Assembly: GCA_043741435.1 (NCBI GenBank)
Contig: JAYUBF010000332.1
Coordinates: 22,279 to 86,278 of the forward strand
Direction: 5' to 3'
Length of the DNA stretch: 64,000 nucleotides
DNA from: Myxococcales bacterium
GTDB taxonomy: Bacteria > Myxococcota_A > Polyangia > Palsa-1104
Shown: piece after piece, positions 1 through 64,000 of the stretch
How the letters are laid out: each line of letters begins with the position of its first letter
How positions within the stretch are numbered: position 1 is the first letter of the stretch
Translations under genes and position numbers: made by a program
Notes under the pieces: model-generated
What the model was told of the DNA's origin: nothing
Database searches by the model: none
Seen by the model: only the letters and a program-made list of their open reading frames with translations

Positions 1-744
1 GTGGCGCAGCTCGTTCGTGGCGAAGGCCCCCAGGTCATCGAGCGCGAAGATCGCATGCGGCAGATCGTGATCTGGGCCGCACCGCGAGGTCGCGCCCTCG
101 GCGAGATCGTCGAGGAGATCCAACCCAAGCTCGACGGCATCAAGATGCCGGCCGGTACTCGCTACGCCTACGACGGCCAGATCCGCATGATGAAGGAGAA
201 CAACTCCGCCGTCTCCACGGCGCTCCTGCTCGCGGTCATCTTCATCTACATCGTGCTGGCGTCGCAGTTCGAGAGCTTCATCCACCCGCTCACGATCATG
301 CTCACCCTGCCACTCGCCCTCGTCGGTGCCATCCTCGCCTTGTTCCTCACCAACAACACCATGGCGATGGGCACCATGATCGGCATCGTGTTGTTGATGG
401 GACTCGTGACGAAGAACGCGATCTTGCTCATCGACCGCGCGATCGTGCGCGTCCGCGAGCACGGTGAGCCTCCGCTGCAGGCGATCCTCGAAGCAGGACC
501 GGAGCGCTTGCGGCCCATCCTCATGACCTCGGCCGCGATGGTGCTCGGCATGTTGCCCACGGCGCTCGGTCGCGGGGAAGGCTCCGAGTTCCGGGGCCCC
601 ATGGCCATCGCCGTGATCGGCGGCGTCATCAGCTCCACGTTGCTGTCGCTGGTGGTGGTGCCGGTCTTCTACCTCGCGATCGAGAACAGCAAGGTGACGC
701 TCGGCGCTTTGCTCGCCCGTCTGCGCGTCTTTATTTCACGCTGA
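1..744 (+). CDS. RND (HAE1/AcrB-family) efflux permease, C-terminal fragment; 5' end lies outside the window
   Basis: ORF runs from base 1 with no start codon. Several hydrophobic TM helices (LLLAVIFIYIVLASQFESFIHPLTIMLTLPLALVGAILALF) and a C-terminal VVVPVFY motif typical of AcrB/MexB C-termini. Confidence 0.8.
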   Translation: MAQLVRGEGPQVIEREDRMRQIVIWAAPRGRALGEIVEEIQPKLDGIKMPAGTRYAYDGQIRMMKENNSAVSTALLLAVIFIYIVLASQFESFIHPLTIMLTLPLALVGAILALFLTNNTMAMGTMIGIVLLMGLVTKNAILLIDRAIVRVREHGEPPLQAILEAGPERLRPILMTSAAMVLGMLPTALGRGEGSEFRGPMAIAVIGGVISSTLLSLVVVPVFYLAIENSKVTLGALLARLRVFISR

Positions 745-932
745 GGCAAATTGCATCGGCGGCGTCGTGTTCGACCATCGACATTTCACGGACATGAGCG
801 ACGGCCTGGATGGCCCCGCGCGTGCAGCAGCTCTGTTGTTTTCTTCGTTCGTCATTTCGCTTCTGTAATCGCTTTCACGACTTCCAAGCGGGGTTGTTTC
901 GGCCCCTCAGATCGGAGACAGATGAGAGCGAA

Positions 933-2333
933 ATGCACAACGCTTCATCCTCCACTCGCGCACCTCGCGACGCGGAGCCGAGCCTGAAAATTCTCCTCGC
1001 CGATGATGATCCTGCGGTGCTTGCGGAGGTGGGCGCCGCGCTGACCGAGCTCAACCATGAGGTCGTGACGTCGAGCGATGGGCGCCAGGTGTGCGACTAC
1101 CTCGACGCGCGCAGCTTCGACCTCGTCATCAGCGACGTGCGACTACCCGGCGTCGATGGTTTTTCCATCCTGCGACGCGTCCGTGCGCAAGCGCCCCTCA
1201 CGGAGGTGGTGTTGATGAGCGGTCACGCCAGCGTGGCTGACGCGATCGCGGCGATTCGCGAGGAAGCCGTCGACTACGTGACGAAGCCATTTCAGATGGC
1301 GAAGCTGCTCACGCTCGTCGAGGGTGTTGCCGAGCGACTGCGTCTTCGACAGGCGACGGAGTGGGCGCGCGAGCAAGTGCCCACCATCGACGAGCCGGAT
1401 CTCCTCATCGGCCACTCGCCGATCATGGCGCGGTTGCGCGATCGCCTCGCTGCCTTCGCGGGCAGCCAAGCACCGGTGCTGGTGCTCGGCGAGAGTGGTA
1501 CCGGCAAGGAGCTGGCAGCGCGCCTCCTTCACCAGAGAAGCGTCCGTCACGCGAAGCCCTTCGTGGCCATCAACTGCGCCGCGTTCACCGAGACGCTGAT
1601 CGAGGCGGAGCTCTTCGGACACGTACGTGGCGCGTTCACCGGCGCCGTGCGCGATCGTAAGGGACAGCTGGCCGCCGCCGATGGTGGCACCTTGTTCCTC
1701 GACGAGATCGCCGAGCTCTCACCGTCGGCGCAAGCGAAGCTGCTGCGCGTGCTGCAAGAAGGCACCTATACGCCGGTCGGCAGCAATACGCCCGTCTCCG
1801 TCGACATTCGCTTGGTGTCGGCGACCCACCAAGATCTGAAGCGCGCGATCGCCGAGGGCCGGTTCCGCGAGGACCTGTTCTTTCGCATCAAGGTGCTCGA
1901 CGTGCTGGTGCCGACGCTGGCGCAGCGACCGGGCGACATCCCGATCCTGGTCGAGCACTTCCTCCGTCGCTTCACGGCGCCGGGTCAGGCGGTTCCGCAC
2001 CTCGCGCCGCGCGCGTGGGCCGCGCTCGTGCACCACCGCTTTCCGGGCAACGTCCGCGAGCTCGAGCACGCGATCCAATACGCGCTCGTCGTGTCGGGTG
2101 GCGGTGCGATTGGCGTGGAGCACTTTCCAGACGACATTCGCGGTGACCTGACCATCGACAGCGACGCGCGCCCCACGGGGCCACTGCAGCTGGGCACCGC
2201 CGTGGAGTTTTTCGAACGCGAGTACATCTTGCGTGCGCTCGTGGATTCGGGCGGGCGCAAGGCAAAGGCGGCCGAGCAGCTCGGCATCTCGCGCAAACAC
2301 CTGTGGCACAAGATGCGCGCGTATCACATGTGA
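933..2333 (+). CDS. sigma-54-dependent response regulator (REC, AAA+ and HTH; NtrC family)
   Basis: N-terminal receiver domain (ILLADDDPAVL...DLVISDVRLPGVDG), Walker A GESGTGKE, the sigma-54 contact motif GAFTGA, and a C-terminal Fis-type HTH. I chose the ATG at 933 over the in-frame ATG at 810 because the receiver domain starts right after it. Confidence 0.85.
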   Translation: MHNASSSTRAPRDAEPSLKILLADDDPAVLAEVGAALTELNHEVVTSSDGRQVCDYLDARSFDLVISDVRLPGVDGFSILRRVRAQAPLTEVVLMSGHASVADAIAAIREEAVDYVTKPFQMAKLLTLVEGVAERLRLRQATEWAREQVPTIDEPDLLIGHSPIMARLRDRLAAFAGSQAPVLVLGESGTGKELAARLLHQRSVRHAKPFVAINCAAFTETLIEAELFGHVRGAFTGAVRDRKGQLAAADGGTLFLDEIAELSPSAQAKLLRVLQEGTYTPVGSNTPVSVDIRLVSATHQDLKRAIAEGRFREDLFFRIKVLDVLVPTLAQRPGDIPILVEHFLRRFTAPGQAVPHLAPRAWAALVHHRFPGNVRELEHAIQYALVVSGGGAIGVEHFPDDIRGDLTIDSDARPTGPLQLGTAVEFFEREYILRALVDSGGRKAKAAEQLGISRKHLWHKMRAYHM

Positions 2334-2336
2334 GCC

Positions 2337-3584
2337 TCAGCTGCTGCGCAGCAGCGCGTGCGAGCGCGGGTCTTGGACGAGCCTTCGGTCGGATTGAAGC
2401 TCGACGATGGGCTGGATATTCAGGGCGCGAGGAGTGTCACGGGCGATTGCGGGCTCGGGGGCCGTGGGTTGCGGCGCAGCCACGCAGCGGAGGATATCGT
2501 CCGCGGACAGTATCCCGACGATGACGCCCTCCGGCGAGACGATGACGATGCGTGCCACGCCTTCGTACGCCATGAGCCGCGCCGCTTGCGCAACGGTCGC
2601 GTCCTCCGGCAGGCGGAAGACGATGGCCGTCATGATGTCGTCGACGACCTGGTTCGCGCGTGGCGTTTCGAAGCAGCTGCGCAAGAGCTCGCTTTTCGAG
2701 ACGATGCCGAGGATGCGACCGTTCTCGTCGAGCACCGGGGCCCCCCCGATGTCGCGCTCGATGAAGAGATCGGCGAGCTGCGCCACTGGGGTCTCGGGGC
2801 GCAAGCACACCACCCGACGGGTCATGATGTCCGTGACGCAGGCGTCTGCCGTGAGCAATACTTTGCCCACGCGGGCATCGCTCGTGGCGTCGGTGGCCTC
2901 GAGTGGATCGGTCGTACCGCCGGCAACCCACACTTCTCTTCCCCCCACCTTCGCGATGAGAAGGGCCTGATCCGCGTTTTGCATCATGCGCGATGCATCG
3001 GCGCCGGAGGCCTGCTGCTCCGCAATGCCGATGATGGCGTGCACCATGCCGATCTTGGAGCGGGTCTCTTCGTCCTCGAGCTCGTCGAGCACGCGTTCGG
3101 CCAGCTGCACCGCCTGCTGGGCGGTCGAGCACGGCGCCACGATCCCGAGCTTGTTGCAATCGCAGACCGCGATCAGATCGGCCGCGCGACACAAGCGGCG
3201 CAACACGTGCGCAACCTTCAGCACGATCCCGTCGATGGGAGCATCTCCACCTCGCCGCAGGTCGATCAGCAACAAGGAGAGGGGCAGCCCATGCCGGGTC
3301 GCATGGTCGACTTCTTGCGCGAGCCGGTGCGTGAGCGCGACGAAGTTGGCCACCTGCTTGCGCGGGTCAACGGCTCCCGCCTCGAGCACGCGATTCTCGC
3401 GCCGCCCGAGCAAGAAGCCGACGACTGCCAGCACCGCGGCGTAGCCCAGCACCAAGTACGCCGCGCTCCAGCTGAGGCCGAGCTGCAACGGCAGGCCGAA
3501 CAAGCTCCCTATCGCGACGCCAATGGCCGCATAGAAAATGGTGCGTTCTGCTCCGCCCTCCCCCGTCGCCACGGTCCGCGCCAT
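2337..3584 (-). CDS. membrane protein with a degenerate GGDEF-like domain and tandem CBS domains
   Basis: Two N-terminal TM helices. The central region resembles the C-terminal half of a GGDEF domain but lacks the GG[DE]EF signature (ADLIAVCDCNKLGIVAP). The C-terminus carries two CBS-pair-like segments (TDIMTRRVVCLRPETPV...GAPVLDENGRILGIVSKSEL and VDDIMTAIVFRLPEDATV...VIVSPEGVIVGILSADDIL). Confidence 0.6.
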   Translation of the reverse strand: MARTVATGEGGAERTIFYAAIGVAIGSLFGLPLQLGLSWSAAYLVLGYAAVLAVVGFLLGRRENRVLEAGAVDPRKQVANFVALTHRLAQEVDHATRHGLPLSLLLIDLRRGGDAPIDGIVLKVAHVLRRLCRAADLIAVCDCNKLGIVAPCSTAQQAVQLAERVLDELEDEETRSKIGMVHAIIGIAEQQASGADASRMMQNADQALLIAKVGGREVWVAGGTTDPLEATDATSDARVGKVLLTADACVTDIMTRRVVCLRPETPVAQLADLFIERDIGGAPVLDENGRILGIVSKSELLRSCFETPRANQVVDDIMTAIVFRLPEDATVAQAARLMAYEGVARIVIVSPEGVIVGILSADDILRCVAAPQPTAPEPAIARDTPRALNIQPIVELQSDRRLVQDPRSHALLRSS

Positions 3585-3713
3585 CTGTCTAGTCCGAGCA
3601 AGGGTTACGCCACGCGGCCAGCGTCACGATCTCGCTTGGCTAGGCGATCCGCACGTTACCAATCAGGAACGGTGCAGGGGGCGAGGACGTCCGAAAGGTA
3701 GGCTGCGGTATCG

Positions 3714-5054
3714 TTACAACAAGGTGCCCGACAGCACCATGCTCGCCATCGTGAAGTAGATGACGAGACCGGTCACATCGACCAGGGTGGCGACGGCCGG
3801 TGCCGAAGCGCTCGCGGGATCGAGCCCGAGGCGACGCAAGAGCAGCGGCAACATCGCGCCCGCGAGCGTACCGAACAACACGACACCGACGACGGACAGA
3901 GACACCGCGACGCCAATCGACACGTAGTACGGGCCGTACAACGTGTGCCGGGAGGGCCAAAGCAAGATGCGCACGAGGCCGGTGACCCCGAGCAGCGCAC
4001 CGAGCGCGACACCCATCAGGAGCTCACGCGCAAGGATGCGCCACCAATCGCGGAGCCGAACCTCGCCGAGCGCGATGGCGCGGATGACCAGCGTGGTGGC
4101 TTGGGACCCCGCGTTACCGCCTGCGGAAATGATGAGCGGGATGAAGAGCGACAACACCACCGCGCGCTCGAGCTCGTGCTCGTAGAACGCCATCGCGGTC
4201 GCGGTGAGCATCTCGCCGAGGAACAACGCCTGCAGCCAGCCCGCTCGCTTCCGGAACATCTGCGTGAAGCTGACGTTGAGGTACGGCGCTTCGAGGGCCG
4301 CGACGGCGCCCATCTTCTGGATGTCCTCGGTGGCCTCTTCCTGCACCACATCCACGATGTCGTCGACGGTGACCACGCCCTTCATGCGCCCCGCCGCATC
4401 GAGAACGGGGATGGCCACCAGCCCGTGCTGACCGAAAAGCTGGGACAACGCCTCTTGGTCGGTCTCTTCGGTGGCGGTCACGAGGTCCGTCTTCATGACT
4501 TCGGCGACCGTCTTGCCCGGCTGCGCGGCGAACAGATCGCGAAAGGAGACGACACCCTGCAGCTTTTGCTCCGCGTCGAGCACATAGGAGTAGTGCAACG
4601 TCTCCACGCGCTCGCGTGCTTGTTTCCGCAGGTAGCTGATCGCCTCGTCTACGGTCATGCCTGGACGCACGCGCACGTAGCGCGGGTTCATGAGCCCGCC
4701 GGCCTCGTCCTCCGCGTATGCGAGGAGCGCGCCGACTTCCTTGCGCGTGGCTTCGTCGAGGAGGTTGAGCAGCGCGTCCTTGTCCTCGGCGGAGGCAGAC
4801 TGCACCACGTCGGCCGCGTCGTCGGGCTCGAGGAAGCGCATCCACGAGCGACGTTCTGCTTGCGGCACCGCGAGGATCAGCGTGGCTTGGTCCGTCGCGC
4901 TCAGCCGGTCGAATAGATCCTCGGCGTCGGAACGCGTGAGGATGCGGAAGCCCTCGACCCGCTCCTCGATGGAGAGGAAGGTCCACACCTCCTCCAGCTC
5001 CGAAGACAAGAAGGCATCGTCAGCCTCGGGATCCGGCTCCGGGTCCCGCGCCAT
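3714..5054 (-). CDS. mgtE: magnesium transporter MgtE
   Basis: The N-domain, tandem CBS pair and C-terminal 5-TM MgtE channel domain are colinear with MgtE. The start is the ATG at 5052-5054 (MARDPEPD); the annotated ORF extends further upstream without homology support. Confidence 0.85.
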   Translation of the reverse strand: MARDPEPDPEADDAFLSSELEEVWTFLSIEERVEGFRILTRSDAEDLFDRLSATDQATLILAVPQAERRSWMRFLEPDDAADVVQSASAEDKDALLNLLDEATRKEVGALLAYAEDEAGGLMNPRYVRVRPGMTVDEAISYLRKQARERVETLHYSYVLDAEQKLQGVVSFRDLFAAQPGKTVAEVMKTDLVTATEETDQEALSQLFGQHGLVAIPVLDAAGRMKGVVTVDDIVDVVQEEATEDIQKMGAVAALEAPYLNVSFTQMFRKRAGWLQALFLGEMLTATAMAFYEHELERAVVLSLFIPLIISAGGNAGSQATTLVIRAIALGEVRLRDWWRILARELLMGVALGALLGVTGLVRILLWPSRHTLYGPYYVSIGVAVSLSVVGVVLFGTLAGAMLPLLLRRLGLDPASASAPAVATLVDVTGLVIYFTMASMVLSGTLL

Positions 5055-5285
5055 GGCAGGAAAACCGGGCACGGTCTTCGAGTGCACGGAACCTTCGCGT
5101 TTGCCCTCTTCGTCCGACGGTGGGACCACCCCGCACCTCGCTTGCCGCGGCCTATATGCGGCGAGCGCCTCGGAAAATTCCACAAAAATGCGCTGCGGCC
5201 CCGCGATTTTTTCGTGAGGCGGCAAACGAGAGCGAGGTGGGCCAAAAATTTCGGTTGCCGACGATGCACGCGCTAGCCTTCCACC

Positions 5286-5912
5286 ATGCTGCGGTTTCTC
5301 TTCGGCCTCATCGTCGCGCTGGGCGGTGTGGCGGCCGGCCTCTACTTCGGCGTTGGCAAGAGCGTGATCGACGATCGCTGCTTCGGACGTTGCGGCACCG
5401 GTACGCATTGCGCCTACGACGTTTGCATCCCGAACGCCGATGCCCCGGTGGTGCCCGAGCCCAAGCTCGCGAAGAAGCGCGGCAAGGGACGTCTCGCGCT
5501 GAGCAGCGATGGTGTCACGCCAGCCGAGCCAGAGAAGAAGCTGCAAGCGGGCGACGAGCGCATGTCCACCACCGGGGACGCGCTCGGGCGTCCCGAGCAC
5601 CTCGATCTGAGCCAAGGTGGCGATGAAAAAGAGCTGCCGCAGTCCGAGATCGATCGCGTGTGGGGCGCCGCCGAGCCGGCCCTGTCGCGCTGTATCACGG
5701 ACGCGCTCGGCGACTGGCCCCTCCAGACCGCCAAGGTGGAGGTGAGCTACCGCATCGAAAAGGATGGCAGCGTGAAGAAGGTCCGTATCGCCGCGCCTCA
5801 GCTACTCATGCGAAATGGGCTCAGCACGTGCGTGCGCGGCAAGGTCACCTCGCTGCGCTTCCCTCACTCGGGGAGCGCGAGCGTGGTGACGTTCCCGTTT
5901 CAGCTGCAGTAG
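5286..5912 (+). CDS. TonB/TolA-like membrane-anchored protein (N-terminal TM, Pro/Lys-rich linker, TonB-C-like domain)
   Basis: TM helix FLFGLIVALGGVAAGLYFGVG, then the linker PVVPEPKLAKKRGKGR, then a C-terminal segment of about 90 aa with the beta-alpha-beta pattern of TonB-C/TolA-III. It sits immediately upstream of pal. Confidence 0.5.
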   Translation: MLRFLFGLIVALGGVAAGLYFGVGKSVIDDRCFGRCGTGTHCAYDVCIPNADAPVVPEPKLAKKRGKGRLALSSDGVTPAEPEKKLQAGDERMSTTGDALGRPEHLDLSQGGDEKELPQSEIDRVWGAAEPALSRCITDALGDWPLQTAKVEVSYRIEKDGSVKKVRIAAPQLLMRNGLSTCVRGKVTSLRFPHSGSASVVTFPFQLQ

Positions 5913-6059
5913 CAGTTGTTGCGCGCTCGATCCCCACGCGATGTTACCGTTGGCCGCCGCGTTCTCGCCGCACTGAATGGGGGCGCTGCAGCACGAGTCC
6001 CTCGTTTCCGACATCTCACAACCGGTGAAAGCCATCTCGCGTTGCCCCAGGAGGAAGTC

Positions 6060-6566
6060 ATGACCCGATCCGTAGCGCTGTTCGCCGCCCTTTGCCTCAC
6101 CGCTTGCGCCCACAAGTCCGACGTCAAGAAGGACACCTCGATGGGTCCCGGCAACTCGAGCGCAGCGAGCCCGAACAACGACGGCAAGGGTGCTGGCACG
6201 GACGACGGCGACGCCGGCAAATGCGGCTCGGTCCGCGTCTTCTTCCCCTTCAACTCGGACGAGATCCCGGCCGACACCGCCAGCTCGCTCGAGAAGAGCG
6301 CAAAGTGTCTGAAGGCCGACCACGCGCTGCACGTGACCATCGAAGGCAACGCCGACGAGCGCGGCACCGAGGAGTACAACATGGCGCTCGGCGATCGCCG
6401 CGCCACGGCCGTCGCGAAGTACCTCGAGCGCCTGGGCACGTCGCAAGCGCAGCTCAAGACGGTGAGCTACGGCAAGGAGAAGCCTCTCTGCGTCGAGCAT
6501 GACGAGGAATGCTGGAAGAAGAACCGCCGAGCCGAGCTCAACCCCGACGCGAAGCGCACGAAATAG
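6060..6566 (+). CDS. pal: peptidoglycan-associated lipoprotein Pal (OmpA-family C-terminal domain)
   Basis: Lipoprotein signal with lipobox LTAC. The OmpA-like domain has the NSDEI, ADERGTEEYNMALGDRRA and RRAEL motifs. A strong RBS (AGGAGGAAG) precedes the ATG at 6060. Confidence 0.85.
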   Translation: MTRSVALFAALCLTACAHKSDVKKDTSMGPGNSSAASPNNDGKGAGTDDGDAGKCGSVRVFFPFNSDEIPADTASSLEKSAKCLKADHALHVTIEGNADERGTEEYNMALGDRRATAVAKYLERLGTSQAQLKTVSYGKEKPLCVEHDEECWKKNRRAELNPDAKRTK

Positions 6567-6596
6567 TCGTCGACGCCGCGTGTTAGCCTCGCCCCG

Positions 6597-7706
6597 ATGA
6601 AGAACGAACCGCTGGTCTGCGTGCTCGCATTCGTAGCTCTGTCCGCGTGCGCAGCACACTCGCGTCCACCCGCGACCGAGAAGCCCACAGCCACGGCGAG
6701 CGGCATCGGCCATCCCGACAACGCGCCCGCGATCACCGCGTTCGTCGGTGACGTGAAGCGATGCTGGGAGGCGAAGCCCGAGGACCTCACGGAGGCCGGC
6801 TGTCCCCCCATCACGAATATTCGAGATCTCTACGTCGGTGCGGACGATGCTGCTCGTCCCAAGGTCTTCGACACGCTCGTTCGCTGGTTTGGAGAGCCGT
6901 CCGACTGGCGCTATCGCAAGGTGGCGGCGTCGGTTTTGGTGGTGCGTAGCGACGGCAACAGCGAGACCCTGGGCCGCGTGCTGGCGGTCATGCGCAACGA
7001 AGTGCAGGTGCAAACGCCGATGCGTGCCGCCGACAACCTGCGCAGCAATATGGCGCAGTACGTCGGCAATCTCGCTGCTCGTGTGACGGGTGAGAATGCC
7101 GCGATCCTCGCCTACACCAAGGACAAGGCGAACAGCGATCAGGACGCGCGCGCCATCTTCATCTCCGACCTCGGCGCGTCACAACGCCCTGGCCACTTCG
7201 AAGCGCTGCTGGTCGTCGCGAGGGACACCACGGAGAGAGACGAAGTGCGTCGCGCGGCGCTCGAAGCCGTCAGCGGCTACGATGCTGCGGAGCAGAAGCC
7301 CAAGATCAGCGCATTGCTGTTCGAGCTCGCGCGCAAGGACCCCAGCAAGGCGGTCGCCGAGAAGGCGCTGTTCGTCTACAAGGGCTACGGCGTGCCCAAC
7401 GAGGCCAGGACCGTCGTCTCGATCATCACCGAGCGTCAGGATGCCGAGGTCAGCTCGAGCGGCATGGTGATGCTGCAAGTGAACATCGCGCCCAAGGCAT
7501 CGGCAGCGGACAAGAAGGTCATCACCACGTTTTGCATCCAGACGGCGAACGACGGCACCGCCGATGCTCGCACGCGCGCCGTTGCGGTCGCCACGCTGCG
7601 CGACCTCCAGGCACCTCAGTGGAAGAAGCTGGCGACGCAGCTCGCGCGCTCGAGCGACGCCGAGTTGGCGGCAGCAATGAAAGAGCTGCTCGCCAACAAG
7701 AAGTAG
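6597..7706 (+). CDS. lipoprotein with HEAT/ARM-like repeats
   Basis: Signal peptide with lipobox LSAC. The body is a repetitive alpha-helical region (repeated ...A..ALE/A..AL... segments). Confidence 0.5.
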   Translation: MKNEPLVCVLAFVALSACAAHSRPPATEKPTATASGIGHPDNAPAITAFVGDVKRCWEAKPEDLTEAGCPPITNIRDLYVGADDAARPKVFDTLVRWFGEPSDWRYRKVAASVLVVRSDGNSETLGRVLAVMRNEVQVQTPMRAADNLRSNMAQYVGNLAARVTGENAAILAYTKDKANSDQDARAIFISDLGASQRPGHFEALLVVARDTTERDEVRRAALEAVSGYDAAEQKPKISALLFELARKDPSKAVAEKALFVYKGYGVPNEARTVVSIITERQDAEVSSSGMVMLQVNIAPKASAADKKVITTFCIQTANDGTADARTRAVAVATLRDLQAPQWKKLATQLARSSDAELAAAMKELLANKK

Positions 7707-7733
7707 CCGAGCACCCGCGTCGCCGACTCGACG

Positions 7734-10250
7734 CTAAAACATCGTCGTCGTGTCTTTGCGCGGCGCGGCGGGCAGCTCCGGGAAGTGCGGCTCCGGATCG
7801 GCGTCCTTGTCCTCTTCCATCTCTTCGATCTCGACGGGAGACATGAGGTCGACGGTCTTTTCCTTGTCGGCCTCCGCGCCGTGCTTCTTGCAGTTGTCAC
7901 AGCGGGAGCACATCGGCAGGTCGGTCTCGCCGAAGTACTCGAGGAAGAGTCGCGCACGGCACTTCGTGGAGCGGGCGTACCTGATCATCCACTCGAGCTT
8001 GCCGCGGTCGCCTTCACGGCGCTTGCGGTACTCCTCGGCGGCGCGCCCGATGGTGAGCTCGTCGGGGGCCTCCCCGGTGGCGAGCCAGATGTTGCCGGGA
8101 AGCTCCTCGGCCATGCCGCGATCCTTGAGGACGCCGAGTACGACGCGGGCCTTTTGCTGCGACGTCGCCGCACGCAACGCGATCTCCTTCAGGGAGCCCT
8201 CGCCCGCCGACAAGCCGAAGATGATCTGCCGCATCTCGGTCTTGGTCGGGTACTTGCCACCGACGAAGAACTCCTGCACGGCCTCGTCGTTCGGGTTGTA
8301 GAGGAGGATGCAGCGCGACGGCTTGCCGTCACGGCCCGCACGACCGGCCTCCTGGTAGTAGGACTCGATCGATCCCGGGATGTTCCAATGGATGACGAAG
8401 CGGATGTCCGGCTTGTCGACGCCGAGACCGAACGCGTTGGTCGCGATCATGATGCGCGGTTGGTTGCGCATGAAGTTGCGCTGCGACTCCTCGCGCTCCT
8501 TCGTCGTCATCTTGCCGTGGTACATGCCCACCTTGAGGCCCAGCTTCGGCAGCACGCCATGCAGCGCCTCCACGTCTCGCACCGTCGAGCAGTACACGAT
8601 GCCCGGGCCCTTGATGCGGCGAACCAAGCGGATGAGGCGGCGAACCTGCTGCTTCAGGTCGTTGGCGAAGCGCACGTCGAACGTGAGCGACGGACGGTTG
8701 AAGCCGGTGTGGATCTTGAGCGGGTCTGTCAGCGCCAGCTGCTTCAAGATGTCTTCGGAGACCTGCGGCGTGGCCGTGGCGGTGAGCGCGAGCACCGGAG
8801 GACGGCGGTCTGGGTAGGCAGACGGCATGTCGGTGATGCACTGCTTCAGGCCGAGGTACGCGGGACGGAAATCGTGACCCCACTCGGATACGCAGTGGGC
8901 TTCGTCGACGACGAACAGGCCGACCTTTTGCGCACCGAGCTGCTCGATGAGCGCCCCCGACGCGACACGCTCCGGGGTGGCGTAGATGATCTTGTGGCTA
9001 CCCTTGTCGATGCGCTCGAGGGTGGCGCGCTTCTCCTTGGCGGTCTCGGTGGAGTCGAGACGGGCGCCGACCACGCCGGCACGGCGCAGCTTCTGCAATT
9101 GGTCGCTCATGAGCGCGAGCAGCGGGGACACGACGATGGTCACGCCGGGTAGCTCGAACGCGGTGAGCTGATAGGTCAGCGACTTGCCCGCACCGGTCGG
9201 CATGACCGCGAGCACGTTGCGGCCCTCGAGGAGCGCGCGAATGATCGGCTCCTGTCCGGGACGAAAATCACGAAGGTTGAATTGACGACGGAGGCGACGA
9301 TAGATGGGGTCCGCTGCTTGCGCCGCGCGCAGCGCCTCGACAGCGGGATCGAGTGGTGCATGGCGGTGCTCGGCTTGCCCGAAGCCACCACCACCTCCAC
9401 CTCCACCGCCCCCTCCACGACGGCGACGACGGCGACGACGACCTCCGCCTCCGCCGTGCGCATCCATGCCCGGCGCTTGGCCACCGCCCGACGGTGGGAC
9501 CGGCGCCACGGGACCCGGAGGCGGTCGGTCGAACGTCCGCGGCGGTGGTGGACTTCCGCCAGCCCAGAATGCCTTCGCCGCGATCTCGGTGGCCGTCGGA
9601 GGACGACTGGTCAGCGCCCCCCAGAGTGGATCGGTACGCTTCTCCGGTGCGGCCGGCGCGGCGACGGGTGCAGCCTCCGGCTTCTTCGCAGGGTCCGTCG
9701 CGCGGGCGTCACCGCGCGCCGGACGACGTGCCGGGCCCGCGCCGCGGTCGCGCGACAACAACGGCTCGCCGGGGAGCGCGCGCCCCGCTGACGCCGGGGC
9801 GTCCGCACCGATGGGTTCGACATCGACGCGGGTCTTGGCTTCCCAGCTGTCCGCGGCCGAATCCTCGACGACGGCATCGGGCTTCTTCTTCTTCTTCGCG
9901 ACCGCGACCGGCTTCTTCGCGACCACGACCGGCCTCTTCGCGACCGCGAGCGCCTTCTTCGCCGCTTTCGGCGCCGCTTTCGGCGCCGCTTTGGCGGCGG
10001 CCTTCCCCGGCTTCGCTGCCGCTTTGGCGATGGGCCTCTTCGATGCCGCAATCGGCTTCTTCGTGGCCGCGAGCGGCTTCTTCGTGGCCGCCATGGCGAC
10101 CGGCTTCGCTGCCGCTTTGGCGACGGACGCCTTCGCCGAAGGCTTGGCGGCCGCCTTGGGTGCGGGCTTGGCAGGTGGTTTTTTCGCAGCAGGCTTGGCC
10201 GCCGGCTTCTTGGCAGCGACGGGTTTCTTGGTCTTTTTGGTCGGCGCCAT
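7734..10250 (-). CDS. recQ: RecQ-family ATP-dependent DNA helicase with a long Lys/Ala/Pro-rich (histone-H1-like) N-terminal tail and a Gly/Arg low-complexity stretch
   Basis: Helicase motifs are present: Walker A (MPTGAGKSL), DEAH (VDEAHCVSEWGHDFR), the helicase C domain and the RecQ Zn-binding motif (CRARLFLEYFGE...CSRCDNC). The start is the ATG at 10248-10250 (MAPTKKTKKP). The first 260 aa or so are KKPAAK/AAKP repeats followed by GGGGRRRRRRRRGGGGGGGGGGG. Confidence 0.85.
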   Translation of the reverse strand: MAPTKKTKKPVAAKKPAAKPAAKKPPAKPAPKAAAKPSAKASVAKAAAKPVAMAATKKPLAATKKPIAASKRPIAKAAAKPGKAAAKAAPKAAPKAAKKALAVAKRPVVVAKKPVAVAKKKKKPDAVVEDSAADSWEAKTRVDVEPIGADAPASAGRALPGEPLLSRDRGAGPARRPARGDARATDPAKKPEAAPVAAPAAPEKRTDPLWGALTSRPPTATEIAAKAFWAGGSPPPPRTFDRPPPGPVAPVPPSGGGQAPGMDAHGGGGGRRRRRRRRGGGGGGGGGGGFGQAEHRHAPLDPAVEALRAAQAADPIYRRLRRQFNLRDFRPGQEPIIRALLEGRNVLAVMPTGAGKSLTYQLTAFELPGVTIVVSPLLALMSDQLQKLRRAGVVGARLDSTETAKEKRATLERIDKGSHKIIYATPERVASGALIEQLGAQKVGLFVVDEAHCVSEWGHDFRPAYLGLKQCITDMPSAYPDRRPPVLALTATATPQVSEDILKQLALTDPLKIHTGFNRPSLTFDVRFANDLKQQVRRLIRLVRRIKGPGIVYCSTVRDVEALHGVLPKLGLKVGMYHGKMTTKEREESQRNFMRNQPRIMIATNAFGLGVDKPDIRFVIHWNIPGSIESYYQEAGRAGRDGKPSRCILLYNPNDEAVQEFFVGGKYPTKTEMRQIIFGLSAGEGSLKEIALRAATSQQKARVVLGVLKDRGMAEELPGNIWLATGEAPDELTIGRAAEEYRKRREGDRGKLEWMIRYARSTKCRARLFLEYFGETDLPMCSRCDNCKKHGAEADKEKTVDLMSPVEIEEMEEDKDADPEPHFPELPAAPRKDTTTMF

Positions 10251-10418
10251 TCGAATCGGTTCCCCTCGTGATTGGCACCAGCAGCCGCGGTGTTGCCGCG
10301 GAGAGCTGGGCACGCCGGCCGTACACACCGAGCCGCGAAGTGCCGACCGGTGCGCTTCGGTTCAACGCAGCCGCGTCTATACCACGGGCGCGGCTCCGGT
10401 ACACTCCCACCCGCTCAC

Positions 10419-11687
10419 ATGCCACGACCGCCTCGAACCGATAACCCGCAGCCACGGACGACAGATCCTAGACCGCGCGTGCGTCGCGCGCTCTCAGCTT
10501 CCGCGCAGGGCCTGCGCACCGACGGCGATCGTGAGGCCGCGCTCCTCCTGGCGCGCGCGTTCGCCCGAGCGCAAGAAGCAGATCCGCGTCAGCTCACGCA
10601 CGGCTTCCATAGCTACCCGGCGCGGTTCCATCCCGTGCTGGTTCGCACGCTGTTGGCGGCGCGCGCGAAGCCCGGCATGACGGTGTGCGACCCTTTCTGC
10701 GGATCGGGCACCACCCTCGTCGAAGCGTTGCTCGCGGGCTGCCGCGGGGTGGGCAGCGACCTCAACCCGCTCGCGCTCGAGCTGGCTCGCATCAAGGCGC
10801 TCGCACCGACGGATGCGCATCGTCGTTTGCCCGACGAGCTGCTCGAACGCACGAAGCAGATCGGCGAGGCGAGCTGGGCCCGGGTGAAAGCGCGGACGCG
10901 GACCAAGTCCTCGGGAGAGCAATGGGACGACCCCACGATGTATGCGCCCCACGTTTTCCGCGAGCTGGTCGGACTGCGCGAGCTCATCGATGCGCCACCC
11001 GGTGGTCCCGTCGGTGCGCTGCTGCGTCGAGCGATGCTCCTGTGCTTCTCGTCGCTCCTCATCAAAGTTTCGCGCCAGTCGTCGGAGACTGCGCCCGGTC
11101 TGCAGGAACGCACCATCGGAAAGGGCCTCGCGTCGCGGTTGTTCCAGCGCAAAGCCGAGGAGCTGGTGAAGGGCCTACGCGACCTGTGGGAGCTGGTGCC
11201 GCCGGGCGCGCCGAGCCCTCTCGTGCAAAAGGGCGATGCGCGGCGGCTCAAGCACGTGGCGGATGCCAGCGTCGACCTCATCGTGACGTCGCCGCCGTAC
11301 CTCGGTACCTACGACTATGCTGACCACCACATCCGTCGCCTCGGCTGGCTCGAGCTGAACGATACCGCGCTGCGCGACAACGAGCTGGGATCGCGCCGCA
11401 AAGCAGAGGAGCGCTCTGCGATCCCCGAGATCGCCGTTGCGATGTGGCAGACCGAGCTCGATCAAGCGGTCGCTGCAATGGCGCGCGTGCTGCGGCCGGA
11501 AGGCTACGCTTTCGTGGTGATGGGCGATAGCCACATCGGCAAGAAAGGGATTCAAGGGGACCACGCGTTGCGCATCGCCGCCGACCGCGCGGCGCTCGTG
11601 GTCCACGCGACGGCAGCCGAGCTGCGCAAGGCCAATGGGCCCGCCAGCGAGGAGCACCTCATCGAGCTGCGCCACAAGCCAGCGTAG
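10419..11687 (+). CDS. DNA (N6-adenine/N4-cytosine) methyltransferase with no adjacent restriction endonuclease gene (orphan)
   Basis: SAM-binding motif I (VCDPFCGSGTT) and catalytic motif IV (IVTSPPYLGTYDY). The start is uncertain: the frame is open from 10272, and 10419 is the first ATG before the conserved region. Confidence 0.65.
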   Translation: MPRPPRTDNPQPRTTDPRPRVRRALSASAQGLRTDGDREAALLLARAFARAQEADPRQLTHGFHSYPARFHPVLVRTLLAARAKPGMTVCDPFCGSGTTLVEALLAGCRGVGSDLNPLALELARIKALAPTDAHRRLPDELLERTKQIGEASWARVKARTRTKSSGEQWDDPTMYAPHVFRELVGLRELIDAPPGGPVGALLRRAMLLCFSSLLIKVSRQSSETAPGLQERTIGKGLASRLFQRKAEELVKGLRDLWELVPPGAPSPLVQKGDARRLKHVADASVDLIVTSPPYLGTYDYADHHIRRLGWLELNDTALRDNELGSRRKAEERSAIPEIAVAMWQTELDQAVAAMARVLRPEGYAFVVMGDSHIGKKGIQGDHALRIAADRAALVVHATAAELRKANGPASEEHLIELRHKPA

Positions 11688-11804
11688 CCAACGATCCGGA
11701 TCGCGACAGCCACGTCGCTGCCCCCTCAAAAAACTGAGTGCATCATGTCGGTGCTCGACGAGGCAGTGCTTCATGGTAGCGTCCGTCCGTTCTGGAGGTG
11801 CTGT

Positions 11805-14306
11805 ATGCTCGCTCGCATCGGGTCTCGTCTGGTTGGGCTTCGCATTGGGTTGCTCTGCCTGTTGTTCCTCTCAACTGCGAGCAGCGTGGTGCTGAGCGGT
11901 TGCGGACGATCGAGCTTCCTGTTCGGAAGCCCGCAGGATTGTCCCGACGGCAAGGTCAACGCCGACGGCACGTGCGTCCACACGGACGGCGGCACCGACG
12001 GCAGCATCGACGCCAACCCCGATGGGCCCGCGAGCTGCACGCAGTGCGCGCAACAAGGCTGCGACAAAGCCGGTTGCTGCGCGTGTGGTGTCTGCCAGGG
12101 CGCGCTGTTCTGCCAGAACCCCGACATGAAGGGCGATGGCGGTACCGACGGCTTCATGGACCCGTGCGCCAGCAAGAACGACTGCATGAAGCCCGAGTGT
12201 GTCGGCGATCCGCGCTGCCGCATACCCGGCACGGAGGTCTGTAACAACGGCATCGACGACGATGACGACGGCTTGATCGACTGCAAGGACAGCGACTGCA
12301 ATGCCTTCCCAGGCTGCTCCATCCTCGCCTGCCCCGCGCCACCGAACTGCGCGCTGCCGGTCTGTGTCGACAAGCCCGAGTGCAAGGACCTGCGCTGTAT
12401 GCCCACGGTCGACTTCGGCACGCTGCAAGGCATGGGCTCGACGGTCACCAAAACGGTCAGCACCACCGGCACCGTCGACGTCGTCACGACGCCGTGCGCA
12501 CCGGGTGGCGGTGGCATGATCGTCGGCCGCGTGACGCTCGCGGCCACCACCGACGTGTCGCTGTCCTACACCCAGGCGAAGGGCGAAGACCACGTGTTCG
12601 GCTTGTTCCGGGCGGGCGTGAACCAACCGTGCGCCGCCAATCCCATCGAGTGCTACGACCCGAAGGGCGCGCAAAGTGGTGTGCATCCGTACCCAGGTCT
12701 AGCAGCGGGCGACTACTACATCATCGCGCAGGCATTCGCGCCGGCCGGGCAAGGCTCCGTGAGCATCACACTGTCCACGCCGAGCATGCCCGAGATCTGC
12801 AACAACGGCGTCGACGACAATGGCAACGGTCTCATCGATTGCCAAGAAGCCAGCTGCGCGACCGCGGCCAACTGCATCAACTCGCAGTGCTCCGTGGACA
12901 TCAACCTCGGCGCGCTGGTGGTGAATGGCCCCGGCAAGACGGCGAGCTTCGATACGAACGGTGCCGATTCCAACAACAACCTCAGCTGCCAAGCAACGGC
13001 CGGTGGCAAGGACGTCGTCGTACGCTTCACGCTACAACAGACCGCGGGCCTCCTCGTGGAGTGGAGCCAGAGCGGCGATCACGTGCTCGAGCTCGTGCGC
13101 CTGCCCGATCCGGGCTCGCCGTGTGACGTCAACCCACTCTCCTGCTACGACCCGTCGGGGCGCACCAACGACAACGTCGCTTTCGGCGAGCAACCTCCGG
13201 GTGAGTACGCGTTCATCTGGAAGGCGCTCAAGCCCGGGCAAGAAGGCATGGTCACCGCCAACATCAGCGCGTTCGTGAATCGCCAGCAGGAGCTCTGCCA
13301 CAACGGCATCGACGACGACGGCAACGGCCTCATCGATTGCCAAGATCCAGCGTGCGTCGGGGTGGAAGGCTGCTCGGCACCGTACTGCCAACCGAACGTG
13401 AACCTGGGCACGCTCAACGTGGGCGACTTCAAGCAGGCCTCGTTGAACGTGAAGCAAAACGGCCAGGCCGGTTACGTCGCGAGCTGCTCGCGCGGCGGCG
13501 CCAAGGGCATGGTGGTGCAACTCACCATCGGTGGCACCAGCGGTGTGGCCATCGGGTTCGACTGTACGGAGACCGGTGACCACGTGCTGGCGCTCTATCA
13601 GGCCGGAGGGCCGCGCGACAAATGCGACCTCAGCGAGCTGGTGTGCGCCGACCCGAAGGTGCTGCCGTTCGGCTGCGGCTACGCGATTCCGAACCTCGAT
13701 CCCGGCACCTACAACGTCGTCGTTGCGGGGTATCAGCCGGGCTCGGAGGGCACGGTCGACCTGACGTTGTCGATCAGCGACGATCGCGTGCTCGAGATCT
13801 GCAACAACGGCATCGACGACGACGGCAACGGCAAGACCGACTGCGCCGATCGCAAGTGCGCCACCAACCCGAGCTGCGCGGCAACGCAATGCCGTGCCGA
13901 CGACCTCATCAACCCCGTCCCACTCACCGGCGCCAACACGTTCCGCTTGGTGCAAACGGCCAACAACGGCGTGCAGGCAAACGTGCCCTGCGCGACGACG
14001 CCGGGGGGACAGACCTCGGTCATCGAGCTCACGCTCACCGCTAAGGCCGACCTGACGTTGCAGTGGAACCAGATCGGCAACCACGACTTCTCCATCTACA
14101 CGAAGGACGGCACCCAGCTGCCGTGCGATGCAGGCACCAATCTCGTCTGCAAGAAGTCGAACGGCACCGCCTCGGGCTCCGTCAGCTTTGCGGGCGTGCC
14201 GCAAGGCACGGTCTACCTCGTCATCGCGGGCGATGCGCCCGACGTGGTCGGCAACCAGTCATCGGGCTCGGTCTCGATCGCGCTCTCGGGAACGCCCTCG
14301 CTGTAG
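11805..14306 (+). CDS. large lipoprotein with four tandem repeats of about 170 aa, each a MopE-like Cys/Asp metal-binding motif (CNNGIDDDGNGLIDCxDxxC) followed by a PPC-like beta domain
   Basis: Signal peptide with lipobox VLSGC. The motifs are E-V-CNNGIDDDDDGLIDCKDSDC, EICNNGVDDNGNGLIDCQEASC, ELCHNGIDDDGNGLIDCQDPAC and EICNNGIDDDGNGKTDCADRKC, each followed by a related beta-rich module ending in a ...G.Y..I..A..PG.EG.V.L.LS pattern. Confidence 0.7.
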   Translation: MLARIGSRLVGLRIGLLCLLFLSTASSVVLSGCGRSSFLFGSPQDCPDGKVNADGTCVHTDGGTDGSIDANPDGPASCTQCAQQGCDKAGCCACGVCQGALFCQNPDMKGDGGTDGFMDPCASKNDCMKPECVGDPRCRIPGTEVCNNGIDDDDDGLIDCKDSDCNAFPGCSILACPAPPNCALPVCVDKPECKDLRCMPTVDFGTLQGMGSTVTKTVSTTGTVDVVTTPCAPGGGGMIVGRVTLAATTDVSLSYTQAKGEDHVFGLFRAGVNQPCAANPIECYDPKGAQSGVHPYPGLAAGDYYIIAQAFAPAGQGSVSITLSTPSMPEICNNGVDDNGNGLIDCQEASCATAANCINSQCSVDINLGALVVNGPGKTASFDTNGADSNNNLSCQATAGGKDVVVRFTLQQTAGLLVEWSQSGDHVLELVRLPDPGSPCDVNPLSCYDPSGRTNDNVAFGEQPPGEYAFIWKALKPGQEGMVTANISAFVNRQQELCHNGIDDDGNGLIDCQDPACVGVEGCSAPYCQPNVNLGTLNVGDFKQASLNVKQNGQAGYVASCSRGGAKGMVVQLTIGGTSGVAIGFDCTETGDHVLALYQAGGPRDKCDLSELVCADPKVLPFGCGYAIPNLDPGTYNVVVAGYQPGSEGTVDLTLSISDDRVLEICNNGIDDDGNGKTDCADRKCATNPSCAATQCRADDLINPVPLTGANTFRLVQTANNGVQANVPCATTPGGQTSVIELTLTAKADLTLQWNQIGNHDFSIYTKDGTQLPCDAGTNLVCKKSNGTASGSVSFAGVPQGTVYLVIAGDAPDVVGNQSSGSVSIALSGTPSL

Positions 14307-14352
14307 CTTCACGACAGCAGCATGTGTTTCCCGGGTGCTGGTAGCCACGCCA

Positions 14353-14380
14353 TTGACGACAATGTAGGCGTGCTTACCCT
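14353..14380 (+). promoter_or_regulatory. candidate sigma-70-like promoter (TTGACG, 16 nt spacer, TACCCT) ending 6 nt upstream of the clpB ATG; possible leaderless clpB transcript
   Basis: ccaTTGACGacaatgtaggcgtgctTACCCTgcgcagATG. There is no Shine-Dalgarno sequence between the -10 element and the ATG. Confidence 0.25.
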
Positions 14381-14386
14381 GCGCAG

Positions 14387-17011
14387 ATGCGACTCGACAA
14401 ACTGACAGTGAAGACACGCGAAGCGCTCAGCCATGCGCAATCGCTCGCGCAGGAGAAGGGGCAACCGGAGCTCCTGCCCGAGCACGTGCTCGCGTCGCTG
14501 CTGGCGCAAGAGGACGGCGTGATTCCAGCGCTCGTCAGCAAGACGGGCATCGATACCTCGGCGTTGGCAGTGCGCGTCACCCAAGAGATCGATCGCCTGC
14601 CGCGTCAACAGGGCTCGCTCGAGGTGGGGCTGGGTCGCAGGGCAAAAGAGCTCATCGAGTCCGCCGAGCGCGAGGCGAAGAAGTTCAAGGACGAGTTCAC
14701 GTCCACCGAGCACTTGCTGCTCGCGATGGTCGCGGCCGATCATGGCGCCGCCACGCGCCTCCTCAAAGAGGCCGGCCTCACGCACGACACGCTGATGGCG
14801 GCGCTCGGCGAGGTCCGTGGATCGCAGCGGGTCACCGACGAAAATCCCGAGGGGAAGTACCAGGCACTCGAGAAATACACCCGCGACCTCACGGCCCAAG
14901 CCCGGAAGGGCAAGCTCGATCCGGTCATCGGCCGCGACGAGGAGATTCGTCGATCGATCCAGGTGCTGTCACGCCGCACCAAGAACAACCCCGTTCTCAT
15001 CGGTGAGCCCGGCGTCGGCAAGACCGCGATCGCCGAGGGCATCGCGCAGCGCATCATCGCAGGGGATGTGCCCGAGGGCCTGAAGGACAAGCGCGTCTTG
15101 TCACTCGATCTCGGCGCGCTCGTCGCCGGCACCAAGTATCGCGGCGAGTTCGAAGATCGCTTGAAGGCCATCTTGAAAGAGATCGAGTCGGCCGCCGGCA
15201 AGGTCATCCTGTTCATAGACGAGATCCACACCATCGTCGGCGCAGGTGCAGCCGAAGGCGCGCAGGACGCCGCCAACTTGCTGAAGCCCGCCCTGGCGCG
15301 TGGCGAGCTGCGCTGCGTTGGTGCCACCACGCTGACCGAGTATCGCAAGCACGTCGAGAAGGACAAAGCGCTCGAGCGTCGCTTCCAACCCGTGTTCGTC
15401 GGCGAGCCTTCGCTCGAAGATACCGTCGCGATCTTGCGGGGACTGAAGGAGAAGTACGAGGTGCACCACGGCATCCAGATCCGCGATGGCGCGCTCGTCG
15501 CTGCCGCGCGGTTGTCCGACCGCTACATTCAAAATCGCTTCCTTCCCGACAAGGCCATCGACTTGGTCGACGAAGCGGCGTCACGACTGAAGATGGAAAT
15601 CGACTCGCTGCCCACGCCCATCGATCAGATCCAGCGCCGCATGGTGTCTCTCGAGATCGAGAAGCAAGCGCTCTCCAAAGAGAAAGACGAGCCGTCAAAG
15701 AAGCGTCGCAAAGACGTCGAGCGCGAGATCGCCGAGCTCACCGAGAAGGTCGATGGGATGAAGGCGCGCTGGCAGCGCGAGAAGTCGCTCATCGCGGCCG
15801 TGAGCCAGACCAACGAAGCCATCGATCAAGCGAAGACCGACAGCGAGCTCGCCCAACGCCGCGGCGAGCTGAACGTGGCCGCCGAGCTGCGCTACGGCAA
15901 GCTGCCCGAGCTCGAGCGCAAGCTGAAGGACGCGACCACCGCGCTCGAGGCGGATCGCAAAGACGGCGTCTCCTTTTTGCGCCAAGAGGTCACCGAAGAG
16001 GACATCGCCGCGGTGGTCGCAAAGTGGACCGGCATCCCCGTCGAGAAGATGCTCGAGGGCGAGGTCGCTCGCCTCACGCAGATGGAAGACCGTCTGCACA
16101 CCCGCGTGGTGGGTCAGGAGAAGGCAGTCGCAGCGGTCGCGAACGCCGTACGTCGATCGCGCGCGGGCCTCCAGGATCCGAATCGTCCCATCGGCTCGTT
16201 CATCTTTCTCGGGCCGACGGGCGTCGGAAAGACGGAGCTCGCCCGTGCGCTGGCGGAGTTCTTGTTCGACGACGACACGCACATGGTCCGCATCGACATG
16301 GGCGAGTACATGGAGAAGCACGCGGTGTCGCGCCTCATCGGTGCACCACCGGGCTACATCGGTCACGACGAGGGCGGTCAGCTCACCGAGGCCGTCCGTC
16401 GTCGGCCGTACTCCGTCGTGCTGTTCGACGAGATCGAAAAGGCCCACCCCGACGTCTGGAACACGCTGTTGCAGGTGCTCGACGACGGGCGCCTCACCGA
16501 CGGGCAAGGCCGCACGGTGGACTTCAAGAACACGGTGGTCATCATGACCTCGAACGTGGGCTCGCAGTTCATCCGCGACGTCGACAACGTGGACGATCCG
16601 GAAGTGAAGACCCAGATCGACGGTGCGCTGCGTGCCGCCTTCAAGCCGGAGTTCTTGAACCGGATCGACGACATCATCGTGTTCCACAAGCTCGGCCAGA
16701 AGGAGCTGCGCGTGGTGGTCGAGATCCAGCTGCAGCGGTTGCAGAAGCTCGTTGCCGAACGCGGCTTCCAGCTGGAGCTCAAGCCGGCCGCCCTCGATTT
16801 CCTGGTGCAGCAAGGCTACGACGCCGCGTACGGTGCGCGGCCTCTCAAGCGCGCCATCCAGCGCTGGGTGCAGGACCCACTGGCGACACGGATCATCGCG
16901 GGCGACTACAAACCGGGCGACCACATCTTCGCGCAGGTCAAGGCCGACGGCAGCGGCCTGGAGTTCGGCACCGTCATGCAGGGCCAGGCTAAGCTAAGCT
17001 CAGTCTCGTAA
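14387..17011 (+). CDS. clpB: ATP-dependent chaperone ClpB (two AAA+ modules with a middle coiled-coil domain)
   Basis: Clp N-domain, NBD1 Walker A (GEPGVGKT), long M-domain coiled coil, NBD2 Walker A (GPTGVGKT) and the sensor/GAR motifs. Colinear with ClpB. Confidence 0.95.
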
Positions 17012-17029
17012 AGGACTGCTCATACCCAC

Positions 17030-18049
17030 ATGGCTGCGATCAAGAATCACTACTCGACCATCGGTGTCGCCGAGACCGCGAACCCTGACGAGATCAAGAA
17101 GGCGTATCGCAAGCTCGCGAAGAAGTATCACCCCGACGCGACGGGCGGGGACAAGGCCAAGGAAATCAAGTTCAAGGAGATCTCCGAGGCGTACGAGGTC
17201 CTCTCCGACGCCAAGAAGCGCACCGAGTACGACACCACGCGCCGCAACCCGTTCGCGGGCGGTGGTCGTGCCAGCTATGGTGGCGGTGGCGCACCCAACG
17301 TCGACATGAGCGGCATCGATCTCGACGAGCTCTTCGCGCAGTTCGGTGGCGCGCCTCGTCGCGGTGCCGGTCGCACCGCGCGACCTGATAGTGGCGGAAG
17401 CGGCGGTGGCGTCGGCGACATCTTCGGCAACATGTTTGGCGGCCAGCAAGCGCGCGGCGGTGCGGGAGCAGAGCGCGGTCCGCAGAAGGGAGCGGACATC
17501 CAGGCTCGCCTCGAGGTCGACCTCCCCGACGCGGCGCTCGGCAGCGAGAAGACCATCTCCGTCGACGGTCACCGCTCGCTGAAGGTGAAGATCCCCGCCG
17601 GCATCACCTCGGGCAAGAGCATCCGCCTCGGTGGGCAAGGTCAGTCCAACCCTCGCGGTGGCCCGCCCGGCGATCTGATCGTGGAGATCACCGAGCGTCC
17701 GCATCCACGCTTTCGTCGTCGCGCCGATGCCGCGCAGGACATCGAGGTCGACGTGCCGGTCCCGCTCGACGTGGCGCTGCTCGGGGGCAAGGCCGACGTG
17801 CCCACGCTCGAAGGCACCACGTTGTCGCTCACCGTGCCGCCCAACACGTCGAGCGGCAAGAAGCTGCGCCTCCGCGGCAAGGGTGCGGTCATCGCCGGCG
17901 GCGCCAAAGCCGCGACCGGCGCAGGCGACGGCAAGAGCAACCGTGGCGATCTCTACGCCAACGTCGCCATCGAGCTGCCCACGATCCTCACGCCCGAGGC
18001 CCAAGAGGCCCTCGAACGCTTCGCTCAGCTGTTGCGACCGAAGGCCTAG
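17030..18049 (+). CDS. DnaJ-domain co-chaperone (CbpA-like; J domain, G/F-rich linker and C-terminal substrate-binding domains, no Zn-finger)
   Basis: J domain with HPD ([16 protein letters not shown]). Gly/Phe-rich linker ([14 protein letters not shown]). The C-terminal DnaJ-C-like beta domains have no CxxCxGxG repeats. Confidence 0.85.
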
Positions 18050-18105
18050 TTTCACACCCAAGCGATGCGATTGCATCTAGCTCGCCGTCGTCTTACGTTC
18101 GCATC

Positions 18106-20493
<2,388 letters not shown>

Positions 20494-20606
20494 CGCGCGC
20501 GGAGCTTGGCGTCCTCGACGAGCAGCGATACGCCCTAAACGTCGGCCGCCAGCTGCACCTCGTGGGTGCTGGCGCATGGGCCGTCGGGGCGTGCCCGTAA
20601 AAGTGG

Positions 20607-21116
20607 ATGCCCGGGAGGCCTGTGGCGTCTTATGCTGCAGCGATGCCCGCCGCCCCACCTGCGTCGCCCTGGACCCGCAGCATCTCCGCCGTGCGTGAGT
20701 CCCTGCTGAGTCTCCACAAGGGCCTCATCGATCTCGCGCGCGACAACCGACAAGCGCAGGTGGGGCGACCGATTCCACCGGGTGAGCTGCTCCAGCTCCT
20801 CACGTCCGACGCGACGTTCGATTGGCTGCATCCCTTCTCGCAGCTCATCGTGGCGCTCGACGAGCTCCTCGAGCGCGAAGCGCCGCCGACGGAGCGCGAC
20901 GCGGCTGCCGTGCGTCTCGAGGCGGAGTGCATCGTGGACCGCGGCGGGCAGACGTTTCACGATGCCGTCGCGCAATCACCCATCGTCGAGGCCGAGCGCG
21001 AGCGACTGTACACCGCGATGAAGGAGCTGCCCGGAGCCGAGCCGGCGGAGCACGAAGCGCTGCTCTCTCAACGTGGCACCTGGGTGGCGCGCCGGCGACG
21101 TCCCAACAGCAACTGA
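20607..21116 (+). CDS. hypothetical protein
   Basis: ORF with GC-typical codon usage and no recognisable motif. Start is uncertain. Confidence 0.4.
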   Translation: MPGRPVASYAAAMPAAPPASPWTRSISAVRESLLSLHKGLIDLARDNRQAQVGRPIPPGELLQLLTSDATFDWLHPFSQLIVALDELLEREAPPTERDAAAVRLEAECIVDRGGQTFHDAVAQSPIVEAERERLYTAMKELPGAEPAEHEALLSQRGTWVARRRRPNSN

Positions 21117-21133
21117 CCGAAGCATCGCGCGCT

Positions 21134-21172
21134 GGCGCTACTCCCAGTTGCGCCAGGCTACTCCCAGTTGCG
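21134..21172 (+). repeat. tandem duplication of about 19 bp (GGC(G)CTACTCCCAGTTGCG x2) spanning the stop codon of the PEGA-protein gene
   Basis: ctactcccagttgcg occurs at 21139-21153 and again at 21158-21172. The second copy encodes the C-terminal NWE plus the stop. Confidence 0.6.
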
Positions 21173-22231
21173 GTGGATCTCCTCGTTCGAGCTCGCGCGA
21201 ACCTCGACGGTGACCTTCTCCCTTTTGTGGAGACCGTCGTTCACGAGCTCGACAGAGTGCAGTCCCGCGGTGAGGCTGTGGCCCGACACCGGGGTTTGCC
21301 GAATCTTCGCACCATCGATGTAGACGATGGCCCATGGCCGCACGTGCACCGACAAGGTACCGGTGCCCCCCATGACGGGCGCGATGGTGTCGTTGTTATT
21401 CGGCGGCTTCTCGCGCTTGCTGACGGGCTCTTTCTTTCGCACGGGTCGGTCGTTGTCGCGCTTCGTTGGGATCGGCGTCGGCGCCAACATGTCTTCGTTG
21501 TCCGGGTCCTTCGTCGGTGTCGGCGTCGCGGTCGGCGCATCCCGTCGATCGAGCTTCACGCGGAACGGTCGCTCTCCCTCGCCGACGAAGACCTCGGCGT
21601 CCCGATCGAGGTAGCCATCGAGCCTGAAGCCCACGTGCAAGGTCGCGCCGATTTCGCCTTCGATCACCATCGGTGTCGCGTGCGGATGAACCTTGCCTTC
21701 GATGAGGACCGTCGCGCCTTCGGGCTCGCTCGAGATGTTGAGCTTGCCTCGCGTGACGGGCGTTGGATGCGCGCCCTGGATGAAGCCCGCGGTCAGAAGC
21801 GTGGCGAAACCCACCACGGCTGCGATCAGCGGACCGACGACCCAGCGCGCGACCGCACGTTGCTGACGCGGCGGTCCCGGGCGAGGCGAAGGCGCCGCCG
21901 TGGCTGGGATGCCCATACCCGGGCTCTGGTAGGCGGCCGGCACTGGCTTCTGCGGCGTCAACACCGTTGGCATCGACGGCCGGTTGCGCGTCTGCGCCTC
22001 TTGGAGAGCGGACGGATCGAACGTCATGGTTCGGTCGTGCGGCGCGGAGGTCGGAACCGGCGCGTGCGGCAAGGCCGCCGTACGTCGGTCGGGGCCCGCA
22101 CCACCCCCGGAACCCGGAACTGGGTTCGCGAGCAGCGTTTCGGCCAAATCCGCTGATCGGTCCGCTGACGGCTTCTTGGGGCTACTCATTTGCGCTGGCC
22201 GGTGAAACGAGGACCGGGCACCGACGAACAA
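21158..22231 (-). CDS. PEGA-domain membrane protein with Pro-rich segments
   Basis: Single TM helix (WVVGPLIAAVVGFATLLTAGFI) followed by a PEGA motif (ISSEPEGATVLIEGK), and a C-terminal beta-rich domain (LSVHVRPWAIVYIDGAKI). Start is uncertain; an alternative is the ATG near 22189. Confidence 0.6.
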   Translation of the reverse strand: MFVGARSSFHRPAQMSSPKKPSADRSADLAETLLANPVPGSGGGAGPDRRTAALPHAPVPTSAPHDRTMTFDPSALQEAQTRNRPSMPTVLTPQKPVPAAYQSPGMGIPATAAPSPRPGPPRQQRAVARWVVGPLIAAVVGFATLLTAGFIQGAHPTPVTRGKLNISSEPEGATVLIEGKVHPHATPMVIEGEIGATLHVGFRLDGYLDRDAEVFVGEGERPFRVKLDRRDAPTATPTPTKDPDNEDMLAPTPIPTKRDNDRPVRKKEPVSKREKPPNNNDTIAPVMGGTGTLSVHVRPWAIVYIDGAKIRQTPVSGHSLTAGLHSVELVNDGLHKREKVTVEVRASSNEEIHRNWE

Positions 22232-22419
22232 CCATACCCCGCTTCCTTGACGAGCGCCAGGCAGCGGCGGATACTTACCAGCTGATATCGCAGCTAAAAA
22301 GGCGATAAAACTTCGATGAAACTCCGACCGAGCGGCGGTCTGCGGACGAACAGAACGTCACCGATTCCGCCCGGTTGCCTCGTTGTTGTCGATGTCACAC
22401 TGGGGAGCGGTCGTCGAAC

Positions 22420-23376
22420 ATGAACCGACGCAGCATCAGGGCCTTCGTGTCTTCCTTCTCCAGCGCTTGTGCCGTCGCGGTCGTCGCCGGGATAGGCGTC
22501 GGCGTTGCCGTTTGTGGATGCTCCGCCATGTCCGCTGCGCAAGGCGGTGTGCAAACGGGGATGGGTGGCGTGCAACAAGCGCAGGGCACCGGCGACCAGC
22601 TGAAGGGCATGGGCACTTCTGCCAAGGACCTCCTCACCGGCAAGAAAGCCGAAGAAGAGGGCAAAGGCGACGACGATGACCGCCTCCACGCCAAAGAGTC
22701 CGCCATCAACACGCCCCTCAACGACAAGCTCGACAACAAGAAGGGCGATCGCGAGGATTGGCGGAAGTTCGAGCTGCAGGGCAAGGCCGGCGTCGCCACC
22801 TTCGAGCTGTTCTGGGACGACGAGAAGGCAAACGTCGATCTCGACGTGTTCGACGCATTCGGCGTCAACATCGGTCGCAATCCGCCACGGATGGAAGGCC
22901 AGAGCGTCAGGCGCATCCTCGTGTCCATCCAGCGCCTCGGTACCTACTACGTGCGGGTGAAAGCACCGGGCGAGAAGGACAAGTCGATCTACACGCTCAA
23001 CGTGCGGTGGGCCGGTCCCCCGGCGGTCGCGCAGGTGCAGCCGCCACCGACGAACAATCCTCCCATCGCACCGACGCAGCCGGGCACGCCGCTCGTTCCG
23101 ATCACCCTGCTGACGGACCCGACCAAGCTGCTCGGCACCGTGATCAGCGCCTACCGCGACGGTCCGGGGTGGGTGCTCTATATCGACAAGGGCTCCTCGC
23201 AGAAGGTGCACCAGGGCATGTCGGGCGTGATGCTCGAGGGCCCCGAAGGCGAAAGGCTACTCGACCACGGGGAGCTCACCGTCAGCCAGGTGGTGGACGG
23301 AAACAAGAGCATTGCACGCACCAACCTCAAGAACCCCCCCGGCAAGAACAAGCGGGTGGTCCTGAACCTGAGGTAG
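22420..23376 (+). CDS. lipoprotein with a PPC-like (pre-peptidase C-terminal-like) beta domain and a conserved C-terminal domain of unknown function (paralog A)
   Basis: Signal peptide with lipobox AVCGC. Domain 1 (DREDWRKFELQGKAG...VDLDVFDAFG...GTYYVRVKAPGEKDKSIYTLNVRW) matches the next gene. A Pro-rich linker follows, then GTVISAYRDGPGWVLYIDKGS...LTVSQVVDGNKSIARTN. Confidence 0.6.
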   Translation: MNRRSIRAFVSSFSSACAVAVVAGIGVGVAVCGCSAMSAAQGGVQTGMGGVQQAQGTGDQLKGMGTSAKDLLTGKKAEEEGKGDDDDRLHAKESAINTPLNDKLDNKKGDREDWRKFELQGKAGVATFELFWDDEKANVDLDVFDAFGVNIGRNPPRMEGQSVRRILVSIQRLGTYYVRVKAPGEKDKSIYTLNVRWAGPPAVAQVQPPPTNNPPIAPTQPGTPLVPITLLTDPTKLLGTVISAYRDGPGWVLYIDKGSSQKVHQGMSGVMLEGPEGERLLDHGELTVSQVVDGNKSIARTNLKNPPGKNKRVVLNLR

Positions 23377-23406
23377 GTCGATCACGATGAGAGTGCGTTA
23401 CGATAG

Positions 23407-24246
23407 ATGCGCCTTCCCATGACCCGAGCTCTTGCGTCTCCTCTTATGTTCGTATTGCTGGTGTTCGCGGTGCTGGCGGTCGCCGGCGGTTGCGACGATC
23501 GCTTTCCACCCAACTTCGACGCCGACAAGCGCTCGGGCCCCGACGGCAAGCGCTCCGGCGCCAACGTGTTGCGCACCAACAAGTCGCGCACCGATGAGGT
23601 CAGCTTCGTCCAGCAAGATCGCACCGACTGGTTCGTGGTGACGTTGAAGGGCCCACCCAACGTGCTCGCCGCCGAGCTGCACTGGGACAACGCCAAGAGC
23701 GACCTCATGGTCGACGTCTTCGACGAGTTCGGAAAACAGATCTCCGCTTCTCCGACGAGAGCGCCCGGCTCCACGCAAAAGATGTTGCTGACGCAGATCG
23801 ATCATCCGGGCGTGTTCTACATCCGCGTGTCGGCGCCGAAGCCCGACGACGGCAGTGTCTACACGATGGAAGCGAAGTGGGACACGCCACCGGATCTGCC
23901 GGCCGAGGTGCCGGTCATCCCGGTGCCGCTGCCACGTGAGGCGACGCCACGCGAGCCGAAGCCGAAGCACATCCCCAAGGAAGATCCGCCGCAGGAGACC
24001 ATCCAAGGTCACATCGTCAGCGCGTATCGCGAAGGTGGGTCGCTCACCATCCACATCGACAAGGGCTCGGGCGCCGGCGTGAAGGTCGGCATGAGCGGTA
24101 ACATCCTCACCGGCCCGTCGGGAGAGGATCCGTTGTCGGGCGGTAGCTTCCGCATCACGCAGGTGCTCGATGAGCGCAAGAGCGTCGCGCGCGCCTCCAT
24201 CGGCACCATCGGCAAGAACACCCGCGTCGCGATCACGGTGCGCTAG
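23407..24246 (+). CDS. lipoprotein, paralog B of the preceding gene (PPC-like domain plus the same C-terminal domain)
   Basis: Lipobox VAGGC. DRTDWFVVTLKGPPN...MVDVFDEFG...GVFYIRVSAPKPDDGSVYTMEAKW, then GHIVSAYREGGSLTIHIDKGS...FRITQVLDERKSVARAS. Clearly alignable to 22420..23376 by eye. Confidence 0.6.
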   Translation: MRLPMTRALASPLMFVLLVFAVLAVAGGCDDRFPPNFDADKRSGPDGKRSGANVLRTNKSRTDEVSFVQQDRTDWFVVTLKGPPNVLAAELHWDNAKSDLMVDVFDEFGKQISASPTRAPGSTQKMLLTQIDHPGVFYIRVSAPKPDDGSVYTMEAKWDTPPDLPAEVPVIPVPLPREATPREPKPKHIPKEDPPQETIQGHIVSAYREGGSLTIHIDKGSGAGVKVGMSGNILTGPSGEDPLSGGSFRITQVLDERKSVARASIGTIGKNTRVAITVR

Positions 24247-24247
24247 G

Positions 24248-25513
24248 GTGGCAGCGGGCGGCAACGATCCGCTCGTCGGCAAGGTCCTCGCCGATCGCTT
24301 CGAGATCCTCGAGCGCGTCGGCGACGGTGGCACGGGCGTCGTCTATCGCGCCAAGCAACTCTCGGTCGACCGCATCATCGCCGTGAAGGTCCTCGGCGCC
24401 CATGTCTCCACCGACCCTCAGTGGATGAAGCGCTTCCAGAACGAAGCGCGCGCCGCTTGCAAGCTCGAGCATCCCAACACCGTCCGCGTGCTCGACTTCG
24501 GGCAGACACGAGAGGGGCTGCTCTTCATCGCCATGGAGTACCTGCACGGTCGATCGCTGCGCGCGGAGATCGAGCGCTCGGGGCGCATGCAGCCCGTGCG
24601 CGTGTTGCAGATCGTCTCGCAGATCAGCGCGTCGCTCGCCGAGGCGCACATGATGGGGATCATCCATCGAGACATCAAGCCGGACAACGTGTTCCTCGTG
24701 GACATGAAGGGCGGTGGTGACATGGTGAAGGTGCTCGACTTCTCCGTCGCCAAGAGTGACTCACCCGACGCACAGCTCACGCGCGTCGGCGTGGTGTTCG
24801 GCACGCCCGCATACATGAGCCCCGAGCAAGGGCGCGGGATTCCGCTCGGGCCAGCGTCGGATCTCTACGCGGTCGGCATCGTCGCCTACGAGATGCTGAC
24901 GGGACGTCCTCCATTCCAAGCCACCATCCCCACCGAGGTGGTGATGATGCACCTGCGCAATGCGCCGCCGCCGATGCAGGGCGTACCACCAGCGCTGGCG
25001 AGCCTGGTGATGCGCACGCTCGAGAAGGACCCGAAGCGTCGTCCGCAATCGGCGACCGAGCTCGAGCAGCTGTCACAACAAGTGATGACAGAGCTCGGCG
25101 GCTACGGAAGCGGGAATCGCGTCGCTACGCCGCCACCTCGCTCTGCCGTCAGCAGCTCCGATCCGTATCTGCAATCGCATCCGCGAACGCAGGCGTTGCC
25201 TCCGCCGGGCGCGCCCGTGCTGATGGGCGACCGCGTGCTGCCTTCGGGCCATCCGGGCGGAACGATGGTCTTGCCCGAAGGTGGCTTGCCCGCGGGCACC
25301 GCTGGTCTGCCGCACAGCATTCCGTCGGGGAACTGGAACCAGCAGCAGCAGGTCGCTCAAGGCTTCAACGGTGCCGAGGACATCACTTTCGCCGGCCAGA
25401 CCAGCCTCCCGCCGGCACCCGCTGGCGCGCTCTTCTGGCTCGCGTGGATCCTGCTCGGCATCGGAGGTGGGCTCGCTGCTCACTTCTTCGTTCCGCATCG
25501 ACCTTTTTTCTGA
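24248..25513 (+). CDS. Hanks-type Ser/Thr protein kinase with a C-terminal TM anchor
   Basis: GxGxxG loop (GDGGTGVVY), VAVK, HRDIKPDN, the DFS variant of DFG (VLDFSVA) and APE (SPEQ). A C-terminal hydrophobic helix (ALFWLAWILLGIGGGLAA) follows. I called a GTG start at 24248 that overlaps the TAG stop of the upstream lipoprotein gene (TAGGGTG); the annotated ORF begins at 24170. Confidence 0.85.
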   Translation: MAAGGNDPLVGKVLADRFEILERVGDGGTGVVYRAKQLSVDRIIAVKVLGAHVSTDPQWMKRFQNEARAACKLEHPNTVRVLDFGQTREGLLFIAMEYLHGRSLRAEIERSGRMQPVRVLQIVSQISASLAEAHMMGIIHRDIKPDNVFLVDMKGGGDMVKVLDFSVAKSDSPDAQLTRVGVVFGTPAYMSPEQGRGIPLGPASDLYAVGIVAYEMLTGRPPFQATIPTEVVMMHLRNAPPPMQGVPPALASLVMRTLEKDPKRRPQSATELEQLSQQVMTELGGYGSGNRVATPPPRSAVSSSDPYLQSHPRTQALPPPGAPVLMGDRVLPSGHPGGTMVLPEGGLPAGTAGLPHSIPSGNWNQQQQVAQGFNGAEDITFAGQTSLPPAPAGALFWLAWILLGIGGGLAAHFFVPHRPFF

Positions 25514-25525
25514 GAGGGGGTCCTC

Positions 25526-26119
25526 GTGCCTGGCGGTGGGATCGACGATCCGGAAGAGCTCCTCGCGGCGTTCCAGGCACAGCTTGCGGACCACGATGCG
25601 CAGACGTCGGCCCCCGATGCGTCGGAAGAAGCGCCTAAGCAGACGTTGCGCGAGCGGGTCGTGCAAGCGGCGGATCCCGCGCTCGTGGCGCGCCTCGAGG
25701 CGCGGCGCGATGTCGACCTGATCCGCACGCCACCGACGGTCACGTACCTGCGAGAGATGCCTACGCACCTCGATCCCGCGGTGTGGCGCACGGGCTTCCT
25801 CGATGTGCACGAGGCCCCTATCCCCGCGGCCATGTGGGACATGCTTCACGATCCCGTTCCTCAGGCGTTGCTGCGTGACCTGTTCCGTCCGGTGTTCTCC
25901 GAGCCGAGGGCCTACCACCGCATGGAGACGGGGCTCGACCCTGGGGCGCGCCGAGCGTTCGAGCTGATCCAGGAATCGCAGCGACGAGAAGCGCCCGTGA
26001 CGACGGAGACGTTGAGCGAAGCGATCACGCGGCGGCAGAACGAGTGGCGCGCCTTCCTGCGGGAGCCATGGCGGCCCTGGCTCGACGACGAGGCGCCGCG
26101 ACGCGAGGTCTTCGTCTAG
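25526..26119 (+). CDS. hypothetical protein
   Basis: ORF 12 bp downstream of the kinase stop, with no recognisable motif. Confidence 0.45.
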   Translation: MPGGGIDDPEELLAAFQAQLADHDAQTSAPDASEEAPKQTLRERVVQAADPALVARLEARRDVDLIRTPPTVTYLREMPTHLDPAVWRTGFLDVHEAPIPAAMWDMLHDPVPQALLRDLFRPVFSEPRAYHRMETGLDPGARRAFELIQESQRREAPVTTETLSEAITRRQNEWRAFLREPWRPWLDDEAPRREVFV

Positions 26120-26122
26120 ATC

Positions 26123-27004
26123 TCATAGTCGCGTGTCGAACGGGCACACCGAAGGCGCCTCGTATGAAGGGGTCGTCGAGTCGCCAATCTCGTAGTCGGG
26201 TCGTGCTGCGTAGACGCACGAACGGAACGCGATGCCGTTCATGCCCGGCGAGAGATCTGCGCGACCCGGACACCCGCCGAGCTCGAGGAGACGAGCGGCA
26301 ACGTAGCAGTCGAGGAACAGCCGGCGGTCGAGCGCTCGATTGAGCAGCGAGCTCAACGCGGCCAGCGTGCGCAGCCAGAACGCGCGATCGCAGAACGGCG
26401 GTGGCGGCTTGAGCGCGCTCAGTGCGACGCCGGTCAGCTCGGGAAGGTCGACCAGCGCGCCGAGCAGGCCCTCCTCGACGAGGAGCGAGGCGAACGTAGG
26501 CGTCGCCAGCGTGGCGAGCGCGATGATCTCCAGCTCGGCCTTCGCGGAGCGAGCGGCCGCGGCAGCGCGTCGCACGACGCGCAAGATCTTCGGGGCATCG
26601 CCGCCTATCTTCCAGGCGTCGACGCTGAAGTTGAGGCGCTGTGCGTGGTGCAACAGCTGCGGATGGGCAGCGGCGACCTCGATCGTGGTGGTGAGCGTGG
26701 CGGGCAGACCCCGGCGCGCGGCGGCAGCACAGAGCCGCGCGACCGCGACTTCGTCCACCGGTTCGCTCACCGCGATGGCGAGCTCGGCGAACGCGAGCCG
26801 ATCGATCGCTCGCTCCAGCTGGTCGACAGAATGGGCCTTCTTCGAGGCCCGCGCGCGCGCGCCACGCCCGAGCCCGAGCCCAAGCCCGATCAGCGGCTCG
26901 GCCGCTTGCCGGGCACCCAGGTAGCAGAAAGGACAAGCGACCGCACACGGCGCGCCGTCGAGGTGCACCGACAACACTCCGATAGAGGTCATGTGCGTTG
27001 ACAC
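26123..27004 (-). CDS. hypothetical protein with an N-terminal radical-SAM-type CX3CX2C motif
   Basis: GAPCAVACPFCYLG near residue 20. Nothing else diagnostic; the rest is Ala/Leu-rich. Confidence 0.4.
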   Translation of the reverse strand: MSTHMTSIGVLSVHLDGAPCAVACPFCYLGARQAAEPLIGLGLGLGRGARARASKKAHSVDQLERAIDRLAFAELAIAVSEPVDEVAVARLCAAAARRGLPATLTTTIEVAAAHPQLLHHAQRLNFSVDAWKIGGDAPKILRVVRRAAAAARSAKAELEIIALATLATPTFASLLVEEGLLGALVDLPELTGVALSALKPPPPFCDRAFWLRTLAALSSLLNRALDRRLFLDCYVAARLLELGGCPGRADLSPGMNGIAFRSCVYAARPDYEIGDSTTPSYEAPSVCPFDTRL

Positions 27005-27036
27005 CTTGTCTTTGGGTGAAATAGCATTTTGGCGAG

Positions 27037-27774
27037 ATGCCCATCGCCCTCGAGAGTGCTGGTAAGACCGACGTAGGGCTGGTGCGGGAGAAGAACGAAG
27101 ACGCGATGTTGCTCGAGCCGGCGTACGGGCTCTACGTCGTGTGCGACGGCATGGGCGGCCACGTCGGTGGTCAGGTCGCGAGCCAGCTCGCCGTCGCCAC
27201 CATGTCCGAGGTCGTGCGCACCAAGAATCCGGCCCCCACCGAGGACGACACCGACATCTTGGTCACGGCGATCCGTGCCGCGAACAACGCCGTGTTCGGG
27301 AAGGCCAAGGCCGAGCCCGCTCTGCACAACATGGGCACCACCGTCGTGGCGCTGCGGGGTGAAGGCAACTTCATGCACGTGTGCCACGTGGGAGACAGCC
27401 GCATCTACCGGCTGCGCCAGGGCAACTTCGAGCAGATCACGCGCGACCACTCGCTCATCAACCTCTACGAAGAGAACCCCGAGCTGGCGATTCGCTTCGG
27501 TCCGCCGAACGCGAACGTCATCGTGCGCGCGGTGGGCCTGCGCGACGGCGTCGAAGTGGATCACCGCAAGATCTCCCTCGAGGCCGGCGACATCTTCTTG
27601 CTGTGCTGCGACGGCCTCACCGACATGGTCGACGACTGGATGCTGAAGGAGATGCTCCTCGACGGCTCCAATGGCTCGCTCGACGAGTGCTGCGACACGA
27701 TGGTGCGCGCTGCCCTGACCAATGGCGGCGTGGACAACACCACGGTGGTCTTGGTCCGCGTCTCGGAAGTCTAG
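27037..27774 (+). CDS. PP2C-family Ser/Thr protein phosphatase
   Basis: PP2C motifs GKTDVGLVREKNED, VCDGMGGH, GTTVV, VGDSR and CCDGLTD. Confidence 0.85.
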   Translation: MPIALESAGKTDVGLVREKNEDAMLLEPAYGLYVVCDGMGGHVGGQVASQLAVATMSEVVRTKNPAPTEDDTDILVTAIRAANNAVFGKAKAEPALHNMGTTVVALRGEGNFMHVCHVGDSRIYRLRQGNFEQITRDHSLINLYEENPELAIRFGPPNANVIVRAVGLRDGVEVDHRKISLEAGDIFLLCCDGLTDMVDDWMLKEMLLDGSNGSLDECCDTMVRAALTNGGVDNTTVVLVRVSEV

Positions 27775-27776
27775 CT

Positions 27777-28205
27777 TCAACAGCTCTTGCGCAGCGTGGC
27801 CGCCTGAGTGAACGCGGCGAACGAATCTGCGTAGCGACGTGTCCGCGCGCGCAACCGGGCAATGCGCAGCCACAGCTCGGGGCCAGCACCAGGCAAGGTG
27901 GCGGCCTCGGTGAGTGAGGTGTCGGCGCCGGGAAAATCACCGCTCAAGATCTGCGCTTCACCGAGCGCCTCGAGGAGGATGCGGCGCCGTCGCCCGCGCG
28001 GCGACTGGCCGAGGCCTCCGCGCAGCGTGGTGGTGGCACGCGGTGGATCGTCGCGCAGCTGCACCATCGCGAGGCCGATCCGCGCCTCGAGGAAGCTCGG
28101 GCACAGCTCGACCGCGGCAGAGAACGCCTCGCGCGCGGCTGGCGCATCACCCCGGAGGCGTGCTTCGCGTCCGCGCAGGAAGTAGCGACGAGCGACCGCG
28201 CTCAC
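27777..28205 (-). CDS. TPR-repeat protein
   Basis: Helical repeats with a TPR-like pattern (A..Y...G......A...F..A). Confidence 0.5.
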   Translation of the reverse strand: MSAVARRYFLRGREARLRGDAPAAREAFSAAVELCPSFLEARIGLAMVQLRDDPPRATTTLRGGLGQSPRGRRRRILLEALGEAQILSGDFPGADTSLTEAATLPGAGPELWLRIARLRARTRRYADSFAAFTQAATLRKSC

Positions 28206-28209
28206 GACG

Positions 28210-28677
28210 CTAGTCTACTTCCAGCAGGGAGAAGCGCGTGCCGGTGTCCGATGGGCTCGGCTCTTCCTTGGCCTGCGCGGCAGGCGCAGCCGCTTGCGGT
28301 GCAGCAACGGGCGGCTGCGGCATGGGCGCGACCACCACCGTAGTGGTTGGGAGTGCGACCGCGGCAGGACGTGCTTGTAGGCGGATGCTACGACCATCGG
28401 AACGAACGCTGACGTCGGCGCCGGTGACCTCGAAGAGCGCAAGCTCCGGACAATCGACGTGGGTCTGCAACCAGACCATGAGTTCTGGAAATGCCATGCC
28501 CTCGATGTCGGTGCGCGCATCGAGCACGTTGCCTGCCGAGGACAAGGGTTGCGAGCCCTCGACGACGTATTCCTTGAACACGAGCGCGAGCACCTCGGCG
28601 AGCGAGTCACGCGAAAAGCTATCGAGCGCGCGCCGGATGTCCGTGAGGGCGCGACGAATCTGTTGTGGATCGTTCAT
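28210..28677 (-). CDS. hypothetical protein
   Basis: ORF packed between the TPR and pentapeptide genes, with a C-terminal Pro/Ala-rich tail. Confidence 0.45.
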   Translation of the reverse strand: MNDPQQIRRALTDIRRALDSFSRDSLAEVLALVFKEYVVEGSQPLSSAGNVLDARTDIEGMAFPELMVWLQTHVDCPELALFEVTGADVSVRSDGRSIRLQARPAAVALPTTTVVVAPMPQPPVAAPQAAAPAAQAKEEPSPSDTGTRFSLLEVD

Positions 28678-29390
28678 TCGGTTCTCCCCGCGAGGGCACC
28701 TTCGCGCTGGTCACGCAGCGCATCGGGTAAATCGGCGCCGATGGTTTGGCAGCCGACCAGCCGAGCACCAGTGGCTTCTGCTCCGGTGAGGGTAGCGCCC
28801 GAAAGATCGCAGCGCACGAACAACGCGCCGGCGAGGTCGGCGCGGTACAGATTGGCTCCGGACAGGTTGCAATCGATGAGCACGGCTCCGCTCAGCTTGG
28901 CGCGTGTCAGCTCGACGGCGGTGTTCGGCCGTGGGTCGGAGAAGCGGCAGCGGATCAGCGTGGCCCCGACGAGCCTGATGCCATAGAGCTGCGTCTCCAC
29001 GCAGCCGACATCGACCCATCGCGCGCCCGAGGCATCGACGTTGGCCAGCGTGCCGCGCAGAAAGGAGATGCGCTCCATGTGTGCTTCGACGAGCGACGCC
29101 TCGGTGAGGTCGGTGTCCTCGAAGCGCGCGTCCACGAGCACCGCCTCTTCGAAGCGGGCCTGCCGCAGGTCTACGCGCAGGAAGCTGGTGCGCCCGAGGT
29201 CGGCACGCGCGAAGTGGGACCCGGACAGGGCCATGCGCTCGAAGCGCGTGTCGTCGAGCACGGCAGGGGCCATGCGAAGCCCGGCGCAGTCGAAGCCCTG
29301 CACCGCTCGACCGCGAAGACCGCCTTCCTCGAGCAGGATCCGGACCTGCTCGCGACTCTCGATCACCGTGGCCGGCGGAACGGCGGTCAT
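28674..29390 (-). CDS. pentapeptide-repeat protein
   Basis: Long run of A(D/N)LxG/A(N/D)LSG pentapeptide units (ANLYRADLAGALFVRCDLSGATLTGAEATGARLVG). Confidence 0.75.
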   Translation of the reverse strand: MTAVPPATVIESREQVRILLEEGGLRGRAVQGFDCAGLRMAPAVLDDTRFERMALSGSHFARADLGRTSFLRVDLRQARFEEAVLVDARFEDTDLTEASLVEAHMERISFLRGTLANVDASGARWVDVGCVETQLYGIRLVGATLIRCRFSDPRPNTAVELTRAKLSGAVLIDCNLSGANLYRADLAGALFVRCDLSGATLTGAEATGARLVGCQTIGADLPDALRDQREGALAGRTE

Positions 29391-29408
29391 GGGCTCCTCA
29401 TGCGGAGG

Positions 29409-30041
29409 TCACCTGTCGTCGAACCCGAGGAGGTCCGCGTCGAGGCGACGGGCGTCGGCCACTTTCTCGAGGACCCGAAGCAAGATCTTCTCTCGGCGCT
29501 TTTCCGGATCGGCTGCCTTGGGTGCGTCGCCACCTTGGTCGCCCGCGAGCGACTTCGCTTCCGCATGCTCGGCTTCGCGCTCGTGTGCGGCGCCTTGACC
29601 ACCCTGCTCGAGCGCGAAGTTCATACCGCTCTGCGCTTGCTTGACGTGGGTGAGCTCGTGAGCGAGGAGCGCTCGACCTTCGCGCGTCTTGAGGTTCGTG
29701 CGAGGCGTGTCGCGCAACAGCACGAGGCCGGTACTTCCGACGGTGACAGCGTCGGCGCGATGACGACGGGTCACGCGCTCGGCGAAAGAGCCGCGGATGA
29801 TTCGGACGTCGCCGAAGTTGCCGCCAAGCTGCTTCTCCATGCGTTGGCGCGTGTCGGCATCGAGCTTCTCCGAATGGCCAGCACCGGACGCGGTGATGTG
29901 GCCCAGGCGTGACGCGTCGTAGCGGCGCGCCACGTCAGTGGCCAACGATTCGAGCTGGGCCTCTTCCCGCGCGGCGAGGCGAGTGCGCTCGTCGGCACTG
30001 AGGTTGAGATCGTCGAGAGACTTCGGATCGTCAGTCGCCAT
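29409..30041 (-). CDS. DUF4157-family protein (putative Zn-metallopeptidase-like; HExxH-like HELTHVKQ)
   Basis: Central motif ALLAHELTHVKQAQSG, matching my recollection of the DUF4157 signature (HEL.HV.Q). Start at the ATG at 30039-30041; the ORF track starts at an upstream TTG. Confidence 0.6.
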   Translation of the reverse strand: MATDDPKSLDDLNLSADERTRLAAREEAQLESLATDVARRYDASRLGHITASGAGHSEKLDADTRQRMEKQLGGNFGDVRIIRGSFAERVTRRHRADAVTVGSTGLVLLRDTPRTNLKTREGRALLAHELTHVKQAQSGMNFALEQGGQGAAHEREAEHAEAKSLAGDQGGDAPKAADPEKRREKILLRVLEKVADARRLDADLLGFDDR

Positions 30042-30137
30042 GTGTTGCAGGCACCTCGACAAAAAGCATAGCCCGGGTCCTGGCTTTCGAAAAGCACGTG
30101 GTCGATTGGTCTCCCAGGTGAACGACTACTCGGAGAC

Positions 30138-30545
30138 TTACTTGTCGAGCTCCTGGGTCATCATGTCCCAGCCCGTATACGACTGGCCGTCATGGGTTGC
30201 GGTGCCGACGCCCGCCTTGAAGGTGAAGGTGGTGGCGGTGCCGCGGACGATCTGCAGCGTCTTCATCTGACACACGGCCTTCTTCGAGGCGGCGTCATTA
30301 CAGTAAGCGGCCGGGCCAGAGGCGACGCTCTCGGCGACGTGTTTTACCTGGTAGAGATCGTCGTTGTTCTTGGTGGTGCTCTCGGTCACCGTGATCTTGA
30401 GCGCACATCCGCACGCGGCCTTGAACTTGGTCTCGGCATCTTTCACGGCCGGCTCCACGTCGCTCTTCATGTACTCCCGCTCGGCCTTACCAGCCAATGC
30501 GGTGATGGAAAGAAACAACGATGCGGTGACGAACAAGCGCTTCAT
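30138..30545 (-). CDS. small secreted protein (signal peptide, 4 Cys)
   Basis: Signal peptide MKRLFVTASLFLSITALAG. Local GC is clearly below the window average. Confidence 0.5.
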   Translation of the reverse strand: MKRLFVTASLFLSITALAGKAEREYMKSDVEPAVKDAETKFKAACGCALKITVTESTTKNNDDLYQVKHVAESVASGPAAYCNDAASKKAVCQMKTLQIVRGTATTFTFKAGVGTATHDGQSYTGWDMMTQELDK

Positions 30546-31009
30546 GGATGCTCCTTGGTATCGGGGTGGATGGCTTTGACGATATCGTCGACTCGAAATT
30601 TATCGGAGGCGGTTTCAGAGTAGGTGAGCTCGAACTCGGTCGACGACTTCGGCTGGAAGAACGTCCAGCGGTTGTCGCGGGCGGCCAGCAGGACCGTTCT
30701 ATACGGCTTGCTGCCGCGCTTGTGATCGAGATAGGCGTTCTTCGTCCCGTGCCCGAGGTCTTCGTACGAGTAACGCAGGGTTTTGCCTTCGAGCTCCCCA
30801 CCGAGATTCTTCAAGTAGACGAGAATCTCTTTGCCCTCGTTGATCTCGAGCATGACGACGACCTGGCCTTCAGGCCCTTTGAACGCTTTGAGCGGCCCCG
30901 AAGGCGTGACCTTGGCACCGAAGGTGGTGGTGATCCGATCGTCTGCCCGTGACTGTAGCGCGGGCGCCACACACAAGACGACCAAGGTCACGAACAGCAG
31001 CGAACGCAT
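30542..31009 (-). CDS. small secreted protein
   Basis: Signal peptide MRSLLFVTLVVLCVAPALQSRA. The ATG overlaps the TGA stop of the upstream gene (TGATG), so the two genes appear translationally coupled. The annotated ORF extends to a TTG at 31063. Confidence 0.5.
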   Translation of the reverse strand: MRSLLFVTLVVLCVAPALQSRADDRITTTFGAKVTPSGPLKAFKGPEGQVVVMLEINEGKEILVYLKNLGGELEGKTLRYSYEDLGHGTKNAYLDHKRGSKPYRTVLLAARDNRWTFFQPKSSTEFELTYSETASDKFRVDDIVKAIHPDTKEHP

Positions 31010-31614
31010 CAACGCCCCTTCCCGCACGATTTTACGACGTTCTCTTCCATCAACACCTCGCAAGCATTTTTACTCAGGTAGGCGTCGGGTCTATCTTTCT
31101 CTTCGAGGAAGTCAGCGCGGAATTCTTTGTCCTTCAGACATTGCTTGACGACGTTCTTCGCTTTCGCGTAGTTCGACGAAGGGTTCGTGTTCTTGGGATG
31201 CGACAGCGTCTTGGTAAGGACCTCGTAGGCGGCGAGCTCGTTGCAGCCGCTCAGCGCGTGACCGACGAGCACTGCGACCAAGGCGACCGAGTTTTCCGGC
31301 GCGCTGAGCCGCTTGACCGAGCCGATGAAGTCGAGGTCGGTGGCCTTGCTCTTCAGCGGCTCGAGCACGGCCACAGCCCTTTCGATGCAGCGCATCTGAA
31401 GCTCTACCTGTCCGAGGAGCCGGGTCTGATCACCGGTTTCGGTCTTGGTGCTCTCCACCAGGTGATCCATTTGCAGGCACTTCTCGAACCCCTCCAGGGT
31501 TTTGAAGGCAAACAAGTCGGCCCGAGCGATCGCAGGCGACAAAAGGACCGTCACGAAGGCGAGCGCTGTGGGCCCTACGAAACGCGTCCGGAAGCTTGGC
31601 ACAGTCATCTCCAT
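31009..31614 (-). CDS. secreted protein (signal peptide, 6 Cys)
   Basis: Signal peptide ...ALAFVTVLLSPAIARA. Lower-GC region. Confidence 0.5.
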   Translation of the reverse strand: MEMTVPSFRTRFVGPTALAFVTVLLSPAIARADLFAFKTLEGFEKCLQMDHLVESTKTETGDQTRLLGQVELQMRCIERAVAVLEPLKSKATDLDFIGSVKRLSAPENSVALVAVLVGHALSGCNELAAYEVLTKTLSHPKNTNPSSNYAKAKNVVKQCLKDKEFRADFLEEKDRPDAYLSKNACEVLMEENVVKSCGKGR

Positions 31615-31805
31615 GTCTCTCGATGGGCGAGGTGATCGAAGCTAGCTGGCGATCATATCTTAGTCTCCGTGACATTTCACTCAGCGGCGGAGACGGTTGA
31701 GCGGTGGCAATTTCATTCGCCGCTGCAGCCGACGTCCGCGACCAAGCATCTCAAGACGTTGCGTTGTTCTAACGTGGCCCGCTTCGTGCTCGCCACGGAT
31801 GCTCG

Positions 31806-32309
31806 ATGCGAATCGCGGTTGTGCTGGTGCTTGGGTTGAGGATGGTGGGCGCGGCCAATGCGGGTCCCGCCGATGTATTGCCGATGCGGGCCCGCGCGCT
31901 GCTCACGCAACGTCCGGATCGGGACGGGCCGAATTGTCTCAACGCGGTCGAGCTGTACCATGGGCTCGCCCGGGCCCAACGCTGGACCGCTTGGCGTGTG
32001 CTGGACCGCAAGCTCCGCACGGCGAATCGGTTCCGCGAGATGCGCGCCAACGAACTATCACAGCTCGGCGACGTGATCCTGTACCGCCACGGACCGCTCG
32101 ACTTGATCGAGCATGGCGCAATCTTCGTCGACTCTCTTCACGTGTGGGAAAAGGCAAACGCCGACGCGACGAGCACCTGGCAGTTCACGTCGCACGAAGC
32201 TTCCGCGGCGCCTTATGGCTACACCATCGTGCAACGCTGGCGCAGGCTCGACGCGCGCCGCCAAAGGCCTGACCTCGACGGCAAACAGCTGCTACCGACC
32301 GGGCCGTAG
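31806..32309 (+). CDS. secreted hypothetical protein
   Basis: Signal peptide MRIAVVLVLGLRMVGAANA. It is the only plus-strand ORF in this block. Confidence 0.4.
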   Translation: MRIAVVLVLGLRMVGAANAGPADVLPMRARALLTQRPDRDGPNCLNAVELYHGLARAQRWTAWRVLDRKLRTANRFREMRANELSQLGDVILYRHGPLDLIEHGAIFVDSLHVWEKANADATSTWQFTSHEASAAPYGYTIVQRWRRLDARRQRPDLDGKQLLPTGP

Positions 32310-32358
32310 CTCGGCTTTAGTTCGCCAACGAATTTGAGTGATCGCGACGGCGGACGCG

Positions 32359-32568
32359 TTACCGCCCGGTTTTCTGCGTGTTGCCGATGTCCGTGTTGTT
32401 CTCGTAGTACTCGGGTAGGAGCTCGCGGGCCTGGACCTTGTTGCCGAGGGCTTCCTCGAGGAACTTGGTGTCGTCGACGCAGGTGGTGCCATCGCCGCAC
32501 TTCACGCGCACGGAGACGTTGCCGTCGGGGCCGATGGTGATCTCGAGCTCTTTCTTCTTGGCCGACAT
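32359..32568 (-). CDS. DUF2997-family small protein
   Basis: 69 aa: MSAKKKELEITIGPDGNVSVRVKCGDGTTCVDDTKFLEEALG. This matches the DUF2997 pattern (E I T I . P D G . V . V . V . G . . G . . C . . . T . . L E . . L G). Confidence 0.6.
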   Translation of the reverse strand: MSAKKKELEITIGPDGNVSVRVKCGDGTTCVDDTKFLEEALGNKVQARELLPEYYENNTDIGNTQKTGR

Positions 32569-32580
32569 GGTCTGTTCCTC

Positions 32581-32976
32581 CTAACCCCACTTCGAGACGT
32601 TGAGCTTGACCGTGCCGTCCTTCTGTACCGCGTTCTCATCGATGGTGTAGCCGGCGTCTTCCACCGCGGCCACCACCTTCTGATACGCGTATTTCGAATT
32701 GATCTCCTTCGCGATCTCCTGCTCCGTCGCTCCGCGGGTGGTCTCTATTCCCCACCAATCGGCGACGAGCTCGTAGCCGCCGTTCTCGGCTTTCACGACG
32801 GCGACGTCGTACTTGCCCATGTCGATGGCGATCTCGGCCTGCATCGTCGCGCCCTTCCAGCCGCGAACCGTGACGCCGGCTTCCTCGTGCTTGTACTTCC
32901 AGCCGAGCGCATCGAGCGCCTTTTTGAGGCACACGAGGTCGGTTATCTGCGTTTGGACTTTGGTGAAGTGCGACAT
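32581..32976 (-). CDS. DUF1257 (Ycf35-like) family protein
   Basis: 131 aa beginning MSHFTKVQTQITDLVCLKKALDALGW, the hallmark DUF1257 N-terminus. It lies 4 bp downstream of the AAA gene. Confidence 0.6.
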   Translation of the reverse strand: MSHFTKVQTQITDLVCLKKALDALGWKYKHEEAGVTVRGWKGATMQAEIAIDMGKYDVAVVKAENGGYELVADWWGIETTRGATEQEIAKEINSKYAYQKVVAAVEDAGYTIDENAVQKDGTVKLNVSKWG

Positions 32977-32979
32977 GTT

Positions 32980-34524
32980 CTAGACCTCGAGCTTTCGTTC
33001 CGGCGCAGCGAAGCGATCACCCTTGGGCTTCGCCTCCGTCGAGAACGACGCGCTGCGCGCGCGGGTCTTGGCCCACTCGCGCATGGTGTCGATACCTTCC
33101 TTCATCGTTACGGCGAGCGGTACGATCTCGCGCGCTGCCGCGAGCAACCCCTCGGGCGTGACGTCGCGCTCCGCATCGAACGCGTCGTACAGCGCCGAGA
33201 TGACGGCCTGCTCGATCTCGGCGCCCGAGAACTCCGGCATGGCTTCGACGACCTTGGCGATGTCGAGCGTCTCCGGATCACGCTTCTTCTTGCGCAAGTG
33301 GATGTCGAGGATGCTCTTGCGCTCGTCGCGCGTCGGTAGATCGACGAAGAAGATCTCGTCGAAGCGACCTTTGCGCAGGAGCTCGGGCGGCAGCGCACGA
33401 ACGTCGTTCGCGGTGGCGATTACGAACACGGGTGCCGTCTTCTCCTGCATCCACGTGATGAACGTACCGAACACGCGCGACGTGGTGCCGCCGTCGGACA
33501 TGTTCGAGCTCCCGGTGCCGGAGAAACCCTTCTCGATCTCGTCGAGCCAGAGGACCGCCGGCGCGATGGCCTCGGCGGTCTTCAGCGCCTTGCGGATATT
33601 CTCCTCTGAAGCACCGACCAGGCCGCCCATGATTTTGCCCACGTCGAGGCGCAGGAGCGGCATCTGCCACGCAGCCCCGACGGCCTTCGCGGTGAGCGAC
33701 TTGCCGCAGCCGGGCACGCCGATGAGGAGGATCCCCTTCGGCAACGGGAGGCCGAAGTCGCGGGCCTTCTGCGTGAAGGCGCCGCGCCGCTTCTGCAGCC
33801 AGGTCTTCAGCGTCTCGAGCCCACCGATCTCGTCGAGCGACTCGGCGGTCTCGTAGTACTCGAGGATGCCGCTCTTGCGGATGATGTGCTTCTTCTCCTC
33901 CAGCACCGTTCCGATGTCGAAGGTCTTGCAGCGCACGATCGACTTCGCGAAGACGTTCTCCGCCTCGATGTACGTGAGACCCAGCGCGGCCTCGACGAGG
34001 CGCTCGCGGCCACTCGGGTCCGAGGCCATGCCAGGGTCCACGCCCGTAGGCAGCTCGCTGAGCAGCTTGCCGATGATGCCGTCGATCTCCGCGCGATCCG
34101 GCAGGTCCCAGTCGACGATCGCGACCTCCTTCTCGAGCTCCGGCGGCATCTTCAGCACGGGCGAGAGGAACAGCACGCTCTTCTGCGACTTCTTGAGATC
34201 GTGGCCGAGATCGCGCAGCTTGCGCACGACCTGAGCGTTGTCGAGGAACGCGTGGAAGTCGCGCAGGATGTAGAGGCCTTTGCCCTCGGCACCGGCGATG
34301 TGATCGAGCGCCTTCAGCGGATCTTTCACGTCGCCGCCACGATGCTCTCCGGCAAGCTGCACGAACCCGCGCGTGATCGACCACGCCACGAGCCGTCGCT
34401 CACGCCGGAGGGCGAAGTCGCGCAGCATGCGCTCCACCCGCTGCTCCTCCGACGACACGATATAGACGAGCGGATATCGCGCCTTGACCAGATCTTCGAC
34501 TTCCGTCGTGCTCGGTATCGCCAT
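32980..34524 (-). CDS. AAA+ ATPase with a single classical AAA domain and an N-terminal domain of about 230 aa (Ycf46-like architecture)
   Basis: Walker A GILLIGVPGCGKSLTAKAV, Walker B VLWLDEIEKGF, sensor-1 (VIATAN) and an Arg finger region (RKGRFDEIFFVDLP). Confidence 0.85.
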   Translation of the reverse strand: MAIPSTTEVEDLVKARYPLVYIVSSEEQRVERMLRDFALRRERRLVAWSITRGFVQLAGEHRGGDVKDPLKALDHIAGAEGKGLYILRDFHAFLDNAQVVRKLRDLGHDLKKSQKSVLFLSPVLKMPPELEKEVAIVDWDLPDRAEIDGIIGKLLSELPTGVDPGMASDPSGRERLVEAALGLTYIEAENVFAKSIVRCKTFDIGTVLEEKKHIIRKSGILEYYETAESLDEIGGLETLKTWLQKRRGAFTQKARDFGLPLPKGILLIGVPGCGKSLTAKAVGAAWQMPLLRLDVGKIMGGLVGASEENIRKALKTAEAIAPAVLWLDEIEKGFSGTGSSNMSDGGTTSRVFGTFITWMQEKTAPVFVIATANDVRALPPELLRKGRFDEIFFVDLPTRDERKSILDIHLRKKKRDPETLDIAKVVEAMPEFSGAEIEQAVISALYDAFDAERDVTPEGLLAAAREIVPLAVTMKEGIDTMREWAKTRARSASFSTEAKPKGDRFAAPERKLEV

Positions 34525-34561
34525 CTCGTTTTTCGTTCCTCTCGGTCGGAGCCGTTCCCGT

Positions 34562-36526
34562 TCAGACCACTTCGCGCAGCGTGCGCAGGACGTTCTTTGC
34601 TTCTTCGGTTCGCTCTACGGAAGCGGTGATCGCGTCCTTGAGCGAGCGGGTGGCTTCGCCGTCGGCGCCCAACTCTTCGACGAGTCGCTGCGCGAGCAGC
34701 ACGTGGGTGCGCAGCTCGGACAGGGCATCGTTCACGCCATCGTGCGCAGCTTCCGCCCGTCGCTGGATCTCGGCGATTCCAGCGGTCCCGTTGGTCGGCG
34801 CGCTGGCTTCGAGCTCGGCCCTGGCGATCGCGAGATCGGACCCCAGCAACGACAGCTCTTCTTCGAGCTCGCGGATCCGGATCTCGGCGGGCGCCGCGTG
34901 GCGTCGGCCATCTTCGCCGCCACCCCACGTGGACTCCTCGAGGTCGCCGCTGATGGGTCCCGTCGGGAGATCACTGCCGGTGGCGGCTTCGAGCAGATCA
35001 CCCGACAGCGTGACCTGCTCGCCGCGCTGACCGGTCGGCTTCGCCGCATCGGAGCGCTTGCGCGCGAGGTCGGCGTCCTTGCGCGCTTCGATGGCTTCTT
35101 GGCTGGCCTGCATCGCGCGCTGGTTCGCTTCGTCGAGCTCGCGACGCAGCTGCGCGATCTCGCCCATCAGGCGACCGGACGTGTCCTCGAGCATGCGTCG
35201 AGAATCTTCCGAAGCTTGACGCTGCAGCTCGGCGCGTTGCAGTGCTTCTTCGGCGCGTTCACGGGCGGAGATGGCGCGCTGCTTCTCCTCGAGCGCGTGC
35301 GTTCGCTCGACGTCGAGGTTGGCCACCTTCTGCTCCGCCAACGTGCGCGCCGCATCGGCTCGCTCGGCGCGCTCGAGCAACCGATCGCGCTCCGCCTCGA
35401 GGGTCTTCTGCGCGACGCGCGCTTGTCGCAGATCGCTCGCCAGCTGCAGCGCCTCTTCCGCGGTGCCACCGGTGCCGTCTGCCACTTTGCGCTGCAGACG
35501 TCGGTGCTCTTCGTCGAGCCCCTCGAGCTGGTTGCGCATCGCGACGAGTTGTTGCTTGGCATCGTCACGCTCGGTGCGCGTGATGACGAGCTCGCGCAGC
35601 GTGCGTTCTTTCTCTTGTCGCAGCTCTTGCGCCGATGATTCGAGCGCGATGAGGCCCACGCGACGCTCTTCCAACAGGCGCTCTTGCTCGGAGATGACGG
35701 CGCGCAGCCCGTCGAGCTCACCCGCGCGATTGTTGAGCTCGCGCCAGCCCGCGTCCTTGGTGCGCTCGAGCTCGACCAAGCGACCACGCGCCTCGTCGAG
35801 CGTGTGCTTGGTCCGCTGCACGTCCTCGAGAGAGCGCTCGAGCTGGCGATCACGTGCTTGCAGATCACCCGACGCCTTGTCGTGGCGATCACGCAGCTCG
35901 ATATGTTCCTTGCGGAGGCTGTCGATGTCCGTGCGGAGCTGCTCCGACACCCGCAGCGTGGCGTTGAGCTCCTCGTCGGTGCTCTGACGGATGCGCGACA
36001 GCTCGCTGAACTTGTCGCGTTGGATCGCGACCTCCGCACGCAGGCGTTGCAGCTCCGCACTGTCCGTCTCGCTGCGCGAACGCAGCGCGTCGAGCTCGCG
36101 ACCGAGGTCGAAGAGCTGTTGCTCCTTCGCGGATCGGTCGGCGAGCACCGACTCGAGCTCGCGCCGCGCCAGGTCGAGCTCACCCGACTCCTCCATGAGG
36201 CCCGGGTCCACGGCGATGCGGCTCGACGGCTTGTCATCGATGATGACGAAGCGGACCTGAAGCGTGCCGCAGCGCACGATGTCCGCGTGGCGCAGCTGCT
36301 GCTTCTGCACGCGCTGATCGTTCACGAAGGTGCCGTTCGAGCTCCCCAGGTCTTCGACGAACCAAGCGCCGCTTTCGAGCCACAGCCGATAGTTGCGGCG
36401 CGATACCATCGCGTCATCGGTCCGGACCACGCACTCCTGCGCTCGTCCCACGAAGGAGCCTTCCGGCTGCACGTCCGCGGACGCGTCCCTGCCTTGCGCA
36501 TCGCGGTAGAGCAACCGACCCTTCAT
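34562..36526 (-). CDS. FHA-domain protein with a very long coiled-coil (SMC/myosin-tail-like) C-terminal region
   Basis: N-terminal FHA domain (FVGRAQECVVRTDDAMVSRRNYRLWLESGAWFVEDLGSSNGTFVND). About 500 aa of heptad-like sequence rich in E, R, L and A follows. Confidence 0.75.
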   Translation of the reverse strand: MKGRLLYRDAQGRDASADVQPEGSFVGRAQECVVRTDDAMVSRRNYRLWLESGAWFVEDLGSSNGTFVNDQRVQKQQLRHADIVRCGTLQVRFVIIDDKPSSRIAVDPGLMEESGELDLARRELESVLADRSAKEQQLFDLGRELDALRSRSETDSAELQRLRAEVAIQRDKFSELSRIRQSTDEELNATLRVSEQLRTDIDSLRKEHIELRDRHDKASGDLQARDRQLERSLEDVQRTKHTLDEARGRLVELERTKDAGWRELNNRAGELDGLRAVISEQERLLEERRVGLIALESSAQELRQEKERTLRELVITRTERDDAKQQLVAMRNQLEGLDEEHRRLQRKVADGTGGTAEEALQLASDLRQARVAQKTLEAERDRLLERAERADAARTLAEQKVANLDVERTHALEEKQRAISARERAEEALQRAELQRQASEDSRRMLEDTSGRLMGEIAQLRRELDEANQRAMQASQEAIEARKDADLARKRSDAAKPTGQRGEQVTLSGDLLEAATGSDLPTGPISGDLEESTWGGGEDGRRHAAPAEIRIRELEEELSLLGSDLAIARAELEASAPTNGTAGIAEIQRRAEAAHDGVNDALSELRTHVLLAQRLVEELGADGEATRSLKDAITASVERTEEAKNVLRTLREVV

Positions 36527-36593
36527 CCCAGGTCATCATGACACGACCCACGGCCAAATTCCCGCCAGTGCTGGCCTAAAGGTCGACTAGAGC

Positions 36594-37175
36594 TTAGCCC
36601 TTGAACAGTGCTTCGCTGGTGCCGATGCGGATGATGTCGCCCGCGACGAGCTTGCGGCGCGCGCTCTTTTCGCCGTTCACATAGACGCCGTTGGTGGAAC
36701 CGAGGTCGGCGAGCTCGTAGCCGCCATCGACCCGGCGAATGCCCGCGTGCTTGCGCGACACACCGGTGTCTTTGAGCAGCACCGAGTTGCCTTCGAAGCT
36801 GCCGATCGTGGTGACGTCCGCGTCGAGGAAGAAGTTTTGTCCGGCGAGGGGGCCGGTACGGAACTCGATCGCGGCCCGACCCGAGGAAACGGCGGCCGCC
36901 GGCGTCGCCACCCGTGCGCCGTTCGTCGCGGGTGCCGCGCTCGAGCGCGCGCTACCGCAGGCGGGACAGAGGCGCCAGCTGGCCTGCACCCCGCCACCGC
37001 ACGTCGGGCACGCGCCTCTCTGCGCGCGACGACGATTCGAGACCACGGCCATGCGTAGGATGAACAAGGCCATCACCACGACCGCGGCGACCACGGCGGC
37101 AAGAAACCATCGTGGCGGCGGCTCGGCCACCACGGCGACCTCGTCGGCCATCGAGAGGAGCAGCAAGGCGATCAC
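36594..37175 (-). CDS. membrane protein with a zinc-ribbon and a C-terminal FHA domain
   Basis: TM helix (AAVVAAVVVMALFIL), then a Cys4 ribbon (CPTCGGG...CPACG), then an FHA domain (ADLGSTNGVYVNGE). Confidence 0.7.
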   Translation of the reverse strand: MIALLLLSMADEVAVVAEPPPRWFLAAVVAAVVVMALFILRMAVVSNRRRAQRGACPTCGGGVQASWRLCPACGSARSSAAPATNGARVATPAAAVSSGRAAIEFRTGPLAGQNFFLDADVTTIGSFEGNSVLLKDTGVSRKHAGIRRVDGGYELADLGSTNGVYVNGEKSARRKLVAGDIIRIGTSEALFKG

Positions 37176-37181
37176 GGCGTG

Positions 37182-38612
37182 CTACTGCACCACCGACTTG
37201 AACTTGAACTCGCTCCGACCGAGAACGATGCGGTCGTTGTCGACGAGCTCGTGCTCGCGCACCTTCTTCTCGTTCACCACCATGCCGTTGGTGGATCCGA
37301 GATCGATCAACCGGAAGCGCTGACCGTCGCGCCTCACCTCGGCGTGGCGCGACGAGGCGAAGGAGTCGTCGATGACGACGTCGCAATCGGGCGCGGTGCC
37401 GATGATGGTGCGGCCGCCTTGGTTGAGCGAAAACGTCTTGTCGACGTTTCGGCCGCTGAGCACGACCAACCAACCGACGGCTTGCACCTTGCCACCCCCG
37501 GCCCCACCCATCGCCATCGTGCGCGACGGTGCGCCCGCGGGCTGTGGCGCCGGCGCTGCGAACTGCATGGGCTGTTCATCGCGCTCGCGGAAGATGAGCC
37601 ACACGATGAGCATCACCAGCAGCACCCCACCGCCGATGCAGAGCGCCCACAGCCACCAGCGACGCGCCTGCACCTTGGTGACGACGAGATGCGTCGCCGG
37701 CGGGACGGAACGAATGTAGTTATTGGACGAAGCGATGTGTCCCCCCGCCTCGGCCGAGATCTGGAACGTATGGAACTTGCCGTCGCCGCCCGCGATGCCG
37801 AGCTCGTACGTCGCGATGTATTGCTTGCGCAGCTCGTCGGCCACGTTCTGGAACTCCGTGGTGACCTCGTTGCTGCTCTTGCATGTGCGCTCGCCGCCGT
37901 TCGATTGCTTGGTGAGCTCGGTGAGGTTGCGCAGGCGGGCCGGCTCGAACGGTGCGTAGCCGATGGTGTCGATGACGATGCCGCCATCGACGGCGCGCAT
38001 CGCGACGGATTTGTAGGTCTTCCTCTCCATGTTGACGTCGATACCATCGGAGAAGAGCACGATGAGCTTGCGCTGATCTTTCGGCGCGGCGTTGAGCAGA
38101 TCGATGGAGGTTCGCAGCGCATCGAGCAGGTGGACCTCGACGAGCTCGGTGTCGGTCTGCAGCTGGTTGGCGGCGGCCTCTGCATCGGCGGGCGGACCCA
38201 GCTCGGCAAGGCGCTTCGTCTCGGCGGAGAAGCCGAGCAAGGCCATCTTGGACTTGGCTGGAAGTGCGTTCGCCAACATCTTCACGCCCTTCTTGATGTC
38301 GTCGGAGACCTCGAGCATGGCCTGTGACACCTGCACCACGACGACGAGGTTCACTGGCTCGTTCGAGGCATCGAAGACCTGTAGATCTCTCGCTGCACCC
38401 TGCTCCGCCGAATCGAGGATGAGCTTGAACTCCTCCTTCGCGCGCCCGGAGATCAAACGCCCATCACCGTCGGTGAGCGTGAGGTACGCCTTCATGGTGG
38501 GCGAGCGTGTCAGGTCGATGCGCTCGAGGCGCAGCTTGTCTGCCGCGAGCGCGGGTGCGCAAAGAGCCAGGGATGAAAGAACAACGGCGATGCACGCCGA
38601 GCGCAGGGTCAT
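37182..38612 (-). CDS. secreted/membrane vWA-domain protein with a TM helix and a C-terminal cytoplasmic FHA domain
   Basis: Signal peptide; a vWA-like domain whose MIDAS-like motif is partly degenerate (VVVQVSQAM...LFSDGIDV); a TM helix (WWLWALCIGGGVLLVMLIVWLIF); and an FHA domain (IDLGSTNGMVVNEKKV). Confidence 0.75.
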   Translation of the reverse strand: MTLRSACIAVVLSSLALCAPALAADKLRLERIDLTRSPTMKAYLTLTDGDGRLISGRAKEEFKLILDSAEQGAARDLQVFDASNEPVNLVVVVQVSQAMLEVSDDIKKGVKMLANALPAKSKMALLGFSAETKRLAELGPPADAEAAANQLQTDTELVEVHLLDALRTSIDLLNAAPKDQRKLIVLFSDGIDVNMERKTYKSVAMRAVDGGIVIDTIGYAPFEPARLRNLTELTKQSNGGERTCKSSNEVTTEFQNVADELRKQYIATYELGIAGGDGKFHTFQISAEAGGHIASSNNYIRSVPPATHLVVTKVQARRWWLWALCIGGGVLLVMLIVWLIFRERDEQPMQFAAPAPQPAGAPSRTMAMGGAGGGKVQAVGWLVVLSGRNVDKTFSLNQGGRTIIGTAPDCDVVIDDSFASSRHAEVRRDGQRFRLIDLGSTNGMVVNEKKVREHELVDNDRIVLGRSEFKFKSVVQ

Positions 38613-39427
38613 GTCGATTTGAATTTGAAGGACGTGCGTCCCAGTCGGAGCGTATCACCGTCGACCAGATCGGACTGGGTCACGCGCTTGTCATTGACGA
38701 AGGTTCCGTTCGTGGAGCCGAGGTCGCTGACGCGAAACACGCCGGCTTGCGCGCTGAACTCCGCATGACGGCCGCTGACCGACGAGTCGCTGACCAGCAC
38801 GTCGCAATCCGGCGCGGTCCCCACGACGGAGCGGGCCCGCAGCTCGAGCAGCTGCCCTCCTTGCGGACCGTCGAGCGGGATGATCCAGGCGACGAGGCGA
38901 GAGGCCGACGACCCACCGTGCGCGACGCCGCCACCACCGCTGTCGATGTCCATGGTGCGGGGCTTGTTACCGCCACCGCCGTAGTTGCTACCGCCGTGGC
39001 CGACATCGAGCGATTCGGTGCGGGGCGATGCACCGCCCGCTGGCTGGCCACCGTTGTCGACCTGGTTGCCGAAGCCGCAGTAGGGGCACAGCTCCCAACG
39101 CGCATCGAGCTTCTCGTTGCAGTTGGGACAGCGCTTCTTCTTCGAGAAGAGGCCCATCTTCTTGTTGTTCGCTCCTGGTTGAGGCGCCGTGCCGCCTCTG
39201 TTCTTCAGCTGGCCCGCTTGGTTCGCGAGCTGCTTCGCCTGATGCCCGTATTGCTGCATCTGCTGCTTGTTGTACTGGAGCTCGCTGCGAAGTTCGTTGG
39301 GCAGCTGACGTACGCGGTTGATGTTGCCGCGAATTTGTCCTTCGAAGTTGCGCACGCTCGATGTCTTGCCGCGCATGAAGTCCAGCGGCGCGCGCAAAGT
39401 GCGCAAGAGATCGTCGAAGAACGACAT
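38609..39427 (-). CDS. zinc-ribbon plus FHA domain protein with a Gly-rich linker
   Basis: Cys4 ribbon (CPNCNEKLDARWELCPYCG), then an FHA domain (GRHAEFSAQAGVFRVSDLGSTNGTFVNDKRV). The gene overlaps the next gene by 4 bp. Confidence 0.7.
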   Translation of the reverse strand: MSFFDDLLRTLRAPLDFMRGKTSSVRNFEGQIRGNINRVRQLPNELRSELQYNKQQMQQYGHQAKQLANQAGQLKNRGGTAPQPGANNKKMGLFSKKKRCPNCNEKLDARWELCPYCGFGNQVDNGGQPAGGASPRTESLDVGHGGSNYGGGGNKPRTMDIDSGGGGVAHGGSSASRLVAWIIPLDGPQGGQLLELRARSVVGTAPDCDVLVSDSSVSGRHAEFSAQAGVFRVSDLGSTNGTFVNDKRVTQSDLVDGDTLRLGRTSFKFKST

Positions 39428-39506
39428 CCGTCTGAAAGACTAGCACACCCCCCGCAGCCGTGTTCCGCAAGCCTGGTTGAAGTGTCGCTGCGGCAAATGC
39501 TTTCAA

Positions 39507-40787
39507 TTACTGCTTGAGCTGCACGACCTCTTGCAGCATCTGGTCAGCCGTCGAGACGGTCTTGGCGTTGGCGGAGAAGGCGCGCTGGTAGGCGATGAGC
39601 GTGACGAGCTCGTTGCCGATGTCCACGTTCGACTGCTCGAGCGAGCTGCCGACGATGCCACCGCGCGAGCCGGTCGCCGCGGCGTCAACCAGGGCCTGGC
39701 CCGAGACTTGGGTCTCCGAGAACAGCTGCGAGCCCGAGCGCTGCAGGCCCTTCTCGCTGGCGAACGTCGCGAGGGCGACGCGCACGATGGGCCGGCTCTG
39801 ACCGTTCGAGAACTGACCGGTGATGGTGCCGTCGCTGGAGACGTTCACGCTGGCAAGGTCGCCCGAGCCGTAGCCGTCCTGGTCGAGCTTCTTCACGGTG
39901 TTCGGCGCGGAGAACTGCGTCGAGCCGTTGAGCCCGGTGCCGCCCGCGGCGATATCGTCGCCGAAGCTGAAGGCGATGGCTTGGTTCGCCGTTGCACCCA
40001 CGAAGCTGGCGGACGAGGCGACGGTGGTCTGCGCGGTGAGCGCACCTGCGGTGTTGAAGGTGGCCGTGCCGTTCGCGATCTCGGTGGGCACGCCCGCGGT
40101 TCCACCGGCGAGCTCTCCACCGTCGACCATCGCGTGCCACTCCCAGGCGCCGGCGCCGTTGTCGCGGAAGAACACGTCGGCGCGGTGCGCGGTGCCGAGC
40201 GAGTCGTACACCGTGGCCGACGTCGAGTAGTTCGACGTGCCGCTCGGGTTCGCAGCGCTCCAAGCGGCCGGCGGTATCGACGAGGAGTCGAGGTTCACCG
40301 ACAGGTCGAGCTTGGTGGTGGGGTTCGGCGAGCTCTGGCCACCGATGACGAGGTCGCCCACGGCTTGCGACGGCTTGCCGGTCGCGTCGATGGTGTAGCC
40401 CTGCACCTTTAGGCCCTGGCCGTTGACGAGCGTGCCCTTGTTGTCGAGCTTGAACTGGCCGTCACGCGTGTAGTAGCTGCCGTCGACGCCGTTGTGGTTG
40501 CCCTTCACGACGAAGAAGCCGTTGCCCTGCACGGCCATGTCGAGCGGTTGGCCGGTGTTGGTGATGGTGCCCTGGCCGAACAGCGTGTCGGGGCCGGTCA
40601 TGCGCGAGCCTTGTCCGAGGTTCTGTCCGTTGCTCGCGGCGCCGCCGATCATGTCTTCGAACACTGCGCGGTTCTGTTTGAAGCCGACGGTGGACGCGTT
40701 GGCGATGTCGTCGCCGACGATTCCGATCGCGTCACCATGCGCAGCGAGACCGTTGGCACCCGTGTACAGCGAGCTGAAGATGGACAT
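39507..40787 (-). CDS. flgE: flagellar hook protein FlgE
   Basis: N-terminal Flg_bb_rod motif (IANASTVGFK), the central FlgE hook domain and the C-terminal Flg_bbr_C (VDIGNELVTLIAYQRAFSANAKTVST). Confidence 0.9.
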   Translation of the reverse strand: MSIFSSLYTGANGLAAHGDAIGIVGDDIANASTVGFKQNRAVFEDMIGGAASNGQNLGQGSRMTGPDTLFGQGTITNTGQPLDMAVQGNGFFVVKGNHNGVDGSYYTRDGQFKLDNKGTLVNGQGLKVQGYTIDATGKPSQAVGDLVIGGQSSPNPTTKLDLSVNLDSSSIPPAAWSAANPSGTSNYSTSATVYDSLGTAHRADVFFRDNGAGAWEWHAMVDGGELAGGTAGVPTEIANGTATFNTAGALTAQTTVASSASFVGATANQAIAFSFGDDIAAGGTGLNGSTQFSAPNTVKKLDQDGYGSGDLASVNVSSDGTITGQFSNGQSRPIVRVALATFASEKGLQRSGSQLFSETQVSGQALVDAAATGSRGGIVGSSLEQSNVDIGNELVTLIAYQRAFSANAKTVSTADQMLQEVVQLKQ

Positions 40788-40832
40788 TCGGTTTGCTCCT
40801 TCGCCTGTTGGCGTGGTGGACGAGTTGGGTGG

Positions 40833-41612
40833 TTACTTCTGGACGCTGATGATGTCGCCGGGACCCACGGGGGAGCCGCCGACCCGGAGTTGCGTGGAAC
40901 CCGAGCCGAAGTCGACCGAAGTGACGGTGCCGGTGATCTGGGCGTAGCCGTCGACGGTGCTGTTGCCCGAGCCAGTCGCGACCACCTTGACGCCGTAGTT
41001 GCCGGGCGCGAGCTGCCGCCCCTTGTCATCGAGGCCGCCCCAGTTGGTCTCGACGTCGCCGGCAGTGCGCGAGCCGAGATCGATGGTGCGAACGATGGCG
41101 CCGGAGGAGTCGGTGATCTGCACCTTCACGCTGTTCGCGTTCGTGGGCAGGTGCACCTGGAGATTCACCGGCGTGGCCGGCGCACCTTGCACGGTGAGGG
41201 TGCTGGTCTTCGCGACCGCCGCGTGACCCACGAGGCCGGCAAGCTGGATGCGCTGGTTCGCCGCTTGCGCGGAGGTCAACGACGCGAGCTGATCGTTGGT
41301 CTCGGTGCTCTGCTCGAGCGCGGAAAACTGCGCGAGCTGCGTGACGAACGCGGTCGGATCCTGCGGGCTCAGCGGATCTTGGTGCTGGAGCTGCGCCACC
41401 AGCAGCTTCAAGAACTGGTCCTTCGAGACCTTTGCGTTGCCGGTCGCGCTCGCGAGCTGGCTCGCGTTCGAGGTGGTCGACGTGGTGCCGGTCGTCGAGG
41501 TCGTGCTGCCAGTGCTCGTGGCGGTGGTCGCCGTGGAGCTCGCTGACGTGGACTTCGCGGTAACGCTGCTGGCGACGCCGGCGACGGTGGAGGCGATGCT
41601 TCCGATGCTCAT
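40833..41612 (-). CDS. flgD: flagellar hook capping/assembly protein FlgD
   Basis: FlgD signature QDPLSPQDPT...QLAQFSALEQ. The Ser/Thr-rich N-terminus is typical. Confidence 0.85.
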   Translation of the reverse strand: MSIGSIASTVAGVASSVTAKSTSASSTATTATSTGSTTSTTGTTSTTSNASQLASATGNAKVSKDQFLKLLVAQLQHQDPLSPQDPTAFVTQLAQFSALEQSTETNDQLASLTSAQAANQRIQLAGLVGHAAVAKTSTLTVQGAPATPVNLQVHLPTNANSVKVQITDSSGAIVRTIDLGSRTAGDVETNWGGLDDKGRQLAPGNYGVKVVATGSGNSTVDGYAQITGTVTSVDFGSGSTQLRVGGSPVGPGDIISVQK

Positions 41613-41620
41613 GTTCTCTC

Positions 41621-42781
41621 CTAGGCCATCACGACGACTCGTTGGGAGTCGCGCGGGGTGGACGATTCTTCGGACGAGGGCTTGGTGACGGCGTTGGACG
41701 AGCGACGCTCGCGAGGCTCGGTGGCTTCCTCGCGCGCGGGATTTCGCGCGTCTTGCTGCGACAGATCGAGACCGTGACGACCGAGCGCCTCGCGCAGCTC
41801 GTGCTGCCCGTTGCGCAGCGCTTCCGCCAAGGCATTGCCCGCCGGCGTGTTCTGCTCCACATCGACGGAGACGCGGTTCGCGTGCGTCGAGATGGTCATC
41901 ACCACGCGCTCGTCGCCAGAGCCGAGCACCAGGCGCGCACGGTGCCCTTCGATGGAGCCGCCGCCGACGTCGACGATCTTCTCGGCCAGGCCGTGCCAGT
42001 CGACGTCCTTCACTTCCTTGGCCGCCTCCACCGGCGCCGGTGCATCGGAGGCGAGCTGCTGCATCGGCGCTGCCAAGGTGCCCACCACGGGCTTCGTCGT
42101 ACGAGGGCCGTCGACCCGCGCGCCCGCCTCGTCGCTGTCGTTCGCCGGCGCCGACTTCGGCGGGAGCTGCTGTGCGATGAGGTCCATCAACAGATCGGCG
42201 TGCTCTGGGGCGCGCGTCGCGACCGTCGGCGCGGGCTCGGGTTGCTCTTGCTGCGGCGTCGCCACGGCACGCTTCGCCGAGTCGGCCGTCGAAGCGGCCG
42301 TCGAAGCACTCGTCGACACGTCGTGGCTCTCATCCCGATCGGCCGGCTGCATCGGGGAGAGCACCTGGTCGAAGACGCCGGGCTTGCCGAGGTCGGCCAG
42401 CGTGCTGAGGGTCGGGCCCGCGACCGCTCGCGCTTCGACGCTGCCCACGGCCGCAGCGCCGAGCTCCTCGACATGGGCGATCGCGCCATCGGTTTGGGTC
42501 CGCTCGGTGGCCGGCGCCGGATCCGTATCGGGCTCGACCGGCGGCAAGACCCGGACGGGCTCGGGCGCGGGCGTCGCACCTTCGGGAGATTTGCGATCGC
42601 TGGTCTTGGTCTTCTTGCCCATCGCGGTGCTCGACGCGGGCTTCCCAGCGGCGTCACGATCGTTCGTCCGACGCGAGCGGAACGCTTGCTCGAAGACGCT
42701 CGGCTCGCCTTCGTTGGCGATCGTCGCGCGAGCATCGGCGGTTGTCGCTGCGAGCGTGCGCTCGAGGCCATGGAGCTTCAT
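41621..42781 (-). CDS. fliK: flagellar hook-length control protein FliK
   Basis: Pro/Ala-rich central region and a C-terminal Flg_hook domain (RARLVLGSGDERVVMTISTHANRVSVDVEQ). Position between flgD and fliJ. Confidence 0.75.
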   Translation of the reverse strand: MKLHGLERTLAATTADARATIANEGEPSVFEQAFRSRRTNDRDAAGKPASSTAMGKKTKTSDRKSPEGATPAPEPVRVLPPVEPDTDPAPATERTQTDGAIAHVEELGAAAVGSVEARAVAGPTLSTLADLGKPGVFDQVLSPMQPADRDESHDVSTSASTAASTADSAKRAVATPQQEQPEPAPTVATRAPEHADLLMDLIAQQLPPKSAPANDSDEAGARVDGPRTTKPVVGTLAAPMQQLASDAPAPVEAAKEVKDVDWHGLAEKIVDVGGGSIEGHRARLVLGSGDERVVMTISTHANRVSVDVEQNTPAGNALAEALRNGQHELREALGRHGLDLSQQDARNPAREEATEPRERRSSNAVTKPSSEESSTPRDSQRVVVMA

Positions 42782-43224
42782 CGGACTTCCTTCCGGTGCA
42801 TCACGCTGGCCGAGCGCTCGTCGGAGTCGGTCTGTTCGGCCTTGTCGCGCTCTGCGTCGCGACCGCGTCGCGCCGTCTCGAGCTGCTTCTCCGAGCCGCG
42901 CAGATCACGCTCGCGACGATTCATGTGCTGGCGAGCCTTCTCCACGACGGCGACGTGCTTGCTCAGGACCGAGCGTGCGGCCACCGCCGCGCGATCCGCG
43001 TCGTGGCGTTGATCTTGAAAGAGCTCGAGCGCGCGGATGTTCGACGCTCTCGCGAGGTGCCCTGCCGCCTCGTCGATGAAGCGCTGGTGCTCGGCGCGCA
43101 GCTCGTCCGCGTGCTGCGCCGCTTCTTGGCGCTTCGCATCGGCCACGGCCATCTCACCGGCCGACAGGTCACGCAGGCGCTTCCGGGCAGTGACGATGCG
43201 AGAGAGCATCTTGACCGGGCTCAC
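42778..43224 (-). CDS. fliJ: flagellar export protein FliJ
   Basis: 148 aa coiled-coil protein. It lies immediately downstream of fliI with a 4 bp overlap. Confidence 0.7.
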   Translation of the reverse strand: MSPVKMLSRIVTARKRLRDLSAGEMAVADAKRQEAAQHADELRAEHQRFIDEAAGHLARASNIRALELFQDQRHDADRAAVAARSVLSKHVAVVEKARQHMNRRERDLRGSEKQLETARRGRDAERDKAEQTDSDERSASVMHRKEVR

Positions 43225-44534
43225 TTCGCGGCCCCGGCGATGTCGGCGAACGCACGACGCGCAGCTTCGGGCTCCGTGCGCTCGCTCGTGTGCTGGCGCA
43301 GGATGCCGTCGAGCTTCTCGCCGCGATCGAGCAACGCGTCGTTGGTGGTGTTCGAGCCCGGCACGTACGCGCCGAGGCTGCGGAGCTCTTCGAGCTCTCG
43401 GCGACGAGCCAGGAGCGAGCGAACTTGCTGAATCTGATCTTGGCCCTCGCGCGGAACGACCTGGCGCAAAACGCGTGAAGTCGAGGCCAGCACGTCGATC
43501 GCCGGGAAGTGACCGCGGGCCGCCAGGTCGCGCGACAACACGATGTGGCCGTCGAGCAGCGAGCGCGCGGAGTCGGCCACCGGGTCGTTGAGGTCATCTC
43601 CTTCGACCAGCACCGTGTAGATACCGGTGATGGAGCCGCCCGCCTTCATCGGGGCGACGCGCTCGAGCAGTCGTGGCAGCGCGGCGAAGACCGACGGCGG
43701 ATACCCCTTCGATGCGGGTGGCTCACCCGCGGAGAGGCCGATCTCGCGAAGGGCCATCGCGTAGCGCGTGAGCGAGTCGATGACGAGCAGCACGTGGGCG
43801 CCGCGCGCGCAGAACGCCTCGGCGATGGCGGTGGCGACCTGTGCACCACGCGCGCGCTCGAGCGGCGAGCGGTCCGACGTGGCAGCAACAGCGACGGCGT
43901 TCTTCAGCGCGCCGGTTACCATGAGGTCTTGCACTTCGCAGCCACGCTCCCCGATGAGTCCGAACACCACGACATCGGCATTCGACTGGTCGACGATCTG
44001 GCGGAGCAACACCGTCTTGCCGACGCCGGCGCCAGCGAAGATGCCGACGCGCTGACCACGGCCAAGCGTGAGTAGCCCATCGATGGCGCGCACGCCGGTG
44101 GCGAACGGCTCACGCACGCCGATGCGTTCGGCGACACCGGGCGCGGGGCGATCGATCGGGATGCGGGTGCCGCGCGGGAGCGCCGGGCCACCGTCGATGG
44201 GGTTCCCGAACACGTCGACGATGCGACCGATCAGCGCGTCGGAAAAGAAAATCTCGAAGCCACCCATCGCGCGATCGACCAACGCGCCGACGGCGACGCC
44301 GCGAACCTCGGACAGCGACATCACGACGGCGGTCCCTTCACGCAGGCCGACCACTTCACCGAGAAGCGGCGAGCCTTCCCGCGCGACGCGCACCATCTCG
44401 CCGATACGCGCTTCGGGCAGGCTGACCTCGAGGGTGAAGCCGGTGATGCGCACCACGCGGCCGCGCGTCATGACGTGCGCGCTCGAGCGAACCGCCGATC
44501 GTGCGCGATCAAGGATGCCTTGCGGCAAGCTCAT
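43221..44534 (-). CDS. fliI: flagellum-specific ATP synthase FliI
   Basis: Walker A GAGVGKT and Walker B VLLVIDSLTR. The F1-ATPase beta-like fold is colinear with FliI/T3SS ATPases. Confidence 0.95.
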   Translation of the reverse strand: MSLPQGILDRARSAVRSSAHVMTRGRVVRITGFTLEVSLPEARIGEMVRVAREGSPLLGEVVGLREGTAVVMSLSEVRGVAVGALVDRAMGGFEIFFSDALIGRIVDVFGNPIDGGPALPRGTRIPIDRPAPGVAERIGVREPFATGVRAIDGLLTLGRGQRVGIFAGAGVGKTVLLRQIVDQSNADVVVFGLIGERGCEVQDLMVTGALKNAVAVAATSDRSPLERARGAQVATAIAEAFCARGAHVLLVIDSLTRYAMALREIGLSAGEPPASKGYPPSVFAALPRLLERVAPMKAGGSITGIYTVLVEGDDLNDPVADSARSLLDGHIVLSRDLAARGHFPAIDVLASTSRVLRQVVPREGQDQIQQVRSLLARRRELEELRSLGAYVPGSNTTNDALLDRGEKLDGILRQHTSERTEPEAARRAFADIAGAAK

Positions 44535-45274
44535 CGCGAGCCCTCATCGAACGACGATGCGTCCCCGACGTCTTCGATTTCCCCGGTCTCCACTACCGAG
44601 TCGTCTGCCGGTTCGGGTGGCAGGAAGAGCTCACACAGGCTGTGACGAACGGCGTCGAGGCGGCGCTCGATACCGAGGTCGATCACGCGCTGCGGCGTCT
44701 CGATGACGCAGCCACCGATGCCCAAGGTGTCGTCGTCCACGAAGTAACCGGCGCCCACGAGCTCCGGACGACGGCTCATGAGGTAGGCGAGGTCGGTCTT
44801 GCCCATGCGCACGATGACGCCACGCTTCTCTTCCACATTGGCGAGCGCTTGCTCGACCGTGTTCACCAGCACGTCGCGGTCGACGGACATCTCGTGCCCG
44901 ACGAGCTCACCCGCCGTGGCGAGCGCAAGATCGACGATCTCGGTGGGGTTGGGCTTCTGCAGATCGCGAGTGGCCTTGTCGAGGCGTGCGATGGCGTCGA
45001 GGTATCGTTGCGCCAGCGTTTCGATCTTGGTCTGGGCGGCGAGGAGGCCTTCGCGCTCCCCCTCCATGCGCGCGGCGTCCTTCAACGCTTCGAGATCGAA
45101 CACGGGCGCCACCGGTTCGGCAGCAGCGGTCGAGGCCAACGCCGCCGCGGATACCGGCGTGAGCACGGACCAGCGTCGACGCACGCCTTCGCGATTCGGG
45201 AGCTGCGCGTTCAGGGGCACCTGCGACGGTGTGCGGCGCATGTTCTCGATCATCGACTCGGCGGCGCTACTCAT
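44531..45274 (-). CDS. fliH: flagellar assembly protein FliH
   Basis: FliH-like C-terminal domain (VVDDDTLGIGGCVIETPQRVIDLGIERRL) and an N-terminal coiled coil. Positioned between fliG and fliI. Confidence 0.8.
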   Translation of the reverse strand: MSSAAESMIENMRRTPSQVPLNAQLPNREGVRRRWSVLTPVSAAALASTAAAEPVAPVFDLEALKDAARMEGEREGLLAAQTKIETLAQRYLDAIARLDKATRDLQKPNPTEIVDLALATAGELVGHEMSVDRDVLVNTVEQALANVEEKRGVIVRMGKTDLAYLMSRRPELVGAGYFVDDDTLGIGGCVIETPQRVIDLGIERRLDAVRHSLCELFLPPEPADDSVVETGEIEDVGDASSFDEGSR

Positions 45275-46278
45275 ACCGTGCCTCCGTCACCGCCCGAAGG
45301 CAGCATCAGACGACCTTCGCCACCGAGACGCGTCGCGATCTCGAGGACCTCGCGCTGGGCGGCCTCGACGTCGGCGAGCTTCATCGGAGGCAGCGCGGAC
45401 AGATCCTCGCGGAGCGACGCGGCGGCGCGTTGCGAGATGGCCGACAACAGGTGGTCGCGGAGCGCCTTGCTCGCGGTCTTGAGGGCGATGAGGAGGCGAT
45501 CGCTCTGGACCTCGCGCATGAGCTGCTGGAGCCCGCGGACATCGACCCGGAGCAGATCCTCGAAGGTGAACATCGCTTCGCGCAGCTTTGGGGCGAGGGC
45601 CTCGTCGGACCTCGCGACGTCGTCGAGAATGCGTTTGCCGCTCTCGGGGTTGAGGTCGTTGAGCAAGGCGGCGGCGAAGGCGATGCCGTCGAACTCGCGG
45701 TCTTCCGCAACCGAGGTCGCGGCGCCCGCGGAGTTGAGCGCGTCGGCGATGGCTTGCGAGGCGAGCTGCGCGGTCTCGGACGGGATCGAGTCGAGCTTAC
45801 CGATGCGGGCGACCACATCCGCTTGCTTGGCCTCGGGCATCGCGGAGAGGACCTTGGCGGCTTGCGAACGCGGCAGCTGCGCGATGACGACCGCGGCCAG
45901 CTGCGGGTGCTCTTCGTCGAGGAGGTCGGCGAGCAACGGCGCCTTCGCGCCGCGGAGTCGGTCGAGCGGCGCCGGCTCGGTCGCGCTCGGCGCGGCGAGG
46001 AGGCTGCGTGCACGCTCGGCGCCGAGGCTGGTGGCCGCGAGGCGTCGGATGTAGCCGGAGGCATCGTGTGCCATGACCGGCTGGTTCATCTGGATGGCGA
46101 ACGCGTCGAGCGCCTCGGGGAATCGCTCGACCACAGCGTTGTCGAGCTTGTCGGCGGACTCGACCAGCGCGCGGAGCACCGCGGGGTCGAGGTGCTTGAC
46201 CACTTCGGCGGCGGCGGCCTCGTCGAGCGCGAGCATCACCAGTGCGGCTTTCTGCGATCCGCTCAACTGGACAGTCAT
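45271..46278 (-). CDS. fliG: flagellar motor switch protein FliG
   Basis: FliG N, M and C domains (ARM-like repeats; LSGSQKAALVMLALDEAAAAEV... and the C-terminal REVQSDRLLIALKTASKALRDHL). Confidence 0.9.
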   Translation of the reverse strand: MTVQLSGSQKAALVMLALDEAAAAEVVKHLDPAVLRALVESADKLDNAVVERFPEALDAFAIQMNQPVMAHDASGYIRRLAATSLGAERARSLLAAPSATEPAPLDRLRGAKAPLLADLLDEEHPQLAAVVIAQLPRSQAAKVLSAMPEAKQADVVARIGKLDSIPSETAQLASQAIADALNSAGAATSVAEDREFDGIAFAAALLNDLNPESGKRILDDVARSDEALAPKLREAMFTFEDLLRVDVRGLQQLMREVQSDRLLIALKTASKALRDHLLSAISQRAAASLREDLSALPPMKLADVEAAQREVLEIATRLGGEGRLMLPSGGDGGTV

Positions 46279-47864
46279 CGTGCGTCTCCTAGCGAGGCGG
46301 TCGGGGCGTTCTGCTCGGCGACCCAGGCGGTCAGGATCCGGGCCGCGCGGGCAGCGTCGAGGCGGGCGGCTTCGCTCGCGCGGTCACGCGGCAGCGTCGA
46401 GACGTGCGGCAGCGCCGGCGCCTGTTGCTCGAGCTCGGCCGCCAGCTGGCTGGCCGGCATCGGCAGATTGCGGGTCGGCATCATCAGCGCGCGGCGACGG
46501 CGACGAGCGCGGGCCATCATGACCAGGCTCCCGATGAGCAGCACGAACACGCCGGCACCGACCCCAGCCGCGATGAGCACCTTGCGGTCGCGCCACATCG
46601 GAAGGCCCGCGGCAATCGCCGCCTCGACCTCGTCGGAGACGAACGCGCTGGAGCGAACCTCGATGCGGTCACCGCGCTCGGAGTCGAGACCAGCGGCTTC
46701 ACGGGCGAGCGAGGTGATCTCGGCGAGCTGCTCCGCGCTACGAGCAACGATGGGGCTCTTCAGGTCGGCCGGATCCTTGTGAACACCATCGACGAGCACG
46801 GCGACGTGCAAGCGACGCACGTGGCTCTTCGGGCCGGTCGACTTGCTGACGGTGCGCGTGACCTCGAAGTTGCGGGTCTCGGAGAGGTGGTGCGCGCCCG
46901 CAGTGCCGCCGGCTGGCGTCGTGGTGGGCGCCGGCGCACCGGGCAAGTTGCCACGCGCGCCGGCGACGCCACCGGTCGACGGGTCGCCCGTGCCGCTGCC
47001 GTCGGTGATGCGCGACTCGGAGCGAAGCGCGGTGCGATCCTTGTCGTAGACTTCTTCGGTGCGCTCGAGGCGCGTGTGATCGACATCGGCTGTTACTGCG
47101 ACCTGGACGTGGCCAGCCCCGACGATCCGTTCGACCATCTGGCGCACACGGAGCGAGACTCCGCGCTCCAGATCGACGCCAGAGCCAGAGCCGGCGCCCT
47201 CTTCACCCGACCACAGGCTGACGCCGCGCTCGTCGACGATGGTGACGTGCTCGGGCTGCAGGCCGTTCACGCTCGAGGCGACCAGGTGCACGATGCCGCG
47301 AACCTGCGGCTCGGCGAGGTGGGTGCCCACCTTCAGCGTGAGGACCACCGACGCGGTCGACGGCTCTTCTTCTTCTTTGTAGAGGGTGCGCTCCTTGATG
47401 GCGAGATGGACGCGAGCCCGACCCACACCATCGACGGAGAGGATGCTGCGCTCGAGCTCACCCTGCAGCGCGCGGCGAAAGTTCATCTGCTCGATGAAGC
47501 TCGAGGTGCCGAACGTCTGCTTGTCGAAGAGCTCGTAACCGATGCCGCCGCCGCGGGGCAGGCCACTCTGGGCGAGAGCGATGCGCAGCTCGGGAACGCG
47601 CGAGGCCTGGACCTCGATGGTGCTGCCGTTGTTCTCGAGACGGTACGGAGCGTTCTGCGCCTTGAGCGCCTCGAGCACCTTGCCCGCGTCCTCGGCAGCG
47701 AGCCCGGTGTAGAGCGTGGCGTAGGGCTCGGTATTCCCGCGCATCGCGACGAACAACGCGGCGGACAGCGTGACCACGGCCGCACCGATGACGAGCGCGC
47801 GACGCTGCGGCGACAGCTTCGCCCACAGTGCCTTTGCCTCTTCGATGGGATTGCGCTCGGCCAT
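46275..47864 (-). CDS. fliF: flagellar MS-ring protein FliF
   Basis: N-terminal TM helix, the YscJ/FliF periplasmic domain, a second TM helix (VLIAAGVGAGVFVLLIGSLVMMA) and a C-terminal FliG-binding tail. Confidence 0.9.
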   Translation of the reverse strand: MAERNPIEEAKALWAKLSPQRRALVIGAAVVTLSAALFVAMRGNTEPYATLYTGLAAEDAGKVLEALKAQNAPYRLENNGSTIEVQASRVPELRIALAQSGLPRGGGIGYELFDKQTFGTSSFIEQMNFRRALQGELERSILSVDGVGRARVHLAIKERTLYKEEEEPSTASVVLTLKVGTHLAEPQVRGIVHLVASSVNGLQPEHVTIVDERGVSLWSGEEGAGSGSGVDLERGVSLRVRQMVERIVGAGHVQVAVTADVDHTRLERTEEVYDKDRTALRSESRITDGSGTGDPSTGGVAGARGNLPGAPAPTTTPAGGTAGAHHLSETRNFEVTRTVSKSTGPKSHVRRLHVAVLVDGVHKDPADLKSPIVARSAEQLAEITSLAREAAGLDSERGDRIEVRSSAFVSDEVEAAIAAGLPMWRDRKVLIAAGVGAGVFVLLIGSLVMMARARRRRRALMMPTRNLPMPASQLAAELEQQAPALPHVSTLPRDRASEAARLDAARAARILTAWVAEQNAPTASLGDAR

Positions 47865-47884
47865 GGTCGTTTAGCTCCGGCTCA

Positions 47885-48187
47885 CTACAGGGGGGTGTTG
47901 AGGAGCTCTTTGTAGGCGTCGATGAGCTTGTTCTTGAGGTTCACGGCGTATTTCACCGAGATGGCTGCCTTCTCGCTGGCGATCATGACCTCGTGGATGC
48001 CGACGTTCGGGTCACCGGTGGCGAAGCGCTGCGCGGCATCATCGGCCGTGCGCTCTGCCGTGCCCGCGTTGCCGACCGCATCCTTGAGCGCGGAGGCAAA
48101 GTCGAGGCCGTGAGTCGCAGGACCTGCAGGGTCGAGTGCTTTGACGTCGAGACTGGCGGTTGCACCGACGGGGCGAATGGGTCCCAT
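47885..48187 (-). CDS. fliE: flagellar hook-basal body protein FliE
   Basis: 100 aa. C-terminal FliE motif (IHEVMIASEKAAISVKYAVNLKNKLIDAYKEL). Confidence 0.85.
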   Translation of the reverse strand: MGPIRPVGATASLDVKALDPAGPATHGLDFASALKDAVGNAGTAERTADDAAQRFATGDPNVGIHEVMIASEKAAISVKYAVNLKNKLIDAYKELLNTPL

Positions 48188-48190
48188 CCG

Positions 48191-48628
48191 TTACTTGCCG
48201 ATCTGGAGCGCGCGCTCCGCCAGCGTGGATGCGGTCTCGAGCGCGGTGACACCCGCTTGGTACGCGCGGGAGGCGGTGATCATGTCCACCATTTCCTCGA
48301 CGCCGTTGATGTTCGGGTACGCCACGTAGCCGTCGGCGTTCGCATCGGGGTGACCCGGGTCGTACTCGAGGCGCGGCGGGTTCTTGTCGTCGTTGATCGA
48401 TGCGACCTTCACGCCCGAGATGTTGCGCGCCGGGTCGCCGGCCGTACCGCCAGAGATCTTCTCGTTCGCCGTAACCGACTGGAGCACCACTTCCTTGCGC
48501 TTGTACGGCCCACCGGCGGCGGTCTGCGTGGTCTGCGCGTTGGCGAGGTTGGACGAGGCGACGTTGATGCGCTCACGTTCGGCCGTGAGGCCCGAGGCAC
48601 TGACATCCATCGCGGTGAAAAAATCCAT
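48191..48628 (-). CDS. flgC: flagellar basal-body rod protein FlgC
   Basis: N-terminal SASGLTAERERINVASSNLANAQTT and a C-terminal Flg_bbr_C (VEEMVDMITASRAYQAGV). Confidence 0.9.
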   Translation of the reverse strand: MDFFTAMDVSASGLTAERERINVASSNLANAQTTQTAAGGPYKRKEVVLQSVTANEKISGGTAGDPARNISGVKVASINDDKNPPRLEYDPGHPDANADGYVAYPNINGVEEMVDMITASRAYQAGVTALETASTLAERALQIGK

Positions 48629-48670
48629 GGTGAGTCTCCTCTTGGTTTCGCTGAGTGAAAGCCGTTAGCC

Positions 48671-49087
48671 CTAACCGCCGTTGCCGTCGCCCGCCGCGTA
48701 GCGCAGGAGGGACAGCCGGCGTGACGCGAGCTCGGTCGACGTCGAGTAGCGGACGCGGTTCGCCGCGATCTTCGACATCTCGCGCTCGAGGTTCACCGCG
48801 TTGCCGTCCGCCGACACGGTCTCGGCCGGGTCGGCGAACACGCGCATCTCGTCCGTCGACATGGCGCCGGCATCGAGGTGCGCGCCGTCCGTCTTCGTGA
48901 CCGGCGTTCCCGCATCGGTGGGCACCGGCGGCGCAACGCGCTCGAGATCCTTCGGCTGGTAGCCCGGCGTATCGAGGTTGGAAAGGTTGCCCGCCAGGAC
49001 CCCGTGACGCTCCCGGTGGAAGGTCATGGCGCGTTCCAGGTTGTCGACGCCTTCGAAGAGGGTTTTCACATCACCGAGACGTAGCAA
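48671..49087 (-). CDS. flgB: flagellar basal-body rod protein FlgB
   Basis: HGVLAGNLSNLDTPGYQPKD and a C-terminal rod motif (EMSKIAANRVRYSTSTEL). It is the first gene of the long minus-strand flagellar operon. Confidence 0.85.
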   Translation of the reverse strand: MLRLGDVKTLFEGVDNLERAMTFHRERHGVLAGNLSNLDTPGYQPKDLERVAPPVPTDAGTPVTKTDGAHLDAGAMSTDEMRVFADPAETVSADGNAVNLEREMSKIAANRVRYSTSTELASRRLSLLRYAAGDGNGG

Positions 49088-49305
49088 GCGCTCGGCCAGC
49101 GCCTCTCGCGAGCGGGATCAGCTATCTGCGAGGCCGGGTGACAGGAAGCGCGTCGTTGGAATTGACGACGGCGACAGGTGGCACGTCGATCGAGGGTGCC
49201 ACGGAGACCTACACGCGCGTAGGTGGGCACACGCGCCGGCGCCTCGACGGGAGACCGGGCGGTGCGGTGTTCGGTCTATATAGACGACCACGTTCGATCC
49301 CACTT

Positions 49306-49376
49306 AAGAGGGGTGGTGCTAGATTCAGTTCCAGTGGGAGAAATCCCTTGGGGGGTTCGACCCCCTCTTTCGCACC
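49306..49376 (+). repeat. structured direct repeat copy 1 (about 60 nt; AAGAGG...CCTCTT outer stem, GGGA-GAAA-TCCC tetraloop hairpin, GGGGG-TTCGACC-CCCTC T-arm-like hairpin)
   Basis: About 90% identical to 51719..51780 in the same orientation. It lies in the flgB upstream region. Confidence 0.6.
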
Positions 49377-49849
49377 GATGTAACTCATGTTTTCGGCTCC
49401 TCGCCCTTCGGCTCCGGTTCCACTTCTGCTCAAGCCTCAACGGCACGTTCTCCGAGGGATCGACCGCCGTCACTCAGGACATGGCCGGTGAAGGGGACAT
49501 GTCCGGTGGCGGGCCCTACTCCTGCAACGCGAGCGGGCGCTGCTACGACCTCAAGGGCAACTTCAACAAGGCTGGTGCGGACAACGCCTGCGGGGCTCTC
49601 CAAGCTGGCCTCTCCGCAACGAGCGGTGCCTGCGATCAGACCGGCGCCCTCTACCAAGTGCACCGTCAGCGTCAGTACCGTAGTCTGGTACTACTCGGGA
49701 TCCTCGGCGGCGGCGCAGTCGCACTGCAGCAGCCTCAGCGGCACCTTCTCGACTCTCTGACTGGATTTTCCCTCACTCGCTCAACAAGGAGCGGTGCTGA
49801 GCAATCCTCTACCGCAACGCAAGGTGTAGTCGCCGACCGACGCTCACGC

Positions 49850-50170
49850 TCACGCCGCCTCGACCGCGACCCTGAGCTTGAGGCCACCTGCGGACACAGC
49901 GTCCTGCAAGGCGAGCTGGACCAACACTTGCGCCGGATGTCCGAACGCACGCGCGAATCGAGCTGCCTGCTCAGGGCTCACGAGGCGGCGACCCTTCTCC
50001 ACGTCGCAGAGGTACTGACGCGAGAGGCCGAGCTTCTTCGCGAACTCGACCTGCGACCACTCGTCACGCACGCGCAACGACTCGACCGCCTCACCGAACG
50101 TCACCGGCCCCTTGAGAATCTTGCGCTCCAGCTCATCGACCGAGGAGCCGTTCAATCGCTTTGTGGTCAT
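49850..50170 (-). CDS. XRE-family HTH protein (HigA/antitoxin-like)
   Basis: HTH_XRE core (WSQVEFAKKLGLSRQYLCDVEKGRRLVSPEQAARFARAFG). It sits immediately downstream of the PIN gene on the same strand. Confidence 0.7.
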   Translation of the reverse strand: MTTKRLNGSSVDELERKILKGPVTFGEAVESLRVRDEWSQVEFAKKLGLSRQYLCDVEKGRRLVSPEQAARFARAFGHPAQVLVQLALQDAVSAGGLKLRVAVEAA

Positions 50171-50215
50171 GTCTGTTCACCTCGTCCACGAGCACGGCAC
50201 GCAGCTCGTGAACCC

Positions 50216-50731
50216 TCAGTCGGTGATGATTCCCGGCAACCGCATCGTCTCACCCAGCGGGGCCGTCGATGCATCGAGCACGATGACCCCCGAACTGATC
50301 GCATTGAGCGCAACCGTCATGTCAGCAGCGTTGCCTGTCAGCAAGTAGCGTGCGCCGACGTGGTGGGCGACTGCTGCTATGAGCCGATCGAATTTTACCC
50401 GCACGCGATCAGCGCCAGTCGGGCGCGACGCGATCGTGCGTCCGATGATGTCACCAGCGACGATCGCGGCGTCGGCGTTGAGTGGAGCTACGCGCGTGAC
50501 GCCGAGCACTTCGCCGATCGCCTGGAGCACAACTCCACCGGGGCGCTTCGCGGAGATTTCTGCAAGCACCGGCGCTGGAACGACGATGCCCGCACGCTCC
50601 TTCCTCAGCCGATCGAGGTGTTGCTCCGCGAATCCGCGCCGCTGAAGATCGACGGCGTTCAGCTCCTTGTCAGCCGAGAGGAGCAAGATCAACACGTCGG
50701 AGTCGATCGCGACGACGGGCTTGGGTGCCAT
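50216..50731 (-). CDS. PIN-domain protein (VapC-like putative ribonuclease)
   Basis: N-terminal acidic residue in VAIDSDVLI, with further conserved acidic positions (E in FAEQH, D in KFDRLI, D in NAADM), consistent with the PIN fold. Weak similarity only. Confidence 0.5.
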   Translation of the reverse strand: MAPKPVVAIDSDVLILLLSADKELNAVDLQRRGFAEQHLDRLRKERAGIVVPAPVLAEISAKRPGGVVLQAIGEVLGVTRVAPLNADAAIVAGDIIGRTIASRPTGADRVRVKFDRLIAAVAHHVGARYLLTGNAADMTVALNAISSGVIVLDASTAPLGETMRLPGIITD

Positions 50732-51499
50732 CTACTCGTCCCTGCGGAGTTCTCCAAGGAGCTGAGAACCGCCGAGTGAGATGCCCCTGTCTTCGAGACG
50801 CCTCCTCACCGCACGTACCGTGTTGAGGAAATCATGCTCCTCAAAGGCGTCGATCTTCTCGATCGTGCCTTCCTGATCGAGGCCACCGCGTAGGTAGGTG
50901 ACCTGCGCCTGCACGTTCTTGTCGAAGAGGGGCGCTGACGCCTGCGCGATCTCCGCATCGGTCGTGAAGACGCCTGTGCCGGTGCCATCGGCGTAACGGA
51001 TCGTGACGCGGTAGCTGTTGTTGACGGCTTGCACACCGACGACTCGACCGTAAATCACGTCACCGACCTCGACGTAGCTCGCACGATCCGGCTCCACAGG
51101 AGCGGCGAGGTTGATCTCCTCCTCATCGCGGTCGAGCCGTGAGCGAAAGCGGACGTGGCCGGTCTTCGCAGCGGTGTGCAGTCGGCGGATGCGCTGACGA
51201 ACCTCGGGACCGGAGCCCTCGCCGCGTCGTCGGCAGGCGTCGAGCGTGCGTCGGAGCACCTGCCGCCCCTTCGCCTTGGGACTTCGGAGCGCATAGCCTG
51301 CCGATGCGCTTCGGATCTCCACCAGGCTCAGCTCGGGCATCGGCGCGTTGTGCTCGCGTGCGACGGCCTCGACGAGCGCGATCGTCGCCTCCAACACCGC
51401 GATCGTCTCGCGTACGGGCACGGACTCAGGCGTCACGCCGTCGCCAGCGATGGCGACTTCCAGCTCTCCGCTGCGATCTCTGGAGTTCTTGCGCGCCAT
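50732..51499 (-). CDS. hypothetical protein (255 aa), first gene of the hypothetical/PIN/HTH cassette
   Basis: ORF abutting the PIN gene (stop and start adjacent). No recognisable motif. Confidence 0.45.
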   Translation of the reverse strand: MARKNSRDRSGELEVAIAGDGVTPESVPVRETIAVLEATIALVEAVAREHNAPMPELSLVEIRSASAGYALRSPKAKGRQVLRRTLDACRRRGEGSGPEVRQRIRRLHTAAKTGHVRFRSRLDRDEEEINLAAPVEPDRASYVEVGDVIYGRVVGVQAVNNSYRVTIRYADGTGTGVFTTDAEIAQASAPLFDKNVQAQVTYLRGGLDQEGTIEKIDAFEEHDFLNTVRAVRRRLEDRGISLGGSQLLGELRRDE

Positions 51500-51627
51500 G
51501 CTGCCCCCACCGTATCAAGCGGTGCATCGCTCATCGACTTTATAACACTGAACACAGGTCCAGTCAGCCACTCCGGCTCGTCAGAACTATCGTTTCCGCC
51601 GAGCGACAAGTTGCGTCACAGAGCAGT

Positions 51628-51680
51628 GGCCACAATGGCCACAATCCTGCCAATCATGGCGCTTCCTGACGCTTCCTGAC
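51628..51680 (+). promoter_or_regulatory. short tandem repeats upstream of the cassette (GGCCACAAT x2 at 51628-51645; GCTTCCTGAC x2 at 51661-51680); candidate operator/promoter region
   Basis: Two different perfect 9-10 bp tandem duplications in a locally AT-richer stretch, 130-180 bp upstream of the 50732..51499 start. Confidence 0.3.
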
Positions 51681-51718
51681 GCTGCGACATCGAGGAATAC
51701 CAACAACTTCGCGCCGCG

Positions 51719-51780
51719 AAGAGGCGTTCAGGTTCCAGTGGGAGAAATCCCTTAGGGGTTCGCCCCCCCTCTTTCGCACC
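51719..51780 (+). repeat. structured direct repeat copy 2
   Basis: aagaggcgttcaggttccagtgggagaaatcccttaggggttcgccccccctctttcgcacc, compared with copy 1 aagaggggtggtgctagattcagttccagtgggagaaatcccttggggggttcgaccccctctttcgcacc. Confidence 0.6.
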
Positions 51781-52019
51781 AGCCGAATTACTTGGGGTTC
51801 TGGTTTTTCCTACCGGTCGATGCCTTCTTGCTGTCCCGCTCTCGATTGCCGATTCGGGCAACCGAGGCCAGCACGGCTCTCGCGGCGCGCTGCGACGGCC
51901 GGATATACCGCGCCGTCGTCGAGTAGTGTTTGTGCCCGGCGACGAACATCGTGCCGGGCAGGTTCGCGTTGTTCTCGGCGAGCTGAGTGAGGCGCCCGCG
52001 GCCTTGTCACGCCCCGCGA

Positions 52020-52625
52020 TCAGCGGTGCTTTCGGATTTCCTGCTTCCCCTCGCCTTCGAGCTGGATCCACTTCTTGTCGCGGTTCTTCCAGACCTCGCT
52101 CTGAACCGCGCTCTTCGCGGCAGGCGCAGCGACGCCACCGTACGACGTGGCCGCTTCGTTCGCGCTCTTGTTGATGTCCTGCACCAGCGGATTCGGCATG
52201 CGCGTCGCGGACATGTGGAACTTCGTCGACGAGCTCGGGCTGCCGCGGTGCGAGTCGATACAATAGACGTCGAGCCGGGCGACGATCTTGCCGCCCGCGG
52301 GGATGGTCACCTTCTCCTTGCGCGCCTCGTCACCTTGGATGAGGAACGGGCCGACGGATCCGAGTCGCTGCGGTGCCTCGTTGGGGTTGGCGTCAGGAAC
52401 GAAGAACAACCCCTGCGCGGCGAAGACCTCCGGGTTCTTGCCGTCGTTGCGAACCTCGATGTTGATAGCTCCGTTGGTGGCGCCGTCGTACGAGAGCACG
52501 CGGACGTGAAGGTGAGAAGCTGCAGTTCCCTCGGCCGCGGGCACCGCTACACCGTTGGTGCCGGCAAATGCATTGGTCGCGAGTGCGAGAAACGAGACAG
52601 CGGCGAAGAGCGTGCGCATCGACAT
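52020..52625 (-). CDS. secreted hypothetical protein
   Basis: Signal peptide MSMRTLFAAVSFLALATNAFAG; no motif. Confidence 0.45.
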   Translation of the reverse strand: MSMRTLFAAVSFLALATNAFAGTNGVAVPAAEGTAASHLHVRVLSYDGATNGAINIEVRNDGKNPEVFAAQGLFFVPDANPNEAPQRLGSVGPFLIQGDEARKEKVTIPAGGKIVARLDVYCIDSHRGSPSSSTKFHMSATRMPNPLVQDINKSANEAATSYGGVAAPAAKSAVQSEVWKNRDKKWIQLEGEGKQEIRKHR

Positions 52626-52681
52626 GGGTTTCCTCCGGGAAACCGATGTCTACGCGTGCGGCTCGAATTCGATCTGACGTT

Positions 52682-52999
52682 TCAGCGACCGCGGTAACCG
52701 GAGACTCGCCCGGTGGGCCGTTCCGCGCGTTCGCAGGTCTCTTCGAGCCGCGCGCGCGCGTTGGCGAGCCGAGCCTGCCAGCGCGCGTCGATCTGCAGCA
52801 CCATGTCGAGCATCGCCTTCTCGCGTGACCCCAGCTTCTGGCCGGCAGCGATGAGCCCTGCCAACTCGCTCAAGATGAGCTGGCGCTCATGCGCGATGAT
52901 CTCCGCCTGGAGCAAGAGCTGATCGAGCGGGATCTCGTCGTCGGGCGGTTGCGGCGTCGCGTCGAACAATCGCTGAAGGGACTGTTCGACCGCGCTCAT
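52682..52999 (-). CDS. hypothetical helical protein downstream of fliS (possible flagellar chaperone, FliT-like by position only)
   Basis: 105 aa, predicted alpha-helical, with its start abutting the fliS stop. No motif identified. Confidence 0.35.
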   Translation of the reverse strand: MSAVEQSLQRLFDATPQPPDDEIPLDQLLLQAEIIAHERQLILSELAGLIAAGQKLGSREKAMLDMVLQIDARWQARLANARARLEETCERAERPTGRVSGYRGR

Positions 53000-53406
53000 T
53001 ATCGTGCCCCGGTCGAAGCCGCGATGGCGGTCATCGGAATCCCACGAGCGATCTGCTCGAAGGCATCTTGCAGCACGACCACCACACGGCGCGCTTCGAC
53101 GAGCGGATGCGGATCCATGCGGCTATTGGCGTGGGAGATTCGCTCGAGGACGTAGTCGTAGAGGCCCGCGAGCTGGTCGCATAGCTCCGGCGCCGCAGCG
53201 CGATCGAGCGCGTCGACCAGCACGCTGCAGATCTGGTGTGCGTGGTTGAGCACGAGCCCCTTGCCGCCCGCGTCGTTGCCTCGAATCTTCGTGATCGCCT
53301 CGTCGAGGTCTCGGATGAGCCTCGCGTAGAGCGCACGCAACACCTGATCGGGCGCCATCGTCTCGACGGCGGATTCTGCGTAGCCGCGACGCGCTTTGTA
53401 GCTCAT
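52999..53406 (-). CDS. fliS: flagellar export chaperone FliS
   Basis: FliS motifs (YAESAVETMAPDQVLRALYARLIRDLDEAI...LCDQLAGLYDYVLERI). Start taken at MSYKARRGY; the annotated ORF extends to 53505. It overlaps the fliD stop. Confidence 0.85.
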   Translation of the reverse strand: MSYKARRGYAESAVETMAPDQVLRALYARLIRDLDEAITKIRGNDAGGKGLVLNHAHQICSVLVDALDRAAAPELCDQLAGLYDYVLERISHANSRMDPHPLVEARRVVVVLQDAFEQIARGIPMTAIAASTGAR

Positions 53407-54734
53407 CGGTTGTTGTTGGCCGCGTTGGCGAGCTGGGTGAGATAGCTCTGTTGGCTCTTGTAGGTCTGGGTCAGCGCGTCGAGCTTCGCGAACTGTGACG
53501 TCCACTGGGTGCGCATGAGCTCGGCGCGGTCCTCGATCTTGGCGATCTGGGCAGCGAGCTTGCCGAGGTTGTCGTTGCGATTGGTCTTCGCGAGCGTCAG
53601 CACGCCCGAGGTGCCGGCGAACCGATCGACGAGATCGTTCAGCGACTTTGCGAGGCCGTTGTTCCGGTCGCCGACGAAGAGGTTCTGCACCGCCTTCGGA
53701 TCTTTTTGCAACGCTGCGGTGAGCTTGTCCTGGTCGAGCGTCAGCGTGCCATCGGAGTTCAGCTTGATGCCGATCATGCCGACGCTCGTGGTGGCGCCGT
53801 TCGCCGTGTATGAAGTGGAGAGCACCGAGCCGAGGTTCTGGCGAAGCGCCACGACGCTCCGGTCACCGAACAGCGTCTCGGGACCGAGCTTGGCACCCGA
53901 ATACGTGGTCTGCGAGTTGACGTTGCGCACCACCGAGTTGTACGCATCGATGAGCGCGCTCAGTTTGCTTGCAGTCGCACTGTTGTCACCGGTGACGGAC
54001 AAGGTCACGGGCCCGGCGCTCACATCGTTGAGCGCCAAGGTCAGCCCGGGGATCACGTCGGACACGCTGTTGCTCGAACGCGTCACGTCGAGGCCGTTGA
54101 CGGTGAGCTTCGCATCCTGCGCGGCCACCTGCGTGCCCATCGCGAGGCTGGATCCGGAGTCGCTGAACGCAATCGCACCGGCGCTGCCGGTCTGCTTCGA
54201 GTCCACGACCAGGCGATACTTGCTGCCGTCGTACAGCACCGAGGCAGACGCTATGCCACCAGCCTGCGCATTGATCTTGGCGGCAATCGTAGAGAGAGAA
54301 TCGGTGGCGTCGTAGTCCACGTTGATGGGCGAGCCGCTGCCCGCCTGCAACGTGAGTGTGCCCGAGCCCGCGATGCCAGCGGTATCACTGTCGAGCTGCG
54401 TCGACGCGCTGGTTTGTGCAGTCGCGATCTGCGTGACGTTGACCTTGTAGGCGCCCGCGCGAACGGCGCCACTGACGCTTGCCGACACGCTGCCCTCGTT
54501 GCTCGACTTTGCCGCGTAGGCCTGTGCGCCGGCAACGGTGGCCATGCCCTTCGCGAGCGTCCCGAACGATTGCAGCTGCGAGATGATGCCGCCGAGGAGG
54601 GAGATCTGGTTCTGCGTCGCGGCTTGCTTGTTCTGGATTGCTACTTTGGGAACCTTTTCGGCGGAGACCATCGCGTCGATGACCGCCGTGGAGTCGAACG
54701 CCAAGCCTACGCCCGAGGTTAAGGTGGTCGACAT
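53403..54734 (-). CDS. fliD: flagellar filament capping protein FliD
   Basis: FliD N-terminal and C-terminal helical regions (...IAKIEDRAELMRTQWTSQFAKLDALTQTYKSQQSYL) and the central FliD domain. Confidence 0.85.
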   Translation of the reverse strand: MSTTLTSGVGLAFDSTAVIDAMVSAEKVPKVAIQNKQAATQNQISLLGGIISQLQSFGTLAKGMATVAGAQAYAAKSSNEGSVSASVSGAVRAGAYKVNVTQIATAQTSASTQLDSDTAGIAGSGTLTLQAGSGSPINVDYDATDSLSTIAAKINAQAGGIASASVLYDGSKYRLVVDSKQTGSAGAIAFSDSGSSLAMGTQVAAQDAKLTVNGLDVTRSSNSVSDVIPGLTLALNDVSAGPVTLSVTGDNSATASKLSALIDAYNSVVRNVNSQTTYSGAKLGPETLFGDRSVVALRQNLGSVLSTSYTANGATTSVGMIGIKLNSDGTLTLDQDKLTAALQKDPKAVQNLFVGDRNNGLAKSLNDLVDRFAGTSGVLTLAKTNRNDNLGKLAAQIAKIEDRAELMRTQWTSQFAKLDALTQTYKSQQSYLTQLANAANNNR

Positions 54735-54782
54735 TCGAGTCTCCTAGATCCGTTGCAAAAGAAGCGTCCGACTCGTTGAAGG

Positions 54783-54820
54783 CGAGGCCGGCAGCGCAGC
54801 ACACTACGCCGCCGGCCTCG
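54783..54820 (-). terminator. candidate intrinsic terminator hairpin after fliC (10 bp GC-rich stem CGAGGCCGGC/GCCGGCCTCG, 18 nt loop)
   Basis: Perfect inverted repeat 21-58 bp downstream of the fliC stop on the minus strand. Only a short U-run (CUUCUUUU) about 25 nt further on, so the trailing poly-U is weak. Confidence 0.3.
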
Positions 54821-54840
54821 GTTCAGAACGGGCGGGCGCC

Positions 54841-55659
54841 TTAGCCGCGGAGCAGGCTCAATGCAGCCTGCGGCAGCTGGTTCGCTTGCGCGAGGACAGC
54901 GGTGCCGGCTTGCACGAGCACGTTGTTGCGGGCGAGGTTGGCAGACTCGGAAGCCACGTCGACGTCGCGGATGCGCGAAAGGGCGGCCGACAAGTTCACC
55001 GACTCGTTGGTCGCGTTGTCCGCGGCCGAGGTGAGCTGGTTCTGCGCGGCGCCGGCGCCAGCCTGGGCCGTGGACAGTGTGGTGATCGCGGTGTTGACCG
55101 CGGCGAGCGCAGCGCCTGCCGTCGCGGCGGTGAGCGTGAGACCCGCCACGCCGAGCGTCGTCGTGTCCGTCTTCGAGAACGTGACGGAGATGGAGTCCGA
55201 CGCGCCGTTGGTGATACCGACCTGCATGGCAACGGTGCTACCCGCCGACAACATGCTCACGCCAGAAAACTGGGTCGACGAAGCGATGCGGTTGACTTCG
55301 TTGATGAGCGCCTGGAACTCCGTGTTGGTGTCGGCAACCTGCGCGGCCGAGTACGTGCCGTTCATGGCCTGCACGGCCAGCTCTTTCATGCGGGTGAGCA
55401 CACTCGCCTGCCCGCTCATCGCGCCGGAGGCGACCTGCACCATCGACACGCCGTCGTTGGCGTTGCGCGCGGCTTGGTTGTAGCCGCGGATGTCAGCAGC
55501 CTGCTGCTGGCTGATGGCAAGGCCGGCTGCGTCGTCAGATGCGTCGTTGACGCGCATACCGGACGAGAGGTGGGCGATGCTGGCGCTCAGCGAGCGACTG
55601 TTGATACCCAAAGACCGTTGTGCACCCTGCGCGGCGACGTTGCTGTAAATTGAAAGCAT
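54841..55659 (-). CDS. fliC: flagellin
   Basis: Conserved flagellin N-terminus (GLAISQQQAADIRGYNQAARNANDGVSMVQVASGAM) and C-terminus (LSRIRDVDVASESANLARNNVLVQAGTAVLAQANQLPQAALSLL). The variable domain is short, giving 272 aa. RBS GGAGG is present. Confidence 0.9.
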   Translation of the reverse strand: MLSIYSNVAAQGAQRSLGINSRSLSASIAHLSSGMRVNDASDDAAGLAISQQQAADIRGYNQAARNANDGVSMVQVASGAMSGQASVLTRMKELAVQAMNGTYSAAQVADTNTEFQALINEVNRIASSTQFSGVSMLSAGSTVAMQVGITNGASDSISVTFSKTDTTTLGVAGLTLTAATAGAALAAVNTAITTLSTAQAGAGAAQNQLTSAADNATNESVNLSAALSRIRDVDVASESANLARNNVLVQAGTAVLAQANQLPQAALSLLRG

Positions 55660-55746
55660 TTTCGTTTCCTCCGGTTGGTTTGGCTTGCTACCCGTTCACT
55701 GGATTGGATCGACCATCGCCCTAGAACCCTGAAGGGGGGAGCAAAA

Positions 55747-56622
55747 CTATCGATTCGGCTTCACCATCGCGACGACCTGTGCAGCGACGGCAGCGGCCGA
55801 GTCGAGGATGTTCTTCGCATTGACCAACGAGGTGGCGCCCTGCACCGGATCGAGGTCGATGAGCTTCGCGTGACGATCGGCGAGCTGAAGCTCGAACGAG
55901 GTGCGCGCGTCGTCGCTGATGAGCAGTGTGGAGAGGCTATTGCCTACTTCCTGGCGTCCGTTGGCGATCTGCGAGACCGACGATGTGAGCCCCGGAATTG
56001 ACGCCTGGATGCCTGCCACGTTATTTGCCGCGAGTGCGGTAGCAAAGCTGTCGAGCACGGTGAGCACGTTTACACCGGTACCCGAGCTGATGATGTTGCC
56101 GGTCACCGAAACGGCCGTGAAGCCACCTTGCGCGGTCTCGATGCTGCGCGTGTTCGCGTCGCCGTTGTAGTTTCCCGCTGCGTCGAAAGGCGCCGTACCG
56201 CCGCGACTGCCGGCGAGCAGATACTCTCCATCGGGAGCCTGCACGTTCGCGAGCGCCAGAACCTGAGCCCGAATGCCCGTGATGGCACTGGCCATGGACG
56301 CGCGATCGGCCGCGGAGAGCGTGCCGTTCGCGGCCTGCACCGCCAGGGCCTTCGTCTGCTCGATGAGGCCGCCGATCGCTGCAAGCGCGCCATCGGTCTG
56401 TTGCAGCTTGTCCTGCGCGGTGGCGATCCCACTGCCGCGCGAGCTCGATTCGGCCGTGCGCGCCGCGGTTCGCTGGCCTTCGGCCCACGCAGCCACGTCA
56501 TCGGAGGGCTTCGTCACCTTGGTCCCGGTGCTGGCAGCCAATGCGGCAGCGCCGGCTTTGTCGCGAGCGCTGCTCACGTGGTCGCCGGAGAGAGTGAGCA
56601 ATCGCGATTCGGTGATGCGCAT
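55747..56622 (-). CDS. flgL: flagellar hook-associated protein 3 FlgL
   Basis: Flagellin-like N and C helices (ANGRQEVGNSLSTL...) without flagellin length. It lies between flgK and fliC. Confidence 0.8.
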   Translation of the reverse strand: MRITESRLLTLSGDHVSSARDKAGAAALAASTGTKVTKPSDDVAAWAEGQRTAARTAESSSRGSGIATAQDKLQQTDGALAAIGGLIEQTKALAVQAANGTLSAADRASMASAITGIRAQVLALANVQAPDGEYLLAGSRGGTAPFDAAGNYNGDANTRSIETAQGGFTAVSVTGNIISSGTGVNVLTVLDSFATALAANNVAGIQASIPGLTSSVSQIANGRQEVGNSLSTLLISDDARTSFELQLADRHAKLIDLDPVQGATSLVNAKNILDSAAAVAAQVVAMVKPNR

Positions 56623-56629
56623 GGGAACC

Positions 56630-58000
56630 TCAGAGGTTGTTGATGAGGTCTTTCAGGAGGTCGTTCACGGTCGCGACGAACTTGGTCGCGGCCTGGCTGG
56701 CGGTCTGGAGCTTGTTGAGCGCTGCGAGCTCGTCTTCGGTGCTGACGCCGGAGATGGAGTCGCGCATCGCGGCGAGGGCATCGGCGCGGCTCGCTGCGAG
56801 AGCGCTCGCGTTGCTCGCGGCACTGGCCTGCGCACCGACGTCGGCCACGAGCGCGATGGACTCGTCGCTCAGCGTGCGCGAGCCGCCGCCGGCGACCTTC
56901 TGGTCCCGCAGCGCCGCGAGCGCGGCGGCGCCGCCCGCGCTCGACGGTCCCTGGCCGGCGGTGGCAAGTGCGATCTTGCTTGGATCAGCGACGATCACCG
57001 CGGAGACCGACATGGCCTTCGCGGCGCCGGAGACCACGGCGGGCTGCGTGAAGAAGTCGCGGTTGGTGAGCCCATCCTGACCAGCGCCGAAACGGTGCAC
57101 GGTGTTGACCTGGTTGGCGATGTCGTACGCGAGCTGGTCCAGGCGCGCGGCACTGGCGGCAGCGCTGCCGTCACGAAACGAGATCTGACCGGCGATCGAT
57201 CCGCCATCGAGCGAGCTCGTCACGTTGGAGACGTGCGTGCCGTCGACGACGTCGACACGAACATGGTTGTTGAGCGAAGTATCGGCGGTGGCCACCACCG
57301 AGGCCGCGTGGCTTCCGTCGACCAGCACCGCGCCCGAGCCGAGCACGAAGCGCATCTGACCATCTGGGTCGATGCGCGCCTGCCCACCGACAATGCCGGC
57401 GAGCTGCTTGGCAGCCAGATCACGCTTGTCGGCGAGCACTGGATCGGGTGATGTTTTGAGCGACTTGTTGGCCGCGGCGATCTGGGACGCGAGCTGCGTG
57501 GCTTGCGTCGCGTAGTCGGCGATGCGGCTGTCGGACTCGGTCTGCGCTGCGGAGATGGTGGCCGCCGCGTTCGAGATCTGCGTGGAGAGCTTCTGTGCCG
57601 TTGCCACCACCTGGGTGCGAAGCACGCCGTCCATCGGTGCCGCCGCTGCCGCCGAGACGGACCCGAAGAAGCCACCGAGGGCGCTCGAGATGCTGGCGTT
57701 GGAGTCCGCGAGGCTCGCCTCGAGCCCTGCGAGCGACATGGCCATGGAGTCCGTGCTGCCGCTTTGTCCCGAGGCGCTGCGCTCGCTATTGCTCAACAGA
57801 TCGCTGCCCACGCGCGTGGGGTCGCCTGCGAGCACCCCACCGACGGTGGGCGCGGCCAGCTGCGATTCGAAGGCCACCCGCTCGCGCTGGTAGCCTTCCG
57901 TGTTGGCGTTGGCGATGTTGCGACCGGTGACGGCGACGCCCGAATTCTGGGCAGCGATGGCACCCGCACCGAGATCGAGCAATCCGAGCAAGCTGCTCAT
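56630..58000 (-). CDS. flgK: flagellar hook-associated protein 1 FlgK
   Basis: N-terminal GVAVTGRNIANANTEGYQRE and a C-terminal Flg_bbr_C-like region (LAALNKLQTASQAATKFVATVNDLL). Confidence 0.85.
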   Translation of the reverse strand: MSSLLGLLDLGAGAIAAQNSGVAVTGRNIANANTEGYQRERVAFESQLAAPTVGGVLAGDPTRVGSDLLSNSERSASGQSGSTDSMAMSLAGLEASLADSNASISSALGGFFGSVSAAAAAPMDGVLRTQVVATAQKLSTQISNAAATISAAQTESDSRIADYATQATQLASQIAAANKSLKTSPDPVLADKRDLAAKQLAGIVGGQARIDPDGQMRFVLGSGAVLVDGSHAASVVATADTSLNNHVRVDVVDGTHVSNVTSSLDGGSIAGQISFRDGSAAASAARLDQLAYDIANQVNTVHRFGAGQDGLTNRDFFTQPAVVSGAAKAMSVSAVIVADPSKIALATAGQGPSSAGGAAALAALRDQKVAGGGSRTLSDESIALVADVGAQASAASNASALAASRADALAAMRDSISGVSTEDELAALNKLQTASQAATKFVATVNDLLKDLINNL

Positions 58001-58007
58001 GGGGAAC

Positions 58008-58397
58008 CTACATCGCTTTCGCGCGACGCGGCTCGTACGTCGAGAAGCGACGAGCGCGGGCGTTGTAGAGGTTGTTCTCGTCCGACAGACCGAGATGCGC
58101 GGAGACGGCCTTGCCCACGCTCTGGAGCAGGAGAGCGTTGGCGTGACCGCGCTGTCGAACTCGATTGAACAGGCGCGTGAGGTGCTCGCGCTCGTTCGGG
58201 CTGGCGGCGCTTTCGTCGTTGGCCGCTCTGGCCGCCGACAGCTCCTCGACGAGGCGCTTCTTGTCCTCGGTCAAGGCAAAGATGGCGTCGATCTGAAACG
58301 TGGCGACCGCGACTCGTTCACGCTCGAGGACCAGCAACATTCTTTCGAGGGTCTCTATCAGTCGACCCATCTGCGGTCCTTTTGCGGGCTGTGTCAT
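58008..58397 (-). CDS. flgN: flagellar synthesis chaperone FlgN-like protein
   Basis: 129 aa helical protein between flgM and flgK. FlgN-like N-terminus (LIETLERMLLVLERERVAVATFQIDAI). Confidence 0.6.
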   Translation of the reverse strand: MTQPAKGPQMGRLIETLERMLLVLERERVAVATFQIDAIFALTEDKKRLVEELSAARAANDESAASPNEREHLTRLFNRVRQRGHANALLLQSVGKAVSAHLGLSDENNLYNARARRFSTYEPRRAKAM

Positions 58398-58675
58398 CTC
58401 GGTCCTCTCTCGACCTCGTCCCTCGCCATCGCCTCGGCCACGCGCCGGACGTCGACGGGGTAGTGGTTGTTTTCGATCCGCTGCGCGAGAGCGCGAATGC
58501 GCGCACTGCGCTCAGCGGCGGAGCTCTCGGCCTTGCTGACGATCTCCGTCGACAGCGCGCCGATTTTCACCTTCGCTGCGTCGTCCGAAGACGTCGGCGC
58601 GTCGGTCTTGCTGGGGGCCGAACGAACTTCGGGAGTACGTTCGACCTCGACTGAAGGCTTGTCGGTAATACGCAT
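58394..58675 (-). CDS. flgM: anti-sigma-28 factor FlgM
   Basis: 93 aa. C-terminal FlgM motif (KVKIGALSTEIVSKAESSAAERSARIRALAQRIENNHYPVDVRRVAEAM). Confidence 0.8.
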   Translation of the reverse strand: MRITDKPSVEVERTPEVRSAPSKTDAPTSSDDAAKVKIGALSTEIVSKAESSAAERSARIRALAQRIENNHYPVDVRRVAEAMARDEVERGPR

Positions 58676-58704
58676 CGCACCTCTCCCACATGGAGGTTCG
58701 ACCG

Positions 58705-59133
58705 TTAGGGGATTTCCTGTAGGGCACGTGTACGACTGATCGCATTCAGAACTACATCCCCTTTGATCTTCGAAACTTCTGCCCCCTTCATTTCGTCGAC
58801 TTCCTGACTCCGCGTGAGCGAATCCACGATGATCTTCTTGAGGCCCAAGCCCTGACCGGCCGACATCTTGTCGGCCATCGCCGTGTCGAGCATGTCGTGA
58901 AACGTGCCCCCGGCGAAGCCACCGTCCGGGTTGCTCTTGTCGTCGCTAGACTTGTGCGCTTCCGCGAGGATCTGGCGCATGAAGTAGCTCTCGAGCTCCC
59001 CCGCGACCTTTTCGAGTGCTTCGGGCGAGGTTGCCTTCTCTTTCGAAGAGGCCGCGCGGGCTTCGCGCGCTTCTTTAATCTTGTCGACCGCGGGGTCGAA
59101 GCCACCGAAGCCGCTCATCTTCAAGGCGCTCAT
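58705..59133 (-). CDS. flgJ: flagellar rod-binding protein (FlgJ N-terminal domain type, no muramidase domain)
   Basis: Rod-binding-like segment (AGELESYFMRQILAEAHKS). It lies immediately downstream of flgI, the usual position of flgJ. Confidence 0.6.
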   Translation of the reverse strand: MSALKMSGFGGFDPAVDKIKEAREARAASSKEKATSPEALEKVAGELESYFMRQILAEAHKSSDDKSNPDGGFAGGTFHDMLDTAMADKMSAGQGLGLKKIIVDSLTRSQEVDEMKGAEVSKIKGDVVLNAISRTRALQEIP

Positions 59134-60248
59134 CGCGTCAGCACCTCGGCGCGCAGGGCGCCGGCGGCCTTCAAGGCCTGGAAGATGGAGATGAGGTCGC
59201 GTGGCTTCGCGCCGAGCGCATTGAGCGCGGCCGCGACGTCGCCCACGGTGCCGGCAGCGCCGATGGCGACGAGCTGGCCCTTGTCCTCGTCGACGGCGAT
59301 GTTGGTGCTGGGGAGCGCAACCGTCGAGCCCTGGCCAAAGCCGTTCGGTTGCGACACCACCTTCTGCTCGTCGACATGGACCGTGATGCCACCGTGCGCG
59401 ATGGCGGCAGGAAGCAGAGCCACCGCGGAGCCGACCACCAACGTCCCCGTGCGCTCGTCGATGATCACGCGGCCGGGCGAGTCGGGCATCGCATCGAGCA
59501 CCTCGAGCTTGGCAACGAGCTCGATCGGCTTCTCCTTCCAGTCGTCGGCGATCTTCACCAGGACGGTGCCGGGGTCGCGCACCTTCGCGCTGCCGGCGCC
59601 GATCGCTGCGTCGATGGAAGCTGCGATGCGCGTGGCAGTCGTGAAGTCGGCGTCTTTGAGGAGGAGCACGACCTGGCCTTTCATGACCGGCGATGGCGCG
59701 CCGCGCTCGACGGTGCCGCCAGCCGGCACATGGCCCGCGGTCACGTGGTTGCGCTTGGTGCTCGAGCCCGAGGCACCACCCGCGGCGAAACCTCCGACGG
59801 TGAGCGCTCCTTGGGCGACCACGTAGGTCTCGCCGTCCGGTCCCTTGAGCGGCGTGGCGATGAGCGTGCCGCCTTGCAGGCTCTTGGCGGTGCCCATGCT
59901 GGACACTGTGATGTCGATGGCCGCGCCCGGCCGCGCGAACGGAGGCAGGGTGGCGGTGACCGTGACCAGGGCCACGTTGCGCGCCTTGATCTCGGTGTAG
60001 TCGATGAACGTGCCGAGGCGCCGCAGCAACGTCGACAGCGGACGCTGCGTGGACAGCGAGCCGACGTCGTCACCCGTGCCCGCGAGGCCTACCACCACAC
60101 CCACGCCGACGAGCGCGTTGCCGCGGAACCCTTCGACGTCGACGAGCTCTTTGAGGCGCACGGCGTGGGCCGGCGTCGCCGCAGTGCAGACGAAGACCGC
60201 GGACAAGAAGAACGCGCAAAACCGGAATCGCATCTTCATCGTCTCCAT
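59130..60248 (-). CDS. flgI: flagellar P-ring protein FlgI
   Basis: Signal peptide plus FlgI motifs (LVGVGVVVGLAGTGD...TLIATPLKGPDGETYVVAQGALTVGGF). Confidence 0.9.
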   Translation of the reverse strand: METMKMRFRFCAFFLSAVFVCTAATPAHAVRLKELVDVEGFRGNALVGVGVVVGLAGTGDDVGSLSTQRPLSTLLRRLGTFIDYTEIKARNVALVTVTATLPPFARPGAAIDITVSSMGTAKSLQGGTLIATPLKGPDGETYVVAQGALTVGGFAAGGASGSSTKRNHVTAGHVPAGGTVERGAPSPVMKGQVVLLLKDADFTTATRIAASIDAAIGAGSAKVRDPGTVLVKIADDWKEKPIELVAKLEVLDAMPDSPGRVIIDERTGTLVVGSAVALLPAAIAHGGITVHVDEQKVVSQPNGFGQGSTVALPSTNIAVDEDKGQLVAIGAAGTVGDVAAALNALGAKPRDLISIFQALKAAGALRAEVLTR

Positions 60249-60910
60249 CAGAAGGGGGACACTTTGTCGAGGGCGCGGTGGATCCAGCCCGGACGTTGTT
60301 GATCGCTGATGTCGCCGCGGCCCGTGTACTCGATCTCCGCATCGGCGACGCGTGACGAGAGGACGGTGCCATCGGCGCGCACGTCGAGGCGACGAACCAC
60401 GCCGCTCACGTACAGGTGATGCTCTTCGTTACCGACGAGGACGACCTTGCTGCCCTCGAGGTAGAGGTCGGAGTTCGGCAGGATCTTGCGCACGCGCACC
60501 GGGAGGCTCGCGTTGAGCTTACCGGAGCGCTTGCTCTCGCCGGCGCCATCGAACGAAGAAGAGGACGCGATGCCGAGGAGGTTTGCGAGCTGGAGCGCGG
60601 GCACGGCCTTCGACAAGAGATCGAAGAGGCCACCCGACAGACCAATCTGGCGGTTCGACTTCTTCGACAGCGACGTGTTGCCTTGTCGCGAGGCCGAGTC
60701 GTTCTCGTCGATCTGGATGATGACCACATCGCCCACGTGCCCTGCACGCTCGTCCTCGAGCAAGCTGCGCGCGCCAACCACGTAGAGGCTGCCCACGCCC
60801 TGGGTGGTCCCCGCGTTGTCGTAGTCACCCGGGTCGTACTCGCGGTGCTTCTCACGATACGGACCGATGTGACCCACGCAGCCACCGAGCATCGAGCACA
60901 GCGCGACCAT
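60248..60910 (-). CDS. flgH: flagellar L-ring lipoprotein FlgH
   Basis: Lipobox LGGC and FlgH motifs (GDVVIIQIDENDSASRQGNTSLSKKS...LEGSKVVLVGNEEHHLYVSGVV). Start taken at MVALCSM; the ORF track extends to 60979. Confidence 0.85.
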   Translation of the reverse strand: MVALCSMLGGCVGHIGPYREKHREYDPGDYDNAGTTQGVGSLYVVGARSLLEDERAGHVGDVVIIQIDENDSASRQGNTSLSKKSNRQIGLSGGLFDLLSKAVPALQLANLLGIASSSSFDGAGESKRSGKLNASLPVRVRKILPNSDLYLEGSKVVLVGNEEHHLYVSGVVRRLDVRADGTVLSSRVADAEIEYTGRGDISDQQRPGWIHRALDKVSPF

Positions 60911-60929
60911 GAAGAATGCACGCGTCACG

Positions 60930-61601
60930 TTACATGCCCTCGTTGATGACGGTGCCGCGGTCGACGAGCCGACCCGCAACCAGGAGGTGCGTCTCGATTA
61001 CGCGAGCGACTGTTTCTTCACCGGGCACGGCAGACTTCTCAAGCACGGCTTGTGCCATCACTCGAACGAGGCCGCGTTGCGCGATCACCTTCACCGGCGT
61101 ACCGCGCGGAACCTGCACCTCGGCGACGAGGTCCATCGCCGAAATGGGCTGACCCATTGGGATTTCGCGCGCGGCCTTGCGACCGATGAGGCGGCGCGGA
61201 TCTGCGATGGGGTGAGCGTCGCCGCTCACGACCATCAGGGTCATCTTCAAATCCCCGGCAGAAATGACGTCACCCGCGTGGATTTCCCGCGCCGGCTCGA
61301 TTACTTCCTGCTTCGCACCCACATCGACGCGCACGTAGCCCGTCTGCGGACCCTTGGCGCTGCGGAGCGTTGCCTTCACCCACGCCGAGCCGGCACGATC
61401 GGGCATCGCGCCTTCGAAGGACACTGGGCCAGACTTGAGGTACCGCCAGCTCAACGGGAGCTCGACCTTCACGATGGCGAGACCCGGTCTAATCCCCGGA
61501 CGGAGCGCTTCGGTGACCGCGCGCTCCAACGAAGGAGCGGCAGACGCCCGGCCAGCGAAGGCCAACGCGAGACCGACTACAAGACCACGCACGTTCATCA
61601 C
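60930..61601 (-). CDS. flgA: flagellar P-ring assembly chaperone FlgA
   Basis: Signal peptide and a SAF/FlgA C-terminal domain (IHAGDVISAGDLKM...AAREIPMGQPISAMDL). Confidence 0.8.
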   Translation of the reverse strand: MMNVRGLVVGLALAFAGRASAAPSLERAVTEALRPGIRPGLAIVKVELPLSWRYLKSGPVSFEGAMPDRAGSAWVKATLRSAKGPQTGYVRVDVGAKQEVIEPAREIHAGDVISAGDLKMTLMVVSGDAHPIADPRRLIGRKAAREIPMGQPISAMDLVAEVQVPRGTPVKVIAQRGLVRVMAQAVLEKSAVPGEETVARVIETHLLVAGRLVDRGTVINEGM

Positions 61602-62383
61602 TTGAGGTTCGCCGTCTGTTGCAGCATCTCGTCGGCGGCGCGGACGACCTTGGTGTTCACCTCGTAGGCGCGTTGCCCAGAGATGAGGTCGACCATCTCC
61701 TCGACGATCTTCACGTTCGAGAGCTCGAGCGTACCTTGCGACAACGTGCCGATGCCGTTCTCTCCGGGCGCGCTGGTGACCGCGGTGCCGGAGGCCGACG
61801 TCTCTTGATAGAGGTTGTTGCCGATCGAGCTGAGGCCCGCTGGGTTCACGAAAGTTGCCAGCTGGATCTTGCCGACCTCGACGGGCGCAGCCTGTTTGGG
61901 CACCGTGGCCGACACCGTGCCGTCGGAGCCGATGGTGATCGTCTGCGCGTCCGGCGGGATCGTGATGTCGGAGCCGATGGCGTAGCCGTCCTGGTTGACG
62001 AGCTTGCCGTCCTGGTCCGTCTTGAAGTTGCCGGCGCGGGTGAACGCGAGGTCACCCGACGGCATCTTGATGGGGAAGAAGCCCGCGCCCTGGATCGCGA
62101 CGTCGAGCGGGTTGCTGGTCTGCTGCAGATCGCCCTCCGAGTGCATGCGGTGCGTGTCGGCGGTGCGCACGCCTAGACCCACCTCGAGGCCGACCGGCGC
62201 CTTGCTGGTGCTGCTGGTCGCGGCGCCCGGCGCGCGCGACTGCTGGTACATGAGGTCCTGGAACTCGGCGCGGGACTTCTTGAAGCCCACCGTCGAGACG
62301 TTGGCGATGTTGTTGGCAGTGACGTCGAGCTTGGTCTGCTGCGCGTTCATGCCGGTGGCTGCGGTGGAGAGTGCTCTCAACAT
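61598..62383 (-). CDS. flgG: flagellar distal rod protein FlgG
   Basis: ALSTAATGMNAQQTKLDVTANNIANVSTVGFK; the C-terminus is GQRAYEVNTKVVRAADEMLQ. Confidence 0.9.
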   Translation of the reverse strand: MLRALSTAATGMNAQQTKLDVTANNIANVSTVGFKKSRAEFQDLMYQQSRAPGAATSSTSKAPVGLEVGLGVRTADTHRMHSEGDLQQTSNPLDVAIQGAGFFPIKMPSGDLAFTRAGNFKTDQDGKLVNQDGYAIGSDITIPPDAQTITIGSDGTVSATVPKQAAPVEVGKIQLATFVNPAGLSSIGNNLYQETSASGTAVTSAPGENGIGTLSQGTLELSNVKIVEEMVDLISGQRAYEVNTKVVRAADEMLQQTANLK

Positions 62384-62415
62384 GGTTCGGCCCCTTGGTT
62401 AGAAGGTCGGAGTGG

Positions 62416-63129
62416 TTACGGGTTCAGCTTCGCGATGCGATCGTCCATCTCGCGATACGTCTCGAGCATTCGGTGCAGCGACTCGTAGTTCCGCGAGATG
62501 CGGATGAGGTCGACCATGCCGGTGACCACGTTGAAGTTGCCCTGCTCGAGCTCGCCGATCGCGAGCTCGGAGCGTGCGCCCGCGATGGGCTTCGCATTCG
62601 GGATGTAGAGGCTGTTGCCTTCGCGCGTGAGGTCCGTCGCGTTGTAGTTGCGGACGTCGATCGTCCCGATCGTGCGGCTGCCCGCGCTCACCGTTCCGTC
62701 GGCGCGGATGCTGATGTCCTTCATGTCCTTGCCGTCTTTGCCCACAATGATGGGCTTGGCGTCGGCACTCAGCACCGGGTAGCCGTCGCTGGTGACGAGC
62801 TGACCGCCCTCGTCGAGCTGGAAGTCGCCGGCGCGCGTGACGCGCTCACCGCGCGGCGTCTGCACTGCGAAATATCCGTCGCCACTGATCGCCACATCGA
62901 GCGCGTTGCCGGTCTCGGTGCGCAGCCCCGGGCGCGTGTCGGTCGCGCCACCCTTGGCTTGCACGTAGGCGATGCTCTTGCCCTTCGCCCGCGTCAGCGC
63001 CTCACCGAAGCGGATGCGCTCGGCGCGGAAGCCCGTCGTGCTGACGTTGGCGATGTTGTTGCTGACGGTGTCGAGTGCTTGCGTCTGCGCGACCGCACCC
63101 GCCATCGCCGTGTAGATGCCCGACGACAT
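62416..63129 (-). CDS. flgF: flagellar proximal rod protein FlgF
   Basis: MSSGIYTAMAGAVAQTQALDTVSNNIANVSTTGFR; the C-terminus is NVVTGMVDLIRISRNYE. Start at the M of MSSGIY; the ORF track runs to 63219. Confidence 0.85.
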   Translation of the reverse strand: MSSGIYTAMAGAVAQTQALDTVSNNIANVSTTGFRAERIRFGEALTRAKGKSIAYVQAKGGATDTRPGLRTETGNALDVAISGDGYFAVQTPRGERVTRAGDFQLDEGGQLVTSDGYPVLSADAKPIIVGKDGKDMKDISIRADGTVSAGSRTIGTIDVRNYNATDLTREGNSLYIPNAKPIAGARSELAIGELEQGNFNVVTGMVDLIRISRNYESLHRMLETYREMDDRIAKLNP

Positions 63130-63863
63130 TATTCGTGCCTTCCTTCGCCATCGGGATCGTCCATCCCGCTGCCGAGCTCGGTGCGAAGGCGCACGATGGC
63201 GCGGGCGTGCAACTGGCACACACGGGACTCCGAGACCTTCAGCACCTCGCCGATCTCGGCGTAGCTGAGGTCTTCTGTGTAGTAGAGCTGGAGGATCTGT
63301 GCGTCGCGCTCGGGGATCCTGCCGAGGCCCTCCATGAGGCGCTCGGTGAGCTGGCGATGCTCGGCGATGCCGGCGGGGCTGTCGGAGGGGGCGCCACCGA
63401 GCGTCGCTGCGTGCGGCTCGATGTCGACGACGGTGACGTGCGTGAGCATCTCGAGCTCGGCGCGGTACTGCTCGAGAGGGACTCCGAGCGCCGCGGCGAT
63501 CTCGTGATCCTCCGGAGAGCGGCTGAGCTGATGCTCGAGCGCCCGGATGGTCTTGCCGACCTGGCGCGCGGCGCTGCGAGCGCGGCGCGACATCAGATCG
63601 CCACGACGGAGCTCGTCGAGCACGGCGCCGCGGATGCGGGTCTCGGCGAAGGCCACGAACGGCTCGCCGCGCGTGGAGTCGAAGCGATCGGCGGCCTCCG
63701 ACAGACCGATGAGCGCAGCCCCGATGAGGTCATCGTCGCTGATCCAGTCGGGGGTGCGACGACCGATCTTGCGAGCGATGCGTTGCGCCATGCCGATGTG
63801 CTCGGCAATGAGCGCGTCGCGCTCGTGCTGCGGCGCCTTTTGCGCCTGTGCATAGGCCTTCAT
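63129..63863 (-). CDS. fliA: flagellar sigma factor FliA (sigma-28)
   Basis: Sigma-70 region 2 (DDLIGAALIGLSEAADRFD...FVAFAETRIRGAVLDELR) and region 4 HTH (LSYAEIGEVLKVSESRVCQLHARAIVRLR). The ATG overlaps the stop of the upstream gene (ATGA). Confidence 0.9.
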   Translation of the reverse strand: MKAYAQAQKAPQHERDALIAEHIGMAQRIARKIGRRTPDWISDDDLIGAALIGLSEAADRFDSTRGEPFVAFAETRIRGAVLDELRRGDLMSRRARSAARQVGKTIRALEHQLSRSPEDHEIAAALGVPLEQYRAELEMLTHVTVVDIEPHAATLGGAPSDSPAGIAEHRQLTERLMEGLGRIPERDAQILQLYYTEDLSYAEIGEVLKVSESRVCQLHARAIVRLRTELGSGMDDPDGEGRHE

Positions 63864-64000
63864 CGCGCGAGCCCCGGAGCCGGCGACAGACTGGACAGGG
63901 GGGCTTTCATCGACTGTTCCTCGGTGATGGAGAGCGCTTCCAGCTGTTCGACCACTTGGCGCAGCGCTCGGCTGGAGGGCGACTCTGGATTTCGCAGCAC
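63860..64000 (-). CDS. C-terminal end of a gene continuing beyond the window; by position likely a flagellar regulator of the FlhG/FleN type
   Basis: Open frame to the window edge, ending in a TGA that overlaps the fliA ATG. Only 46 codons are visible (…ALRQVVEQLEALSITEEQSMKAPL…). Confidence 0.3.
   Translation of the reverse strand: MLRNPESPSSRALRQVVEQLEALSITEEQSMKAPLSSLSPAPGLAR

What the first reader, a model, noticed from the sequence alone, without database searches (positions are those of the whole stretch)
32359..39427. Seven-gene operon fusing four different FHA-domain proteins to a Ycf46-like AAA+ ATPase, a DUF1257 protein and a DUF2997 protein, directly downstream of flgE
Seven minus-strand genes are packed with gaps of -4 to 68 bp. 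In order they are:
- a zinc-ribbon plus FHA protein;
- a vWA, TM and FHA protein;
- a TM, zinc-ribbon and FHA protein;
- an FHA protein with a coiled coil of about 500 aa;
- a single-domain AAA+ ATPase;
- a DUF1257 protein;
- a DUF2997 protein.

The operon starts only 80 bp after the flgE stop, and I found no convincing terminator between them. I do not know of a described system that combines phospho-threonine reader (FHA) proteins of four different architectures with the AAA/DUF1257/DUF2997 triad. The compact co-directional layout argues that these genes work together.

The same region also has a Hanks kinase (24248-25513) and a PP2C phosphatase (27037-27774), which could supply the phosphorylation events that FHA domains read. 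My working idea is a threonine-phosphorylation-controlled membrane-to-cytoskeleton module driven by an AAA+ unfoldase and possibly linked to flagellar function. It has no characterised homologue I can name.
Basis: partly seen in the sequence, partly recalled or inferred. Interest (0 to 1): 0.9.

Follow-up and report, generated by a model that had tools for sequence, protein, structure and literature searches.

The report
Injection-system accessory operon beside flagellar genes
The seven genes are real and conserved, but in related bacteria they follow the baseplate genes of a phage-tail-like injection machine, not the flagellum, so they are most likely that machine's membrane-anchoring, regulatory and ATP-driven remodelling module.

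Summary
All seven minus-strand genes and their domain calls hold (four FHA proteins, a vWA-like domain, an AAA ATPase, DUF1257, DUF2997). The window comes from a Polyangia (Myxococcota) metagenome-assembled genome.

The flagellar link does not hold. In 32 of 33 loci where the gene upstream of the first FHA gene is visible, that gene is the last baseplate-operon gene (here "x525") of a contractile injection system (CIS): gp25, Baseplate_J, Tail_P2_I, x525. Only this genome has flgE there, and homology to the closest relative stops at the FHA1 start codon.

The downstream block is syntenic in several relatives: DUF4157/eCIS_core, pentapeptide, TPR, PP2C, Hanks kinase. In a Treponemataceae genome the same ATPase, DUF1257, FHA and vWA genes lie among the sheath, tube and spike genes.

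The last four genes (coiled-coil FHA, AAA, DUF1257, DUF2997) also occur without any CIS in other Myxococcota. Only the coiled-coil FHA keeps the canonical phosphate-binding arginine.

Best reading: this is a CIS accessory module, analogous to the type VI secretion PpkA/PppA/Fha1 pathway plus ClpV, moved next to a flagellar operon by rearrangement. I found no paper describing this association. It is a new variant of a known kind. No CIS structural gene lies in the window.

The parts
38609..39427 (-). FHA1: cytoplasmic protein with a helical N-terminus, a CxxC..CxxC zinc ribbon, a Gly-rich linker and an FHA domain (272 aa)
   Evidence: Pfam FHA 6.5e-19 and Zn_ribbon_3 at 28.7 bits. Orthologues follow x525 in 32 of 33 loci. 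The canonical Arg is T or K in 28 of 32 orthologues and never R. The same Zn-ribbon plus FHA type occurs in the Treponema loci.
37182..38612 (-). vWA-FHA: signal peptide, periplasmic vWA-like domain without MIDAS, one TM segment, cytoplasmic FHA (476 aa)
   Evidence: Pfam FHA 4.5e-19 and VWA_2 at 30.3 bits. TM segment at 323-341 and N-terminal hydrophobic segment at 6-24. No DxSxS motif in 25 orthologues. Thr replaces the canonical Arg in 29 of 29 orthologues.
36594..37175 (-). FHA3: N-terminal TM anchor, zinc ribbon, FHA (193 aa)
   Evidence: Pfam FHA 5.4e-16. TM segment at 27-45. Ser replaces the canonical Arg in 27 of 27 orthologues.
34562..36526 (-). FHAcc: N-terminal FHA with the canonical Arg and Ser, followed by about 550 aa of coiled coil (654 aa)
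   Evidence: Pfam FHA 2.6e-15. NCBIfam shows SMC/Rad50 coiled-coil similarity. Arg is kept in 24 of 24 orthologues. It always lies directly upstream of the AAA gene, also in Myxococcota loci without a CIS.
32980..34524 (-). AAA+ ATPase: degenerate AAA-like N-terminal half plus one active classical-clade AAA module (514 aa)
32581..32976 (-). DUF1257 (Ycf35-family) protein (131 aa)
32359..32568 (-). DUF2997 protein (69 aa)
   Evidence: Pfam DUF2997 3.3e-14. One Cys is invariant across phyla. It is the last gene of the unit here, because the next gene converges on it.
39428..39506 (-). 79-bp flgE-FHA1 intergenic region, the synteny breakpoint
   Evidence: blastn homology to L006 ends at window 39430. 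No terminator-like or sigma-70-like site was found here. In relatives the corresponding gap, after x525, is 17-385 bp.
39507..40787 (-). flgE, the last gene of a flagellar operon (flgB to flgE, 39507-49087). It is a neighbour, not part of the module.
   Evidence: Pfam FlgE_D2 and Flg_bbr_C. The upstream flagellar genes were identified. The adjacency occurs only in this genome.
29937..32367 (.). Variable 2.4-kb insertion with lower GC and four ORFs without family matches: 30138-30545 (-), 30542-31009 (-), 31009-31614 (-) and 31806-32309 (+)
   Evidence: It is absent from L006 and L169, where DUF2997 is followed directly by eCIS_core. GC is 0.596. There are no significant Pfam or PADLOC hits. 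In L002 and L013 the same slot holds an Afp15-like double AAA ATPase plus unknown genes.
29409..30041 (-). DUF4157/eCIS_core metallopeptidase-like gene with an intact HELTH motif
   Evidence: Pfam PF13699 on the identical gene in L001. The translation shows HELTHVKQ. PMC8213781 describes this domain as a highly eCIS-specific core domain.
27777..29390 (-). Three conserved downstream genes: a pentapeptide-repeat protein (28674-29390), an unknown 155-aa protein (28210-28677) and a small TPR protein (27777-28205)
   Evidence: Pfam Pentapeptide 5.2e-28 and faint TPR hits. Orthologues occur in the same order in L002, L003, L004, L006, L013, L028 and L169. A pentapeptide protein also follows DUF2997 in spirochaete locus L020.
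27037..27774 (+). PP2C phosphatase
   Evidence: Pfam PP2C_2 2.2e-15. It is syntenic and on the opposite strand in L002, L003, L004, L006, L013 and L169.
24248..25513 (+). Hanks-type Ser/Thr kinase with a C-terminal tail-anchor TM segment
   Evidence: Pfam Pkinase 1.5e-46. TM-like segment at 387-405 of 421 residues. It is syntenic in L003, L004, L013, L028 and L169.
22375..27004 (.). Conserved unknown genes around the kinase. 26123-27004 (-) and 25526-26119 (+) flank it on one side. The paralogous TM proteins 23407-24246 (+) and 22375-23376 (+) flank it on the other.
   Evidence: No Pfam hits. phmmer finds orthologues next to the kinase in L003, L004, L013 and L028, and genes of similar size in L169. 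TM segments were found.

Best explanation
The seven genes are the accessory module of one clade of phage-tail-like contractile injection systems (CIS) found in Polyangia and related Myxococcota, and also in Treponemataceae. The conserved downstream genes belong with them: DUF4157/eCIS_core, pentapeptide, TPR, PP2C and Hanks kinase.

Shown:
- In relatives the module directly continues the baseplate operon (gp25, Baseplate_J, Tail_P2_I, x525).
- In this genome a rearrangement placed the end of a flagellar operon at exactly that junction.
- The module consists of two sub-modules. The first is the Zn-ribbon FHA, the vWA-TM-FHA and the TM-Zn-FHA proteins, which track the CIS baseplate genes. The second is FHA-coiled-coil, AAA, DUF1257 and DUF2997, a four-gene core that also exists without a CIS.

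Inferred mechanism:
- The two membrane-anchored FHA proteins and the soluble Zn-ribbon FHA protein form an inner-membrane platform that docks or positions the baseplate.
- The tail-anchored kinase and the PP2C set the phosphorylation state of a platform or baseplate component.
- That state is read by the one canonical FHA domain, at the tip of the long coiled-coil protein.
- The coiled-coil protein recruits the hexameric AAA+ unfoldase with its DUF1257 and DUF2997 partners.
- The unfoldase remodels the machine, either by disassembling or recycling sheath and baseplate, or by licensing assembly or cargo loading.
- This parallels PpkA/PppA/Fha1 plus ClpV in type VI secretion.

Because split CIS loci are common in this family, the structural genes of this genome probably lie elsewhere.
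For: Synteny.
- x525 is the upstream neighbour of FHA1 in 31 of 32 loci, and also in L169.
- The x525-FHA1 gap is as small as 17-19 bp, which implies one operon.
- Upstream genes have Pfam support: Phage_GPD, GPW_gp25, Baseplate_J_M, Tail_P2_I and CIS_tube.
- Metagenome loci show the full order: sheath, tube, CIS_tube, GPD, spike/PAAR, gp25, BaseJ, P2_I, x525, FHA1, vWA-FHA, FHA3, FHAcc, AAA, DUF1257, DUF2997.

Gradient across the CIS family.
- FHA genes follow x525 in 11 of 12 loci with BaseJ at least 50% identical. The twelfth, L108, has them after a 4.8-kb insertion.
- They follow x525 in 10 of 14 loci at 40-49% identity and in 2 of 12 below 40%.

Other phyla.
- Treponemataceae locus L023 has DUF1257, P2_I, x525, FHA, vWA, sheath, gp19 tube, CIS_tube, GPD, a radical-SAM-like gene, AAA and spike/PAAR in one run.

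In the window itself.
- An intact DUF4157/eCIS_core gene is present. PMC8213781 describes the domain as highly eCIS-specific.
- The downstream block is syntenic with relatives.
- Homology to L006 breaks at the FHA1 start codon.
- All seven ORFs are intact, with dN/dS 0.10-0.54 against L006.

Split loci.
- In L086, L117, L122, L125, L128 and L129 the baseplate operon has no sheath or tube gene upstream.

Protein features.
- Topology and the tail-anchored kinase.
- Canonical Arg and Ser kept only in FHAcc.
- Catalytic residues of a classical-clade AAA module are invariant.

Analogy.
- The type VI secretion pathway TagE/PpkA, TagG/PppA, TagH/Fha1 and the ClpV recycler are described in PMC13584744.
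Against: - No CIS structural gene lies anywhere in the 64-kb window. Positions 1-22 kb hold regulators, RecQ, ClpB, DnaJ and Lon. Positions 39.5-64 kb are flagellar.
- Among the 120 best x525 homologues, none sits on a contig of the window's length of 120,971 bp.
- FHAcc, AAA, DUF1257 and DUF2997 occur among housekeeping genes, with no CIS within 10 kb, in other Myxococcota.
- The AAA gene, with or without DUF1257 and DUF2997, is widespread in phyla where no CIS neighbour was seen.
- Three of the four FHA domains lack the phosphate-binding Arg, so they may not read phospho-threonine at all.
- No kinase or PP2C was found in the Treponema loci, nor within 9 kb downstream in the L007-L015 subclade.
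- L002 and L013 also carry an Afp15-like double AAA ATPase, so the role of the second ATPase is unclear.
- There are no experimental data. The mechanism rests on analogy.
Confidence: 0.55

Rival explanations
1. Autonomous stress or proteostasis module. FHAcc, AAA, DUF1257 and DUF2997 form a self-contained Ycf46-type remodelling unit with its own substrates. The kinase and PP2C regulate it. Its position next to CIS genes in Polyangia and Treponema is genomic hitch-hiking or a secondary recruitment. In this genome it works without any CIS.
For: - The four-gene core sits among TatC, signal peptidase, CDF transporter, SpeE, DksA, MutL and DnaB in L025. It has no CIS within 10 kb in L016, L018, L019, L025, L035 and L067.
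- The AAA tree follows taxonomy. The CIS-linked and CIS-free Myxococcota clades are sisters.
- The AAA gene is present at about 50% identity in many phyla, often with DUF1257 and DUF2997 and without FHA.
- The cyanobacterial ycf46 operon is induced by severe oxidative stress and (p)ppGpp.
- A Hanks kinase lies directly upstream of the AAA gene in an Elusimicrobia locus.
- The window has no CIS structural genes.
Against: - It does not explain the three other FHA proteins. These track x525 across the CIS family even where the AAA core is absent.
- It does not explain why the AAA and DUF1257 genes lie between structural CIS genes in Treponemataceae.
- It does not explain the retained DUF4157/eCIS_core gene in the window.
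Confidence: 0.25
2. The module is co-transcribed with flgE and acts on the flagellum, as a phosphorylation-controlled membrane-to-cytoskeleton device tied to motility.
For: - Same strand, a 79-bp gap and no terminator-like hairpin after flgE.
- A lone FHIPEP (FlhA-like) gene follows DUF2997 in one other Polyangia genome, L015.
- FHA domains are known parts of type III secretion inner-membrane rings (Pfam Yop-YscD_cpl hits).
Against: - The adjacency is unique: 1 of 33 loci.
- Homology to the nearest relative breaks at the FHA1 start codon.
- No other flagellar gene was found in any of the 168 related loci, apart from the lone FHIPEP gene in L015.
- The absence of a simple terminator motif in a 66% GC genome says little.
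- The module occurs in relatives whose loci show no flagellar genes.
Confidence: 0.07
3. Orphaned remnant. The CIS was lost from this lineage, and the accessory genes are left behind without function, on their way to decay.
For: - No structural CIS gene lies in the window.
- The breakpoint sits exactly at the operon junction.
- A foreign-looking 2.4-kb insertion splits the module from eCIS_core.
Against: - All seven ORFs, and the roughly twelve downstream syntenic genes, are full length with no frameshift.
- dN/dS against L006 is 0.10-0.54.
- The catalytic residues of the ATPase and the HExxH motif of eCIS_core are intact.
- Split CIS loci are common in the family.
Confidence: 0.1

Closest known systems
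Type VI secretion threonine-phosphorylation pathway (TagE/PpkA kinase, TagG/PppA PP2C phosphatase, TagH/Fha1) together with the ClpV AAA+ sheath recycler
   Same: - A contractile injection machine is encoded together with a Hanks kinase, a PP2C phosphatase, FHA protein(s) and an AAA+ unfoldase.
- Membrane-associated signalling proteins sit next to baseplate genes.
   Different: - The associated machine is Afp/PVC-like (Baseplate_J, Tail_P2_I, DUF4157, Afp15-like ATPase), not a TssA-M type VI system.
- The TagH model TIGR03354 scores 31-37 bits against a cutoff of 120 on the three FHA proteins it matches, and does not match FHAcc.
- The ATPase is a Cdc48-D2-like classical AAA with a degenerate N-terminal half, not a ClpB/ClpV type.
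- There are four FHA proteins, three of them without the canonical Arg.
- The vWA-like domain sits on an FHA protein rather than on the kinase.
- DUF1257 and DUF2997 have no type VI counterpart.
Extracellular contractile injection systems (Afp, PVC, MACs, AlgoCIS) and their cell-bound relatives
   Same: - Relatives carry sheath, gp19 tube, CIS_tube, GPD hub, spike/PAAR, gp25, Baseplate_J, Tail_P2_I and a DUF4157/eCIS_core gene.
- Some also carry an Afp15-like double AAA ATPase.
- The window keeps the DUF4157 gene.
   Different: - Surveys of these systems read here (PMC8213781, PMC12210884) do not mention FHA domains, Ser/Thr kinases, PP2C or DUF1257.
- Full-text searches found no eCIS paper mentioning FHA domains.
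- TM-anchored FHA proteins and a second ATPase suggest a cell-anchored, regulated mode of action rather than release by lysis. This is inference.
- The window itself has none of the structural genes.
Cyanobacterial and plastid Ycf46 (AAA ATPase), Ycf35 (DUF1257) and DUF2997 gene set
   Same: - The same trio of families is adjacent: AAA next to DUF1257 next to DUF2997.
- Cyanobacteria have a DUF2997-ycf35-fed7 cluster and a three-gene ycf46 operon.
- Molecular function is unknown in both cases.
   Different: - Here the trio is preceded by an FHA-coiled-coil gene and embedded in a CIS locus.
- Orthology of this ATPase to cyanobacterial Ycf46 was not tested directly. The JGI name 'SpoVK/Ycf46/Vps4 family' is a broad label.
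- No cyanobacterium was among the best 80 genome hits, all at 47% identity or more.
FHA domains of secretion-system membrane components (type III SctD/YscD)
   Same: - Membrane-anchored proteins carry a cytoplasmic FHA domain that scores on Pfam Yop-YscD_cpl (45-62 bits).
- They lack the canonical phosphate-binding Arg, so they may act as phosphorylation-independent scaffolds. This is inference from general knowledge of FHA pockets.
   Different: - The SctD model TIGR02500 scores 15 bits against a cutoff of 86.
- There is no periplasmic ring-building domain and no type III secretion genes other than the unrelated flagellar operon.

Membership tests
Contractile injection system locus (Afp/PVC-like) | Sheath, tube, hub/spike and baseplate (gp25, Baseplate_J, P2_I) genes are present | tested here: not met
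   The window has none in 64 kb. All are present immediately upstream of the orthologous module in relatives.
Contractile injection system locus (Afp/PVC-like) | DUF4157/eCIS_core marker gene with an HExxH motif | tested here: met
   PF13699 on the gene at window 29409-30041. HELTH is in the translation. PMC8213781 describes the domain's specificity for eCIS.
Contractile injection system locus (Afp/PVC-like) | Module genes are co-operonic with CIS structural genes across species | tested here: met
   In 32 of 33 loci x525 precedes FHA1, with gaps down to 17 bp. In Treponemataceae L023 the AAA, DUF1257, FHA and vWA genes are interleaved with sheath, tube and spike genes.
Type VI secretion threonine-phosphorylation pathway | Hanks kinase and PP2C phosphatase are encoded with the machine | tested here: met
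   Pkinase 1.5e-46 and PP2C_2 2.2e-15 in the window. Both are syntenic in L003, L004, L013 and L169. They are absent from the Treponema loci and the L007-L015 subclade.
Type VI secretion threonine-phosphorylation pathway | TagH/Fha1-type FHA protein | tested here: not met
   TIGR03354 scores 34.6, 36.7 and 31.3 bits on three of the proteins against a cutoff of 120.25, and gives no hit on FHAcc.
Type VI secretion threonine-phosphorylation pathway | TssA-M core genes and a ClpV (ClpB-type) ATPase | tested here: not met
   No Tss families appear in the window or in relatives. The relatives' machine has Afp-type families. The ATPase matches Cdc48/FtsH/PAN-type AAA, not ClpB-type. The ClpB at 14387-17011 is a housekeeping-type gene next to DnaJ and Lon.
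Canonical phospho-threonine-binding FHA domain | Conserved Gly-Arg, Ser-x-x-His and Asn-Gly pocket residues | tested here: inconclusive
   Ser, His and Asn are conserved in the three other FHA proteins and Ser and Asn in FHAcc. The Arg is kept only in FHAcc (24/24). It is T, K or another non-Arg residue in FHA1 (0/32 R), T in vWA-FHA (29/29) and S in FHA3 (27/27). His is Asn in 13 of 24 FHAcc orthologues. Binding was not measurable here.
Ycf46/Ycf35/DUF2997 trio | Adjacent AAA, DUF1257 and DUF2997 genes | tested here: met
   Pfam PF00004, PF06868 and PF11211 on consecutive genes. The trio recurs in Myxococcota, Spirochaetes and Elusimicrobia loci, and AAA with DUF1257 also in a bin labelled archaeal.
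Ycf46/Ycf35/DUF2997 trio | ATPase is orthologous to cyanobacterial or plastid Ycf46 | not testable with these tools
   No Ycf46-specific model exists in Pfam or NCBIfam. The AlphaFold database library was not available. No named cyanobacterial sequence was retrieved.
von Willebrand A domain | MIDAS motif DxSxS for metal-dependent ligand binding | tested here: not met
   The window has Q-V-S-Q-A at that position. None of the 25 orthologues has DxSxS. The fold-level Pfam match passes its cutoff.
Known anti-phage defence systems (PADLOC) | Match to a defence-system protein model | tested here: not met
   Only generic AAA similarity to IetA and TRIP13 for the ATPase. The other nine proteins gave no hits.

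The most novel reading that the evidence does not exclude
The Ycf46-like AAA, DUF1257 (Ycf35) and DUF2997 trio is conserved from plastids and cyanobacteria to Myxococcota, and has no known molecular function. On this reading it is a dedicated disassembly machine for large polymeric assemblies. In Myxococcota it would be targeted by an FHA-tipped coiled-coil adaptor in a phospho-threonine-dependent way. In Polyangia and Treponemataceae it would serve as the ClpV-equivalent recycler and checkpoint of a membrane-anchored, eCIS-derived injection system. That system would then be a convergently evolved 'type VI-like' weapon with its own threonine-phosphorylation switch.
Probability: 0.2. Interest if true: 0.85.

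Novelty: new variant of a known kind. Interest (0 to 1): 0.6.

Why it matters
- Regulation. Contractile injection systems outside the classical type VI family are being engineered as protein-delivery devices, yet their regulation and membrane attachment are poorly understood. A clade that carries its own FHA platform, kinase/phosphatase pair and a second AAA+ machine would be a natural example of post-translational control in an Afp/PVC-like system.
- The Ycf46 trio. This locus gives the orphan Ycf46/Ycf35/DUF2997 trio its first concrete structural neighbours: baseplate, sheath and an FHA-coiled-coil adaptor. That makes its function testable.
- This window. The practical lesson is that the flagellar adjacency is a lineage-specific rearrangement, not a functional clue.

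Tried and rejected
Searches that found nothing:
- A viral-contig scan and the first metagenome scan, both with the 634-aa CIS_tube-fusion protein of L087, found no relatives. I switched to a Baseplate_J alignment.
- An exact look-up of the window protein at 11745-14306 found no record.

Locating CIS genes of the window's own genome failed:
- The NCBI contig (120,971 bp) cannot be read beyond the window.
- Cluster look-ups gave no accessions for it.
- Sampling names for distant DUF1257 relatives returned almost none.

Structure comparison added little:
- The afdb50 fold library was unavailable, so the Ycf46 orthology test could not be run.

Ideas rejected or left untested:
- The 79-bp intergenic sequence shows no convincing sigma-54 or sigma-28 promoter. 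This was eye inspection only, so it is not evidence.
- A regex approach to the FHA pocket residues was unreliable. I replaced it with an HMM alignment.
- Membership of a known defence system is rejected.
- Assembly chimera at the flgE/FHA1 junction is considered unlikely. The junction is present in an independent Logan assembly of the run.

Full report
OBSERVATION

The seven minus-strand ORFs are present at the reported coordinates. Their third-position GC is 0.81-0.93, typical of genes in this 66% GC sequence. An independent gene caller made identical calls on a Logan assembly of the same DNA (L001).

Pfam confirms every domain call.
- FHA in four proteins: E = 6.5e-19, 4.5e-19, 5.4e-16 and 2.6e-15.
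- VWA_2: 30.3 bits against a cutoff of 27.
- A zinc ribbon in protein 1. In protein 3 the zinc ribbon is below cutoff, but CxxC...CxxC is visible.
- AAA (6.1e-30), DUF1257 (4.9e-21) and DUF2997 (3.3e-14).
- FlgE families in the upstream gene.

Gene spacing is -4, 6, 67, 37, 3 and 12 bp. flgE ends 79 bp before FHA1, and the simple scan finds no terminator-like hairpin in that gap. Hydropathy supports a signal peptide plus one TM segment in the vWA-FHA protein, an N-terminal TM anchor in the third protein, and a C-terminal tail anchor in the kinase. The Hanks kinase and PP2C are confirmed.

ORGANISM AND SURROUNDINGS

The closest named relatives of the ATPase are Polyangia, Myxococcales and Haliangiales metagenome-assembled genomes. 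The rest of the window was annotated as follows.
- 39.5-49 kb: flgB, flgC, fliE-K, flgD, flgE.
- 50-64 kb: further flagellar genes.
- 1-22 kb: an NtrC-type regulator, a GGDEF protein, MgtE, RecQ, a methyltransferase, ClpB, DnaJ and Lon.
- No sheath, tube or baseplate gene lies in the window.

WHAT THE RELATIVES SHOW

Look-ups of ATPase homologues at 64-87% identity showed the same block in every case: FHA genes, AAA, DUF1257, DUF2997. Each time it lay directly downstream of Baseplate_J, PASTA+Tail_P2_I and a 510-525 aa protein without a Pfam family. I call that protein x525.

I then ran a scan of one genome per species with the ATPase, a metagenome scan with a Baseplate_J alignment, and phmmer searches with the window's and relatives' proteins.
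- In 31 of 32 loci where the gene before FHA1 is visible it is x525, usually 17-385 bp away. L169 makes it 32 of 33.
- The single exception is this genome, where the gene is flgE.
- blastn homology to the nearest reference genome (L006, ATPase 87% identical) stops at window position 39430, the FHA1 start codon.

Further upstream, relatives carry GPW_gp25, a Phage_GPD hub and a CIS_tube fusion protein. In longer metagenome loci there are also spike/PAAR, gp19-type tube and sheath genes. The upstream neighbour is therefore a phage-tail-like contractile injection system (CIS).

Downstream of DUF2997, relatives have DUF4157/eCIS_core, a pentapeptide-repeat protein, an unknown, a small TPR protein, PP2C on the other strand, an unknown, the Hanks kinase and two paralogous TM proteins. 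This is the window's order too. The window's eCIS_core gene keeps its HExxH motif. A survey of 1,249 genomes reported DUF4157 as a highly eCIS-specific core domain (PMC8213781).

It does not hold everywhere. The L007-L015 subclade has neither gene within 9 kb downstream, and the Treponema loci have none.

A SECOND PHYLUM

In a Treponemataceae chromosome (L023) the order runs as follows: DUF1257, Tail_P2_I, x525, Zn-ribbon FHA, vWA-TM protein, sheath, gp19 tube, CIS_tube, Phage_GPD, a radical-SAM-like gene, the Ycf46-like AAA, spike (Phage_base_V+PAAR), and then a 1016-aa protein. A termite-gut spirochaete (L020) has DUF1257, P2_I, two unknowns, x525, FHA, vWA, AAA, DUF2997, then a pentapeptide protein. 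Here the ATPase and DUF1257 genes are interleaved with structural genes. This is the strongest argument that they work with the machine.

TWO SUB-MODULES

Across the Baseplate_J family the association is graded.
- Loci with Baseplate_J at least 49% identical carry the whole series through AAA wherever enough sequence is available: L089, L094, L099, L101, L107, L109 and L128. In L108 a 4.8-kb insertion sits at the x525/FHA1 junction.
- Loci at 40-47% identity have two FHA proteins after x525 but no coiled-coil FHA or AAA gene in the next 4-5 kb.
- Loci at about 30% identity are classical eCIS-like clusters, with two sheath genes, an Afp15-like ATPase and DUF4157. They usually have no FHA genes. 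The two exceptions carry PP2C or a kinase.

Conversely, other Myxococcota (ATPase about 58% identical) have only FHA-coiled-coil, AAA, DUF1257 and DUF2997. There these genes sit among TatC, signal peptidase, SpeE, DksA, MutL and DnaB, with no CIS gene within 10 kb.

A neighbour-joining tree of the ATPase places the CIS-linked and CIS-free Myxococcota clades as sisters. Spirochaetes come next and other phyla further out.

The seven genes are therefore two units:
- (i) three FHA proteins that track the baseplate operon;
- (ii) a four-gene FHAcc, AAA, DUF1257, DUF2997 core that can stand alone.

THE PROTEINS

I aligned the FHA domains of 24-32 orthologues of each protein.
- The conserved Ser and Asn are kept in all four proteins. 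The His is kept in three and is Asn in about half of the FHAcc orthologues.
- The Arg of the Gly-Arg motif contacts the phosphate in characterised FHA domains (general knowledge). It is kept only in FHAcc (24/24).
- That Arg is T or K (or another non-Arg residue) in FHA1 (0/32 Arg), Thr in vWA-FHA (29/29) and Ser in FHA3 (27/27).
- The spirochaete FHA proteins also have Gly or Thr at that position.

Three of the four 'readers' may therefore be phosphorylation-independent scaffolds, like the FHA domains of type III secretion ring proteins. They also score on that Pfam model.

The vWA-like domain lacks the DxSxS MIDAS motif in all 25 orthologues.

The ATPase has the following features.
- Walker A, Walker B, sensor-1 and arginine-finger residues are invariant in 46 homologues.
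- Its best solved relatives are Cdc48/p97 D2 domains.
- In the AlphaFold model, residues 11-210 are confident (pLDDT above 90) and form an alpha/beta domain plus a helical bundle.

dN/dS against L006 is 0.13 (AAA), 0.10 (DUF1257), 0.30 (DUF2997) and 0.26-0.54 (the FHA proteins). No PADLOC defence model matches beyond generic AAA similarity.

MECHANISM (INFERRED)

- The signal-peptide/vWA-like/TM/FHA protein and the TM/Zn-ribbon/FHA protein place FHA domains on the cytoplasmic face of the inner membrane. With the soluble Zn-ribbon FHA protein they are the best candidates for a platform that docks the baseplate, whose operon they complete.
- The tail-anchored kinase and the PP2C would set a phosphorylation mark.
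- The only canonical FHA domain sits at the end of an approximately 550-residue coiled coil. Its gene is always adjacent to the ATPase gene. It is the best candidate for reading that mark and bringing in the AAA+ hexamer with DUF1257 and DUF2997.
- The hexamer would then remodel the machine by disassembly or recycling, or by licensing assembly.
- This copies the logic of the type VI secretion threonine-phosphorylation pathway and ClpV (PMC13584744). The proteins are not orthologous: the TagH and SctD models score far below cutoff, and the ATPase is not ClpB-like.

THE WINDOW GENOME

The rearrangement that put flgE at the junction removed the baseplate genes from this position. Several family members already have split loci, in which the baseplate operon starts after housekeeping genes with no sheath or tube upstream: L086 (identical to Haliangium), L117, L122, L125, L128 and L129.

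Intact ORFs, purifying selection and a retained eCIS_core gene favour a CIS encoded elsewhere in the genome. I could not verify this. The contig beyond the window is not readable, and no x525 homologue on a contig of the same length appeared among the best 120 hits. A 2.4-kb, lower-GC insertion with four unknown ORFs separates DUF2997 from eCIS_core here. In L002 and L013 the same slot holds an Afp15-like ATPase and other genes.

LITERATURE

DUF1257 and DUF2997 appear only in cyanobacterial and plastid contexts. Examples are the DUF2997-ycf35-fed7 cluster (PMC4284462) and a stress-induced three-gene ycf46 operon (bioRxiv 10.1101/2025.07.21.665879). Two CIS surveys do not mention FHA, DUF1257 or Myxococcota. 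Full-text searches pairing eCIS or 'contractile injection' with FHA or forkhead-associated returned only type VI secretion papers or unrelated work. A search pairing Ycf46 with sheath found nothing relevant. Subscription-only papers are not covered by these searches.

VERDICT

The module is best filed as a new variant of a known kind. It is a contractile-injection-system accessory module with a type-VI-like phosphorylation logic and a Ycf46-type ATPase trio, displaced in this genome. Interest is 0.6. The CIS association is robust and apparently undescribed, and it gives an orphan plastid and cyanobacterial gene trio a testable context. The mechanism is inferred, and the window itself lacks the machine.

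Noticed in passing
window 39507-64000 (minus strand), continuing in L005: A near-complete flagellar gene set lies in a genome whose closest relatives are Polyangia (Myxococcota). It comprises flgBC, fliE-K, flgDE, fliS, fliD, fliC, flgLK, flgNM, flgJIHA, flgGF and fliA, then flhG, flhF and flhA. The phylum is known for gliding rather than swimming.
   Followed up: partly
window 29937-32367: A 2.4-kb insertion (GC 0.596 against about 0.66) carries four ORFs without any family match, one on the opposite strand. It lies between DUF2997 and eCIS_core and is absent from L006 and L169. In L002 and L013 the same slot holds an Afp15-like double AAA ATPase and unknown genes, so it looks like a variable cargo or effector slot.
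   Followed up: partly
L021, L023, L024 (Treponema) and L033, L047, L050 (Elusimicrobia), just upstream of the AAA gene: A small radical-SAM-like gene (Fer4_12 plus Radical_SAM, about 198 aa) directly precedes the Ycf46-like ATPase in two phyla. Cyanobacteria have a ferredoxin (fed7) next to DUF2997-ycf35. An iron-sulfur neighbour of the trio therefore recurs, unexplained.
   Followed up: no
L015 12727-17415: In another Polyangia genome a lone FHIPEP (FlhA-like, 575 aa) gene starts 390 bp after DUF2997. An FHA-sigma54-activator gene follows. No other flagellar gene is nearby.
   Followed up: partly
L031 7269-9335: An Elusimicrobia locus has a Hanks-type kinase directly upstream of the Ycf46-like ATPase, with DUF1257 about 1 kb downstream. 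This hints that phosphorylation control of this ATPase family may extend beyond Myxococcota.
   Followed up: no
window 14387-20493; L011 18269-20692: ClpB, DnaJ and Lon lie about 2-8 kb beyond the kinase block in the window. Lon also lies 6 kb after DUF2997 in L011. It is probably the conserved chromosomal flank of the island, but a proteostasis link was not excluded.
   Followed up: no
window 22375-24246: Two paralogous proteins with N-terminal TM segments (279 and 333 aa, no Pfam family) are kept next to the kinase in L003, L004, L013, L028 and L169.
   Followed up: partly
x525 orthologues, for example L006 3388-4935 and L087 10001-11548: A 510-550 aa protein without a Pfam family is the last conserved gene of the baseplate operon across the whole CIS family, including classical eCIS-like loci. 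It has 754 homologues, one of them in Haliangium ochraceum. Its role in the machine is unknown.
   Followed up: partly
window 32359-32568 and orthologues: DUF2997 has one invariant cysteine (C30 here) in a G-x-S/T-C motif in the Myxococcota, Spirochaetes and Elusimicrobia sequences aligned.
   Followed up: no

Follow-up and report, generated by a model that had tools for sequence, protein, structure and literature searches.

We identified, in a 64,000-nucleotide stretch of a Myxococcales contig (hereafter the window), three adjacent genes encoding an AAA+ ATPase, a DUF1257/Ycf35-family protein and a DUF2997 protein. This triad occurs as a module across prokaryotes and in phages, and its surrounding gene block is linked to contractile injection system (CIS) genes in related Myxococcota. 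The reading that we favor, with somewhat less than even confidence, is that the triad is a phospho-regulated unfoldase with its adaptor, which would handle CIS cargo and belong, by inheritance, to the accessory half of a CIS locus found in Myxococcota. More doubtful is the broader proposal that the Ycf46-like ATPase and a DUF1257-DUF2997 heterodimer would constitute a new, dedicated unfoldase-adaptor of a threonine-phosphorylation-gated CIS (in Myxococcota, with scattered cases in Spirochaetota and other phyla) with an R-x-L-E-hydrophobic docking tail, and that ycf46 and ycf35 would, by extension, be descendants of the same machine.

The three genes lie side by side on the minus strand, where the initial annotation of this DNA had placed them, in the order AAA+ ATPase (32980..34524, 514 aa), DUF1257/Ycf35-family protein (32581..32976, 131 aa) and DUF2997 protein (32359..32568, 69 aa), with intergenic gaps of 3 and 12 nt. 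The ATPase matched the Pfam family PF00004 (AAA, 6.1e-30) over residues 265-395. Both small-protein assignments held above the Pfam cut-offs: the 131-aa protein, which starts MSHFTKVQTQITD...LKKALDALG, matched PF06868 over profile positions 1-102 of 103 (4.9e-21; 75.3 bits, gathering cut-off 22.2), and the 69-aa protein, which includes EITIGPDGNVSVRVKCGDGTTCVDDTKFLEEALG, matched PF11211 (3.3e-14; 52.9 bits, gathering cut-off 24.1). We know of no solved structure and no assay for DUF1257 or DUF2997, and we agree with the initial annotation that the function of the triad is undemonstrated.

In the DUF1257 family, which comprises 610 representatives at 50% clustering, about 95% of members carry an N-terminal MSHF, found at residues 1-4 of the window protein. 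Invariant residues were S2, H3, F4, D73, W74, W75, G76 and Y96, with S2 and H3 invariant in sets of 67 and 149 sequences. The Ycf35 family has an invariant Met-Ser-His N-terminus (PMC13060386), and the 131-aa protein has both this motif and the family length of about 120-135 aa, which upholds the earlier equation of DUF1257 with Ycf35. Besides its HMM score, the 69-aa protein has the G.xG..C ... LE..LG core of DUF2997, part of the longer motif I.I.pDG.V...vkG.kG..C...t..LE.aLG....T.E[YF]Y, and the cysteine was conserved in all 42 of 42 homologues aligned from the compared loci. In a viral contig (L100), DUF1257 and DUF2997 are naturally fused (residues 1-116 and 129-180) immediately upstream of the ATPase. 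Given this fusion, the two proteins seem to behave as a single unit, and in our preferred reading they would form one two-protein cofactor.

The invariant residues of both proteins could also suggest redox or Fe-S/radical chemistry, in which Ser2-His3 and Asp73 of DUF1257 and the cysteine of DUF2997 would together make up a composite catalytic or metal/cluster site that is fed or reset by the ATPase. Partners with 4Fe-4S clusters do recur, including Fed7 in the conserved DUF2997-ycf35-fed7 cluster of cyanobacteria (PMC4284462) and radical-SAM/Fer4_12 proteins encoded beside the triad across many phyla as well as on plasmids and in phages. However, no Fe-S gene was found in the block of the window or of any Myxococcota relative, and a single cysteine per 69-aa protein is insufficient to bind a cluster alone. 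DUF1257 also has an alpha+beta fold (AF2 model, pLDDT 81) that is predicted to resemble binding modules and not known enzymes, and we consider such chemistry quite improbable.

Judging by its motifs, the ATPase is a tandem AAA protein with a predicted dead D1 and live D2. Residues 1-228 form a degenerate D1 without Walker A, a P-loop-less AAA fold that matches Vps4 and p97, while residues about 229-500 form a classic-clade D2 with complete catalytic motifs: Walker A (GVPGCGKS), Walker B (LWLDEIEK), sensor-1 with its Asn (ATAN) and the SRH with its Arg residues (LLRKGRFDE), along with a G-L-V-G pore loop. The four catalytic motifs were invariant across six phylum-spanning sequences, and identity across phyla was 55-60%, N-domain included. 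The top solved-structure match was Cdc48 D2 (3e-50), to which D2 is about 35-40% similar with all motifs present; an alignment to Cdc48 D1 and D2 placed the pore-loop LV at the WY position of Cdc48, making this loop aliphatic and not aromatic, which counts against the favored reading. The ATPase may be compared to Cdc48/p97, Vps4 and PAN, classic-clade AAA unfoldases that use adaptor proteins and dock through C-terminal tails, but it differs from them in its P-loop-less D1, Leu-Val pore loop and R-x-L-E-hydrophobic tail, and in that no protease partner is encoded. We propose that it would act as a hexameric unfoldase or remodeler with two stacked rings, D1 being nucleotide-dead and D2 active.

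The conserved C-terminal tail, ...ERKLEV in the window, recalls the HbYX tails of PAN/Rpt subunits. The motif R-x-[LI]-[ED]-hydrophobic ends 28 of 44 partner-linked ATPases vs. 2 of 29 solo ones (Fisher p = 7e-7, for a motif defined post hoc from data already seen and with a test that ignores phylogeny), and the DUF1257-DUF2997 adaptor may dock to the ATPase via this tail. A similar ending, ...TRFSLLEVD, was found in o155, a conserved 155-aa protein encoded nearby (28210..28677, minus strand) that has homologues in at least 11 loci and matched no family in the Pfam search; because of this similarity, o155 may dock likewise to DUF1257-DUF2997. Tails of o155 homologues read RFSLLE[VLF]D, RFKRLEVD and GFRGLEFD, and the pentapeptide-o155 fusions of L008 and L019 end in KRF[RK]KL[DE]MD.

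Upstream of the ATPase gene, across a 37-nt gap, the minus strand encodes a 654-aa protein with an FHA domain (2.6e-15) and a long coiled coil (34562..36526), homologues of which precede the ATPase in 16 loci and in L095-L099. Three further FHA genes follow on the same strand and recur as the same series upstream in Myxococcota relatives. Their products combine a hydrophobic segment, Zn-ribbon and FHA (36594..37175), a signal-like N-terminus, VWA, hydrophobic segment and FHA (37182..38612), and a Zn-ribbon and FHA (38609..39427); domains are Pfam matches, and hydrophobic or signal-like segments were read from the translations without a predictor. On the other side of the triad, also on the minus strand, lies a DUF4157/eCIS_core gene (29409..30062; PF13699, 3.3e-19; HExxH as AHELTH), whose domain occupies residues 67-146 behind a hydrophilic N-terminal stretch, the architecture of CIS cargo. 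DUF4157 is a core and cargo marker of eCIS (PMC8213781; PROCIS preprint), and its gene comes immediately after DUF2997 in L012-L017, L027, L095 and L099. Beyond it are a pentapeptide-repeat gene (28674..29390, minus; 5.2e-28), present in 16 loci, then o155 and a small TPR gene (27777..28205, minus; TPR_2, 1.2e-9) that ends the co-directional series and is conserved in L012, L015, L017, L027, L095-L097 and L099. On the plus strand follow genes for a PP2C-type Ser/Thr phosphatase (27037..27774; PP2C_2, 2.2e-15), in the same position in L095, L096, L097 and L099, and a Ser/Thr protein kinase (24170..25513; Pkinase, 1.5e-46), syntenic in L095 and L099. A complete flagellar cluster at about 39.5-63 kb (FlgE, FlgD, FliI, FliH, FliG, FliF, FlgC, FliD, flagellin, FlgL, FlgK, FlgI, FlgH and FlgG) bears out the earlier description of a flagellated host. 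Genes for ClpB, DnaJ and Lon are located elsewhere in the window.

Kinase, PP2C and FHA genes in one conserved block make up, at the domain level, a T6SS-like phospho-control gene set. The T6SS threonine-phosphorylation pathway consists of the PpkA kinase, the PppA PP2C and Fha1, alongside the ClpV ATPase, and was reportedly worked out by Mougous et al. in 2007. The likeness is one of gene content only, in that a contractile-machine locus (in the relatives) includes a Ser/Thr kinase, PP2C, FHA and AAA+ ATPase. In contrast to T6SS, there are four FHA proteins here instead of one, the triad ATPase has no TssB/C-ClpV recognition domain, and the baseplate genes of the relatives are of phage P2/Afp type. 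We suggest that the CIS locus may be gated by Ser/Thr phosphorylation through the kinase, the PP2C and the four FHA proteins, of which two are putatively membrane-anchored.

Linkage of the block to CIS was observed in relatives and suggests a possible CIS role in the organism of the window. In relatives with ATPases 68-84% identical, the locus runs from Baseplate_J and Tail_P2_I through a ~520-aa protein and four FHA genes to the triad, which is sometimes followed by an Afp15-like ATPase and then by DUF4157, pentapeptide, o155, TPR, PP2C and Ser/Thr kinase genes. Baseplate_J (3e-23), Tail_P2_I (5e-15) and the ~520-aa gene stand directly upstream of the FHA genes in L096, L097, L098 and L099, and the ~520-aa gene also lies at the 5' edges of L095, L010, L011 and L017, giving eight Myxococcota loci in which CIS-linked genes precede the FHA genes (baseplate in 4, ~520-aa in 8 of 8). 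In L004 the triad adjoins Pvc16_N, sheath and tube genes, and a Treponema plasmid has DUF1257 within a CIS operon, between sheath/tube and baseplate genes, with the ATPase beside gpV. In a neighbor-joining tree, the window ATPase belonged to the clade holding all CIS-linked loci; every member of this clade has the pentapeptide gene linked to the triad, and most retain o155 and DUF4157. The adjacent DUF4157 and pentapeptide genes of the window (28674..30062) also recall the eCIS of M. xanthus, in which MXAN_4488 (DUF4157), x, MXAN_4491 (pentapeptide) and afp16 occur in order.

The triad is encoded within CIS structural operons in L004, L096-L099 and L010 but not in the window, where the 64 kb contained no gene for a sheath, tube, baseplate, ~520-aa or Afp15-like protein, and where the 713-aa WHD+2xAAA protein of L096 had no homologue, only weak Lon matches. 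The window holds the complete block of the relatives minus the CIS structural genes, and the flagellar cluster abuts it instead. Given that structural genes are not adjacent, the block may work in trans or be a retained remnant. Nor is the ATPase family CIS-specific: 37 solo homologues have unrelated neighbors, and phage and Firmicute triads accompany small radical-SAM and DNA-metabolism genes, not tail genes. The eCIS survey of Geller et al. found DUF1257 in only one eCIS operon, which was not significant.

In our favored reading, the ATPase would thread a client through its pore, and the most plausible client is the neighboring DUF4157-type cargo. There is a precedent in Alg15, an AAA+ protein that loads DUF4157-bearing cargo into the eCIS tube (PROCIS preprint). 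The triad ATPase resembles Afp15/Pvc15/Alg15 as an AAA+ protein encoded in CIS loci (in relatives), with a predicted stacked-ring hexamer and a DUF4157 cargo-type neighbor, and in L004 it occupies the slot beside afp16/Pvc16_N. However, the canonical type is a separate gene of 693-713 aa in L096, L097 and L010, with a WHD and two AAA domains, whereas the triad ATPase has 514 aa and a P-loop-less D1 and thus departs from the canonical-loader architecture, and its two small partners are absent from canonical eCIS loci. Because L096 and L097 also retain the canonical Afp15-like ATPase, the triad ATPase may act other than in cargo loading. One such role would be recycling, with the ATPase disassembling contracted sheaths or baseplates like ClpV and DUF1257-DUF2997 serving as a sheath-recognition adaptor. 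The Afp15-like ATPase of L096, L097 and L010 could already load cargo, the Treponema DUF1257 gene sits between sheath/tube and baseplate genes, and Thr-phosphorylation control with putatively membrane-anchored FHA/VWA proteins suggests a cell-attached, re-firing T6SS-like mode. Yet the ATPase has no ClpV-type N-domain, its D1 appears to be a dead AAA module, its nearest conserved neighbors are of cargo type (DUF4157) and not sheath, and the family has no experimental precedent for such a role, which makes recycling improbable.

The ATPase family spans more than 591 species genomes, among them those of Myxococcota, Armatimonadota, Chloroflexota, Planctomycetota, Omnitrophota, Firmicutes, Actinomycetota and archaea, and DUF1257 and/or DUF2997 were encoded at 36 of the 73 genome ATPase loci with sufficient flank. 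The AAA-DUF1257-DUF2997 order recurs in Polyangia, Bradymonadia, Thermodesulfobacteriota and unnamed phyla. The initial annotation had considered the triad unexpected outside phototrophs; it is instead common, occurring in non-photosynthetic bacteria and archaea as well as on plasmids and phage contigs. This spread raises the possibility of a mobile conflict module, in which a small radical-SAM enzyme, the ATPase, DUF1257 and DUF2997 would serve defense, counter-defense or takeover in conflicts of phage with host or between bacteria, and the Myxococcota version would be a domesticated offshoot. Each of the three proteins has a PHROG family of its own (for the ATPase phrog_8638, 6.9e-152, full length), 209 ATPase relatives lie on IMG/VR contigs, many of them >100 kb, and among the best 80 of these one or both small proteins were encoded at 31 loci, and both at 24. 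An ATPase homologue also occurs in Mycobacteriophage cluster O, a Fer4_12/radical-SAM gene was the commonest neighbor in viral and type-B genome loci, and plasmid loci included PIN, zeta toxin, RloB, Hsp70 and GrpE genes. However, PADLOC-DB v2 gave generic AAA matches for the ATPase (IetA, 3e-22; TRIP13) and none for DUF1257 and DUF2997, so that no specific defense system matched the triad, and radical-SAM, Hsp70 or toxin genes are absent beside the window copy, which appears vertically inherited with host-like codon usage. We regard the conflict-module reading as decidedly unlikely.

Occurrence of these families in cyanobacteria, as described in the initial annotation, was borne out by the DUF2997-ycf35-fed7 cluster (PMC4284462) and by plasmids that encode the ATPase near DUF1257 and DUF2997. 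The triad shares with the Ycf46/Ycf35/DUF2997 set of cyanobacteria and red-lineage plastids the small-protein Pfam families, the MSH N-terminus and, on cyanobacterial plasmids, the linkage of both to an ATPase of ~500 aa. In contrast, the host here is a flagellated Myxococcota, and its neighbors are FHA, kinase, PP2C, DUF4157 and pentapeptide genes where cyanobacteria have fed7 or a stress operon of three genes. The cyanobacterial ATPases compared were plasmid copies (47% identity over 95% of length), which fell in a distant clade of the tree, and the JGI label SpoVK/Ycf46/Vps4 on the ATPase is a generic COG name. The slr0373-slr0374-slr0376-type operon with the chromosomal ycf46 (slr0374, Synpcc7942_0417) is among the most strongly stress-induced transcription units of cyanobacteria, responding to blue light, nutrient stress and oxidative stress in a (p)ppGpp-dependent manner. 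Such induction is consistent with a general stress or proteostasis chaperone, as proposed for cyanobacterial Ycf46, that remodels housekeeping clients under stress, the CIS neighborhood being incidental, and solo ATPase homologues among housekeeping genes and the ClpB, DnaJ and Lon genes of the window could be read in the same way. Retention of the pentapeptide partner by all clade members and of o155 and DUF4157 by most, the CIS-linked genes ahead of the FHA genes at eight Myxococcota loci and the distant position of the cyanobacterial plasmid homologues argue otherwise, and we regard a chaperone role of this kind as unlikely.

The initial annotation had also suggested lateral acquisition, citing a local GC below the window average; on this reading the triad would be a cyanobacterial Ycf46/Ycf35 operon that was transferred recently. 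The high-GC host was correctly recognized (window GC 0.66), and the dip is real, though smaller and placed differently than implied: GC was 0.639 for the triad, 0.653 for the AAA gene, 0.607 for DUF1257 and DUF2997 together, and 0.603 for the neighboring insert (30063..32358). The low total GC of the triad lies in codon positions 1 and 2, and its GC3 of 0.86-0.91 ranks at the 74th-98th percentile among 47 genes of the window. The dip can be attributed to amino-acid composition and to four lineage-specific ORFs inserted between DUF2997 and DUF4157 (30138..30545, 30542..31063 and 31009..31614, minus; 31806..32309, plus). These ORFs had no match in the Pfam search, signal-peptide-like N-termini as read from their translations without a predictor, and homologues only in L001, a contig of the same organism; GC3 of three of them fell at the 0-6th percentile. 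Relatives are either empty at this position or have an Afp15-like ATPase and effectors.

Gene order was conserved across Kofleriaceae, Myxococcales and Polyangia, with synteny over about 18 kb, and ATPase orthologues of 64-95% identity occur throughout Polyangia, Kofleriaceae and Haliangiales, the Myxococcota ATPases being monophyletic in the neighbor-joining tree. Against an 87%-identical relative, dN/dS was 0.13-0.32 for the triad and 0.11-0.32 block-wide. Synteny and dN/dS indicate that the triad is vertically inherited within Myxococcota and under purifying selection. Total GC of the two small genes and the first naming of their families from plastids and cyanobacteria would fit lateral transfer, but GC3, the conserved synteny, the monophyly and dN/dS all oppose it. 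Host-like GC3, ~18 kb of synteny and cyanobacterial plasmid copies in a distant clade contradict a recent cyanobacterial import, and the operon-transfer reading as a whole is extremely improbable.

From the earliest plastid genomes onward, ycf46 and ycf35 have stood as conserved ORFs without known function, and the ATPase-adaptor reading, if true, would be the first mechanistic hypothesis for them in plastids and cyanobacteria. The new handles are the pan-prokaryotic spread, the natural fusion, the dead-D1/live-D2 architecture predicted from sequence, the tail that covaries with the partners, and one clade embedded in CIS loci with a kinase/phosphatase/FHA switch. The window itself holds an ordinary inherited member of this block, detached from structural genes. 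For CIS biology, these results suggest that Myxococcota have an accessory ATPase system not reported before, together with phospho-regulation of a T6SS-like kind.

The AAA ATPase gene (32980..34524, 514 aa, Pfam AAA 6.1e-30), the DUF1257 gene (32581..32976, 131 aa, Pfam DUF1257 4.9e-21) and the DUF2997 gene (32359..32568, 69 aa, Pfam DUF2997 3.3e-14) were co-directional on the minus strand, with intergenic gaps of 3 and 12 nt. These three ORFs matched the initial annotation exactly, and the peptide strings it quoted were found in the DUF1257 and DUF2997 proteins. Both small proteins genuinely belong to their Pfam families, with scores of 75 and 53 bits where the cut-offs are 22 and 24, respectively, and the ATPase is a classic-clade AAA protein. 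We also agree with the assignment of DUF1257 to the Ycf35 family, of which the N-terminal MSH is a hallmark (PMC13060386). Scanning for promoters and terminators near the triad yielded no interpretable signal above shuffled expectation. The triad per se is an already known, database-annotated gene neighborhood.

To examine its context, we compared a sample of related loci, with ORFs identified by six-frame calling plus HMM or BLAST. ORF clustering across loci revealed a fixed gene order in Kofleriaceae and Myxococcales, consisting of three FHA genes, an FHA-coiled-coil gene, AAA, DUF1257, DUF2997, DUF4157 (eCIS_core), pentapeptide, o155 (a conserved 155-aa protein) and TPR. In wider views covering the 10-kb flanks of four loci (L096–L099) whose ATPases were 68–80% identical to that of the window, genes for Baseplate_J (3e-23), Tail_P2_I (5e-15) and a conserved ~520-aa protein preceded the FHA genes in the same orientation, the ~520-aa gene being also present at the 5′ edges of L095, L010, L011 and L017. 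The TPR gene was followed by a PP2C phosphatase gene in L096, L097 and L099, and by a Ser/Thr kinase gene in L099 and L095. According to published surveys of extracellular contractile injection systems (eCIS), AAA and DUF4157 are core domains and pentapeptide is a shell domain, the Myxococcus xanthus eCIS has a DUF4157-x-pentapeptide-afp16 arrangement, and DUF1257 occurs in one operon only. Among the searchable papers, none tied DUF1257, DUF2997 or Ycf46 to contractile injection systems (CIS), and the combination of the triad with a Thr-phosphorylation module in CIS loci of Myxococcota appears to be unreported in them.

The linkage to CIS extended beyond Myxococcota. In L004, a DUF1257 protein with 47% identity was part of a triad directly before Pvc16_N, sheath and three tube genes, while on Treponema succinifaciens plasmid pTRESU01 (1-17619), DUF1257 was found amid CIS structural genes in the order gp25, Baseplate_J, sheath, tube, DUF1257, Tail_P2_I-like, gpV, M23 peptidase, SH3, gpV and PAAR. 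The ATPase of this plasmid was encoded 54 kb away, adjoining another gpV gene and a 4Fe-4S protein gene. In a neighbor-joining tree, Myxococcota ATPases were monophyletic, all CIS-embedded copies fell in the clade of the window's ATPase, every member of this clade occurred with the two small proteins and a pentapeptide protein, and solo as well as cyanobacterial-plasmid ATPases were placed elsewhere. We rejected the reading of the whole family as the CIS ATPase, given that no CIS Pfam families were present beside 37 solo homologs and that an Afp15-like ATPase with a WHD and two AAA domains (693–713 aa) was encoded separately after DUF2997 in L096, L097 and L010. This Afp15/Pvc15 type differs in architecture and has a gene of its own in these loci; the triad ATPase is therefore not its ortholog. 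That the triad ATPase instead recycles contracted sheaths in the manner of ClpV is quite improbable.

In the window, the whole accessory and regulatory block was present, with four FHA genes (34562..39427) on one side of the triad and genes for DUF4157 (29409..30062), pentapeptide (28674..29390), o155 (28210..28677, minus strand), TPR (27777..28205), PP2C (27037..27774), kinase (24170..25513) and PEGA (21158..22231) proteins on the other. None of the Baseplate_J, Tail_P2_I, ~520-aa or Afp15-like genes was detected in the 64 kb by tblastn, and the block is therefore detached from the structural genes here. Instead, flgE (39507..40787) abutted the first FHA gene, where relatives have CIS baseplate genes. 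The usual description of Myxococcota is of gliding, not flagellated, bacteria, but the flagellated host proposed earlier was borne out by a full flagellar gene cluster at 39507-63863 (FlgE, FlgD, FliI, FliH, FliG, FliF, FlgC, FliD, flagellin, FlgL, FlgK, FlgI, FlgH and FlgG). Given that relatives have baseplate rather than flagellar genes at this junction, the flagellar link of the block is probably positional. Flagellar-type genes also bordered the block in L098 (12802-14517; Polyangia, GCA_046351595.1), where FHIPEP (an FlhA-type export gate) and an FHA-sigma54 activator followed DUF2997 in place of the DUF4157 series. Elsewhere, the window encoded ordinary genes (sigma-54 activator, GGDEF, MgtE, RecQ, ClpB, DnaJ and Lon), as well as an 853-aa ORF (11745-14306, plus strand) with host-like GC3 (0.86) and without Pfam match, flanked by a DNA methyltransferase-like gene and clpB.

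The initial annotation had noted low local GC and suggested lateral acquisition. The first observation held for total GC, which was 0.607 for DUF1257 and DUF2997 together versus 0.66 for the window, but GC3 was high, at 0.887 for the AAA gene, 0.856 for DUF1257 and 0.914 for DUF2997 (89th, 74th and 98th percentiles among 47 window genes, respectively). The deficit sits in codon positions 1 and 2, and is therefore attributed to amino-acid composition. The truly atypical stretch adjoined the triad at 30138..32309 and comprised four small ORFs (GC 0.603) with signal-peptide-like N-termini; three of these ORFs had GC3 at the 0–6th percentile. Their sole homolog was in the same organism's Logan contig, and they occupied the slot of the Afp15-like ATPase and effectors in relatives. 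Selection on the block was evident from dN/dS values against L095, an 87%-identical relative (AAA, 0.13; DUF1257, 0.13; DUF2997, 0.32; remaining block genes, 0.11–0.32). GC3, synteny, the ATPase tree and dN/dS were all contrary to GC-based lateral transfer, which we rejected, and a recent transfer of the triad from cyanobacteria is extremely improbable.

The triad had also been considered unexpected outside phototrophs, a view contradicted by its occurrence across many phyla, plasmids and viral contigs. A species-genome scan queried with the ATPase alignment matched >591 genomes, the best 80 of which (44–84% identity over ~490 residues) spanned Myxococcota, Armatimonadota, Chloroflexota, Omnitrophota, Planctomycetota, KSB1, Firmicutes, Nitrospinaceae, Microbacterium, Gastranaerophilales and archaea. 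Near-identical and 64–95%-identical homologs carried the labels Polyangia, Myxococcales, Kofleriaceae or Haliangiales, which identifies the host of the window as a Polyangia-like member of Myxococcota, represented by a MAG. DUF1257 had ~610 representatives at 50% clustering, with named members in Nitrospinota, Thermodesulfobacteriota, Myxococcota and Bradymonadia. DUF1257 and/or DUF2997 were encoded ≤6 kb from the ATPase in 36 of 73 loci with enough flank, and neither was in the other 37. The whole triad or parts of it were present on plasmids of Pseudanabaena, Geminocystis, Bacillus thuringiensis and Treponema. Separate PHROG families exist for all three proteins (ATPase versus phrog_8638, 6.9e-152), and among the best 80 IMG/VR loci, 31 had small proteins and 24 had both.

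On large IMG/VR viral contigs (L102–L179, many 100–550 kb), the ATPase family was common (209 relatives), most often beside a small Fer4_12/radical-SAM protein, with ParB, RecA, methylase and beta-clamp as other neighbors, a setting more suggestive of a replication or early region than of tail genes. Mycobacterium phage Catdawg gp97 was a full-length ATPase homolog (35% identity over 95% of the length, tail ...VRVLDL) of a type found in 34 cluster-O-like phages; no DUF1257 or DUF2997 was detected near it with HMMs. DUF1257-like ORFs in the T4-like cyanophages P-SSM2 and P-SSM5 of Prochlorococcus and in marine single-virus contigs gave weak yet full-length matches (hits H41–H48; 24–30% identity, E 1e-6 to 4e-4). 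Protein P0270 (331 aa, representative library) had an N-terminal extension resembling a targeting peptide, followed by two tandem DUF1257 domains, each preceded by (H/M)SHF, and may represent a eukaryotic derivative of Ycf35 that is encoded in the nucleus. A second recurrent architecture (L069, L071, L073, L081 and L089) combined a small radical-SAM protein, ATPase, DUF1257 and DUF2997 with a HEAT+WD40 protein (~900–1050 aa) and an Hsp70-like protein, plus GrpE on the Pseudanabaena plasmid L089. A mobile conflict module around radical-SAM, ATPase, DUF1257 and DUF2997 seems a rather unlikely explanation, and membership of a known defense system was rejected, given that PADLOC gave no specific match.

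Residues 229-454 of the ATPase aligned to Cdc48 D2 (1e-27), with Walker A/B, sensor-1 and SRH intact and the Cdc48 W-Y pore-loop position occupied by L-V within G-L-V-G. Residues 1-228 had no Pfam match, no sequence match among solved structures and no P-loop. The protein therefore stacks a dead D1 onto a live D2. The AF2 model of DUF1257 (pLDDT 81) had a small TBP/KA1-like alpha+beta fold, and S2, H3, F4, D73, W74, W75, G76 and Y96 were invariant. An Ntn-hydrolase-like protease, an idea derived from the invariant N-terminal Ser-His, was unsupported, as the model had no hydrolase matches. In DUF2997, a single Cys was invariant in 42 of 42 homologs, alongside LE..LG and T.E[YF]Y motifs; in the protein of the window this residue is Cys30, and Cys24 is specific to the lineage. 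While the invariant Cys and His and recurrent 4Fe-4S neighbors would fit an Fe-S or redox function of the module, we regard this as very unlikely.

That the two small proteins act together is suggested by a natural 193-aa fusion on an IMG/VR viral contig (L100, 5179-5760), which starts with MSHITTVK, comprises DUF1257 (residues 1-116) and DUF2997 (residues 129-180), and lies directly upstream of the ATPase. Partner-linked ATPases shared a C-terminal motif, R-x-[LI]-[ED]-hydrophobic, represented by ERKLEV in the window and ERKLEL, RRLEM, FRNLELGD and RQLDL elsewhere, with RGGRTIDF in the radical-SAM type. This motif, defined post hoc, was present in 28 of 44 partner-linked versus 2 of 29 solo ATPases (Fisher p = 7e-7, kinship ignored). 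Tails of o155 read RFSLLE[VLF]D, and those of pentapeptide-o155 fusions KRF[RK]KL[DE]MD. Within the window, o155 (28210-28677, ...TRFSLLEVD) and the ATPase (32980-34524, ...DRFAAPERKLEV) ended in similar peptides. TPR domains recognize the EEVD tails of Hsp70 and Hsp90, and the TPR protein encoded directly after o155 may recall such recognition. The dead-D1 architecture, partner-linked tail and DUF1257-DUF2997 fusion appear unreported in the searchable literature.

We consider it unlikely that the triad acts as the kind of general stress chaperone proposed for cyanobacterial Ycf46. Tentatively, and with somewhat less than even confidence, we favor a ring ATPase with a DUF1257-DUF2997 adaptor in a CIS system. 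The ATPase would assemble into an active ring that unfolds or remodels a client, and the adaptor would dock its C-terminal tail and perhaps that of o155 as well. The DUF4157 protein of the window has the layout of AlgoCIS cargo, in which a hydrophilic N-terminal region precedes DUF4157, and loading of such cargo needs the AAA+ protein Alg15 (PROCIS preprint). We therefore regard the DUF4157 protein as the best candidate for the client. The machine would work inside a CIS system switched by kinase, PP2C and FHA signaling, and may have a CIS role in this genome.

Follow-up and report, generated by a model that had tools for sequence, protein, structure and literature searches.

In the T6SS, the vWA domain of PpkA is extracellular (PMC3224232) and activation involves the binding of Fha to pThr14 of the membrane protein TssL (PMC3953482). 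FHA and vWA proteins also make up an archaeal phospho-switch, in which ArnA (zinc finger-FHA) and ArnB (vWA) repress the archaellum (PMC6509490, PMC12852372). In eCIS, the DUF4157 domain is a marker of toxins and effector handling (Geller et al. 2021, PMC8213781). The literature that we searched held no published description of a phospho-regulated inner-membrane platform controlling a contractile injection system (CIS). We report here on four FHA genes which may encode such a platform, found in a 64-kb stretch of DNA analysed as a whole and referred to below as the window.

Architecture of the four FHA genes

The initial annotation of the window had placed four consecutive FHA genes at 34562-39427, in exact agreement with four adjacent and intact minus-strand ORFs of the ORF list: FHA1 (38609..39427, 272 aa, predicted soluble), FHA2 (37182..38612, 476 aa), FHA3 (36594..37175, 193 aa) and FHA4 (34562..36526, 654 aa). 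Their FHA domains scored 68.6, 69.1, 59.2 and 57.1 bits respectively against Pfam, with E-values from 6.5e-19 to 2.6e-15, and the FHA fold is thus supported in all four proteins far above the gathering cut-off of 20.7 bits. The concern that these genes might be pseudogenes was not borne out, as frameshifts are absent from FHA1-4. GC3 was 0.80-0.86 in FHA1, FHA2 and FHA4, the three genes retained in the GC3/GC2-filtered ORF list, from which FHA3 is absent.

Each FHA domain had been described with a different partner (zinc ribbon, vWA-TM, TM plus ribbon, or coiled coil), and profiles, hydropathy and AF2 modelling confirmed these architectures. The CPNC...CPYC ribbon of FHA1 reached 28.7 bits with Zn_ribbon_3 (cut-off 27). 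FHA3 has, according to hydropathy and profiles, a single N-terminal TM helix (residues 19-48) with a Cys4 Zn ribbon next to the membrane, and its FHA domain occupies residues 122-185; the CPTC...CPAC sequence of the ribbon scores under the Zn-ribbon profile cut-offs, and the CxxC...CxxC pattern is retained in every orthologue shown in the alignment. FHA2 matched VWA_2 with 30.3 bits (cut-off 27), and hydropathy assigned residues 1-26 to a signal peptide and 318-344 to a TM helix. In its AF2 model (pLDDT 83.5), a beta-sandwich and a vWA domain are followed by a TM helix (319-340), a disordered linker (344-374, pLDDT <50) and the FHA domain region (378-475). FHA2 is therefore predicted to begin with a signal peptide and to place the beta-sandwich and vWA in the periplasm and, beyond the TM helix 319-340 and the disordered linker, its FHA domain (402-465) in the cytoplasm. 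Its vWA domain does not carry the DxSxS MIDAS motif, the sequence at this place being QVSQA. FHA2 has 158 homologues at E<=1e-5, and among the matches listed, all those that carry a source name are Myxococcota MAGs. FHA4 starts with its FHA domain (26-87), continues with about 450 residues of coiled-coil composition that match SMC/Rad50 weakly, and ends with about 70 conserved C-terminal residues. A periplasmic vWA and a cytoplasmic FHA domain in FHA2, together with membrane anchoring of FHA3, are plausible from these predictions. The trans-envelope assembly initially suggested is thus retained as a plausible membrane-spanning layout, based on hydropathy and AF2, but not as a complex crossing the whole envelope, since only inner-membrane anchoring can be inferred.

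A conserved block from CIS clusters

The quartet had been regarded as an isolated and unusual tandem array. This view has to be abandoned: the four genes stand at the head of a conserved block, at least 12 genes long, and recur, in unchanged order, in about 30 other loci. The block reads FHA1-4, AAA+, DUF1257, DUF2997, DUF4157/eCIS_core, pentapeptide protein, 155-aa protein, TPR protein and a convergent PP2C. In the window, the minus strand encodes a classic-clade AAA+ ATPase of 514 aa (32980..34524), with an N-terminal domain (1-230) followed by a Cdc48-D2-like AAA module; a DUF1257 protein of 131 aa (32581..32976), whose family is also found inside spirochaete CIS clusters; the DUF2997 member of the block (69 aa, 32359..32568); a DUF4157/eCIS_core protein of 210 aa (29409..30041) with an HExxH motif (HELTH); a pentapeptide-repeat protein of 238 aa (28674..29390), conserved together with the block; and two small conserved genes for the 155-aa protein (28210-28677) and the TPR protein (142 aa, 27777-28205). 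The Stp1/IreP-like PP2C Ser/Thr phosphatase (27037..27774, plus strand; 224.3 bits for a cut-off of 230) converges on the block, and its position and orientation are preserved in loci L013 and L055 and in the JGI locus. A PknB-like Hanks-type Ser/Thr kinase (24170..25513, plus strand) is a candidate phosphothreonine writer. Kinases are also found near the block in L004, L022 and L056, a linkage that is weaker than that of the PP2C and not strictly conserved.

The block is found in about 30 further loci of Myxococcota (40-74% identity), where it lies immediately downstream of the baseplate genes of a complete CIS, namely gp25/Cis9, Baseplate_J/Cis11, P2_I/Cis12 and a Cis13-like gene; the NCBIfam names of these neighbours include CIS12_fam and CIS13_fam. 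FHA1 orthologues were found in 28 loci, each time as the first gene of the quartet. The order gp25, Baseplate_J, P2_I, Cis13-like, FHA1-4, AAA, DUF1257, DUF2997 is seen in about 25 genome and 3 metagenome loci and, where the sequence extends further, eCIS_core, pentapeptide, 155-aa, TPR and PP2C genes come next. One locus (L069) displays the full machine, with two sheath and two tube genes, CIS_tube, a GPD spike, gp25, Baseplate_J and P2_I. The AAA+ gene always directly follows FHA4 in the other loci. These comparisons show that in other Myxococcota the FHA quartet lies between the CIS baseplate genes and the AAA+ gene. Spirochaete CIS clusters contain a slimmer version made of a Zn-ribbon-FHA and a vWA-TM-Zn-ribbon protein, one of them on a plasmid of the cultured Treponema succinifaciens (pTRESU01), whose CIS region also provides the best plasmid match of the AAA+ protein (54.7%). 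In L045, L139, L140 and pTRESU01, a Cis13-like gene, Zn-ribbon-FHA and signal peptide-vWA-TM-Zn-ribbon stand among sheath, tube and VgrG genes, accompanied by AAA, DUF2997 and, downstream of AAA-DUF2997 as in the block, a pentapeptide protein; DUF1257 is present in all except pTRESU01. The FHA, vWA, Zn ribbon, AAA+, DUF1257, DUF2997 and pentapeptide families are thereby shown to recur within spirochaete CIS clusters.

The window itself does not contain CIS structural genes (none within the 64 kb by tblastn, E>0.07), and our searches of it agree with the initial annotation on the absence of T6SS genes. Directly upstream of the quartet are flagellar genes, which had been overlooked. FHA1 begins 79 bp past flgE on the same strand; in other genomes the slot of this junction (39428..39506) is occupied by the Cis13-like baseplate/fibre gene. 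The junction is present in two assemblies, and no minus-strand terminator-like site was detected in it. The two closest relatives with readable context (L056 and the JGI locus of P0004) show either absence of adjacent CIS genes or insertions, and the block persists without neighbouring CIS genes in three close relatives; the module can thus persist without a CIS beside it. Purifying selection is still acting on the window's block: compared with the relative L056 (77% identical), dN/dS was 0.22-0.39 for the four FHA genes; of the seven block genes tested, six gave 0.14-0.39 and DUF2997 (68 codons) gave 0.52. From its gene order, the window's block appears to have been separated from CIS structural genes and now lies downstream of flgE. 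Since it is nevertheless under purifying selection, the CIS genes probably lie at another genomic site, unless the module has been co-opted.

FHA core residues and a linker threonine motif

All four FHA cores had been called canonical. However, the GR-motif arginine, key for phosphate binding, is replaced in three of the four domains, FHA1 and FHA2 having a conserved Thr at this place and FHA3 a conserved Ser. Only FHA4 keeps this arginine, with SRxN in place of SRxH. Classical pThr reading by FHA1-3 is doubtful from these substitutions, because the Arg that they have lost is essential in characterised FHA proteins; the R30A/S46A mutant of Fha offers a comparison for loss of this residue (PMC3953482). 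Among solved FHA structures, the nearest relatives are GarA/OdhI and FhaA, which are phospho-switch proteins.

FHA1 and FHA2 share a conserved motif, [RK]-T-[MIV]-A-[LMI]-[DE], located in their disordered linkers. In FHA1 it reads RTMDID (38942..38959, minus strand; aa 157-162) and may serve as phospho-acceptor or as FHA ligand; a second copy, RTESLD, lies at aa 136-141 (39005-39022, minus strand). The pattern [RK]T[MIVQ][ASD][LMI][DEN] is present in 28/28 full-length FHA1 orthologues, in which the linker around it varies. In FHA2 it reads RTMAMG (37506..37523, minus strand; aa 364-369) and falls inside the low-pLDDT linker 344-374; 31 of 32 FHA2 orthologues carry it, and T365 does not vary across the 30 aligned family sequences. 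The +3 residue of the motif is hydrophobic, which is the kind of residue that pTxx(I/L/V)-class FHA domains bind at this position. Some FHA4 orthologues carry the motif, but the FHA4 of the window does not.

A possible phospho-regulated membrane platform

We favour, with a probability of about 0.55, the explanation that the quartet is an accessory module of one lineage of CIS, acting as a phospho-switchable inner-membrane platform, a mechanism suggested by gene context and sequence. FHA2 and FHA3 would be bitopic inner-membrane proteins, FHA2 presenting its MIDAS-less vWA/beta-sandwich module to the periplasm, while the four FHA domains and both Zn ribbons would be oriented to the cytoplasm. 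A Hanks kinase would phosphorylate the invariant Thr of the FHA1/FHA2 linker motif and the conserved PP2C would dephosphorylate it. The phosphothreonine would be read by FHA domains, with FHA4, the only one to retain the canonical Arg, as the best candidate. A multivalent phospho-switchable network could thus form at the membrane, with the coiled coil of FHA4 as scaffold, set the place and time of CIS assembly, docking or firing, and hand over to the genes for effector handling (AAA+/DUF1257/DUF2997 and DUF4157). Several observations count against this platform: the Arg missing from FHA1-3 and the motif missing from the window's FHA4, the non-strict kinase linkage, a window without CIS structural genes, in which flgE adjoins the block, and the two closest relatives with readable context, in which neighbouring CIS genes are likewise absent or insertions occur. 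In addition, the C-terminal head of the Cis13-like protein is CBM-like, as is typical of the tail fibres that released particles carry, and this speaks for an extracellular rather than an anchored CIS.

The position of FHA4 directly upstream of the AAA+ gene in every case, and the eCIS_core and pentapeptide genes downstream, would also fit an effector-loading or substrate-adaptor module, in which the FHA proteins provide the Cdc48-like AAA+ (with DUF1257/DUF2997) with cargo or CIS subunits for particle maturation and not for docking or signalling. AAA belongs to the core domains of eCIS, whose cargo is marked by DUF4157 (PMC8213781), and Pvc15-type ATPases load effectors (PMC11495950). We nevertheless consider such a role unlikely, as it leaves the signal peptide, the periplasmic vWA, the two TM anchors and the conserved PP2C unexplained, and the spirochaete FHA/vWA pair is set apart from AAA by sheath, tube and spike genes. 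Control of the flagellum, in the manner of ArnA/ArnB, is suggested by the terminator-less proximity of flgE to FHA1, by the ArnA-like order of Zn ribbon then FHA in FHA1 (PMC6509490, PMC12852372) and by the fold of FHA2, which among PDB structures best matches the ArnAB complex (8s05, E 5e-13). It is quite improbable: the flagellar adjacency is unique to the window (flgE, flgD, fliI and fliF are near 0 of the roughly 30 other loci), which still keeps the eCIS_core, AAA, DUF1257 and DUF2997 partners, and while ArnB resides in the cytoplasm, has its MIDAS intact and ends in a helix bundle that is phosphorylated, the vWA of FHA2 is predicted to be exported and has no MIDAS.

Equally improbable is a generic envelope or cell-wall Ser/Thr signalling system of the mycobacterial FhaA/FhaB(FipA)-PknB-PstP type that would merely travel with CIS clusters. 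FhaB_Rv0019c and OdhI are the top NCBIfam matches, FhaA and GarA the nearest solved FHA domains, the TM-plus-FHA layout of FHA3 is that of FhaB, a PknB-like kinase and an Stp1-like PP2C are close by, and three close relatives have the block without neighbouring CIS genes; but the NCBIfam scores are far under the cut-offs (53-71 bits for 125 and 38-74 for 200), rodA, pbpA and division genes are absent nearby, and the embedding in CIS clusters is strict and order-preserving across two phyla. A role in anti-phage defence or biological conflict, as a "ternary" system of vWA, FHA, kinase and phosphatase, seems very remote. Combinations of vWA, FHA, kinase and PP2C are known in conflict systems (PMC7159879) and in the Esr threat-sensing pathway (PMC13622651), and the AAA protein is partly similar to IetA/IteA, but this similarity is far under the cut-off (67.6 bits for 510), PADLOC gave no match for FHA1-4, DUF1257 or the small neighbours, a MoxR ATPase is absent and the CIS context accounts better for the neighbourhood.

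The initial annotation had likened the vWA-TM-FHA protein to PpkA/Fha. None of FHA1-4 passes the T6SS TagH/Fha model TIGR03354 (31-37 bits for a cut-off of 120.25), but the analogy is apt in that orthologous quartets lie within CIS clusters and the PP2C is conserved. CIS are evolutionary cousins of the T6SS, and the proposed platform would be a functional analogue of its PpkA-PppA-Fha/TagH pathway. These results suggest that phage-tail-like CIS, as the T6SS, may be docked to the membrane, or controlled from there, via threonine phosphorylation.

Architecture of the four FHA proteins

The initial annotation described four consecutive FHA-domain genes, and its coordinates coincide with four consecutive open reading frames of the minus strand. 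FHA1 (38609-39427, 272 aa) combines a Cys4 zinc ribbon with an FHA domain, FHA2 (37182-38612, 476 aa) a signal peptide, a vWA domain, a transmembrane (TM) helix and an FHA domain, FHA3 (36594-37175, 193 aa) a TM helix, a Cys4 ribbon and an FHA domain, and FHA4 (34562-36526, 654 aa) an N-terminal FHA domain and then a long coiled coil. FHA1, FHA2 and FHA4 passed the GC3/GC2 coding-signal filter (GC3 of 0.80-0.86) and FHA3 lay outside the filtered list. The FHA folds were borne out by Pfam PF00498 scores of 68.6, 69.1, 59.2 and 57.1 bits for FHA1 to FHA4 (gathering cut-off 20.7), and in the FHA2 model the FHA part aligns with GarA at an rmsd of 0.8 Å. The Cys4 ribbons are real, that of FHA1 scoring at the Pfam cut-off and that of FHA3 falling under the cut-offs yet being kept in orthologues. 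The signal peptide, vWA domain and TM helix ascribed to FHA2 were recovered, as was the coiled coil placed after the FHA domain of FHA4. The vWA domain scored 30.3 vs 27 bits with VWA_2 and gave Foldseek vWA matches with TMt up to 0.78; its DxSxS...T...D MIDAS is absent and reads QVSQA, at a position that is variable across the family.

The residues of a phosphothreonine (pThr) reader, namely the Arg of GR, the Ser and His of SxxH and the Asn of NG, were checked in each domain. The canonical FHA core that had been claimed holds for the Ser and the Asn, present in all four, but not throughout: where the GR Arg should be, FHA1 and FHA2 have a family-conserved Thr and FHA3 has a conserved Ser, while FHA4 keeps the Arg and has an Asn in place of the His (SRxN, not SRxH). 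The quartet itself is real and conserved, and its genes are intact. Predictions place all four FHA domains and both zinc ribbons in the cytoplasm and the MIDAS-less vWA/β-sandwich in the periplasm, with two of the proteins tethered to the membrane.

Genomic context in Myxococcota and spirochaetes

Upstream of the quartet and on the same strand lies a large flagellar cluster (39507-63863, minus strand: fliA, flgG/H/I/K/L, fliC, fliD, fliE/F/G/H/I/J, a possible fliK, flgD and flgE), in which flgE ends 79 bp before FHA1. This cluster is near-complete; classical myxobacteria are not flagellated, and the other genes of the contig are closest to Polyangia/Myxococcales metagenome-assembled genomes (MAGs). 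The flgE-FHA1 junction is seen in two assemblies, the NCBI contig of 121 kb and a Logan contig, with unchanged base composition across it; the stretch scanned there held no sigma-70-like promoter and no minus-strand terminator-like site. Downstream of the quartet, short gaps separate a Cdc48-D2-like AAA+ ATPase (32980-34524), DUF1257 (32581-32976) and DUF2997 (32359-32568). Four small proteins (30138-32309) stand between DUF2997 and a DUF4157/eCIS_core protein with an HExxH motif (29409-30041), which is followed by a pentapeptide-repeat protein, a 155-aa protein and a TPR protein. An Stp1-like PP2C (27037-27774) is convergent on this block, and a Hanks kinase (24170-25513) lies further downstream. 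Three of the small proteins (167, 199 and 155 aa) have a hydrophobic N-terminal signal-like segment and one (135 aa) has none; no tblastn counterpart of them was found in other loci. In one other locus, on the JGI contig of P0052, the corresponding gap is taken up by a double-AAA protein (692 aa) and a 259-aa protein.

No structural gene of a contractile injection system (CIS) was found in the 64-kb window, either by tblastn with 12 CIS proteins (E > 0.07) or by Pfam scans of the remaining large ORFs. The ClpB gene at 14387-17011 codes for an ordinary ClpB, judged by its domains. Elsewhere in the window, a RecQ-like helicase (864 aa, minus strand) and a DNA methyltransferase-like protein (471 aa, plus strand) are encoded at 7734-11687 by ORFs whose 5' ends overlap, a region that may be a defence or mobile-element island; an 853-aa protein devoid of any Pfam match (11745-14306) comes after this pair.

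FHA2 has 158 homologues at E ≤ 1e-5. Among the 120 listed, identity is 42-77% over most of the length, and among the matches listed those with a source name are from Polyangia or Myxococcales MAGs. A profile-guided scan of one genome per species yielded about 29 loci with orthologues, onto all of which the window proteins and CIS proteins were placed by tblastn. Wherever flanks exist the order is constant: gp25, Baseplate_J (1000 aa), a P2_I-like protein, a protein of about 520-550 aa, FHA1 to FHA4, AAA, DUF1257 and DUF2997. One subgroup adds eCIS_core, pentapeptide, 155-aa and TPR proteins and the convergent PP2C after DUF2997. A small zinc protein, a GPD/VgrG-type spike and a CIS_tube protein are found upstream of gp25, and the whole machine is seen on a 35-kb metagenome contig (L069), which includes two sheath genes, two tube genes of gp19 type and a gene for a 1378-aa protein. 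By NCBIfam, the P2_I protein is CIS12-like and the N-terminus of the 549-aa protein is CIS13-like. The Cis12/P2_I-like baseplate protein of the Myxococcota CIS (L004 5395-7395) has a PASTA domain at its N-terminus; such modules bind peptidoglycan fragments and are typical of PknB-type kinases.

The reverse search, from the CIS side, agreed with this: L058, L069 and L071, which are all the metagenome loci of the lineage with enough sequence downstream, have the quartet, and it is absent from more distant CIS lineages. In one subgroup, tube and spike genes had no matches in the 2-3 kb upstream of gp25, though they are present in the other subgroup, and in L004 the next gene upstream of gp25 is on the opposite strand. 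Split clusters are normal in this CIS lineage. Distant matches of the scan in Anaerolineae and Acidobacteriota (L046-L054) were set aside, a single domain only being matched. A paralogous family (L035-L043, e.g. L036 10001-10972) matches only the periplasmic ectodomain of FHA2 (residues 3-326, 32-35% identity) and shares MAGs with the full-length FHA2 gene.

Among the relatives of the window, a locus at 74% identity (L055) still has the CIS genes upstream. Its AAA and DUF1257 genes (14277-16229) are fragmented, either through pseudogenisation or through errors of long-read assembly. L056 (77%) is the closest relative whose context is readable; directly upstream of its FHA1 (positions 3-4558), where CIS or flagellar genes would be, lie a large but partial Ser/Thr kinase gene and one for an FHA-sigma54 enhancer-binding protein. 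On a JGI contig (76% identity) three unrelated genes are inserted between FHA3 and FHA4. Because of these two contexts, we consider the block to be detached from the structural genes in the clade of the window. The dN/dS values between the window and L056 were 0.14-0.39 for the four FHA genes, AAA and DUF1257 and 0.52 for DUF2997 (68 codons), and therefore indicate continued purifying selection. Since the CIS genes are absent in the window and present in orthologous loci, the association with a CIS is drawn from comparative context only.

The same families recur in a second phylum. In the CIS cluster of a Spirochaetales MAG (L045), a 124-aa zinc-ribbon-FHA protein and a 391-aa signal peptide-vWA-TM-zinc-ribbon protein come directly after the Cis13-like gene, and the AAA, DUF1257, DUF2997 and pentapeptide families are interspersed among sheath, tube and spike genes; the arrangement is repeated in two more spirochaete loci. 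Among plasmids, the AAA protein has its best match (54.7%) on pTRESU01, carried by the cultured Treponema succinifaciens DSM 2489, where the order is Cis13-like, FHA protein, VWA protein, sheath, tube, LysM protein and VgrG. The domains are split among proteins differently in the two phyla. This recurrence identifies the FHA/vWA/zinc-ribbon/AAA/DUF1257/DUF2997/pentapeptide set as an accessory complement that one CIS lineage has conserved, lying within CIS clusters in both phyla. The plasmid of this gut spirochaete (NC_015386.1, about 9.4-84 kb; L137 and L138) bears, besides the CIS with its FHA/vWA pair, five or more VgrG/Pvc8 genes accompanied by cassettes for PAAR, M23 peptidase, SH3 and polymorphic toxins, reminiscent of T6SS effector islands. 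In 4/4 spirochaete CIS clusters (L045 15338-15961, L139 14839-15420, L140 15866-16342, L137 19345-19953) the gene directly upstream of AAA+ codes for a radical-SAM/4Fe-4S protein.

Pfam Yop-YscD_cpl matches and the adjacency to flgE had suggested an FHA ring protein of a T3SS or flagellum. In tblastn across the loci, flagellar genes stand beside the module in the window and in no other locus, and the flagellar reading was rejected because no other locus ties the quartet to them. The tandem FHA array, singled out as unusual in the initial annotation, is on this evidence a displaced half of an injection-system cluster rather than a flagellar or T6SS component.

A conserved threonine motif and a putative phospho-switch

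The variable Gly/Pro-rich linkers of FHA1 and FHA2 have a sole conserved element, [RK]-T-[MIV]-A-[LMI]-[DE], located about 25 residues ahead of the FHA domain in 28/28 FHA1 orthologues and in 31 of the 32 FHA2 orthologues. It reads RTMAMG in the FHA2 of the window, with an invariant Thr (T365). Some FHA4 orthologues have the motif just after the FHA domain, and the FHA4 of the window is without it. In the AF2 model it falls where pLDDT is below 50, as a short linear motif should, and its hydrophobic +3 residue is in keeping with FHA ligands of the pTxx(I/L/V) class. Among solved FHA domains the closest are those of GarA/OdhI and FhaA, and GarA/OdhI is switched by binding its own upstream pThr. 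FHA4 would be the most plausible pThr reader because FHA1-3 do not have the key Arg; binding by FHA1-3 may be different or weaker. The Agrobacterium Fha loses its function on R30A/S46A mutation (PMC3953482). Beside the block PP2C is conserved, and kinases are near the block in several loci, not invariably.

We infer that the quartet may constitute a phospho-switchable inner-membrane platform, which would control assembly, docking or firing of the CIS much as PpkA, PppA and Fha act in the Thr-phosphorylation pathway of T6SS. This would be a variant of a known principle, in which FHA proteins, PP2C and kinase govern a secretion or injection machine. Alternatively, the quartet could mainly feed the AAA+ ATPase in effector loading or particle maturation. 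The AAA+ protein is a candidate counterpart of Cis15/Afp15/Pvc15 by its position distal to the baseplate and fibre genes and its PF00004 match; its nearest solved relatives are Cdc48/p97 D2, and no CIS-labelled model is among its NCBIfam matches.

In other genomes FHA1 is always preceded by the Cis13-like protein (L004 7434-9083, P0123 and orthologues). This protein has no Pfam domain and belongs to a family of 808 members at E ≤ 1e-10. Its AF2 model (pLDDT 66.5) has T6SS TssK as best match, a weak one (E = 2e-5, TM 0.23-0.38), and its C-terminal head is CBM6/35-like, as in receptor-binding fibres; the modelled protein gives an ambiguous signal as to an anchored or a released machine. A bolder reading, which we consider unlikely, is that the FHA/vWA/zinc-ribbon proteins are the membrane complex of an unrecognised cell-anchored firing mode of an eCIS-type (extracellular CIS) machine in Myxococcota and Spirochaetota. 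The bitopic vWA-TM-FHA and zinc-ribbon proteins would there take the place of TssJLM, the Cis13/TssK-like protein would be the connector to the baseplate and Thr phosphorylation the gate for firing or assembly, making up an independent route to type-VI-like secretion.

Post-translational control through Thr phosphorylation and attachment to a dedicated membrane complex characterise T6SS. The usual view of eCIS-type machines is that they are free particles set loose on lysis, a few being cytoplasmic or thylakoid-bound. With the module built into clusters of this type in two phyla, some of these machines may be under a phospho-relay that positions or switches them from the inner membrane. Its conservation across phyla and its cultured carrier make it noteworthy, tempered by the absence of the machine from the window. 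The invariant Thr motif, the four FHA domains with their distinct binding pockets and T. succinifaciens DSM 2489 itself offer targets for experiments. A context can also now be assigned to the widespread, uncharacterised AAA+/DUF1257/DUF2997 trio, for which the literature search returned no functional description; among the five papers found to name DUF1257 and DUF2997, the four listed do not deal with injection systems.

Comparison with known systems

A role in defence was rejected on PADLOC, which gave no match for the four FHA proteins, DUF1257 and two small neighbours, and only a partial IetA/TRIP13 match for AAA. The ArnA/ArnB pair of the Sulfolobus archaellum likewise joins a zinc finger-FHA protein to a protein with vWA and β-sandwich, their interaction being switched by Ser/Thr phosphorylation and a phosphatase (PMC6509490, PMC12852372). 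For FHA2 the best fold match in the PDB is with the ArnAB complex, but the overall TM-score is only 0.34-0.42. The Arn pair is cytoplasmic and archaeal, and in ArnB the MIDAS is intact and a 4-helix bundle is phosphorylated, whereas the vWA of FHA2 is exported, with neither MIDAS nor helix bundle, and FHA2 contains an FHA domain of its own. The likeness covers the FHA1 architecture and the vWA/β-sandwich fold, and the quartet falls outside the ArnA/ArnB family. The closest FHA domains are those of GarA/OdhI, FhaA (Rv0020c) and FhaB/FipA (Rv0019c), at E of about 1e-13, 34-40% identity and rmsd 0.8-1.7 Å. The Thr motif, about 25-30 residues upstream of FHA in a flexible segment, recalls the self-binding pThr of GarA, and FHA3 has the TM-plus-FHA layout of FhaB. 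The quartet differs from all of these by the replaced GR Arg of FHA1-3, its other partners and its other genomic context, and it scored 53-71 bits with FhaB/FipA NF049868 (cut-off 125) and 38-74 with OdhI/GarA NF041660 (cut-off 200). In the Esr system of Actinomycetales (2026 preprint), a kinase/phosphatase pair sets the Thr phosphorylation of an FHA output protein, which is encoded within an Esx secretion system and proposed to gate it (PMC13622651). Unlike the quartet, Esr has MoxR-vWA and β-propeller sensors and controls a type VII system, and we found no homology between the two beyond shared domains.

The likeness to the PpkA/PppA/Fha1/TagH pathway of T6SS is broader. In both, the genes of a contractile machine are accompanied by those for FHA protein(s), a PP2C and a Hanks kinase, PpkA is also a bitopic membrane protein with an extracytoplasmic vWA (PMC3224232), and FHA4, with its N-terminal FHA domain and long extension, is laid out like Fha/TagH. 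In T6SS, Fha reads pThr on a membrane component and assembly is triggered (PMC3953482). Here, in contrast, the vWA is fused to FHA and not to a kinase, there are four FHA proteins and two zinc ribbons, three of the four FHA domains are without the pThr-binding Arg, and the associated machine is of eCIS type (Phage_sheath_1, gp19 tube, Cis12/Cis13), with no TssB/C, TssJLM or ClpV genes seen in the cluster. As previously remarked for the window, it has no T6SS genes: TssB/C sheath, Hcp, TssJLM, TssK and ClpV were not found, and the orthologous loci have eCIS-type genes. With TIGR03354 (VI_FHA, TagH; cut-off 120.25 bits), FHA1, FHA2 and FHA3 scored 34.6, 36.7 and 31.3 over the FHA domain only and FHA4 had no match. 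Membership in T6SS Fha/TagH was rejected on this cut-off and on the lack of T6SS core genes.

No FHA, vWA or PP2C component is reported in the eCIS surveys consulted: Chen 2019 and Geller 2021 (PMC8213781) mention no FHA domains, phosphatases or Myxococcota, and of kinases only histidine kinases, located upstream of GerE regulators. Our literature search found no link of FHA domains to eCIS-type systems, nor FHA and DUF4157 or contractile-injection terms together in an eCIS context. Compared with the cis1-cis16 clusters of Afp, PVC and AlgoCIS, the window differs in having no structural genes. The orthologous loci run like these clusters, through sheath, tube, Cis7-like, spike, gp25, Baseplate_J, P2_I and Cis13-like genes to AAA+, with DUF4157 effector-marker genes at the 3' end as in eCIS (PMC8213781), and depart from them in that the quartet fills the slot between cis13 and the AAA+ gene.
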